Counted from the stretch's first letter, positions 1 to 40,406 are shown. The stretch is DNA of 40,406 bases from Gammaproteobacteria bacterium (GCA_003233075.1 QIKQ01000062.1:1-40406), one strand, 5' to 3'. Translations and numbers: made by a program. The notes: generated by a model from the letters alone, not told the origin.

Positions 1-88
1 ATGCCTGCGCACTTCTCGGTCGTGAAAACGTGTCATAGCATACCCTTGAACCGTCTCGCTACGAAGTGCTGTGAGAAAAGCGGGCTAG
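1..88. repeat. MITE-like repeat family A, right-hand part (truncated by window edge)
   Basis: Bases 1-88 match 9897-9970 base for base, except a 14-nt insertion (gtgtcatagcatac, 30-43). Ends in the same terminal motif gctgtgagaaaagcgggctag. Confidence 0.8.
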
Positions 89-114
89 GCAATATTTTTC
101 ATAATGCCAATACT

Positions 115-140
115 AAAAAAGGGCCATAAGGCCCTTTTTT
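115..140 (-). terminator. Rho-independent (bidirectional) terminator downstream of pnp
   Basis: aaaaaa-gggcc-ataa-ggccc-tttttt: GC stem flanked by an A-run and a T-run, 29 nt past the pnp stop. Confidence 0.8.
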
Positions 141-168
141 AGTTAACTATTTATAAAAATATTTCTAC

Positions 169-2262
169 TTAAGCTTCTGCCGCCGCAATAGCTTTCATAC
201 TTAAGCGAATACGTCCTTGCTTATCAACTTCAAGTACTTTTACTTTAATTTGATCGCCTTCCGATAATTTATCACTCACTTTCTCTACTCGTTCTTCTGA
301 AATTTGAGAGATGTGAACTAAACCATCTTTGCCAGGTAATATTGTCACGAATGCACCGAAGTCCATTAATTTAACAACCTTACCATCGTATATTTTACCG
401 ACTTCAACATCAGCAGTTATAAGCTCAATACGTTCACGAGCCTTATTAGCACCATCATTGTCACTAGAAGCAATTCGAACAACACCTTCATCCGTAATGT
501 CGATTGTAGTTCCAGTTTCCTCACATAGGCCACGAATAACTGCCCCACCCTTGCCAATGACATCGCGAATCTTGCTTGGATCAATTTTGAATTCAGTAAT
601 GCGCGGAGCAAACTCAGACATCTCAGTACGTGATTCTGAAAGTACTTCATTCATTTGTTCTAAAATATGAAATCGAGCATCTTTCGCTTGAGCTAAGGCA
701 ATTTCCATTATCTCTTTGGTTATGCCATCGATCTTAATATCCATTTGTAAAGCGTTGATACCGTCTTTAGTGCCTGCAACTTTAAAATCCATATCACCTA
801 AATGATCTTCATCTCCCATGATATCGGTAAGCACTGCATAATCATCGCCTTCTTTAATGAGGCCCATCGCAATACCTGCAACGGGTGCTTTAATAGGGAC
901 GCCTGCATCCATTAATGAAAGACTGGTGCCACAAACTGAAGCCATTGAGCTTGAACCATTCGATTCAGTAATTTCTGATACTACTCGAATCACATAAGGA
1001 AAATCACTCATGTCTGGCATCACTGCTTTGATGCCACGTTTTGCTAATCGACCGTGACCGATTTCGCGTCGTTTGGGACTACCAATAAAACCAGTTTCAC
1101 CAACACAGTATGGAGGAAAATTATAATGTAATAAAAATGGCTCTTTGCTCACGCCCTGTAACGAGTCAATCAATTGTGAATCGCGTTCGGTGCCCAAAGT
1201 GGTAACAACCAAGGCTTGTGTTTCGCCTCGAGTAAACAAAGCAGAACCGTGTGTTCTTGGTAGTACACCGGTACGCATATTCAAAGATCTCACTGTTTTA
1301 TTGTCGCGGCCATCAATACGTTTTTCGCCTGCTAATATTCTGCTACGAACCATCTTCTTTTCAACTTTAGCAAATGCACTTTTAATTTCATCAGCAGTGA
1401 CTGAGTCTTCAGCATCAGTGACTAGCTTTTCAACAGTTGCCGCTTTAGCTTCACCAACTTTTTCATATCGAGCAAGTTTTTCAGCAATTTCATAAGCTGC
1501 TTCTAAATCGCTTTTACAAGCATCACCTACAGTACTTATAAGTGCTTCATTTTCTTCTGGTGTTTCCCAAACCCATTGTTCCGTACCAACGTCTTTAGCA
1601 AACTCAGCAATCGCTTTAACCATTACTTGTGATTGTTCATGACCATACATAACAGCACCTAACATAACATCTTCTGGCAACTGATCAGCTTCTGATTCAA
1701 CCATAAGAACTGCTTTATCAGTTCCTGCAACAATTAAATCTAATTTAGATTCTTTAAGCGCTTCAAAACCTGGATTTAAAGTATAGTTTCCGTCTTCATA
1801 ACCCACCCGAGCACAACCCATCGGACCAGCAAAAGGAATGCCTGAAATTGCTAAGGCAGCGGAAGTTCCAATCATTGATGGAATATCAGGAGGCACATCT
1901 TCATTAAGAGAAATGACAGTAATAACGACTTGAACTTCATTTTTGAAGCCTTTAGGAAATAAAGGTCGAATTGGCCTATCTATCAGACGAGCGGTTAAAG
2001 TTTCTTCTTCGGAAGGACGACCCTCACGCCGAAAAAAGTTACCGGGTACTCGGCCTGCGGCGTAAGTTTTTTCTTGATAATTAACTGTAAGTGGAAAAAA
2101 ATCTCGACCTGGATCAGCCGTTTTTGACCCGACAGCTGTTACTAGTACGACGGTTCCTGACATATCAACAATAACCGCACCATTCGCTTGTCGTGCGATT
2201 TCACCCGTTTCTATTGTAACGACATGTTCGCCGTATTGGAATTGTTTGCTTTTCGGAGTCAC
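169..2262 (-). CDS. pnp: Polyribonucleotide nucleotidyltransferase (PNPase)
   Basis: 697 aa with two RNase PH-like halves plus C-terminal KH and S1 regions (GKGGAVIR..., [13 protein letters not shown]). GTG start with AGGA 10 nt upstream. Follows rpsO as in other bacteria. Confidence 0.97.
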
Positions 2263-2289
2263 GTATTTTATTCCTGCAAGTAGTTATGA

Positions 2290-2553
2290 TTAACGACGTA
2301 AACCAAGACGCTTAATTAGGTTTTGGTAGCTCTCTATACTTTCTCTTTTTAAATAATCTAGTAATTTACGACGTCGATTGATCATGCGTAATAAGCCCTG
2401 ACGTGAATGATGATCATGCTTATGTGTTTCAAAATGACCTGCCAATTCATTAATTCGAGTAGTAAGAAGTGCTACTTGAACTTCCGGTGAGCCAGTATCG
2501 GCATCACTTCGTCGGTAATCTTTAATGACATCACCTTTTGTACTTGTACCCAT
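2290..2553 (-). CDS. rpsO: 30S ribosomal protein S15
   Basis: 87 aa with [12 protein letters not shown]...[30 protein letters not shown], closely resembling E. coli S15. AGGAGA RBS. Confidence 0.97.
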
Positions 2554-2786
2554 TGGTTCATATCTCCTGATATAAATTTTTTTAAATATAAATATTGGTT
2601 TAAACTGAAACAGTTAGTCTATTCTCAAATTTCATTCAGTTTTCCAGTTTTCTATAAAATCCCGTTTATAAGCATAATTAAATTTTTATGCTTAAAAACG
2701 CGATCTCATAAGCTCGCGCGTATTTTACCCGCAGCAAGCTCTTTCAGCAAGCGAAGTCTTGTGGCAACTGCTTGTTTGTACTAGCC

Positions 2787-2980
2787 GTTGTCCCTGAAAA
2801 AGTCGTATTTTAGCGTCTACTGCGTTCACCAAGCACTTTTTGGCCACGGATGGTCTTATGCCGCGTAGCACACGGATGTGCGAGAGCGGTCCGAGTGCTC
2901 ATTTACCCGATTTGTAAACTCCGCTCCGGTTCGCTTGGCTGCCTTGTAGCCACACAAAATACGTCATTTTCAGAAACAAC
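2787..2980. repeat. Foldback / MITE-like element family C in the truB-rpsO spacer
   Basis: 25-nt terminal inverted repeats: gttgtccctgaaaaagtcgtatttt (2787-2811) and aaaatacgtcattttcagaaacaac (2956-2980), 21/25 complementary. The interior is clearly more GC-rich than its surroundings. The GC-rich block starts near 2700. Confidence 0.6.
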
Positions 2981-3007
2981 TAATAAAATCTATAAATTTT
3001 TAGCTAT

Positions 3008-3982
3008 TTAGTCGATCAGAAAAATGCGCTTCGGAGCCACTTTTCCGTCGTCTTGCATCTGGCCGAGACCGATAAACTGTTTTTCACCCTTATAAAGCCT
3101 TACTAATCCGCTGCTTGGCGCCTGAGCCACCCTAACTGCTTGGCCCTGACATATATAATAAGCCGAATCGCCAGTTAACTGAATTTCTGGCCAATCGCTT
3201 AATGCTGATTCAATTGGCAACAAAAGCTGATCTAAACCGACAAAATTATCAACCTCTTGAACCTGATTTACATTCTGATCATCGCCCAGATTCAGACCGG
3301 CCGCAATTGCAATTAATTCCTCATAACTGATCATTTGCTCAGAATCAGTATACGGGCTAACTGCAGTTCGCCTTAACTCGCAAACGTGTGCGCCACAGCC
3401 TAATATTTCACCAATATCTTCTACCAATGTACGTATATAGGTACCCTTAGAACAACTCACTTTTACTTCCAATTCTGACTCGTTAAAATCTAATAGCTTA
3501 ATATTGTAGAGAGTGATCTTTCTCGCTTTACGCTCTACTTCTATACCTTGCCTAGCCAATTCGTATAAACGCTTGCCCTGATATTTTAACGCCGAATACA
3601 TAGGCGGAATTTGCTCAGTTTCACCTTCAAACTTACTTAAAGTTGCATTAATCAGTTTTTCTGTTAGTTTCGGCACTTTTCTCTGAAGTACTATCTCCCC
3701 TTCCGTATCCGCAGTCGTGGTTTTAATTCCCAATGTACATTTAAAAATATAAGTTTTATCCGAATCTAATAAAAAAGCTGAAACTTTGGTTGCTTCACCA
3801 AAACAAATCGGCAGCATACCGGTAGCAATAGGATCTAGGCTTCCAGTATGACCCGCCTTAGCAGCTTTATAAACACGTTTAACTAATTGTAAAATTTGGT
3901 TTGAAGAGTGACCAGCGGGCTTATCTAGCAACAAAACCCCGTTTACTTTACGCCCACGTCGAACTCTGTTTTTTCGAGCCAT
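3008..3982 (-). CDS. truB: tRNA pseudouridine-55 synthase TruB
   Basis: MARKNRVRRGRKVNGVLLLDKPAGHSSNQ...GHTGSLDPIATGMLPICFGEATK matches the TruB N-terminus and catalytic Asp motif. Start moved to ATG 3982; the track ORF extension to 4096 overlaps rbfA. ATG 4003 is an alternative. Confidence 0.93.
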   Translation of the reverse strand: MARKNRVRRGRKVNGVLLLDKPAGHSSNQILQLVKRVYKAAKAGHTGSLDPIATGMLPICFGEATKVSAFLLDSDKTYIFKCTLGIKTTTADTEGEIVLQRKVPKLTEKLINATLSKFEGETEQIPPMYSALKYQGKRLYELARQGIEVERKARKITLYNIKLLDFNESELEVKVSCSKGTYIRTLVEDIGEILGCGAHVCELRRTAVSPYTDSEQMISYEELIAIAAGLNLGDDQNVNQVQEVDNFVGLDQLLLPIESALSDWPEIQLTGDSAYYICQGQAVRVAQAPSSGLVRLYKGEKQFIGLGQMQDDGKVAPKRIFLID

Positions 3983-3989
3983 AGAATAG

Positions 3990-4424
3990 TCAGTCTTTGC
4001 CATCAACTTGTTTATTGACGTCAGATGAATTGGAATCCGAAATGACAGTGCCATTAGATTGTGCTTTTTGACGATCTTCAGCAACAGCGCTATCAATCAA
4101 TTTAGATATTTCAGCACCACGTTCAACTGAAACATCGTATATAAAAATTAATTTTGGTATGATTCTTAAACTAACTTGGCGACCCAACTCACTGCGTAAA
4201 TATCCCGACATCGATTCCAGGACTTTAATTAACTGCTTCTTATCGGTATTTTCTTCTAGGCTGGTTATATAAATTTTAGCCTGACTTAAATCAGGGGTCA
4301 CTTTAACTGCGCTAATAGTAAGCATACTGACTCGTGGATCTTTAACTTCAGTATTAATTAAAACAGCGAGCTCGCGTTTAATTTGCTCGCTTACTTTTCG
4401 GCTTCTACTAGGATCTTTTGGCAT
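3990..4424 (-). CDS. rbfA: Ribosome-binding factor A
   Basis: 144 aa, RSRKVSEQIKRELAVLI...DPRV motif, conserved position between infB and truB. Has a longer acidic/Ser-rich C-terminal tail. Confidence 0.92.
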   Translation of the reverse strand: MPKDPSRSRKVSEQIKRELAVLINTEVKDPRVSMLTISAVKVTPDLSQAKIYITSLEENTDKKQLIKVLESMSGYLRSELGRQVSLRIIPKLIFIYDVSVERGAEISKLIDSAVAEDRQKAQSNGTVISDSNSSDVNKQVDGKD

Positions 4425-4460
4425 TATTAAATTCGACTTTCCTATTTGATTTTCCTTGGG

Positions 4461-7088
4461 CTAAATAGTTCGCACAACCTCAACTCGCTCAAATACTTCA
4501 ATCTGGTCATTCGCTTTAATATCATTGTAATTCTTAACTCCAATACCGCATTCAACGCCAGATTTTACCTCATTAACATCTTCTTTAAATCGACGTAGAG
4601 ACTCAAGCTCACCTTCGTAAATGACGACATTATCACGTAGGACACGGATTGGTAGACTTTTCTTAACCGTCCCTTCAATAACGATGCAGCCAGCAATCGC
4701 ACCTAAAGCGGATGACCTAAAGACATCACGCACTTCCGCGTTACCAACAATATTTTCTTTGAACACAGGCTCCAACATGCCAGACAAGACATCTCGCACC
4801 ATATCGATGACATCATAAATAACACTGTAATAATTTAGCTGTATGGCTTCGTCTTCGACTAAACGTTTGGCAGATGAATCTGCACGAACATTGAAACCAA
4901 CGATTGTCGCTTGTGATGCAATCGCTAAATTAACATCTGATTCATTTATACCGCCAACACTAGAGGCAATAATTTTAACTTGCACTTCCTCGTTTGATAG
5001 ATCTTCTAACGAGTTACACAAGGCTTCAACTGAACCATGAACATCAGCCTTAATAAGTATAGGCAACACGCTGACCTTACCTTCATCCACCATTTTAAAT
5101 AAGTTTTCGCGCTGAATCGCTTGCTGCTTGGAAAGTTTTGAAGCTCGATACTTATCCCGACGCATTTCGGCAACTTCTTTCGCCTTTTTCTCATTTTGAA
5201 CTGCAAGTGCATCATCGCCAGCACTAGGGGCACCTGATAAGCCTAATACTTCAACAGGTATTGAAGGTCCTGCAGACTTGATTGGTTTACCATTTTCGTC
5301 TAGCATCGCTCGTATTCGACCAAATTCACGACCAGCCAATAACATTTCGCCTTTATTAAGTGTTCCAGACTGAATCAGTATAGTTGCAACGACACCTCGG
5401 CCTTTATCTAGCCGAGATTCGATAACTATGCCTTTGGCTGAGCAATCTTTTGGCGCTTGTAATTCAAGTAATTCAGCTTGTAACGAGATTGCTTCAAGTA
5501 ATGCTTCTATGCCCTCACCGGTCTTAGCCGACACATGGACAAACATTGTATCACCACCCCAGTCTTCTGGGATAACATTCTCAGCGCCTAATTCTTGTTT
5601 AACTTTATCTGGGTTAGCGTCCTCTCTGTCGATTTTATTCACTGCAACAATCATTGGTACACCTGCAGCTTTAGCATGTTGAATCGCTTCTTTTGTCTGC
5701 GGCATGACGCCATCATCAGCAGCAACAACTAAAATAACGATATCCGTTACTTTAGAACCTCGTGCACGCATCGCGGTAAAAGCTTCATGTCCCGGGGTGT
5801 CAAGAAAAGTAATATTGCCTTTACTCGTTTCAACATGATAAGCACCAATGTGCTGAGTAATTCCACCCGCCTCACCGGAAGCAACACGTGTTTTTCGTAT
5901 GTGATCAAGTAATGAAGTTTTGCCATGGTCGACATGACCCATAATAGTAACAACCGGAGAGCGATGCTCTAATGTACCTTCAATTTTCGCTTCTTCTACA
6001 ATCTCTTCCTCTAAGGCATCTTCACGATATAATTTAACCGTGTGCCCCATTTCTTCAACGACGAGAGACGCAGTTTCTTGATCAAGCACCTGGTTAATCG
6101 TTACCATACTACCCATGTTCATCATTACCTTAATTACTTCGGCCGCCTTGACAGTCATTTTCTGAGCTAACTCACTAACTGAAATTGACTCAGGAATTGA
6201 AACTTCACGTATAATTGGAACTGTTGGTTTCTCGAAACCATGCGCACCTGTCGAGGTACTAGCTTGATTGTAAATTTTCTTTTTACGTCGCCGCCCACTC
6301 TTTCCTTCGCTTACATGTAATTCGCCGCCCCCGCCAAATTTATCAAAACGTTTATTTTTACTTCGTTCTTTATCTTTACCACGACCAGGTTTGTCTTTAG
6401 ACTTGCCAGGTTTGGCTGCCGCTCTAAATTTTGTGGTAGCTGTTTTATCTTGTTTACTGGTCTCTTCTTTTACAGAACTTTTTGCAGAACTTTTTGCAAC
6501 TGCTTGCACGACTGTCTCTTTTTTCTCTTCGACTACTTGTTGTATTTGATCCTGTTCGACTAAACCTACCTCTACAAATAAATCATTTTCCGCCTTATCG
6601 ACTTTTACTTTAGTCTCCACTTCTGAGTCAATCACTTTCTCTTCGCTTACCACTTTTTCGTCTTCTTTTACCTTAATGTTCTTTCGCTCTAAATCTTCCT
6701 TAAGAGTATCTTGACGTTTCTTTTCATATTCTTCTGCGATCAAAGCACGACGTTCATTTTCTTCTTCTACTATGACACTTCGTTTTACATAAGTGCGTTT
6801 TTTTCTAACTTCCACTGCAACAGTTTTACCACGCCCTTGTGAGCCCGTCAGATGTAACTCAGTTTGAGTTTTACGCTTTAAAGTAATTTTTTTAGGTTCG
6901 CCAAAACTTGGGGCATCAGATTTACCATGGCTTTTGCGTAAAAAAGTCAGTAACAGCACTTTTTCGTCCTCGCTAATTTTTGCATCAGCGTCTTTTACTT
7001 TCATACCAGCCTCAACCAACTGCTTTAACAAGCGATCTGCCGGAATGCCCAATACTTCTGAAAACTGTTTGACCGTCACTTCTGACAT
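4461..7088 (-). CDS. infB: Translation initiation factor IF-2
   Basis: 875 aa. GTPase motifs [17 protein letters not shown] and NKID; Lys/Glu-rich N-terminal region; nusA-infB synteny. Confidence 0.98.
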
Positions 7089-7107
7089 AGTTTAACCTAT
7101 TTGTTGT

Positions 7108-8643
7108 TTATCCTTGCTGCTTATCGACTTGCTTCTCAGCTTGTTCGTCGACTTCTTCATCAGCAAACCAATGCGCTCTAGCACTCATAATTATTTTTGC
7201 GGCTTTTTCATCACCTATTTTTTCTATTTCTTGCAACTCATCTACAGCCAGCTCGGCAAGATCATCTCGCGTTATTATATTTTTACTGGCTAATTTATAC
7301 GCTAAATCTTCAGTGACACCTTCAACTCCAAGTAAGTCTTCCTGCGGCTTCTTGTCACCCAAAGATTCTTCATCAACTATCATGCGCGTTAACAATACAT
7401 CCCGCGCTCTGCCGCGTAGCTCTTCAACGATATCTTCATCAAATTCATCAATTTCCAAAAGCTCTGATGTCGGCACGTAGGCGACTTCTTCTACTGTCGA
7501 AAATCCTTCTTGTGCTAAAATGCCAGCCACTTCTTCATCGACAGCCAAGGCTTCCTTAAACATCATTTGGACTTTTTCAATTTCGGCTTCATTCTTTTCT
7601 TCAGCCTGAGCGTCCGTCATTACATTGAGTTCCCAACCAGTTAAATCACTCGCTAATTTTACGTTCTGCCCACCCTTACCAATGGCTTGTGAAAGTTGAT
7701 CCTCAGATACTGCAACGTCCATACTGTGCTTATCTTCATCTACCACAATTGATAATACTTCCGCAGGAGACATCGCATTTATAACAAACTGCGCAGCATT
7801 TTCATCGTGCAAAATTATATCAACACGTTCGCCACCCAATTCATTTGATACAGTTTGCACTCGCGAGCCGCGCATTCCGACGCAAGCCCCAATTGGATCA
7901 ATTCGAGGGTCATTGGATTTAACCGCAATTTTTGCTCTTAAACCTGGGTCTCTTGACGCTGCAACTATTTCTATTAGACCTTGACCAACTTCAGGTACTT
8001 CGAGATTAAATAACTCGAGAAGTAACTCAGGTGCAGTACGACTTACAAATAATTGCGGACCGCGTTGCTCAGAACGAACATCATACAAATAGCCTCGAAC
8101 TCGATCACCCGGCTTTAATGCCTCACGTGGAATTAAGTCTTCACGCATAATGGCTGCTTCCGCATTGGACCCTAAGTCAATAAATATATTGCCTCGCTCC
8201 ACACGTTTGACCACACCAGAAACTAAATTGCCTTTCTTTTCTTGAAACAGTTCAACTATCTGTGCCCGTTCAGCTTCTCGTACTTTTTGCACAATAACTT
8301 GTTTAGCAGTTTGCGCTGCTATTCTGCCGAAAACTGCAGACTCCATATCTTCTTCAACGAATTCCCCAACTTGTACATCAGGCTGATCTAGTTGTGCTGC
8401 ACTTTGACTAATTTGTTTTAAAGGAAATTCTTGTTCTTCATCGTCATCCACTACCGCCCAACGACGAAATGTATCATAACCACCTGTTTCTCGATCAATC
8501 GAAACTCGAACTTCGATATCAATGCCCTGTTTTTTCTTAGCAGCAGACGCCAACGCCGCTTCCATTGCTTGAAAAATAACGTCGCGATCGACACCTTTCT
8601 CATTGGAAACAGCATCTACAACTAACAGTATTTCTTTATTCAT
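7108..8643 (-). CDS. nusA: Transcription termination/antitermination factor NusA
   Basis: 511 aa. S1 and KH regions ([24 protein letters not shown]) and a C-terminal acidic repeat region. Confidence 0.97.
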
Positions 8644-8694
8644 GCTCTCAGTGCCTCTAATCCTGATTGTGCAACAACTTTACTATTCCGTAGC

Positions 8695-8829
8695 TTAAGG
8701 ACACCTCTAATTGTGTCTATTTGCACGCTGGCGGCGTTGTCGAACTTTTTAAAATGCGGGGTCGCGCAGCGATAAACTGCGCTTTTAAAAAGCAGCGCAC
8801 AAATACCCCAATTTTTGAGGTGCCCTTAA
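8695..8829. repeat. MITE-like repeat family B, copy 1 (rimP-nusA spacer)
   Basis: Near-identical to 22890-23050 apart from indels. Imperfect terminal inverted repeats of about 35 nt (ggacacctctaattgtgtctatttgcacgctgg / ccagcgcacaaataccccaatttttgaggtgccc). TTAA on both flanks. Internal hairpin gcgcag-cgataaa-ctgcgc followed by tttt on the plus strand. Confidence 0.8.
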
Positions 8830-8838
8830 TATAAGTCT

Positions 8839-9291
8839 CTAATCTATAGGGACTAAACGTGCTTGCTGAATGTCCGCCAAGGGTAAATCATAAACTTGCT
8901 TATCAACCTCAATCTCTACCCTGTTATCTATTACCGCAAGTAACTTACCCTTAAAATTGCGTCTACCTTCAAATGCAATTAGAGTTTTAATGCGTACGTC
9001 TCTGCCAATAAATTCTTCATAGTGCTTTTTATCAAATAAGGGTCTGTCCAAGCCCGGTGAGGATACTTCGAGTGTATACCGACCGTTAATCGGATCCTCT
9101 ACGTCTAAAACTGCACTTAATTGCTCACTTACTATTTGACAATCATTTAAATTAATTCCTTTTTTGGAATCAATGTATATTCGCAATAAGCTATTTTTAT
9201 TTCTAGCTTGATAGTCTACCCCTATCATCGTGTATCCAAGCCCGCTTACCGTACTTTCAATTATCAATTTTAAATCAGCTTGGCTAGGCAT
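8839..9291 (-). CDS. rimP: Ribosome maturation factor RimP
   Basis: 150 aa, YTLEVSSPGLDRPL motif, position between tRNA-fMet and nusA. Confidence 0.93.
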   Translation of the reverse strand: MPSQADLKLIIESTVSGLGYTMIGVDYQARNKNSLLRIYIDSKKGINLNDCQIVSEQLSAVLDVEDPINGRYTLEVSSPGLDRPLFDKKHYEEFIGRDVRIKTLIAFEGRRNFKGKLLAVIDNRVEIEVDKQVYDLPLADIQQARLVPID

Positions 9292-9380
9292 TTTATTTCT
9301 GAACTTTCCTTAAACTCTTAAATTTCTCACTACTCAAATAAATAATCTTCTGTTAACTTATTTTTCTACAGTCTAGAACC

Positions 9381-9408
9381 AAAAAGTGGGCCTGCGGCCC
9401 ACTTTTTA
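9381..9408 (-). terminator. Intrinsic terminator/attenuator between tRNA-fMet and rimP
   Basis: aaaaa-gtgggcc-tgc-ggcccac-ttttt hairpin. Same position as the partial terminator after metY in the E. coli metY-rimP-nusA leader. Confidence 0.7.
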
Positions 9409-9522
9409 CTTATATTCATGTCTGGACTCTATTATAACCCCTAGTAGCAAATTTCGCCAACTTTTAGCTTAAATGAAAGCCTAAAAAAGCCCCATGTAGG
9501 AGCTTCTTCAAATGGAGCTAAT

Positions 9523-9599
9523 TGGTAGCGGGGACAGGATTTGAACCTGTGACCTTCGGGTTATGAGCCCGACGAGCTGCCAGACTGCTCCACCCCGCA
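9523..9599 (-). tRNA. metY: Initiator tRNA-fMet (CAT)
   Basis: The reverse complement reads TGCGGGGTGGAGCAGTCTGGCAGCTCGTCGGGCTCATAACCCGAAGGTCACAGGTTCAAATCCTGTCCCCGCTACCA. It has the CAU anticodon, three consecutive G:C pairs in the anticodon stem, A11:U24, an unpaired 1:72 position and an encoded CCA. Confidence 0.93.
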
Positions 9600-9611
9600 T
9601 CAGGCTTGCGA

Positions 9612-9640
9612 ATATTACCTAGACAATACTATTTAATCAA
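9612..9640 (-). promoter_or_regulatory. Candidate sigma70 promoter for tRNA-fMet/rimP operon
   Basis: On the minus strand: TTGATT (9640-9635), 17-nt spacer, TAATAT (9617-9612), then a GC-rich discriminator about 12 nt before the tRNA 5' end. Confidence 0.45.
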
Positions 9641-9800
9641 GTGATTACCTAAACAAAATCAATTCTTTATTCAATTAATTTCAAATCTTTGAAAGCAAGG
9701 CCAATATTTTCTCTATATTTGCTCATATTTCTAATTTTTGTCTTAATTCGAACCTAACTTGATTTCTTAGTAGATGATTGAACAAAATCAATTACTCACT

Positions 9801-9970
9801 CTAGCCCGCATTTCTCACAGCCCATCTACTGCAACGGCCCAATTGCATACTATGACTCGTTTTCACTCGGTCCAAGCGCTCGACATAGTGTCGACTATGC
9901 CTGCGCACTTCTCGGTCGTGAAAACCCTTGAACCGTCTCGCTACGAAGTGCTGTGAGAAAAGCGGGCTAG
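9801..9970. repeat. MITE-like repeat family A, full copy
   Basis: 21-nt terminal inverted repeats ctagcccgcatttctcacagc (9801-9821) and gctgtgagaaaagcgggctag (9950-9970), 20/21 complementary. The right 74 nt are identical to window bases 1-88 minus a 14-nt indel. Confidence 0.8.
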
Positions 9971-10137
9971 TCCTTAAGGCGTTTTTTTATAAAGTCAGGC
10001 GGGCAATCGGGGCTGTTTATAGCTTGTAGCAAGCTCACCTTTTTGGTGAGACCAGTAGCACTACTAATGACGTTAAATCACGAAGTTATGCCTTACAAAT
10101 GCGATCAACTAATGTGCTAGGTTTGACATTATTTCTT

Positions 10138-10162
10138 AAAAAAACGGGCGCATTTGCGCCCG
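10138..10162 (-). terminator. Rho-independent terminator of the DsrE-like gene
   Basis: cgggcgc-attt-gcgcccg stem-loop, followed on the minus strand by a 7-T run, 27 nt after the stop codon. Confidence 0.8.
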
Positions 10163-10188
10163 CCTTAGGTTGGATATTCTAACTAAGC

Positions 10189-10659
10189 TTAAGGCTTAAC
10201 GTAACTATATCCACGTTGCTGTAAATCTGCGACTCGTGCTACACCAGAAGGTACTACCGTTGCATTCAAATTGATTTTATTTTTATCAATTTTTTTACCA
10301 CGAATTGTATTTGCACAAATTTCAAATTTAACACCGCGATTTGCTAAAGTTTGAATGGTGGACTCGAAAGACCGACCTCGCTTGTCTTGGCTACCATCCA
10401 CAAGCGTAAACGCACCGCTGCTGTGAGTAACAATAATAAGATTAATATTTTTATCCCCTAAAGCATTTAAGTGATTTTTAACATTACGTAGGGTTCCAAA
10501 TGCCTTATTGATATCATTCAAGTGATACAAAACAGATTGAACTTTAAAGCCATTATTTGCTTTTTTAAGGCCTTTGTAATTATTGCCACCACAGCCGACT
10601 AAAACCAAAGTTAGCAATAAGATAAAACCGAAAGAAAAAATTGTTGTACTAGCCTTCAT
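10189..10659 (-). CDS. DsrE/DsrF-like family lipoprotein (COG1416-type)
   Basis: 156 aa. Signal peptide with lipobox LVGC. Core HLNALGDKNINLIIVTHSSGAF...FEICANT...VVPSGVARVADLQQRGYSYVKP resembles the DsrE-related family as I recall it. Strong GGAGG RBS. Confidence 0.7.
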   Translation of the reverse strand: MKASTTIFSFGFILLLTLVLVGCGGNNYKGLKKANNGFKVQSVLYHLNDINKAFGTLRNVKNHLNALGDKNINLIIVTHSSGAFTLVDGSQDKRGRSFESTIQTLANRGVKFEICANTIRGKKIDKNKINLNATVVPSGVARVADLQQRGYSYVKP

Positions 10660-10718
10660 TTACTAATTCCTCCAACTGTTAGGAAGTTGTGTAGGTTACT
10701 GCTGTTAGCCTTCACAGG

Positions 10719-10735
10719 TGCAAGTTGTATTCCAG
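10719..10735 (-). promoter_or_regulatory. Sigma54-type -24/-12 promoter candidate upstream of the DsrE-like gene
   Basis: The minus strand reads CTGGAATACAACTTGCA: GG-N10-GC spacing with TGG and TTGCA matching the TGGCAC-N5-TTGCW consensus. It lies about 60 nt upstream of the ATG. Confidence 0.45.
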
Positions 10736-10833
10736 ACCCCCTCGCTACAAGATAAGGCGAATTAAATCAAAGTATTAGAGAGTATTCTTGTACATTCCTA
10801 TACTAAGATAAGCTAATTACTATATAGATAGTT

Positions 10834-10846
10834 CTGCAATATGCAG
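10834..10846. promoter_or_regulatory. Perfect palindrome, candidate enhancer-binding (UAS) site
   Basis: ctgcaatatgcag lies about 100 nt upstream of the -24 element, the usual distance for bacterial enhancer-binding protein sites. Confidence 0.25.
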
Positions 10847-11067
10847 TATAACTTTCTCGCAGCATGGTGTAAATTGCAAATCACATTATGTAAGCTTATT
10901 AATATAACTTATTCTGATTATTATCAATTACTTTATTTGTTTTTCTCGAATTTAAAATGAAGTATTACCGAATCTGATACAAAATTGTCAACAATTAAGA
11001 ATTGAAAGCTTACCAGCATCATTAGAATAATTCTAAATTAAAATTAGCTTACAGGACCTTTGACTAG

Positions 11068-12423
11068 TTAACTAACTTCATCTTGCCTTTTTAATTTACG
11101 CCACAAGGTGGTTTTGTCGATCTGAAGAACTCGTGCCGCTTTTGACCGATTGCCATCTGAGTGCAATAGGACATGATCAATATAACGCCTTTCAAGTTCC
11201 TGTAAAGACAAAAAGTGATCATTTGGAAATACAAATTGCTTATCATTATTTTTATTAAGGTCAGTAATATTCTCAGGCCATTGCATCATTTCATCATCTG
11301 CCAATATGACACTGCGCTCGATTGCATTTCTCAGCTCGCGGACATTACCAGGCCATTCTGCGTCCATCAGTCGTCGCATAGACGCCGAATCAAAACCGCT
11401 AATTTTACGCTTGTAATGATTACTAAACTCGATAACAAACGCATCTATTAAAGCTGGAATATCTTCTCTTCTTTCACTCAGCGCTGGAACATGAATATTA
11501 ACGACATTCAATCGATGATAAAAATCGTGTCTAAATGTTCCCTCTTCCACCATTTTTTCTAAATCTCTATTACTAGCAGCAATCACTCTTAAATCAATTT
11601 CAATTGGATCGGTGCTGCCAACTCTTGTCACAACTTGACTTTCTGTCGCTCGCATTAATTTCATCTGCATAACATCTGAAATATTACTAATTTCATCTAA
11701 AAAAAGAGTACCTCCACTTGCCTGCTCCATTAGGCCTTTTTTCCTTTGAATCGCACCCGTAAAAGCACCTTTTTCATGTCCAAATAATTCACTTTCTAAC
11801 AATGATTCTGTTAATGCTCCACAATCAATCACAATAAATGGTTTGTTTTTGCAAGGACTGTATTCATGCAAGGCCCTTGCTACTAACTCTTTTCCAGTAC
11901 CCGATTCGCCATTGATAATAACGTGGCAGCTAACATTTGAAATTTTTTCAATTTTATTAAATAAAGATTCCATTGCGGCACTATGACCAATCATGCCAAA
12001 TTGATCACGGTGTTCGTGAATTTGTTGTTTCAATAAACTATTTTCATCGCGTAAACGCGCAGACTCTAAATTACGATCAATAATTATTTTTAACTCTTCA
12101 AAGTCGAAAGGTTTTTTAATGAAATCAGTGGCACCAAGTTTCATCGCTTCCACGGCATTTTCGACAGAACTATAGCCAGTCATTACCAGAAAGGGTACCG
12201 TTGGATCAATGAGTCTAACTGCCTTTAATAACTCAAATCCAGTCATGCCAGGCATTCTTAAATCACTGACAATTAACTGTGCGTTATGCAATTCGAACTC
12301 GCGCAAACACTCCTCAGGCGACTGAAACACACTGCATTCAATATTATGATTATTGCAATTTCTTTCCATCACCGAGCAGGTGACCGGATCATCATCAACA
12401 AACAAAATTTTCGTTTTATTCAT
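11068..12423 (-). CDS. Sigma54-dependent response regulator (NtrC family)
   Basis: REC domain (ILFVDDD...SDLRMPGMTG...KP). AAA+ domain with GESGTGKE Walker A and the sigma54-contact GAFTGA motif. C-terminal Fis-type HTH (NRSKAARVLQIDKTTLWRKLKR). Start set to ATG 12423; the track start at 12438 is TTG. Confidence 0.93.
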   Translation of the reverse strand: MNKTKILFVDDDPVTCSVMERNCNNHNIECSVFQSPEECLREFELHNAQLIVSDLRMPGMTGFELLKAVRLIDPTVPFLVMTGYSSVENAVEAMKLGATDFIKKPFDFEELKIIIDRNLESARLRDENSLLKQQIHEHRDQFGMIGHSAAMESLFNKIEKISNVSCHVIINGESGTGKELVARALHEYSPCKNKPFIVIDCGALTESLLESELFGHEKGAFTGAIQRKKGLMEQASGGTLFLDEISNISDVMQMKLMRATESQVVTRVGSTDPIEIDLRVIAASNRDLEKMVEEGTFRHDFYHRLNVVNIHVPALSERREDIPALIDAFVIEFSNHYKRKISGFDSASMRRLMDAEWPGNVRELRNAIERSVILADDEMMQWPENITDLNKNNDKQFVFPNDHFLSLQELERRYIDHVLLHSDGNRSKAARVLQIDKTTLWRKLKRQDEVS

Positions 12424-12467
12424 AAAGCTACTCGTCAAAGCACTGCAATTCGTTTTAATGCTATAGT

Positions 12468-14396
12468 TTAAACAATTTTATCCACACCAAGCGCTGTGTC
12501 TTGCAAATATTTTGGTAAGACAATCTTAACCATTGCCCCATCCTCATCTCTATTTTCAATATGTATACTGCCGTTATGTTTCTTTATTATACCGTAGCTT
12601 ACCGATAAACCTAGGCCCGTACCCTCACCTTCAGCTTTGGTCGAATAAAAAGGATTAAATAATTGATTTAAAGCTTGCTTCGAAATACCACATCCTTCAT
12701 CAAGAATAAGTATTTCTACATTTTTGTCTGATTCGCTAATTCTGACTTGAATATTCGAATCATTTTTTGATGCTTGAATCGCATTAAGCAATACATTAAC
12801 TAAAACTTGCTGTAATTGTTTTGAATCTCCCTTTAAATAAATACTAGAAGCCTTAACGAAATCTACCTTAATACTTGCTAATTTTAATCTATGCCTAAAT
12901 AACGCTAGGCTCTCTGACATTAAAGAAACAATATCAAATTCTGAAAAGCAAGGTTCTGTCTCTCTCGCAAAGTTTAAAATGCCCTGAACGATGCTGGCGC
13001 AACGCTTAACTTCCTTTTGCAAAGTTGACAAATCAGTTTGAGTTTGCCTATCTTCATTTGGAATAGCTTGCTCAATTAGCTCCGCTAAGGAGTTAATATT
13101 CATAAGAGGATTATTAATTTCATGACCAATGCCTGCTGCCATTTGCCCTATCGCTGCTAGACGTTCTGAGTGTCGAACTGCTGATTCTGCTTTTTCTCTT
13201 TGTCTTTCAGATTCTTCGATATGATCAGACAAATAATTAAAAGCGCTACCTACACTCTCAATCTCGTCATTTCGATTCTGGATGTAACGAAGTTGTTTTT
13301 CTCCATCAGCGTAACGCGTCATTAATTTAGCAAGCTCTTGAATAGGTTTGGCTAATTTTTGCCCAATCCAATGCGCGATAAATATACTGACGATGATCCA
13401 TAATAAAATTAGTATACTAATCGAGTCACGCAATTTCGAGACTGGCCCCAGTATTTGAGTTTTGGACATTTCAATTACCAATAACCATTGAGTGTTACGA
13501 GATTTAAAAGGTGAATGTTTTTGGTAAAAAAATGATTGGCCGTGTTTGCTTCTAAAAACTCCATTGGGTTTTCCTAATTTAATTTTATTCCAATTTTTTA
13601 CACCAATCCTATTAGAAAACCTATAATCTGAGCCAACCTGGTTTGCAAATCGCATTTCAGTTTTTTTGTGATATAAATAAATTCCATCTCTGTGCTTTTC
13701 CTGACTCATTTCGACTATGTAGGCACTTGCTGAAAACCCACCCAATGCCGCTTCAACTGCATCATCTACCCGCTTGCCCCACATGTTAACTATCAGCAAG
13801 CCTTGTAGGATATCTAATTCATCTCTAATCGGCACGCTATAACGGATCATTGAAGGACAAAAATCGACTTCACCCGTTACCTGGCCTCTTTCAAAATCTG
13901 ATATGCTAATTCGATGTTTTGATTTTAACGCCCAGGAAAAAAAAGCTTTTGCTTTTATATTTTCAACATATTGTTTTCCGGTACTGGTTTTAAATTTCCC
14001 AGATAAAAGCTTACCTTCTTTAATTTTAACTAGCGTTTTTCCCGATAAATCCGTAAACCTTAAAGCTTGAATACTAGGAACGGTTGACTGGTAGTTGAGG
14101 AAAAATATTGCCAATTCGGTCGCACGACGATCATATAAATTATCCTTATCTACTTCAACTACCTGACTAAAAGCCTTAACGATAGGCACTTTTGCTAATC
14201 CATCGGCAATAGATTGTTGATTGCCCATTTCAGTTTTAATCTCGCGAGACATTTTTAAAAGAGTGTTAAATGACTCTTCTGAAGTGCGTTCTTGAATATC
14301 GTCTTCAAGTTTGCTAACGACTTGAAATAAAACAATAAGCAATGGCAATATTGCCATTAAGGTGAGCGTCCAAACAAGCTTTTGTTTTAGTTGCAT
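12468..14396 (-). CDS. Sensor histidine kinase with large periplasmic (Cache-like) domain, HAMP, HisKA, HATPase
   Basis: Two TM segments flank a sensor region of about 300 aa. H-box GHEINNPL; N, G1 and G2 boxes (NLLNAIQA, DEGCGI, GTGLGLS). Start set to ATG 14396 (MQLKQK plus TM); the track start at 14453 is TTG and would overlap the promoter motif. Confidence 0.9.
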   Translation of the reverse strand: MQLKQKLVWTLTLMAILPLLIVLFQVVSKLEDDIQERTSEESFNTLLKMSREIKTEMGNQQSIADGLAKVPIVKAFSQVVEVDKDNLYDRRATELAIFFLNYQSTVPSIQALRFTDLSGKTLVKIKEGKLLSGKFKTSTGKQYVENIKAKAFFSWALKSKHRISISDFERGQVTGEVDFCPSMIRYSVPIRDELDILQGLLIVNMWGKRVDDAVEAALGGFSASAYIVEMSQEKHRDGIYLYHKKTEMRFANQVGSDYRFSNRIGVKNWNKIKLGKPNGVFRSKHGQSFFYQKHSPFKSRNTQWLLVIEMSKTQILGPVSKLRDSISILILLWIIVSIFIAHWIGQKLAKPIQELAKLMTRYADGEKQLRYIQNRNDEIESVGSAFNYLSDHIEESERQREKAESAVRHSERLAAIGQMAAGIGHEINNPLMNINSLAELIEQAIPNEDRQTQTDLSTLQKEVKRCASIVQGILNFARETEPCFSEFDIVSLMSESLALFRHRLKLASIKVDFVKASSIYLKGDSKQLQQVLVNVLLNAIQASKNDSNIQVRISESDKNVEILILDEGCGISKQALNQLFNPFYSTKAEGEGTGLGLSVSYGIIKKHNGSIHIENRDEDGAMVKIVLPKYLQDTALGVDKIV

Positions 14397-14449
14397 GATT
14401 TTGTTTAAAGAGTATTTAAATAAATTCTTTAAGTAAATCAATATTGTTC

Positions 14450-14465
14450 GCAAATTGTGTACCGG
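14450..14465 (-). promoter_or_regulatory. Sigma54-type -24/-12 promoter candidate upstream of the kinase-regulator operon
   Basis: The minus strand reads CCGGTACACAATTTGCG: GG-N10-GC spacing, with GG, AC and TTGC matching the consensus. It lies about 55 nt upstream of ATG 14396. Confidence 0.4.
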
Positions 14466-14628
14466 AACTTTGCAATAAATATTAAAATAACCCTGGTAAA
14501 GATAGAGTTATATGAAAAAGATAAGCTGCATAAACTTAAATATTACTAAAGTTAATCTTTCGACAGATACTCCCGTTGCAGCCGTTACAGTCGTCATAGT
14601 CCAATACAAATCCATAATCGAGGCCTAT

Positions 14629-15024
14629 ATGACTAGAAATATATTTAAATTTAGTATTCAAATGTTATTATTACTTGTCTTAACTTTAAGTTTAAGCGCT
14701 TGTGAAGATGATTTTGTCCGCTCAGATAGAAGCGTACATCACGATAATTATTATCATTATCACTATTATCCCGACATTCGCGTTTACTATGATACGCGTC
14801 GTGGTTTCTATTTTTACTATACCAATACCGGCTGGACCAAATCTCGCTATCCGCCAAAACGTTTCCACTTGCGCCGACATAGTTATCAAAAACTAAGAAT
14901 ACGTCATGCCAACCCTTACTTACGGCACGGCCGATCTAATAAGCGATCTAAGCGCCATCGAAAACACCGCGGGCATCGTAATGACAATTACGACCGTCGA
15001 CGCCACGGTGGAGGGTATCAGTAA
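14629..15024 (+). CDS. Small basic His/Arg/Tyr-rich lipoprotein, function unknown
   Basis: GAGG RBS 7 nt before ATG 14629. Signal peptide plus lipobox LSAC. The mature part has YYHYHYYPDIRVYYDTRRGFYFYYTNTGW and an RHRKHRGHR tail. The track ORF start at 14512 lacks a signal-peptide context. Confidence 0.7.
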   Translation: MTRNIFKFSIQMLLLLVLTLSLSACEDDFVRSDRSVHHDNYYHYHYYPDIRVYYDTRRGFYFYYTNTGWTKSRYPPKRFHLRRHSYQKLRIRHANPYLRHGRSNKRSKRHRKHRGHRNDNYDRRRHGGGYQ

Positions 15025-15029
15025 TTAAT

Positions 15030-15063
15030 GAGAGCGCAGTGAAATCTATCTCGCCGCGCTCTC
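15030..15063 (+). terminator. Possible weak terminator hairpin after the lipoprotein gene
   Basis: gagagcgc ... gcgctctc, an 8-bp GC-rich stem with an 18-nt loop, followed by actctcttt. Poor U-tract. Confidence 0.3.
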
Positions 15064-15184
15064 ACTCTCTTTAGGCCACCTCTAAAACTTAACTAAGTAA
15101 TATAGACCAAAATAATTTTCTTTATTTTTTCTTTTTGCTCTTACATAATAAGCACATTAATAAAGTAATTGGAAAAATACGACA

Positions 15185-18100
15185 TTGAAGCCTTATGCAG
15201 CATCCGGCTCTAAATCCGGTCAAGCTAAAAAACAATCTGCGAATGAAGCTCGCGCGAAACTTTACTTAAGAACTAAACTAGCTTGGCTTAGTGGATACCC
15301 CTGTGGAGAAAATAAGTGGTTAAGCATTTCATCCGACCGAAACCCAATAAACCCATTAATCATTGATTCGAAATTAATTAGTAGCACTCAATATGCATTA
15401 AATAAAGTAATTCTTGATTTCCCTAGAGCTTTACCTCGTATAATTAATAACATTCCTCGGTGGCAAGCCGAAACTAAAAAATTATTAGAATTAGTCAAAC
15501 TGAACATTCTCAATAGCAGCGATAAAAATATTAGTAATTTATTAGATACAGATTATACGCCTTATTCTAAATCAGCCTGCCAGCTAGCTCGTTCAATAAT
15601 AAAGAATAACAAGTCTTTGTTGCCACTTATAAAATCTTACTCTTGGTTTTTTTATTTGGATTCAGAACAACTCGGGAAAATATTGCTCTGGACACAAGAA
15701 AATAAAATAGAAATTTGCAATATTATTAAGCTTAATGATCAGCAAACATCTCACAAAATCATTTTGAATCTTTGGATATTGGGTAAACTCAGCAATATCA
15801 AACAAACGAAATCCATATTATTTTTATTATCGAATGAAGCACTCTATGATTTTCCAACAAATAATGTTCGGCACTATTTAGAAAGAATAGTTTCCATTTG
15901 CGAATCTGCGAACGCCAATGCCAATTTAGCCAAGGAACCTAAACCTGTCTTTATCAAGAACTTAACACAATGGCTTTTCGAACTAAAAGAACAAGATAGG
16001 AACGCTATTAAAAGAGTTTTAGGTTTATTCAATCGATTCAATTGGGCGAAGTTTGCAAACGATTGGACTCAATATTGGCAAGCTATTGAACCGATAATTA
16101 CCAATGCAAAAACATCAATTGTTACAAATCGCAAGAAAAACAAAACCATTCAAACTTACCCACTGTCACTCTCTAATACAATTAGTGATGCCCTAAGTCA
16201 ACTACCAATCGAATTTAAGAGTGATTTTCTATTTCGGATAAGCTATTTCTCTGCTTCTGATAATTCAAAACATTATCAGGTCTTAAATCTAATTCCAATA
16301 AATCTCTCTTCATTACAAAAAGAGCATTATTTACTCTTTTTAATGACATTAATTTACGATAAAGAAACTAAATTAATTTCTGTTTATTTACATTATTGCC
16401 AAGAACTTAAATCAACTTTCAATAATAAGCGCAATGTTAAATATGCATTTAATTACATCAACTGCAATAAAAAACACAGTAGCATTACAATCACTTACGG
16501 TAATTATTATTCAAACCAACATATTAATATCATTAGTATTTTGAAACGAAAATCGAATATTAATCAGTATTTCAATATTCTTATGTCTCACTGTCAAATT
16601 AAAACACTTAAGCATATGACTGAGGTAGATTTCACTTATTTGGCTCTATTATGCTCCATAATTTCTGATTCAAAAATAATCACAACAGTTTTTGAGCAAA
16701 CAAAAACTAAATTAAGCAGCGATTACGCCATTGATATTAAAATTATCGTGACCGCTATCAAGCTTTGTGGTGAAAACCACCCCCAACTCGCTAAGTTAAT
16801 AGTACGCCTCGAAACAGATTGCCTAGAATCATGGCAGCAGCTCGATAATCTCAACTTAATTTCTAATTACACTAATAAAATTGATTTAAGAGATGAATTT
16901 CTAGAGTATATTTCTGTCTCTAGTAATACCGCAATCGATGAACTAGCTCAATTATGTCGTTTTTGTAAAATTACGACTCGATTTGTTCCCCTTGCAATTA
17001 AACCTAACTTAAAAACGCATACCCCTAAATGGATAAAAGAGTACCCAATAGAAATTCAAGATTTACTTAAGAAATTTACATCCTTAGGCAAACACGCAAA
17101 ACTCATTGCTTTAAAAATTACTCATAAATATATACCAAACAAAAAAGCGCTCGCCCTCGAAGCTGAAACAATAAATAGGAAATTAAGTCTACTTTTGGCT
17201 AATTCGGAACACAGCCAAGTTAAAAAAATGACCGCACGCCTAAACAATATCGAAAAATATATTAACAAAGCTACTTCATTAAACGCGAATCAAACTAAAA
17301 AGTTAGTTAGAAATCTCGAAACTCGTTTGCTTAAAATAATTTTTGAAGATTGGCATGTTAGTCTAAATGATAAATTACAAGCCTATCTGAATAATACTTA
17401 TAATACGAATAACGAATTTGACACGAAAATACGTTCCCAACTTGTCTTATTATTGCCTTCGCTTAAAACACTCACACCTGCTATTCAGCAATTGGCTCAC
17501 AAAGTCATCAAAAGACGTTTATTAGATCCGCCATGGGATATGCGTGAAATGAGTGCCAATAAGACCTTTATCGATGCTTTAGTATATAAAGGTATTAATA
17601 TGACTCCTTGGTTAGATGGTACTAAAACTCTGAATTTTAATTTAGATAAAACCCCGTGCCAACTATCATTCGAGAATGACCCCTTAGAGATATTTCTAAT
17701 GGGCAAGCATTTTAATACCTGTCTCAGCCCAAATGAGTTTAATTACTTTTCCGTTTTCGTTAATGCCGCAGATATCAATAAAAGAGTACTCTATGCCCGA
17801 TCTAACGGTGGACGCGTCATTGCTCGCATGCTGCTAGGACTCTCGGATCAAGGTGGGCTAATAGGTTTTCATGCCTACTCACATCTTCTTCCAAGTGAAT
17901 TCGAGGATCAGGCAAAGTCTTTCATCAATAGCCTTGCGCAAGAAATGAATACAATTGTATTACCACACGCAAGCATTAGCTCGCTCACTGTAAAAGAGTG
18001 GTACGATGATGGACCAATAGACCTTAGCGAAAAATTTAGCGAGCTTTATCAAAATAGTTTTAAGACAAAACTTTTATCCTGCGACCTGGAAAAAGTTATA

Positions 18101-18622
18101 GATGTATTTTTAGAAGTCCTTAAGCCCCTTGAAATAAATGAGTTAACTTTGAACATCATACTGCATCTTAATGTATTTGATTTTCGTCCCGAGTTAATAT
18201 TACCTTTTTTAGATTTTACTAAAGCAAATCAATTAAACATACGTGACCTTACTCGAGTATTTGATTTAAGCCTCTTAGCAGATAGTATTGAACTAAGTTA
18301 TTCGCTACTTGGATCACAATATATTCAAGCTTGTTTTAGTTATTTTAATCAACATAATTACCTTTATGACGACTCAATATCCCATCTAGCAAAGATTGCC
18401 CCTAGCCGAGCATTAAAGCTACTGCGCATATCACGTTACCACGGAGTAAATCGCTGGGATCAAGAATATGATTTCGAGAGATTAGAAGCGGCAATCAATG
18501 CCAATATAATTTTAGGCAGAAAAAACCAATCGACGCTGCTACTTAAAACTTTACAGAAAGCCTGGCCTGAAATAGATAATAATTATTATCAAAACCTGGC
18601 GCGACGAATCTTGAAACTATAA
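15185..18622 (+). CDS. 1145-aa orphan protein, Asn/Lys/Ile/Leu-rich, probably largely alpha-helical, no recognisable motif
   Basis: An uninterrupted 3.4-kb ORF in DNA of about 30 percent GC, where stop codons are frequent. TTG start 21 nt after an in-frame TAA; first in-frame ATG only at codon 387. No signal peptide, TM segment, Walker, HExxH or other catalytic motif seen. Confidence 0.8.
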   Translation: MKPYAASGSKSGQAKKQSANEARAKLYLRTKLAWLSGYPCGENKWLSISSDRNPINPLIIDSKLISSTQYALNKVILDFPRALPRIINNIPRWQAETKKLLELVKLNILNSSDKNISNLLDTDYTPYSKSACQLARSIIKNNKSLLPLIKSYSWFFYLDSEQLGKILLWTQENKIEICNIIKLNDQQTSHKIILNLWILGKLSNIKQTKSILFLLSNEALYDFPTNNVRHYLERIVSICESANANANLAKEPKPVFIKNLTQWLFELKEQDRNAIKRVLGLFNRFNWAKFANDWTQYWQAIEPIITNAKTSIVTNRKKNKTIQTYPLSLSNTISDALSQLPIEFKSDFLFRISYFSASDNSKHYQVLNLIPINLSSLQKEHYLLFLMTLIYDKETKLISVYLHYCQELKSTFNNKRNVKYAFNYINCNKKHSSITITYGNYYSNQHINIISILKRKSNINQYFNILMSHCQIKTLKHMTEVDFTYLALLCSIISDSKIITTVFEQTKTKLSSDYAIDIKIIVTAIKLCGENHPQLAKLIVRLETDCLESWQQLDNLNLISNYTNKIDLRDEFLEYISVSSNTAIDELAQLCRFCKITTRFVPLAIKPNLKTHTPKWIKEYPIEIQDLLKKFTSLGKHAKLIALKITHKYIPNKKALALEAETINRKLSLLLANSEHSQVKKMTARLNNIEKYINKATSLNANQTKKLVRNLETRLLKIIFEDWHVSLNDKLQAYLNNTYNTNNEFDTKIRSQLVLLLPSLKTLTPAIQQLAHKVIKRRLLDPPWDMREMSANKTFIDALVYKGINMTPWLDGTKTLNFNLDKTPCQLSFENDPLEIFLMGKHFNTCLSPNEFNYFSVFVNAADINKRVLYARSNGGRVIARMLLGLSDQGGLIGFHAYSHLLPSEFEDQAKSFINSLAQEMNTIVLPHASISSLTVKEWYDDGPIDLSEKFSELYQNSFKTKLLSCDLEKVIDVFLEVLKPLEINELTLNIILHLNVFDFRPELILPFLDFTKANQLNIRDLTRVFDLSLLADSIELSYSLLGSQYIQACFSYFNQHNYLYDDSISHLAKIAPSRALKLLRISRYHGVNRWDQEYDFERLEAAINANIILGRKNQSTLLLKTLQKAWPEIDNNYYQNLARRILKL

Positions 18623-18899
18623 CGCTGTGCTAGATTTAGGTGAATGGCTAGCGAACGGCGTATTGAATGTGGATTTATAAAATATTATGTTTAGCTATCG
18701 GGAGTCCTAATTTGTTGCGTCATGCAGTTGTCAATTTTACCGAGGCAATCCTAAGGAGACATGGTCGAGGACTATTTGAATACTACTTAGCGAGAAAAGC
18801 CGACGACAAGTAAGTCTTCTTATTTTAACAATGTCTATCCAACTATTTCTGGAGTTAATGATAGGCACTTACACATAAATATTTACAGTCTCGTTTGCA

Positions 18900-18921
18900 A
18901 ATATAAATGCAGCGATTTAGA
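18900..18921. repeat. Left arm of a 22-bp perfect inverted repeat
   Basis: aatataaatgcagcgatttaga is the exact reverse complement of 20388-20409. Weaker similarity extends about 12 nt outward and 24 nt inward. Confidence 0.85.
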
Positions 18922-19176
18922 ATAAATAAGCCGTGACAATCGCGTAATAGTACAATCGCTTTCATCTCAATTTATTTTGTTATTTGAATTTTAGGTTTTA
19001 TGAACGAAAAACACGTGAATCCGGAAGCACAGTAGAGTGAAAGATCTAAATAACATTAATCTACAACAGTGATAATTTCTTTCAACTTTTGACACCGCAT
19101 GTATGAAATATACAACCCAGCAAGCAGTGGTCACGTTTGCTCATCCGTATGACTGTCGAGAGCACATAAAGCCTGC

Positions 19177-19222
19177 AAAAAAAACGCTAGCTATGACGAT
19201 CATTAAAATCGTCGTAGCTAGC
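19177..19222 (-). terminator. Rho-independent terminator of the PEP-CTERM gene
   Basis: 15-bp stem gctagctatgacgat / atcgtcgtagctagc (one mismatch), 7-nt loop, followed on the minus strand by an 8-T run. Confidence 0.8.
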
Positions 19223-19312
19223 CTTGATTTTGGACTCTAATTTTAAAATTTTAAAAACTAAAGTCATTAAAGCTGGACATGGTAACAAATTTCGATACCA
19301 AATCTTAGACCT

Positions 19313-19867
19313 TTAGCCTTTAATACGTCTTCTACCAAATGCTCCCAGTAGCAACAGACCAAAACCAAACAACAAGATTGTTGATGGCTCTGGAATTGCC
19401 GCAACGTCATAACTCAATCCAGAAATTTGTACGAAACCACCAGCTTCGCGCCATGTTAAGTACGAAATACCTGTGCCTGTTAAAGTTGTAGTTCCTATAC
19501 CAACTCCATTGCTGAAACTATCAAGTAAATTATCCGCCGCATCGTATACATCGATGTAAATAGTGCCAGTAATCGCCCACCATTGCACATCCATTGAATT
19601 AGTTGTCACGCCACCCAGCAAGTCAACACGAGCAATATTTGTTGCACCTACTGGTGCGACAGACAAACCCATTTGATCAAACGTATCGCGCGAATCAGAA
19701 TACCAATATGCATTCGATATGCCGAGACCAAAACTATTCCATTGATTTGTGACGAGATCCGAATTACTAATACCAGGAACTTCTGTGTTATCAAAATTAA
19801 TAGTTACGGCTTGCGCCATGCCTGCAAAAGCAAATAGCAAGACTACGCTACAAAGTATTTTTTTCAT
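19313..19867 (-). CDS. PEP-CTERM sorting-domain secreted protein
   Basis: Signal peptide ...FAGMAQA. C-terminus IPEPSTILLFGFGLLLLGAFGRRRIKG, giving the PEP motif, a TM helix and an Arg cluster. GAGGA RBS. Confidence 0.85.
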   Translation of the reverse strand: MKKILCSVVLLFAFAGMAQAVTINFDNTEVPGISNSDLVTNQWNSFGLGISNAYWYSDSRDTFDQMGLSVAPVGATNIARVDLLGGVTTNSMDVQWWAITGTIYIDVYDAADNLLDSFSNGVGIGTTTLTGTGISYLTWREAGGFVQISGLSYDVAAIPEPSTILLFGFGLLLLGAFGRRRIKG

Positions 19868-20387
19868 TTGTTATTCCTCTAACATTATCGACCTCAAGCT
19901 TCACAGTGAAAAACTAGAAACTAGAAGAGCGAGAAGTACTAAACAATTTAAATCAGACTTCTAAAAGGACAAGTTTTTTACAACCATTTGTAAATAACAG
20001 ACCCTTCAGAACTAAGCAACAAGATTATCAGCTCTTCCTTAAAAAGTATACTTGCTGCAGATGTATTTTATTTATAAAATGGTAGATTAAACTTAACAGA
20101 ATTTAACTTATAATCTTACATCTATTACAAAATAATCTTACTGAACCTTTAATATTTATACGCACATTTAATTTTTCTATATCATCCATTTAAAACTAAT
20201 ACTAATTTCATGCAAATCATATTTTTTAAGTGAACATTAACAAAGTCGGAAAGATTCCTATGGTATATGGGTATAGTCTTCGTCCAATCGCCCCTCCTCT
20301 CTCTTATTTTCTCGATAAATCTTCAACATACGAAAATAGCCTACCAACGAAATCAAAACAGACGCCCCCTTGCCACCGCTAATTTGC

Positions 20388-20409
20388 TCTAAATCGCTGC
20401 ATTTATATT
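20388..20409. repeat. Right arm of the 22-bp perfect inverted repeat
   Basis: tctaaatcgctgcatttatatt is the reverse complement of 18900-18921. Confidence 0.85.
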
Positions 20410-20579
20410 CGAAAGCTGAGAATTCTTAGTCATAGACAAATATCAAATACCAACAGAGTATTTCGGTTTAACTGCCTCATTTTCTTTGCGGCGCTACTTG
20501 CTAGTTTTTGAATTTTATGATAGCTGAAGGTGATTATGCGGGAACGATTTTTCATTGATCGCCAGGCTTTCATCTTTAG

Positions 20580-20768
20580 TTAACCATAGAGATCTTTCCA
20601 ACGACACAAAGTACCCGCTAACTCCATCAAGTCGTCTCTACTGTGTAAGTCACGAATCACAAACTTCACTAGGAACGACAAGCTAGCCGTTCTCAATTCG
20701 ACAAAGAATTCTCGCACGGGCTTTTTGACCAAGACTGTTGGCCCAATCCTCGTGCCAAAGGACGACAT
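20580..20768 (-). pseudogene. Possible IS3-family transposase (OrfB) C-terminal relic
   Basis: The 62-aa ORF has PVREFFVELRTA and HSRDDL...WKDLYG. These loosely resemble the PVESFFGTLKTE and F-TR-EA...FYN tail of IS3-type integrases. There is no DDE core, stops lie upstream in all frames, and a C9 tract lies at 20796-20804. Confidence 0.3.
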
Positions 20769-21142
20769 ACCAGTGGCATTTCTCTATTTTCGGAGCCCCC
20801 CCCCAGGAGGTAATGATGCGTCTGCATTAGTGATTGAAATCATTTTTCTTCCGCTCGGGCAAACAGTGACTTGATGAAAAGTAAAAATGGCTATCGTTAT
20901 TCGCTGTAGATATAACTTTATACCGTCTTGAAAGAGAAAAATTCAGATATATATACTTTAATTGTTGGATTAAAAATACTAGGTATGAGCACAAATTAGC
21001 TGTGTCTAATCTCCTGTATAGGTTGCACCAAATTGCTAGATGCATTAGTATGATCATTAAATAATCACTATAGAATTTAAGCTGCTAACAATTAATTATA
21101 ATTAGAATATCAAGATTGCTACACAAACAAAATCTAAAGAAA

Positions 21143-21721
21143 ATGGAAGTAAAGAAAATCAAAATAAAAACTAAAAAAAATATGCACCACAAATCATTTT
21201 TTAGCTCGAAATTAAATTATTTCTTAGAATTTATATTCGACTTTATACTATTATTTTCTTTATTAGCTTATACCATATTAAAATTTGAATTTACTGGTAT
21301 AGAAATTGTAATTTCAATATTTGCTGGTGCGCTTATATGGACTCTAGTCGAGTATTTATTCCATTATTACATTTTTCATAAAAGCAACTTTCTCGTCTTT
21401 AGAAAGGGCCACGCTAAGCATCACAACGAACCTAAAGGATTTGATTCATTGCCGTTCTTGTTTGTACCGCTATTTGTATTTTTACCCATTTTTGCAATGC
21501 TTAGCTTAATTTTGCCTTTTTCATTGTCCTTATTAGTGACAAGCATAGTTATAGTCGGTTACATATATTATGGACTTTTTCATTTTACAATTCACCATAT
21601 TGATATAAACAATGTTGTCTTTATTAAGTTAAGAAATCATCATGCGATGCATCACAAAAAACCAAGTACAAATTTTGGCGTAACTACCCCTTTATGGGAT
21701 ATTGTATTTAAAACACGTTAG
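21143..21721 (+). CDS. Fatty acid hydroxylase / sterol desaturase superfamily membrane protein
   Basis: His boxes FHYYIFH, HAKHH, HFTIHH and HHAMHH, then NFGVTTPLWDIVF. Four hydrophobic segments. Start uncertain: TTG 21116, ATG 21143 or ATG 21182. Confidence 0.72.
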   Translation: MEVKKIKIKTKKNMHHKSFFSSKLNYFLEFIFDFILLFSLLAYTILKFEFTGIEIVISIFAGALIWTLVEYLFHYYIFHKSNFLVFRKGHAKHHNEPKGFDSLPFLFVPLFVFLPIFAMLSLILPFSLSLLVTSIVIVGYIYYGLFHFTIHHIDINNVVFIKLRNHHAMHHKKPSTNFGVTTPLWDIVFKTR

Positions 21722-22606
21722 TTAACTATTTTCATTAATTTGTCTAAAAAGTAAATCTGCTACCTGCGCGAAATTATCTTCAAGTAAATAGTACTTGCCA
21801 GGGATTAAGCTTAATTTTTCAATACCTAATGTTTCAAGCGCTTTGCTTGCATATTTACTATGCGGTAATATTTTATCGGACTCGCCCCATATTAATTGTT
21901 TTGAAATATTTGTTGATTTAATTTTATTTATATCCAAGCCAAACAACATATTTTTCTTATTTAATTGTTGAAACATTGCGAAGAACTCAAGTCCTTTGTT
22001 ATCGAACTTAAGTAGGCGAATATAATTAGATAATTCAATTTTCTTAAAATGTAATTTATTTTCAATTCCATAACGATTCATGAGAATGCTAAATAAGAAA
22101 GGCGTAAACATCCTCATATAAACATGTCTAACATACGGCCAAGTAAATGGTTGAATAAACCAAGGCAAACTTGTTTCTGACTCCGAGGATAAGCTTGTAT
22201 TTAATATGCTTAACGATAATATTCGTTCTGGTATTTTATTTAATAAATTTAAACTCAGCTGAGCTCCGATGTCATGCCCTAGTATATGAAATTTCTCAAT
22301 TTGTAAACTATCGAGCAGTTTTAATATCCAAGTCGTGTAACCCTCAAGACTGTACTCAAAATACTCTGGCCGTTCACTGAGACCGGTGCCAGGTAAATCA
22401 AATACAACTGCCCTATAATTGTTTTTTTCGATCAAAGGGATTAAATTTCGAAAATAGTATGAACAACCTATTAAGCTAGGCAGACAGAGAACTGCTTCGC
22501 CCTCTCCAGCATCAATTACAAATGCATTTAAATCACCAACAGTCTCTGTAAATCCAGACTGGCAGTGGTAATCGAAATATTCATTATCAGCTAAATTAAA
22601 TATCAT
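21722..22606 (-). CDS. Alpha/beta hydrolase, Asp-nucleophile type (epoxide hydrolase / haloalkane dehalogenase-like)
   Basis: 294 aa. FDLPGTGLSERP followed by HILGHDIGAQ, where Asp occupies the nucleophile-elbow position, as in the GHDWGG family. Confidence 0.75.
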   Translation of the reverse strand: MIFNLADNEYFDYHCQSGFTETVGDLNAFVIDAGEGEAVLCLPSLIGCSYYFRNLIPLIEKNNYRAVVFDLPGTGLSERPEYFEYSLEGYTTWILKLLDSLQIEKFHILGHDIGAQLSLNLLNKIPERILSLSILNTSLSSESETSLPWFIQPFTWPYVRHVYMRMFTPFLFSILMNRYGIENKLHFKKIELSNYIRLLKFDNKGLEFFAMFQQLNKKNMLFGLDINKIKSTNISKQLIWGESDKILPHSKYASKALETLGIEKLSLIPGKYYLLEDNFAQVADLLFRQINENS

Positions 22607-22889
22607 TTTAGGGATTTATCGGCATTATTTTCAAGTTAAATTGGCAGACAAGCTGACATTGCTCTTTAATTAAAATAGCATTTAAATCTTTAAATTCAAG
22701 TAAATGCTGCTTTTTACTTTACCGATGAGTAAGCCTAAATTATTAGCTATTTCCACTAATTGAAAGATGATTTTAAATTAACTATAAGCAACTAGACTGT
22801 CCAAACAATATCGATGATTTTTTACGAGTCACAACTTAGCTAACTAAGACATTTGCCATATAGTCCGCGCCAGACGGGAGAATAGCGCC

Positions 22890-23050
22890 TTATAGGCATC
22901 TCTAATTGTGTCTATTTGCACGCTGGCGGCCGTTGTCGAATTTTTTAAAATGCGGGATCGCGCAGCGATAAACTGCGTGTAAACTGTGCTTTTAAAAAGT
23001 TCTTCGCCTTGCCAGCGCACAAATATCCTAATTTTTAGAGGCGCCCTTAT
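22890..23050. repeat. MITE-like repeat family B, copy 2 (abutting nuoN stop)
   Basis: Same termini and core as 8695-8829, with two internal insertions. TTAT on both flanks. The right-flank tta is the complement of the nuoN TAA stop (23047-23049). Confidence 0.8.
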
Positions 23051-24528
23051 GTTAGTTTAAAAGCAGACCGGCAAAGCTCAATAATCACAAAAGGATAGAA
23101 ACCAAGTGCTAAAATTGCTAAACCATTCAAGCTAATCACTAATTTTGTATCACCACCAACTTCAATTTTAGCAGCTTTGTCATCCTCTACTCGATCAAAA
23201 TACATTAACTTCACGATTCGAATGTAATAGAAGACACCAATAATTGCAAAAAAGACTGCAACTATCGCTAGCCAGGTAAAATGAAACTCAACGGCAGCTT
23301 GTAAAACTAGTAACTTGGCAAAAAATCCAACCGTTGGCGGCACTCCGGCCAAGCTAAACATTATTATTAAAACAATAAATGCGAACCAAGGATTACGTTC
23401 ATTTAAACCTTTAAAGTCTTCCAGATTTTCCGCCTCAAAACCAGAGCGACTAAGAACCAATATCATGCCAAATGCTGCAACGGCAGTAAATGCATAGACC
23501 ATAGTGTAAAACATTGCTGCGGAGTAGCCTTGAGGCTGTGCAGTTAGAATACCAACTAGTATGAAACCGACGTGGGCAATTGTTGAATATGCCAGCATAC
23601 GTTTCAAATTTGTTTGAGCAATAGCAAAAATATTACCAATCGCCATAGATAAAATAGCAAGTATGATTAATAATTCTTGCCAATTTGCAAATAATGGTTG
23701 CATGCCGTCACTAAGAATCCGCATGATCATCGCGAACGCCGCGATTTTTGGAATAGAACCTAAATACATAGTGACGCTTGTTGGTGCACCTTCATATACA
23801 TCAGGTACCCACATATGGAAAGGAACTGCACCTAATTTAAAACCTATGCCAATGACTATAAAAACTAAACCAAAGGACAGGGTTAGTGATCCACCACTGG
23901 CTTGAACATAAGTAAATACTTTATTAAATTCCAATTCACCAGTGACACCGAAAATCATCGATATACCGTAAAGCAGCATGCCAGAGGCAATGGCACCGAG
24001 CACAAAATATTTTATTGCTGCTTCTGTACATTTAGCGCTTTCTCGATTAAACGCAACTAAAGCATACATTGACAAGGCTAATACTTCTAAACCTAGATAG
24101 AGACTTAGGAAACTATAGGATGAAACCATAATCATCATGCCTAATATTCCAATTAAGCTTAATGTAAAATACTCACCTTTATATAAATTTCTAGCCTTTA
24201 AATAATCTTTCGAATAAACAAAAATTAATATGCCAATGAAATAAATACTTATCTTAAGTATGTCTCCCATTGCGTCGCGTACAAAACTGTTATTGAACGT
24301 TGTCACTTTTTCGACACCAGCCATATTCATAACGGTAAAAATAATAAGGCCAACAAGGGTAGCTTGCGTCAATAAATAGGTGATGAATCGAGTTCTGTCA
24401 CTAACAAATAAATCGATCAACAAAATAATACAAATCATCGACAACATCGCCATCTCTGGAATAGCCAGATGATAGAGCGGACTCGGAATAGTAACTGTTG
24501 ATGTTGCTTGTGCTAATAGTGATAACAT
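23047..24528 (-). CDS. nuoN: NADH-quinone oxidoreductase subunit N
   Basis: 493-aa polytopic antiporter-like (ND2-type) protein; last gene in the nuoA-N order. Confidence 0.93.
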   Translation of the reverse strand: MLSLLAQATSTVTIPSPLYHLAIPEMAMLSMICIILLIDLFVSDRTRFITYLLTQATLVGLIIFTVMNMAGVEKVTTFNNSFVRDAMGDILKISIYFIGILIFVYSKDYLKARNLYKGEYFTLSLIGILGMMIMVSSYSFLSLYLGLEVLALSMYALVAFNRESAKCTEAAIKYFVLGAIASGMLLYGISMIFGVTGELEFNKVFTYVQASGGSLTLSFGLVFIVIGIGFKLGAVPFHMWVPDVYEGAPTSVTMYLGSIPKIAAFAMIMRILSDGMQPLFANWQELLIILAILSMAIGNIFAIAQTNLKRMLAYSTIAHVGFILVGILTAQPQGYSAAMFYTMVYAFTAVAAFGMILVLSRSGFEAENLEDFKGLNERNPWFAFIVLIIMFSLAGVPPTVGFFAKLLVLQAAVEFHFTWLAIVAVFFAIIGVFYYIRIVKLMYFDRVEDDKAAKIEVGGDTKLVISLNGLAILALGFYPFVIIELCRSAFKLT

Positions 24529-24536
24529 TTTATGTC

Positions 24537-26123
24537 CTACTTAACTAAATGATCCGCGACTTTAGAATGTACATGTGTCATCAAATCATTGACCGATGTA
24601 TGCATAACCGACGTGAGTGTGTCTGGCCATAATCCAAAAAACAAAACGGTCAAGGCTAAACTTGCTAAGATAATAAATTCTCTGGCGCCAATATCGTGTA
24701 AGGCTTTTACGTTGTCATTGCCGACTTCGCCAAAAACAACTCGTTTGATCATCCATAAGGTATAAGCTGCACCGAGTATTAAAGTGCTAGCAGCAATAAA
24801 GGCAAACCAAAAATTCGCTTTTATAACACCGATAATAATCATAAATTCGCCTACGAAACCTGATGTTCCAGGTAGGCCCGCATTGGCCATGGCGAATAAA
24901 ACAAAAAAAGCAGCAAAGACTGGCATTGTATTCGCGACACCACCATAGTCGGTAATGTCACGACTGTGCATACGATCGTATAACACACCGACACAAAGAA
25001 ACAAGGCGGCAGAAATAAAACCATGCGAAATCATTTGCACTATTCCGCCTTCTACTACTAGTTTTGTAGTTGCTAAAACATCAATAGGGTTTGCCGCTGT
25101 CGTGTGCTCCAAATTGTATTGCATAATAGCAAAAACACTGAATAAACCGAGCGTGACAAAACCCATGTGTGCAATCGAAGAATAAGCAATGAGTTTTTTC
25201 ATGTCTTTTTGCGCAAGCGCAATGAAGCCAATATAGGCGATAGCGACCAAGGACATTAATATAATTAGCCAAGACCAGTCGAAACTAGCCCAAGGAGTAA
25301 TAGGTAAGCTAAAACGTAAAAAGCCATAACCACCGATTTTTAACATGATCGCTGCCAGTATTACCGAGCCACCCGTAGGTGCCTCCACATGCGCATCAGG
25401 TAACCAGGTGTGCACTGGCCACATCGGTACTTTAACCGCAAATGCTGCTAAAAATGCGAAAAATATCCAAGATTGCTGGGTAAGAGTAAGGTCTAAATGG
25501 TAGAAACCGAGAATCGAAAAGCTTTCTTTGCCTTCTGGCATTTGATTGTACAAATAAATCAAGGCTACTAGCATAAAAACTGAGCCCAGGAAGGTATACA
25601 AGAAAAACTTAATTGTCGCGTAGACTCGTCGGGGACCACCCCAAACGCCAATAATTAAGAACATTGGAATTAGCATCGCTTCCCAAAACAAATAAAACAA
25701 AACAGCGTCCAAGGCAGAAAAGACACCTATCATTATGCCTTCCATAATGAGAAAAGCAGCCATGTATTGTTTGGTTTTATATTCAATTACTCGCCAGCCA
25801 GCGAGTATCACTAATATCGAGATAAAGCTAGTTAAGATAATTAATGGCATGGAAATACCATCAACCCCTACATGATAAGTAATATTAAATGCTTCTATCC
25901 AAGGCAGTTTTAATTCGAACTGCGCGCTCGCAGCCGCTGCATTAAATAAACCACTGTGGTTTAAATCAAATCCAGTATATAAAGGTAAACTTAAGGCGAA
26001 AGTCGCTATCGCGAAAATCAGCGCGACTGGGCGTGACATCTTATCACTTGCAAGTAAGGCGAAAACGCCGCCTACAATAGGTAATAAAATTAATATTGTT
26101 AGTATACTTTGGTCAAAACTCAT
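24537..26123 (-). CDS. nuoM: NADH-quinone oxidoreductase subunit M
   Basis: 528 aa, ND4-type. WLPDAHVEAPTGGSVILAAIMLKIGGYG motif. Its ATG overlaps the nuoL stop (ATGA). Confidence 0.95.
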   Translation of the reverse strand: MSFDQSILTILILLPIVGGVFALLASDKMSRPVALIFAIATFALSLPLYTGFDLNHSGLFNAAAASAQFELKLPWIEAFNITYHVGVDGISMPLIILTSFISILVILAGWRVIEYKTKQYMAAFLIMEGIMIGVFSALDAVLFYLFWEAMLIPMFLIIGVWGGPRRVYATIKFFLYTFLGSVFMLVALIYLYNQMPEGKESFSILGFYHLDLTLTQQSWIFFAFLAAFAVKVPMWPVHTWLPDAHVEAPTGGSVILAAIMLKIGGYGFLRFSLPITPWASFDWSWLIILMSLVAIAYIGFIALAQKDMKKLIAYSSIAHMGFVTLGLFSVFAIMQYNLEHTTAANPIDVLATTKLVVEGGIVQMISHGFISAALFLCVGVLYDRMHSRDITDYGGVANTMPVFAAFFVLFAMANAGLPGTSGFVGEFMIIIGVIKANFWFAFIAASTLILGAAYTLWMIKRVVFGEVGNDNVKALHDIGAREFIILASLALTVLFFGLWPDTLTSVMHTSVNDLMTHVHSKVADHLVK

Positions 26124-28093
26124 TTAGTTACACCGTACTCATTCCATATTATCCAACTTAGCATGCCCACTAAGCCTAATATAATTGCAATCGCGTAGTG
26201 ATAAAGATATCCAGTCTGTAAGCGTCGCACTACGCTTGAAAACCATCCAACTGATTTAGCCGATCCATTAACAAAAAAACCATCGATCAGCTTAGCGTCG
26301 CCGTATCGCCATAAAAAGGCACCTAATCGTCGGCTACCACCCGCAAATACTTTCTGATTAAAAGCATCAAAATAATATTTATTAATTAGCAAGGTGTGAA
26401 TTATCTTAAGTTTAGATTGTGCCGCTGCCGCTAGATCAGGTCGTTTAAGAGTGAAAAACCATGCGCTCGCAATTCCAGCCATCGCTAAGAAAAATGGTGG
26501 TTGCATCATACCGTGTATCGTGAAACCAATCACTGATTCAAAATGAATCTTACTCAATGTCGCATGAGCCGCGTCTGTTACTTTGATGGAATCATTAAAG
26601 TAACTACCGAACAACATCGGCTCTATGGCGATGGCACCAATAATAACGGATGGGATCGCAAGTAAAATAAGGGGTGCAGTCACTACCCACGACGATTCCT
26701 TTAGATGGTCTCGCGTATGATCGTCCATTCTTTCTTTACCGTGAAAAACCATAAAAAACATTCGGAAACTGTATAAGGCAGTGATAAAGACACCCGCCAT
26801 TACCGCGAAATAGGCAAAACTAGCTCCCGGAATAGTTGATAAGTGGGTTGCTTCGATTATCGCGTCTTTCGAATAAAAACCGGAAAAGCCTGGAAATCCT
26901 ATTAAGGCTAAGGAACCGATTAAAGCTGTAAAGTAAGTGATCGGCATGTATTTTCTAATATTACCCATTTCACGCATATCTTGCTTGTGATGCATGGCAA
27001 TAATGACCGATCCCGCACCTAAGAATAATAGGGCTTTGAAGAACGCATGTGTCATAAGATGAAAAATCGCGGCGCTGTAAGCTGATGCGCCAAGCGCTAC
27101 TGTCATATAACCTAATTGAGACAAGGTCGAATAGGCAACGACGCGTTTGATATCGTTTTGCACTATGCCAAGGAAACCCATAGACAATGCGGTGATTGCG
27201 CCAATGATCATGACGACGCTCAAGGCAGTCGTTGACAACTCATACAAAGGCGACATTCGAGCTACCATAAATATGCCAGCGGTAACCATTGTTGCAGCAT
27301 GAATCAGCGCGGAAATTGGGGTCGGGCCTTCCATCGAATCAGGCAACCAGACGTGCAGTGGAACTTGAGCCGACTTACCCATTGCACCTATAAACAACAA
27401 GATACAAATAAATGTAATTGCTGACCAGTGAACCCCTGGAAAGATACTAATTGTTTGTTTTTGAAAATCTTCGGTTTGAGCCACAGCGAATACCTTGTCG
27501 TAATCTAATGACCCTGCAAACATTAAAATTGCGGCAATGCCGAGTATAAATCCAAAATCACCAATGCGATTAACCAGAAATGCTTTTAAATTTGCAAATA
27601 TAGCTGTTTCTTTTTTATGCCAAAAGCCAATCAGTAAATACGAGACTAAGCCAACCAATTCCCAGCCAAAAAATAACTGCATAAAATTATTAGCCATGAC
27701 CAGCATAAGCATGGCAAATGTAAAGAGGGCGATATAACAAAAAAAGCGTTGATAACCCGGATCTTCTTTCATGTAACCAATAGTGTAAATGTGCACCATC
27801 AACGAAACAAAGGTGACTACAATTAACATAATCGCAGTTAACTTATCAATTAGAAAACCGACTTGGAAATTAAAACCATCACTTACCATCCAGGTATAAA
27901 TAGTTTGATTCACAGCAGGGGCGGCATCCAAAACTATATGATTGAATATTATGACAGCACATATAAAGGATATCCCCACACCTAAAATAGTGACCCAGTG
28001 CGAGGCTGATCGGCCAATAAACTTGCCAAACAATCCAGCGATAATAGCCCCCACCAGCGGTGCCAAAGGAGTTAATAAATAAATTGAATCCAT
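26120..28093 (-). CDS. nuoL: NADH-quinone oxidoreductase subunit L
   Basis: ND5-type. WLPDSMEGPTPISALIHAATMVTAG motif. Start set to ATG 28093 (MDSIYLLTPL...); the track start at 28105 is GTG. Confidence 0.95.
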   Translation of the reverse strand: MDSIYLLTPLAPLVGAIIAGLFGKFIGRSASHWVTILGVGISFICAVIIFNHIVLDAAPAVNQTIYTWMVSDGFNFQVGFLIDKLTAIMLIVVTFVSLMVHIYTIGYMKEDPGYQRFFCYIALFTFAMLMLVMANNFMQLFFGWELVGLVSYLLIGFWHKKETAIFANLKAFLVNRIGDFGFILGIAAILMFAGSLDYDKVFAVAQTEDFQKQTISIFPGVHWSAITFICILLFIGAMGKSAQVPLHVWLPDSMEGPTPISALIHAATMVTAGIFMVARMSPLYELSTTALSVVMIIGAITALSMGFLGIVQNDIKRVVAYSTLSQLGYMTVALGASAYSAAIFHLMTHAFFKALLFLGAGSVIIAMHHKQDMREMGNIRKYMPITYFTALIGSLALIGFPGFSGFYSKDAIIEATHLSTIPGASFAYFAVMAGVFITALYSFRMFFMVFHGKERMDDHTRDHLKESSWVVTAPLILLAIPSVIIGAIAIEPMLFGSYFNDSIKVTDAAHATLSKIHFESVIGFTIHGMMQPPFFLAMAGIASAWFFTLKRPDLAAAAQSKLKIIHTLLINKYYFDAFNQKVFAGGSRRLGAFLWRYGDAKLIDGFFVNGSAKSVGWFSSVVRRLQTGYLYHYAIAIILGLVGMLSWIIWNEYGVTK

Positions 28094-28108
28094 ATACTCT
28101 TTCACAAC

Positions 28109-28414
28109 TTAGCCCTTCAGTGAGTCAATATCAGCAACATTAATCGTATTTCGATTTCGAAACAAAATAACTATTATTGCTAAACCAATCGCAGCTTCTG
28201 CTGCCGCAACCGTCATTATAAAAAATACAAATACTTGCCCTGCAATTAAACCTTTAAAATATGCAAAGGCTATAAAATTGATATTCACTGCGAGTAACAT
28301 CAATTCAATGCACATAAGCAGGACAATCAAATTCTTTCGATTTAAAAAAATACCGGCAATACTGATACAAAATAGTATTGCTGAAAGTATTAAATAATGA
28401 GTAAGACCTATCAT
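28109..28414 (-). CDS. nuoK: NADH-quinone oxidoreductase subunit K
   Basis: 101 aa, three TM helices, ND4L-type, conserved position. Confidence 0.93.
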
Positions 28415-28427
28415 GATTTCCTCTGTG

Positions 28428-29036
28428 CTATTCGACTTTTTCCGTATCCATTTTCACTAGGCGGACACGGTCTTTAGCTTTAACTTGAACTTGCTTACCG
28501 GGATCTTGATGTTTCGTTCCTGTTTGGTGATGCAAGGTCAAGACGATGGCGGCAATAATTGCTAACAATAAAATAACGGCTGCAATTTCAAATTGGTACA
28601 AATAATCAGTGTATAAAACACTGCCTAAGGCTTTGGTATTACTGGTTACCATGAGTCCACTGGCTTTTGCTTCCGTAATTGCGCCAAAACCATTCGTAAT
28701 AACAATAATCATTTCAGCCACCACAACGACGGCGACTAATATTCCTACAGGTAAATATTTAATAAAACCTTCACGCAAGGGTTGCTCGTTAATATTTAAC
28801 ATCATGACCACAAACAAAAACAACACCATGACCGCACCAACGTAGACCAAAATTAGCGCTATCGCCAAAAATTCAGCACGCAGTAATATCCAGATTGCTG
28901 AACAAGTAAAAAATGCGAGGACTAAAAATAAAGCGGAATAAACAGTATTTCGAGCAGTAATCACTTTTAGCGCAGACAATATCAGCACTGTAGAGAAACC
29001 GTAAAAAATTATTTGTATGATTAAATTTTTATCCAC
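28428..29036 (-). CDS. nuoJ: NADH-quinone oxidoreductase subunit J
   Basis: 202 aa, ND6-type membrane protein, GTG start, conserved position. Confidence 0.9.
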
Positions 29037-29074
29037 TTTTTATTACCTAGTTCAGTTTATTTAACTTCAATTTA

Positions 29075-29563
29075 TTATCTATAAGGAGCATCGGCTTTAC
29101 GATCCGCCGCAATTTGATCTTCGAAGCGATCACCAATTTTTAATAAATCAGATTTTGTCATTATTTGGTCACCTTGATTCTCGAAGTGGTATTCGAAGTG
29201 ACGCGTTTCGACAATTGAATCGACAGGACATGCCTCTTCGCAAAATCCACAAAATATGCATTTAAATAAATCAATATCGTAACGAGTAGTCCGTCTTGTA
29301 CCATCCTCACGTTGTTCCGAATCAATTGTTATTGCCAGCGCAGGACACACTGCCTCACATAGTTTGCAAGCGATACATCTTTCTTCACCATTTTTATAAC
29401 GACGAAGAGCGTGCAAACCACGAAACCGAGGCGACATTGGTGTTTTTTCTTCGGGATACTGAACTGTTATTTTTCGAGAAAATAAGTAACGCCCAGTCAA
29501 ACGCATGCCCTTGAGAAGCTCCCAAAGCGTAAAACTTTTTATCCAATGCGCTATTGATGCCAT
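29075..29563 (-). CDS. nuoI: NADH-quinone oxidoreductase subunit I
   Basis: Two 4Fe-4S ferredoxin motifs: [12 protein letters not shown] and [12 protein letters not shown]. Confidence 0.97.
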
Positions 29564-29609
29564 TTAATCTATCCTGTTTTTAACTTAATCTATTAAACTT
29601 TTATCGAAT

Positions 29610-30728
29610 CTAAACCTGATCAAACCAAGGTGGCAACTCATAAGCAATGGCTGCAGCCAATACAACAATCCAAACAATGGTGACTGGAATAAATACTTTC
29701 CACCCTAAACGCATAATCTGATCATATCGATAGCGAGGAAAAGTTGCTCTAAACCAAAGAAAACAAAACATGAAAAACATCGTTTTCATTATCAACCAGA
29801 CTAAACCCGGCACCCAGGCAAACCATTCTTCTAAATGAGGTATGCCCTCAAATGGAGACAACCAACCGCCGCAAAATAATAAGGCGCAAAGCATCGAAAT
29901 TAGAATAATAACGGCGTATTCTGCTAAAAAGAAAACAGCGAATGCCATACCTGAATATTCAACGTGAAAACCCGCTACAATTTCAGACTCGCCTTCCGCC
30001 ACGTCAAACGGTGCTCGATTTGTTTCTGCCACACCTGATACTAAATAGACGATAAAAAGAGGCATTAAAGGTAACCAATACCAATGCCAAAATCCACCTG
30101 ACTGACTTTTCACTATAACGCCCAGATTGATAGCGCTTTTACCCACTAAGGCTGGGTCAGTCACTGGATCAATTTGATAAACACTCGCGGCCATTAAAAC
30201 GCCAACCAAGGCGAAGCCCATAGCAATTTCATAGGAAACTATTTGCGCGGCCGATCGCATTGAGCCTAAAAATGCATATTTTGAGTTTGATGCCCATCCA
30301 GCCACAATGACGCCATAAACTCCAATTGAAGTTAGGGCTAATATATAAAGCAAGCTCGCATCAATATCTGCTAAGACTAGTAATTCTTGAGTCGTTGTCG
30401 TTTTCCCAGCGACCGTGGTGCTGACATCAATCTCACCAAACGGGATGACTGCCCAAGCAGCTAAGGCCGGTGCGATTGCAAGTATGGGTGCAATAACAAA
30501 CAAAAACTTATTGGAGCTCGAAGGGATAATAATTTCTTTAAATAACAATTTAACCGCATCAGCTATTGGCTGCAACAAGCCGTAGGGGCCAACTCGATTA
30601 GGACCGCAACGCACTTGCATGTAACCAATAATTTTACGCTCTGCATACGTCAAATACGCGACTGAGAACATCAGCGGTAACACGATGAGCAAAATTTTAA
30701 CTACTATCCACAATAAATCTAAAAACAT
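29610..30728 (-). CDS. nuoH: NADH-quinone oxidoreductase subunit H
   Basis: 372 aa, ND1-type. [27 protein letters not shown] motif. Confidence 0.96.
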
Positions 30729-30745
30729 AAGTTCTCTACACGCTT

Positions 30746-33130
30746 TTAATCGGCTTCAAGCTCGATTACACCATACATTGGACCTAATTTTTTACTTGTC
30801 GCTGTTGCAAATGACGTCCAAGCACAATCATTTGCAACGGTATCGTCGATCGCCAAGTGCATTGCAATCGTTTTATTTCCATGTTTAACCAGTACCTGTG
30901 TTGCTCTTTCCAAATTTAGCTTTTTAGCTAAGTCGGCGTTTATATGAATTCTGTCCTCTTTTGCTTCAGGTGTATTTTGTAAAGGCTCAGATCGCCTTAC
31001 AATGCTATCGGAATGGTACATGTTTACTTCAGAACAACGATAAATCACGTCTTCTTTATCAGCCAAAGCTGTTGCCTCAGTAATAGTAGCTGTATTGTCG
31101 CCTTTAAATTCACCGATAGTGCGTTCAATTTCTTCTAAAATTTCTTTTGATGAATTAAATTCAAACCCATCAATATCAAAATAATTTCCTAAGACTCGAA
31201 TTATTTTCCATGCTGGTCTCGCTTCCGAATTTTTTAACTTCGACGCTCCTGCAAAAGTCTGTACTCGACCTTCGATATTAATAAAAGTACCGGAAGTTTC
31301 TAAATAAGGCGAAATTGGCAATAATATATCCGCGTAATTCTGCATATCGCTCGATACATAGGGAGTCATACAAACGACAAAATCAGATGATGCAACAGCA
31401 GATAATGCGGTTACCGGGTCAGCGCAATCATAATCAATTTCAATGTTATGTAATAAATACAAATTTCTGGGCTGTTCCAACATACTTTGAGCATTTAAGC
31501 CCGCAGTCTTTTGGCTAGCACCATTGTAATCACGATGAGGAATAGCACCTGTTAGCCAGGCTCCTGTTGCATTGGCACCATCGGTTAAATAACCAAATAA
31601 ACAATTGCATGAAGTTGCAATCGCCCGCGCAAAAATTTCGACTAGCGAATAGTAAGGACTAGAGATCGCCTGATTACCCAAAATTACATGGGATTTTTCA
31701 CCATTTTTTAGTATTTCTGCAATTTGGCTATGCTTTTCTAATATCTGCGCTTGAACAAACAAAGTATTTGCGGCATGAGGTAATAAACTAGAGTCGATAT
31801 TAAGCGCCTTAGCGACTGCTGCTAATTCTAAAACTAAATTTCGATAATGTGCCGCAATACCTACTTCGCACGGCATTCTTAAATCATAAACACGGTGATT
31901 TATTTGGCATATTTTAGCGCCCTTCTTTTGCGCCTTTCGCAAGCGAATGCCTAACATAGGTTGTTCTTTACTAATATTTGAGCCGATGAGTAATACTGAA
32001 TCGAGTGATTCCAAATCAGTAATGCTAGATCCCAGTGTTGGTATCATAGGCGCTTGATCTTGATGACTAAAATCAAGTTGACGTAAACGATGATCGAAAT
32101 TAAAACAATCAATGTTACTGGTTAACTTCTTGAGTAAATATAACTCTTCTAAGGTCGAATTTGGCGAAGCCAAAACACCAATTTGATCAGCACCGTAATT
32201 CCTAATCGTATCTTGCATAGCCGCAAACGTTTTTTCCAATGCGGTTTGCCAATCAGTTTCACGCCATTGACCATCCATTTTAATCATTGGCTTTAGCAAG
32301 CGATCACGACTCGTTAAACCTTTATAGCTAAATCGGTCTCGATCTGACAACCAACATTCATTTATCTCTGAGTTTTCAATTGGAACAATTCGATTAGTAT
32401 CAGATCTAAAAGTATGCACCGACAAATGCGAACCAATACAATCATGCGCCGCGATAGAAGGATATTGGTTTAATTCCCAAGCACGCGCAGAATAACGTGA
32501 TGGCTTAGCAGTTAATGCACCGACTGGACATAAATCGATTACATTACCCGACAATTCAGAACTGACGGCATGCTCAATATAAGTTCCAATCTGCATATTT
32601 TCGCCACGGCCAGTTGCACCTAGCTCTCGTAAACCCGCGATTTCTTCACCGAAACGAATACAACGAGTGCAGTGAATGCATCGAGTTAAATCGGTCGAAA
32701 TAAGTGGACCAATATCTTTGTCCTTAACAACGCGCTTACCTTCGGTATAACGCGACACATCACCACCATAAGCCATGGCAACATCTTGAAGCTCACATTC
32801 TCCGCCCTGATCGCAAATTGGACAATCTAAGGGGTGATTAATGAGTAAAAATTCCATAGTCGCTTTTTGAGCGGCTATTGCTCTTGCCGATTTAGTATGG
32901 ACTTTCATCCCATCCATGACAGGTGTGGCACAAGCTGGCAAAGGCTTAGGTGCATTTTCTACATCAACTAAACACATACGACAATTAGCAGCAATCGTTA
33001 AATGTCGATGATAACAAAAGCGTGGAATATCTATATTCGCATCATCGGCGATATCAATCAGCATCACACCTGCTTTTACTTCAAGTGTTTTACCGTCTAT
33101 CTCAATGGTTACTGTAGATGCATCTGACAT
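30746..33130 (-). CDS. nuoG: NADH-quinone oxidoreductase subunit G
   Basis: 2Fe-2S/4Fe-4S motifs [29 protein letters not shown] and [10 protein letters not shown], plus a molybdopterin-like domain. Start set to ATG 33130 ([14 protein letters not shown]); the track extension to 33178 overlaps nuoF. Confidence 0.95.
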
Positions 33131-33156
33131 TTTTGTAACTACCCTTATTAGCCAGC

Positions 33157-34455
33157 TCAGTAACGAGCGACCATACACTTTTTATGTTCAATGTGATATT
33201 CGAACTCTTTTCTAAAATGCTTTAAGAAACTCAATACCGGCATTGATGCCGCGTCGCCTAATGCACAAATCGTTCGACCACCTTCACGTTCATAGTAATT
33301 GCCACCCATTTTGACAGCAACATCAAATAACATGTCTAAATCTTCCATTCGACCTTCGCCGTGCTCAATACGATGAACAACCCGCGATAACCATCCAGTT
33401 CCTTCACGACAAGGTGTACATTGACCACATGATTCACTCATATAAAAATGAGATAGATTAGCCAAGACACTTACCATGCAAGTTAAATCATCCATAATGA
33501 TGACAGCACCAGAACCAAGTAAGGAACCTGCCTCTGTAATAGAGTCATAATCCATATTCGTATCCATCATTATTTCACCAGGCAAAATAGGAACAGAACT
33601 GCCTCCCGGTATCACAGCCTTAAGACGTCTACCGTGACGTACACCGCCCGCCATTTCTAATAACTCGGAAAATGGCATTCCCATGGGCACTTCAAAATTG
33701 CCTGGTTTATTAACATGACCTGAAACTGAAAATAATTTGCTTCCGCCATTATTAGGTTTACCGATATCAAGAAACCATTGACCGCCTCTGCTTAATATTT
33801 CTGGTACCGAGGCTAATGATTCAGTGTTATTAATAGTCGTTGGTTTACCGTATAAACCATAACTCGCGGGAAAAGGTGGTTTAAATCTAGGCTGACCTTT
33901 TTTGCCTTCAATTGATTCTAATAATGCCGTTTCTTCACCACAAATATAGGCGCCAGCACCTAAGTGACTATGCAATTCGAAATCAAAACCAGAACCAAAT
34001 ATGTTTTTTCCTAATAAACCCGCCGCTCGTGCTTCTTCTATGGCTTCTTCACAACGCTCATAAGGTTGCCAAAACTCACCACGAATATAATTATAACCAA
34101 CCGATGCGCCAATAGTGTATCCGGCAATGATCATGCCTTCAATTAATGCATGAGGATTGTAGCGAAGAATATCTCTGTCTTTACAGGTTCCTGGTTCGCC
34201 TTCATCCGAGTTGCAAACTATGTATTTCTGGCCTGGGTCATCGCGGCGCATAAAACTCCACTTTAATCCAGTTGGAAAACCTGCACCACCTCGACCTCGT
34301 AACACCGAGGTTTTTAATTCATCAATAATTGTTGCCGGATCAGTTTTTTCCTGCAGAATTTTTTTCAATACATTATAGCCGCCAGTGCTTTGATAAACAT
34401 CCAATTTCCAAGCTTTATCTTTATCAATATTTTTAAAACAGACTTCGTTAACCAC
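33157..34455 (-). CDS. nuoF: NADH-quinone oxidoreductase subunit F
   Basis: [32 protein letters not shown] and [11 protein letters not shown] motifs. Probable GTG start at 34455, 5 nt after GGAGG. The track TTG start at 34467 lies inside that RBS. Confidence 0.95.
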
Positions 34456-34552
34456 GAATGCCTCCAAAGCTGACTTTATTTTCTATAGTGTACAAAATCG
34501 TTTTTTTCATTTAGTTTCTTTAATTTGGTTTTTTTCGCTATCTTCTAAATAT

Positions 34553-35047
34553 TTATTTCAAACCATCAATGATTATGTCAATTTTTTCAGGCGTTAAATC
34601 TTCGTAATATTCTTTGCCAATCATCATCATTGGCGCACCTACGCAAGCGCCTAAACACTCCACTTCCTTAATTGAAAAGCGGCCATCTTTCGTTACTTCA
34701 CCTACACCAATTCCAAATTTCTTTTCTAAATAATCAATGATTTTTTCGGATCCATTAATCATGCAAGAAATACTATTGCACACGCAAATCTTGTATTTAC
34801 CGACAGGATTATGCTCGTACATGGAATAAAAACTAGCCACTTCATAAACAGCAATAAAAGGCATATCTAAAAAGCCTGCCACGCCATCCATTAATTCGCG
34901 GTTTAAGTATCCGCCATTTTCATCTTGCACAATTCTCAAAGCAGCCATCACCGCAGATTGCTTTTGCTCTGCTGGGTATTTACTTATCCACAGTTCCACC
35001 TCGGCAACCGCTTTTGATGAAACTAGTTGTGATAGAGACTTCGACAT
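34553..35047 (-). CDS. nuoE: NADH-quinone oxidoreductase subunit E
   Basis: 164 aa, thioredoxin-like 2Fe-2S subunit. CVCNSISC ... ECLGACVGAPMM. Confidence 0.95.
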   Translation of the reverse strand: MSKSLSQLVSSKAVAEVELWISKYPAEQKQSAVMAALRIVQDENGGYLNRELMDGVAGFLDMPFIAVYEVASFYSMYEHNPVGKYKICVCNSISCMINGSEKIIDYLEKKFGIGVGEVTKDGRFSIKEVECLGACVGAPMMMIGKEYYEDLTPEKIDIIIDGLK

Positions 35048-35078
35048 TTTTGTGTACTCTTAGCTATACTTTCAATTA

Positions 35079-36332
35079 CTATCTATCAATTTCACCGAAC
35101 ACAATGTCTTGTGATCCAATGATAGTGACAATATCGGATAACATATGGCCCTTAGACATCTCATTCATGCCGGCCAAATGGGCAAAACCTGGCGCTCTTA
35201 TTTTTAATCGATAAGGCTTATTCGCTCCATCAGAAATTATATAACAACCAAACTCACCTTTAGGATGTTCGATAGCCGCATAGGCCTCACCCTCTGGCAA
35301 ACAAAATCCTTCGGTGAATAATTTAAAATGATGAATTAGACTTTCCATATCACCCTTCATGCTTTCTCGTGAAGGCGGAAATAATTTATGATCTTCGGTA
35401 TGCACCGGTCCTGGATTTTTTCGTAACCAGTCTATGCATTGTATAATTATTTTATTCGATTCGCGCATCTCAGCCATTCGTACCAAGTAACGATCGTAAC
35501 TATCTCCATTAGTTCCAATAGGAATATCAAATTCGACTTTATCGTATACTTCATAGGTTTGTTTCTTACGCAAGTCCCATTCGATACCTGACCCTCTAAG
35601 CATTGGACCAGTAAAGCCCATTTGCAAAGCACGCTCAGGAGAAACAATACCAACATCAACTAATCGTTGTTTCCAAATTCGATTGTCAGTCAATAGGGTC
35701 TCATACTCATCGACGTATTTAGGGAATTTTTGAGTGAAGTCTTCTAAAAAATCTAATAATGAACCTTGTCTATTTTCATTCAGTCGGTTCGCATCTTTAT
35801 CACTTCGGAATTTACCAGCCTCGTATTGCGGCATGGTATCTGGAAGATCACGTGCAACCCCACCTGGACGGTAATACGTTGCATGCAAACGTGCGCCAGA
35901 AACTGCTTCATAACAATCCATTAAATCTTCACGTTCTCTAAAAGCATACAAAAATATTGTCATTGCACCAACGTCAAGTCCATGAGCAGCAATCCATAAT
36001 AAATGATTTAATATTCGAGTAATTTCATCAAACATAACCCGAATATATTGACCGCGTTCTGGTACTTCTACACTGAGCAACTTTTCGATCGCCAAAACAT
36101 ATCCATGCTCGTTACACATCATCGAAACATAATCGAGTCGATCCATATAACCAATACTTTGATTATAAGGTTTGCTTTCTGCTAATTTTTCCGTTGCTCG
36201 ATGCAACAAGCCAATATGTGGATCGGCCCTTTTAATGACTTCGCCTTCCATTTCTAAAATTAGACGCAAAACACCATGCGCAGCAGGATGCTGGGGACCA
36301 AAGTTTAAGGTTAAATTACGAAGTTCAGGCAT
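35079..36332 (-). CDS. nuoD: NADH-quinone oxidoreductase subunit D
   Basis: 417 aa. [16 protein letters not shown]-terminus and [10 protein letters not shown]-terminus. Separate from nuoC. Confidence 0.97.
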
Positions 36333-37020
36333 CGAAACTGGAATCCTTTTTTTCTTTTACTTTCTCAAAACGATGATCGTTACGAATCACTTTAGGCACT
36401 AATACGCGAGGCTCTATGCTAACCGGTTCGTAAACGACACGCTTCTTTTCTGGATCGTAACGCATTTCTACTTGACCAATTAACGGGAAGTCTTTTCTAA
36501 AGGGATGACCTATAAAACCATAGTCCGTTAATAGTCGTCGTAAATCCGGATGGCCATCAAAAACAATACCGTATAAATCGAATGCTTCGCGTTCATACCA
36601 ATCTGCACAATTCCAAAGCTCAATCACTGAAGGAATGATGGGTAATTCGTTATTTGTTACATAAACACGAACACGCAGACGCTGATTATTAGCATAAGAC
36701 AATAAATGATATACCACAGCAAACCGCTTATCTGGGTCAATTATTTTGCCATCATCTTCTTCAACAGCACGGCTAAAACCAGTGTTAGATGCAATTTCTG
36801 TTTTCCATTCAGCCTTACCGTAAGAGAGATAATCAACACCACATAAGTCGATCATCATTTCGAACGCAAATTCTGGATACGTTTTTAATTGTTCAAGTAC
36901 GCTAATTAAATTTCGATCTGTAACAACTATTGTGACTTCTTTATTCGCTACTTCACATGACTCGATCTGCGAAGTAAATGTTTGCTTTAGGCTTTCAGCC
37001 AATTGTTTAGAATTTGCCAT
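36325..37020 (-). CDS. nuoC: NADH-quinone oxidoreductase subunit C
   Basis: 231 aa. [24 protein letters not shown] motif. Its stop overlaps the nuoD start by 8 nt. Confidence 0.95.
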
Positions 37021-37030
37021 AAGAGGTGCT

Positions 37031-37507
37031 CTAACGCGCGATTGTATTTGTTCGTTTGATTTTATTTTGTAATTGAATTATGCCATATAACAAAGCTTCT
37101 GCAGTTGGTGGGCAACCTGGCACATAAATATCGACAGGAATAATTCGATCACAACCTCGAACTACTGCGTAGGAGTAATGATAATAACCTCCTCCATTAG
37201 CACAGGAACCCATGGAAATTACCCAGCGAGGTTCTGGCATTTGATCATATACTTTTCTAATTGCCGGACCCATTTTATTGGTAAGAGTACCAGCAACTAT
37301 CATTACATCAGATTGTCGAGGACTAGGACGAAATAAAATTCCAAACCGATCTAAGTCATAACGTGAAGCACCTGCTTGCATCATTTCAACGGCACAACAG
37401 GCTAAACCAAATGTCATCGGCCACATTGAACCGGTGCGAGCCCAGTTAATTAAGGAGTCAGCGCTGGCAACCATCCAACCCTTATTCTGTACCCCTTCTA
37501 CTCCCAT
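37031..37507 (-). CDS. nuoB: NADH-quinone oxidoreductase subunit B
   Basis: [21 protein letters not shown] and VPGCPP motifs (N2 cluster). Start set to ATG 37507; the track start at 37528 is GTG. Overlaps the nuoA end by 10 nt. Confidence 0.95.
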
Positions 37508-37854
37508 TCTAATGCACCCTTTTTCCACTCATAGATGAATCCAACGACCAAAATTCCCAAAAATACTGACATAGAAATAAAACCATACCAACCGAGTTGA
37601 TTCATTACGACAGCCCAGGGAAAAAGGAAGGCGATTTCTAAATCGAATATGATAAATAGAATCGCAACGAGAGAATAACGAATATTAAAAGTACCACGTG
37701 AATCTTCAAAAGCTTCGAATCCGCACTCGTACCTTGATAACTTCTCTTTATCGGGTTTTCGTGGCGCTAATATAAAACCAGCCATCATTGGGCCGATTCC
37801 GAAACCAATGCCGATTATTATAAAAACAAGAATAGGGAGATAATTCTCCAACAT
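37498..37854 (-). CDS. nuoA: NADH-quinone oxidoreductase subunit A
   Basis: 118 aa, three TM helices, YECGFEAF motif; first gene of the operon. Confidence 0.94.
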
Positions 37855-37875
37855 TTTGAAACCTTTTTAATGCAG

Positions 37876-37902
37876 CTATGCTAGTCGCGATCGCTAGTAT
37901 AG
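37876..37902. promoter_or_regulatory. 27-bp GC-rich near-palindrome in the nuoA leader
   Basis: ctatgctag-tcgcgatcg-ctagtatag: 9-nt arms with 8/9 complementary around a partly self-complementary core. It lies 22-48 nt upstream of the nuoA ATG in otherwise AT-rich DNA. Confidence 0.3.
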
Positions 37903-38481
37903 GTTAAGAAACTTTAAATTACTCCGATTAATTTCTACGTAAGCTTAGTTCAACGTGAAATCAACTGCTTTATGTCAGTCCTTAACAATGAGTATTTTTT
38001 GCCCTTTTATTCAGAGACTTATCACCGTAAAGGATAGAGCTACTATAAATTCTAACAGGGGTTAATTTTAATATCTCAATCGTAATAGGCCATCGAAAAA
38101 AATACCCCTAATATCCATAAGCTACTTATCATGCGATGCAGTCTAGGCTAATCTGTTAATCACTGTCAAGTCTGTAGTACATGATATTTTCTTGAATAAT
38201 CATATAGTTAAATCATTATTGGGGTATAAAAAAACGGTATTACTTATTATTACCGATACTTTCGATGCTTTTCTAATCAACTCGTCTTTATACTATCTAA
38301 TAGCAGCATAGAAAATTTGATACTCTAATTTGAATAAAAAAACGAATAGGTTTAGGAAGGAAATAGGAAGGAAAATAGACAATTATATCTACATCTGAAT
38401 TAACATTACCTAATACTCGATTCGTCTACTTAAGGTTTCGATGGTTTTCAACATTTTTCGGATTTGAAAGTCTAGAAATAT

Positions 38482-38566
38482 TGGTGCCGAAGGCCGGATT
38501 TGAACCGGCACGGCTCGCGCCACTGCCCCCTCAAGACAGCGTGTCTACCAATTTCACCACTTCGGC
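38482..38566 (-). tRNA. leuU: tRNA-Leu (GAG)
   Basis: The reverse complement reads GCCGAAGTGGTGAAATTGGTAGACACGCTGTCTTGAGGGGGCAGTGGCGCGAGCCGTGCCGGTTCAAATCCGGCCTTCGGCACCA. It has a long variable arm, a GAG anticodon and an encoded CCA, and lies directly downstream of secG as in E. coli secG-leuU. Confidence 0.92.
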
Positions 38567-38595
38567 ATGCTTTTAGGCAATTACGGAACAAATGT

Positions 38596-39009
38596 TTACT
38601 TATCTGATTTTTTTGGATCAGACTTATTTTTAGAGGAAGTATCAGAGTCAGCAGGTTTCTTAGCTTCTGCCTTATTATTCGTTGTTTTTGAACTTTTACT
38701 AGCCGCTTTCTTAGTCTCACTATTTGTCGTTGCCTGTTTTGCTTCATCTGTCTTTTCTTTAGCAGTTCGCGCAACAACAACGTACATTGCCAAACTAAAC
38801 GCAAAAAATAATGTCGCCAATATGGCTGTTAAACGACTCATAAATGAGGCCGATCCTTGTGCTCCGAAAACGGCAGATGATCCACCGCCGCCACCACCGC
38901 CGCCGCCACCAAATGACGCGCCAGCATCCGCTCCTTTGCCATGCTGTAATAAAATAAGCGCTATCAAAGCGATTGCCAAAATTACTAATATAACTGATAA
39001 AATGCCCAT
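38596..39009 (-). CDS. secG: Preprotein translocase subunit SecG
   Basis: [17 protein letters not shown]...[26 protein letters not shown] matches the SecG core. Carries a Gly10 run and a Lys/Ser/Thr-rich C-terminal tail of about 55 aa. Confidence 0.92.
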
Positions 39010-39028
39010 ATGATTCTACTCTTAATAA

Positions 39029-39784
39029 TTACGTAGCGGCTTGGCAAATCGCTAAAAAGTCGTCTGGCTTTAAAGCAGCGCCACCAATCAAACCACCATC
39101 AATATCTTCCATTGCAAACAATTCATTTGCGTTTGCACCATTAACACTGCCACCGTACTGAATTACTATATTACTTGCTACATCACTATTTAATGCGGCC
39201 AATTTTTTACGAATAAAGGCATGCACTTCTTGAGCTTGATCAGGGCTAGCAGTTTTACCAGTACCAATTGCCCACACTGGCTCGTAAGCTATGATTGCGT
39301 CAGCTAAAGCATCAATTCCTTCTAACGCAATGACGGCATCTAATTGTCGAGAAACGACAGCTTCCGTTTGACCTGCCTCTCTTTCTTCCAATAACTCACC
39401 AACACACAATATTGGCGTTAATTTTCCTCGACGTGCAGCAGCAAAGCGTTTAGCGACAAGCTCATCAGACTCAGCATATAAAGCACGTCTTTCACTGTGC
39501 CCAATAATCGCATATTGGCAACCAAATTCAGCTAACATTGATCCTGCGATCTCACCAGTATAAGCACCACCATCTTGGTCGCAAATATTCTGACTGCCTA
39601 ATTTAATAGCAGAATCAACAATTTGTTCAGACACTGTCGGAAGATAGACACTCGATGGACACACCACCACATCGCATTTTACTTCGGAACGAGAAAGACC
39701 CGATTTAAGTCCATCTAACAAAGACTTAATACTCTCCAAAGAGCCATTCATTTTCCAGTTTCCAGCAACCAACATCCGACGCAT
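39029..39784 (-). CDS. tpiA: Triosephosphate isomerase
   Basis: 251 aa. VAGNWKMNG, IGHSERR and AYEPVWAIGTG motifs. Confidence 0.97.
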   Translation of the reverse strand: MRRMLVAGNWKMNGSLESIKSLLDGLKSGLSRSEVKCDVVVCPSSVYLPTVSEQIVDSAIKLGSQNICDQDGGAYTGEIAGSMLAEFGCQYAIIGHSERRALYAESDELVAKRFAAARRGKLTPILCVGELLEEREAGQTEAVVSRQLDAVIALEGIDALADAIIAYEPVWAIGTGKTASPDQAQEVHAFIRKKLAALNSDVASNIVIQYGGSVNGANANELFAMEDIDGGLIGGAALKPDDFLAICQAAT

Positions 39785-40406
39785 TTGGCTAATCTCCTCT
39801 TATATTATATAGATACTGCGAAAAATGACGGCATCTTATCGAGGTCTGATTAAAAAAGCAATGATTTTCAGAATCTTGTGTGAATTTAGCGACTATCTTA
39901 AGATAAGCATATTGATGACTTTAATAAGCCTCATAAAGAAATAAATGTTTAAGTTTAAACCGCCTATTCCCTACTGCGATAGTGGTTATCATGTTGACTT
40001 TGATTGTTATTTTCAATCCAATTTTAAGAATAATTATTACTAATTTTTTCACCTCAAACTAGTTTAATTACGACGAGATTTTTCACGAACCCATACAAGC
40101 CTAATGCTAAATATCGAATGTGAAAATTTTACTTGGTAGAATAAATTACATTAGCTATTAATATCTAACTCATCATCAATTAATTTAATTAACAATTTAT
40201 ATTTACTCAATTTGAATAGATAAAGTATCCAAATTAAATGAATTATATAATTAAAAACAACAAAAATTACAATATTAAAATGACGCAAGGCAACTCGATT
40301 TCAATATCATTTTCAATAAGCAAATTCTTAGCCGACTAAATTACTTTCTTATGTGTCTATACCCGATTGATGAAATATTTAATAATTATAAACAACAAAA
40401 ATAATT

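Follow-up and report, generated by a model that had tools for sequence, protein, structure and literature searches.

The window, by which we mean the whole stretch of 40,406 nucleotides that was analysed, contains as its longest open reading frame an uninterrupted gene for a protein of 1145 residues, which the original prediction had already singled out as the largest gene of the accessory segment (Table 1). The frame opens with TTG, 21 nt after an in-frame TAA at 15161-15163, and the first in-frame ATG is codon 387 with no GTG before it, just as had been described. A weak Shine-Dalgarno-like triplet lies upstream of the TTG. This start is supported by the family alignment, where 76 of 81 sequences share the start column and the consensus is M-x-P, the protein itself beginning MKP. 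The frame is intact and conserved end to end with its homologues, and the gene is real, as had been proposed. Checks of the protein sequence also agreed with the earlier description in finding no hydrophobic N-terminus or secretion signal, no segment of transmembrane grade (the top Kyte-Doolittle 19-mer scores 1.48) and, by internal comparison, no repeat.

Table 1. Features of the gene, its predicted protein and the surrounding DNA (positions counted from the first letter of the window)
Feature	Position	Strand	Basis
Response regulator of the sigma54 two-component operon	11068-12438		
Inverted repeat (GAGAGCGC / GCGCTCTC) close behind the stop of the lipoprotein gene	15030..15063	+	Read from sequence
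GGA, weak Shine-Dalgarno-like triplet upstream of the TTG start	15171-15173	+	
Complete coding sequence, 1145 aa plus stop	15185..18622	+	ORF listing, translation
TTG start codon	15185..15187	+	Read from sequence; family alignment
N-terminal basic helix (residues 10-31), then small β-meander (37-59)	15212..15361	+	AF2 secondary structure
N-terminal α-solenoid arm, residues 62-811, ~40 helices	15368..17617	+	AF2, pLDDT mostly >85
Sole low-confidence linker of the N-terminal arm, residues 426-443	16460-16513	+	AF2
Conserved α/β domain, residues 815-946	17627..18022	+	Conservation peak; domain model
Signature motif, residues 832-900	17678..17884	+	Columns that are invariant or nearly so in alignments A1 and A2
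Second conserved block W939-Y-D-D942-G, just downstream of the signature	17999-18013	+	
C-terminal helical arm, residues 952-1144	18038..18616	+	AF2
Strong 15-bp hairpin with T-rich tail, 560 nt past the stop codon of the gene	19186..19222	.	Terminator scan

The GC content of the gene is 33.5%, compared with 38.1% for the window and 36.8-41.1% for the nuo genes, which corrects the earlier estimate of ~30% for the gene. At third codon positions the value of 29.5% equals those of nusA, nuoG and nuoD (29.5-30.3%), so the low GC is due to amino-acid composition and not to foreign codon usage. The Asn-Lys-Ile bias noted originally is present, as these residues make up 26.6% of the protein against a family median of 9.45%, but the commonest residue is Leu (14.1-14.2%; family median 13.7%). 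The richness in Asn, Lys and Ile is drift driven by an AT-rich host. Codon usage is native, and the gene is not foreign DNA.

The gene stands alone in the window and forms no module with the lipoprotein or sigma54 two-component genes. A locally regulated module had been suggested, made up of the gene, the lipoprotein gene upstream and a divergent sigma54 histidine-kinase/response-regulator operon. These genes are physically adjacent here, and 14 of 80 related loci do have histidine kinases within 8 kb; however, such kinases are ubiquitous and generic, with a position and orientation that differ from one locus to the next. Clustering of the 944 flanking ORFs from the same 80 loci gave no homologue of the lipoprotein, and in none of ~165 related contexts do the lipoprotein and sigma54 genes co-occur with family members. 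The stretch from 14450 to 15185 showed no sigma54 -24/-12 element; there is a good candidate elsewhere (TGGAAT-N5-TTGCA, 10719-10734, minus strand), upstream of the DsrE-like gene next after the regulator. The inverted repeat is possibly a stem-loop that separates the lipoprotein gene from ours; lacking a T-run, it does not qualify as a canonical terminator, and it was not among the elements that the terminator scan listed. We therefore consider the module very improbable. The nearest terminator-like element to the gene is the downstream hairpin, which is probably shared with a convergent PEP-CTERM gene.

An exhaustive HMMER search recovered 1,540, 896 and 414 cluster representatives at E<=1e-3, 1e-10 and 1e-30 respectively, the clusters, at least 1,500 in number, being counted at 50% identity. 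Most members are 1,090-1,180 residues long (~1,100) and align end to end, with several spanning residues 15-1123. Their hosts include Myxococcota, Planctomycetota, Acidobacteriota, Chloroflexota and marine Gammaproteobacteria, and members were found in 133 species genomes with a patchy distribution over many phyla. The nearest relatives of our protein share 25-32% identity with it. Of the 90 positions with at least 85% conservation among 80 homologues, our protein retains 78, along with all 17 family-invariant residues, and it is co-linear over its full length. The protein is thus a full-length, sequence-divergent member of a large, scattered and uncurated bacterial family, and we regard both its membership and its architecture as very likely correct.

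The description of the protein as an orphan is overturned by this result: homologues are widespread, and they occur without conserved neighbours. A word-indexed search with the protein did match only itself, which reflects a limit of the method and is not evidence for an orphan, and a metagenome scan gave no close relatives, the highest identity to any sequence being ~28-32%. Against a true orphan, a chance reading frame or a decaying pseudogene stand the 1,540 homologous clusters, the full-length co-linearity with every invariant residue kept, and a confidently predicted fold, which leave such readings a practically negligible chance. For the window this means that the gene is neither an orphan, nor foreign DNA, nor part of the neighbouring regulatory module.

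No model in Pfam, NCBIfam, PADLOC or PHROGs matched any family member tested, and 62 domain sequences from the family had zero matches in PHROGs, NCBIfam and Pfam. Scans of the full protein and four sub-segments against Pfam, NCBIfam, PADLOC and the PDB gave noise only (for PADLOC, Cas8b at E 0.08), which agrees with the original statement that no motif was recognisable from the sequence. PDB profile searches with the full-length and domain alignments returned nothing significant, and a domain-profile search for other architectures recovered fragments of the same family and nothing else. The idea that the protein was of DUF4132/MolR type was dropped, as this family never matched in any Pfam scan. 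Peptidase_M15 appeared for 7 of the 62 domain sequences (best E 9e-4), below threshold and with nothing else in support, and was treated as noise. A family of at least 1,500 clusters across many phyla is present without annotation in Pfam, NCBIfam or the literature.

The AlphaFold2 model of the full protein (pLDDT 89, pTM 0.74) predicts with high confidence a cytoplasmic α-solenoid of ~60 helices and, enclosed by it between its two helical arms, an α/β domain of ~130 residues with a GNAT-like/PcfJ-like fold. The N-terminal section carries the nearly invariant W34, G37, P39 and W45, and the solenoid arm gave weak alphaRep/HEAT-like and designed-helical-repeat matches in the PDB profile search and Foldseek. 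Residues 832-899, previously picked out as the one domain-like stretch, are the conservation peak of the entire family and fall within the predicted α/β domain, which holds nearly all of the family-invariant residues. The signature over residues 832-900 reads DPLEIFxMGxHFxTCLSPGxFNFFSVFANAADINKRVLYARDxxGxVVGRCLLALTxxGxxLxFHPYCH, with M839, G840, F843, T845, C846 (codon 17720-17722), L847, N853, S856, D863, N865, K866, R881, L883 and Y898 invariant. Modelled in isolation (pLDDT 89.7, pTM 0.84), the domain has the predicted topology β0-β1-α1-α2-β2-β3-β4-α3-β5-...-β6. The invariant sites would lie in the α1-α2 loop (T845-C846), the α2-β2 turn (D863-x-N865-K866), β3 (R881), the end of β4 (Y898-x-H900) and the W939-Y-D-D942-G block, and by analogy with GNAT topology we assume that they are grouped in space.

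Searching the PDB with the isolated domain using Foldseek, the top 50 matches were all of GNAT fold, with TM-scores of 0.35-0.48, all below 0.5, and no match at E<=1e-3. The best was the histidine acetyltransferase 9en3 (E 2e-3, probability 1.00), and others included RimI (7n1l), NatD/Naa40 (4u9w/7kpu, TMq 0.42-0.47), AAC(6')-Ih (4e8o) and YhbS (4rs2), the last with an rmsd of 3.9 Å over 119 columns. GNATs were already recovered with the full-length model, and a BFVD search with the domain returned GNATs, the best being a phage acetyltransferase (E 3e-4), along with PcfJ-like proteins. The GNAT core fold is β1-α1-α2-β2-β3-β4-α3-β5-α4-β6. The predicted domain shares β1-α1-α2-β2-β3-β4-α3-β5 of this core, with very short β5 and β6, but the α4 helix was predicted in neither the full nor the domain model. 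From our reading of the alignment the WYDDG block would occupy the place of GNAT motif B (Y-x-k-x-GF).

Motif A of GNATs, Q/R-x-x-G-x-G/A, lies in the β4-α3 loop and binds the pyrophosphate of acetyl-CoA. It is absent here: the family has HPYCHDxxxGF at this place and our protein HAYSHLLPSEFE. Over the whole loop (FHPYCHDxxxGF in the family, FHAYSHLLPSEFED in our protein) there is a single semi-conserved Gly, which our protein lacks. No Pfam Acetyltransf_* model matched our protein, 8 full-length homologues or the 62 domain sequences at E<=1, and hhalign of the family domain against a RimI profile, which was shallow with sequences >82% identical, gave a probability of 0.6%. The family further differs from GNATs in its invariant Cys in the α1-α2 loop and in having the domain embedded midway in a solenoid of 1,100 residues, whereas GNATs are free enzymes of ~150 residues. 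The chemistry of the domain is probably not classical acetyl-CoA chemistry, and the invariant cysteine may be involved in it. In the eukaryotic and archaeal NatA/B/C complexes, which dock on the ribosome, the GNAT catalytic subunit is wrapped by a helical-repeat auxiliary subunit. By analogy, our protein would combine a large helical-repeat scaffold and a small GNAT domain in a single chain; the best structural matches of the domain include NatD and RimI. The parallel goes no further than analogy: no sequence or fold match of the solenoid to Naa15, Naa25 or Naa35 was found, and CoA binding is doubtful. A literature search on GNAT domains combined with solenoids found nothing relevant.

The second structural resemblance is to the uncharacterised PcfJ-like domain (PF14284), which is common on the conjugative plasmids of Firmicutes and in phages of the Herelleviridae. 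PcfJ-annotated matches in BFVD had E values from 9.8e-4 to 4e-3 and TMq of 0.38-0.49, the best being a PcfJ-domain protein of Listeria phage LP-064 (E 9.8e-4, TMq 0.49). In both domains an [EM]-G-x5-C element precedes a strand whose last residue is Arg, and EG..L.HCV of PcfJ aligns in the same register with MG.HF.TCL of the family. Hhalign of alignment A2 against 15 PcfJ C-termini was co-linear over ~128 columns at a probability of only 0.1-0.2%, and the PF14284 HMM matched none of the 62 family domains even at E<=1. The two also differ in the residue before the Cys, which is His in PcfJ (His-Cys) and Thr in the family (Thr-Cys), and in that the PcfJ domain is C-terminal in mobile-element proteins of 450-830 residues. 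The family by comparison is chromosomal and found mostly in Gram-negative and environmental phyla: tblastn with its domain gave no match in 72,556 plasmids and 50,697 phages, collections in which PcfJ itself matched 589 plasmids and 227 phages. Nothing relevant was found in the literature on PcfJ-like proteins. The structural bridge suggests that both domains belong to one GNAT-like fold class, a usable hypothesis for both.

Most family neighbourhoods consist of unrelated housekeeping genes, and the sole recurrent neighbour is RtcB, found no more than 4 kb away in 9 of ~165 sampled contexts (~5%), four of them also with PrfH (L038, L039, L099, L113; RtcB in L002, L108, L122, L155 and P0029). 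In at least four contexts the family gene is directly beside rtcB-prfH on the same strand. The order is rtcB, prfH and then the family gene in L038 and L039, which belong to different subclades, and family gene, RtcB, PrfH in L113. Pleionea sediminis is one host of the cassette of rtcB, prfH and the family gene. L099 carries RtcB, PrfH, RNA_ligase, AAA_33, RNA_ligase and the family gene on one strand, with a last gap of 13 nt. In P0029 the order is RtcB, RNase_T, a 146-aa ORF and then the family gene; L108 has a divergent RtcB, while RtcB is accompanied by RtcR in L002 and nearby in L122 and L155. Beside family members the RtcB RNA ligase gene often has PrfH, further RNA ligases, a P-loop kinase or an RNase T-like exonuclease for company. 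Other translation-related neighbours are a YbaK-like deacylase (L034), TrmK (L102) and YicC (L019). Ribosome rescue and repair by RtcB2-PrfH was first characterised in 2022. The pair rescues and repairs ribotoxin-damaged ribosomes (PMC9304027, PMC9223846, PMC13166195), and the published module has two genes (PMC9304027, PMC9223846), the paper searched describing no third component. Most family members, ours included, have no rtcB or prfH nearby, and neither gene is present in the 40-kb contig.

We propose that the solenoid would hold a macromolecular partner, which the GNAT-like domain would bind or chemically modify. For the family this partner would most likely be damaged RNA or the ribosome and translation apparatus, because RtcB recurs beside members in several subclades. 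Our protein could then be scaffold and enzyme in one, located in the cytoplasm and working on RNA or the translation apparatus, an explanation that as a whole falls just short of an even chance. That the α/β domain is catalytic is plausible, if somewhat further from even, and a link of the family to RNA or ribosome repair is tentative and more doubtful again; for this gene in particular the link is weaker still. A non-catalytic scaffold or pseudo-enzyme would instead use the solenoid as a platform, with a GNAT-like domain that has lost acyl-CoA chemistry and serves only as a conserved plug, either structural or binding, say, a peptide, nucleotide or RNA end. The missing motif A and α4 helix point this way, as do the lack of a GNAT signal at sequence level, the pTM of the full model, which suggests a closed, rigid architecture, and one relative (P0106) whose C-terminal arm, judged by a Pfam scan and by its matched range in the HMMER search, is swapped for an array of leucine-rich repeats, which are protein-interaction modules. 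Set against it are the 17 positions invariant across phyla, including the polar or nucleophilic T845, C846, D863, N865, K866, R881, Y898 and D942, a pattern that active sites show more typically than pure structural cores do, although binding sites can match that conservation. On balance we think the non-catalytic reading unlikely.

The earlier suggestion of a secreted effector or conflict protein can be framed as an anti-defence, defence or effector protein, which would make the family kin to the PcfJ-like phage and plasmid proteins. The structural matches to PcfJ in BFVD are the sole direct point in favour, with the common G-x5-C spacing and the co-linear register; in addition, pcfJ adjoins an AcrIIA9-family gene on pCF10-type plasmids, the phyletic distribution of the family is patchy, and RtcB2-PrfH itself counters ribotoxins (PMC9223846). 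However, the sequence relation to PcfJ is not significant, no copy was found on the plasmids and phages searched, and PADLOC and PHROGs gave no match. The absence of a signal peptide or transmembrane segment, the native GC3 and the ordinary chromosomal neighbours in relatives (yicC/gmk, zwf/pgl, fatty-acid oxidation genes) also speak against a conflict role, which we consider improbable.

A further-reaching reading is that the family is a hitherto unrecognised part of the bacterial response to RNA and ribosome damage. The solenoid would act as a 'cradle' for ribosomal subunits or RNAs that have suffered damage, working beside RtcB and, in clusters that have it, PrfH. A new step of modification or end recognition would fall to the divergent GNAT/PcfJ-like domain, built round its invariant cysteine. 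We think this quite unlikely, but if true it would give the first functional handle on the PcfJ-like domain of phages and plasmids, and a recurrent third partner would change how RtcB2-PrfH cassettes, described as a two-gene module, are read. With a confident structure prediction and a sharply bounded invariant motif, the family is directly testable.

The gene at 15185-18622 (+) is an intact member of a large bacterial protein family, and its codon usage is native. An ORF listing shows it as a single unbroken frame of 1145 codons, the longest in the 40.4-kb contig. As a single sequence the protein returned only noise from Pfam, NCBIfam, PADLOC and PDB-sequence scans, and a word-indexed protein search matched it solely to itself. 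The original prediction had called it an orphan, a claim overturned by an exhaustive HMMER scan of 1.84 billion cluster representatives, which recovered 1,540 at E<=1e-3, 896 at E<=1e-10 and 414 at E<=1e-30. These relatives are mostly 1,090-1,180 aa long with 25-32% identity, and several co-align from residue ~15 to ~1,120. Scanning one genome per species placed the family in 133 species, among them many Myxococcota, with Planctomycetota, Acidobacteriota, Chloroflexota, Nitrospirales, Bdellovibrionales, Hyphomicrobiales, Rhodothermales and the marine Gammaproteobacteria Arenicella, Pleionea, Marinicella, Kangiellaceae and Granulosicoccaceae. Source databases annotate its members as 'hypothetical protein'. 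The protein retains 78 of the 90 positions that are at least 85% conserved among 80 aligned relatives, the 12 departures being mostly conservative, and it had no close relative in the collections searched. Clusters at 90% identity likewise held no named relatives for nine housekeeping proteins of the contig. The retained positions and the 1,540 homologous clusters rule out an orphan or a pseudogene, a reading to which we give practically no credence. In Nitrospirales bacterium NPIRA02 (L008, 7842-11062) the family gene is broken into overlapping ORFs at 7842-9248 and 9155-11062, owing either to an error of assembly or to a frameshift that has made it a pseudogene.

The frame opens with a TTG, which follows an in-frame stop (TAA, 15161-15163) by 21 nt. 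As predicted, no further ATG occurs in frame before codon 387, and the remaining start candidates are only TTGs, from codon 145 onward. The TTG start is supported because 76 of the 81 sequences in the family alignment begin in the same column, with 'M-[KRQ]-P'. We confirmed that the 1145-aa protein has no signal peptide, hydrophobic N-terminus or TM-grade segment (highest 19-residue Kyte-Doolittle mean 1.48), and its sequence contains no internal repeats. The predicted composition held only in part. GC is indeed below that of the nuo genes (36.8-41.1%) and the window (38.1%), at 33.5% rather than about 30%, and the commonest residue is Leu (14.2%), ahead of Asn, Lys and Ile. GC3 is 29.5%, equal to that of nusA, nuoG, nuoF and nuoD (29.5-30.3%), so what lowers GC is the amino-acid content and not a codon usage of foreign origin. 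Asn, Lys and Ile together make up 26.6% of the protein, near the top of the family range (3.9-29.3%, median 9.45%), whereas Leu is constant across the family at ~14%. The supposed extreme bias is therefore drift in an AT-rich host, which the helical scaffold tolerates. GC falls to its lowest value in the window, 28.6%, at 21116-22606; here a gene of the fatty-acid hydroxylase family (+) and one for an alpha/beta-hydrolase (-) abut directly upstream of nuoN.

An AlphaFold2 model of the full-length protein, built from the 81-sequence alignment, had a mean pLDDT of 89 and a pTM of 0.74, residues 1-7 and 426-443 being its only parts of low confidence. The prediction is of a cytoplasmic solenoid enclosing a GNAT/PcfJ-like domain in which the invariant polar residues are concentrated, an architecture we consider very probable. 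Conservation across the 81 sequences is maximal at residues 761-960 and peaks at 841-880, coinciding with residues 832-899, which had been correctly singled out as the one domain-like stretch. The invariant residues are N792, M839, G840, F843, T845, C846, L847, N853, S856, D863, N865, K866, R881, L883, Y898, W939 and D942, and the family signature reads 'DPLEIFxMGxHFxTCLSPGxFNFFSVFANAADINKRVLYARDxxGxVVGRCLLALTxxGxxLxFHPYCHD ... WYDDGP'. Among the members tested, the only one with a Pfam domain carries a C-terminal leucine-rich-repeat (LRR) array. In this 1403-aa protein (P0106) the family match spans residues 496-899, and the long array, at ~1113-1353, stands in place of the C-terminal helical arm.

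Predicted segments of the 1145-aa protein, and RtcB-linked loci of its relatives
Feature or locus	Residues or genes	Basis or arrangement
Basic N-terminal helix	10-31	AlphaFold2 model
Small beta-meander	37-59	AlphaFold2 model
Alpha-solenoid arm	62-811	AlphaFold2 model
Compact alpha/beta domain	~815-946	AlphaFold2 model
Second helical arm	952-1144	AlphaFold2 model
L038 (Pleionea sediminis)	rtcB, prfH, family gene	same strand, 17-nt gap
L039 (Methyloligellaceae)	rtcB, prfH, family gene	same strand, 4-nt overlap
L099 (JGI 3300032373, Ga0316204_10000797, 218-8336)	RtcB, PrfH, RNA_ligase (PF09414), AAA_33 kinase, RNA_ligase, family gene	same strand
P0029 context	RtcB, RNase_T, 146-aa ORF, family gene	
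L108	RtcB, family gene	RtcB divergent, ~1.9 kb from family gene
L002	RtcB, RtcR, family gene	RtcB and RtcR 3.7 kb downstream of family gene
L113 (independent metagenome sample)	family gene, RtcB, PrfH	
L122, L155 (independent metagenome sample)	RtcB	nearby

Foldseek comparison of the full model with the PDB gave no significant E-value; GNATs recurred among the matches (NatD, YhbS, Gcn5, AAC(6'), SpeG, Eis), with probability up to 0.93. For a model of the domain by itself (pLDDT 89.7, pTM 0.84), we excised residues 786-960 and realigned 62 sequences. All of the best 50 PDB matches to this model have the GNAT fold, led by a histidine acetyltransferase (9en3, E 2e-3, probability 1.00) and including RimI (7n1l), AAC(6')-Ih, serotonin NAT, FemX, Gcn5/PCAF and VipF. 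TMq against NatD was 0.42-0.47, and YhbS superposed with an rmsd of 3.9 A over 119 columns. Among viral predicted structures, phage acetyltransferases were mixed with PcfJ-like proteins, such as one from Listeria phage LP-064 (E 9.8e-4, TMq 0.49). A GNAT-like/PcfJ-like fold is thus a well-supported prediction. The order of secondary structure, b1-a1-a2-b2-b3-b4-a3-b5, fits GNAT, but where the CoA motif Q/R-x-x-G-x-G/A should stand the family has 'HPYCHDxxxGF' and our protein 'HAYSHLLPSEFE', and helix a4 is not predicted. None of the 62 domain sequences matched Pfam, NCBIfam or PHROGs models, and hhalign against a shallow RimI profile gave a probability of 0.6%. Using a PcfJ profile made from pcfJ of pCF10 and 14 diverse phage and plasmid homologues, hhalign set 'EG..L.HCV...IvFlR...TlE...ivQ.rG..N' in register with the family's 'MG.HF.TCL...VLYAR...' over ~128 columns, at a probability of 0.1-0.2%. 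Since these sequence tests of membership failed, homology to either group is not demonstrated and we file the protein under neither; the family is a known fold class (GNAT-like) in an undescribed architecture with an undescribed signature. In pCF10 itself (NC_006827; locus L084, 15874-17984), pcfJ immediately follows and overlaps a gene whose annotation is Cas9 inhibitor AcrIIA9 family. This pairing recurs in many plasmids, including related Enterococcus and Listeria plasmids, a hint that anti-defence regions are where PcfJ-like proteins belong.

RtcB is the one recurrent neighbour of the family, found in 9 distinct contexts of roughly 165 sampled (~5%). The Pleionea and Methyloligellaceae family proteins are not mutual closest relatives, and the linkage is therefore not confined to a single subclade. 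Flanking DNA holds about 4 rtcB genes per Mb against a background of at most ~0.4 per Mb, our own estimate rather than a measured control, assuming 1-2 copies per 5-10 Mb genome. Further immediate neighbours include a YbaK-type aminoacyl-tRNA deacylase (L034), TrmK (L102) and YicC (L019). RtcB2-PrfH acts on ribosomes that colicin E3 and other ribotoxins have cleaved, rescuing them and ligating them again (PMC9304027, PMC9223846, PMC13166195); no third partner is mentioned in the paper searched. The 40-kb window contains neither rtcB nor prfH. As RNA-repair operons go, the six-gene metagenomic cassette is unusually rich.

Large families without annotation are common; this one stands out by its sharp motif, its confident model and an association, statistically unlikely, with the RtcB repair system, which is under active study. 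In the most likely mechanism the solenoid would dock a macromolecule, which the GNAT/PcfJ-like domain would bind or modify by non-canonical chemistry, possibly dependent on Cys846. Because the RtcB linkage points there, the docked partner may be damaged RNA or the translation apparatus. We hold catalysis by the domain only tentatively, somewhat short of an even chance. The connection of the family to RNA repair is slightly more doubtful still, and more so for our protein, a stand-alone copy. A non-catalytic scaffold or pseudo-enzyme would be an unlikely alternative, though one to be taken seriously. A conflict or mobile-element-type protein is improbable, as none of the 72,556 plasmids and 50,697 phages searched carries the domain.

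The gene's surroundings had suggested a regulated module, since it follows a small lipoprotein gene and is divergent from a histidine kinase and sigma54 response regulator pair. All of this lies in an accessory block between infB-nusA-rimP-tRNA-Met on one side and nuoN-A and tRNA-Leu on the other. We clustered 944 flanking ORFs called at 80 related genome loci. The lipoprotein had no homologue among them, and the recurrent neighbours were generic and variable in position (histidine kinases at 14 loci, Ser/Thr kinases at 10). Just two homologous pairs occurred among 42 tightly linked same-strand neighbours, and Pfam-annotated contexts were mixed (zwf/pgl, yicC/gmk, GST, fatty-acid oxidation genes, peptidases and others). 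The family is thus spread over many phyla without conserved lipoprotein or two-component partners. No sigma54 -24/-12 element lies upstream of the long ORF. The region's best candidate (TGGAAT-N5-TTGCA, 10719-10734, -) is ~60 nt upstream of a DsrE-like gene (10189-10659, -) placed directly downstream of the response regulator, and is a more plausible target of the pair than the long ORF; such patterns number 14 across the whole window against 10.6 expected, not above chance. Without conserved partners or an upstream element the module reading is unsupported, and we consider it very improbable.

The lipoprotein gene (14512-15024, +) has no Pfam match. Its probable start is an internal ATG at 14629, which gives a classical lipoprotein signal (MTRNIFKFSIQMLLLLVLTLSLSAC), and the mature part is an unusual basic peptide rich in His, Tyr and Arg (HHDNYYHYHYYPD...RHRKHRGHRNDNYDRRRHGGGYQ). 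Downstream of the long ORF, a 690-nt spacer (18623-19312), which lacks ORFs of 50 aa or more and matches nothing in Rfam, precedes a convergent PEP-CTERM protein gene (19313-19867, -); within it, 19186-19222 forms a strong 15-bp hairpin with a T-rich tail.
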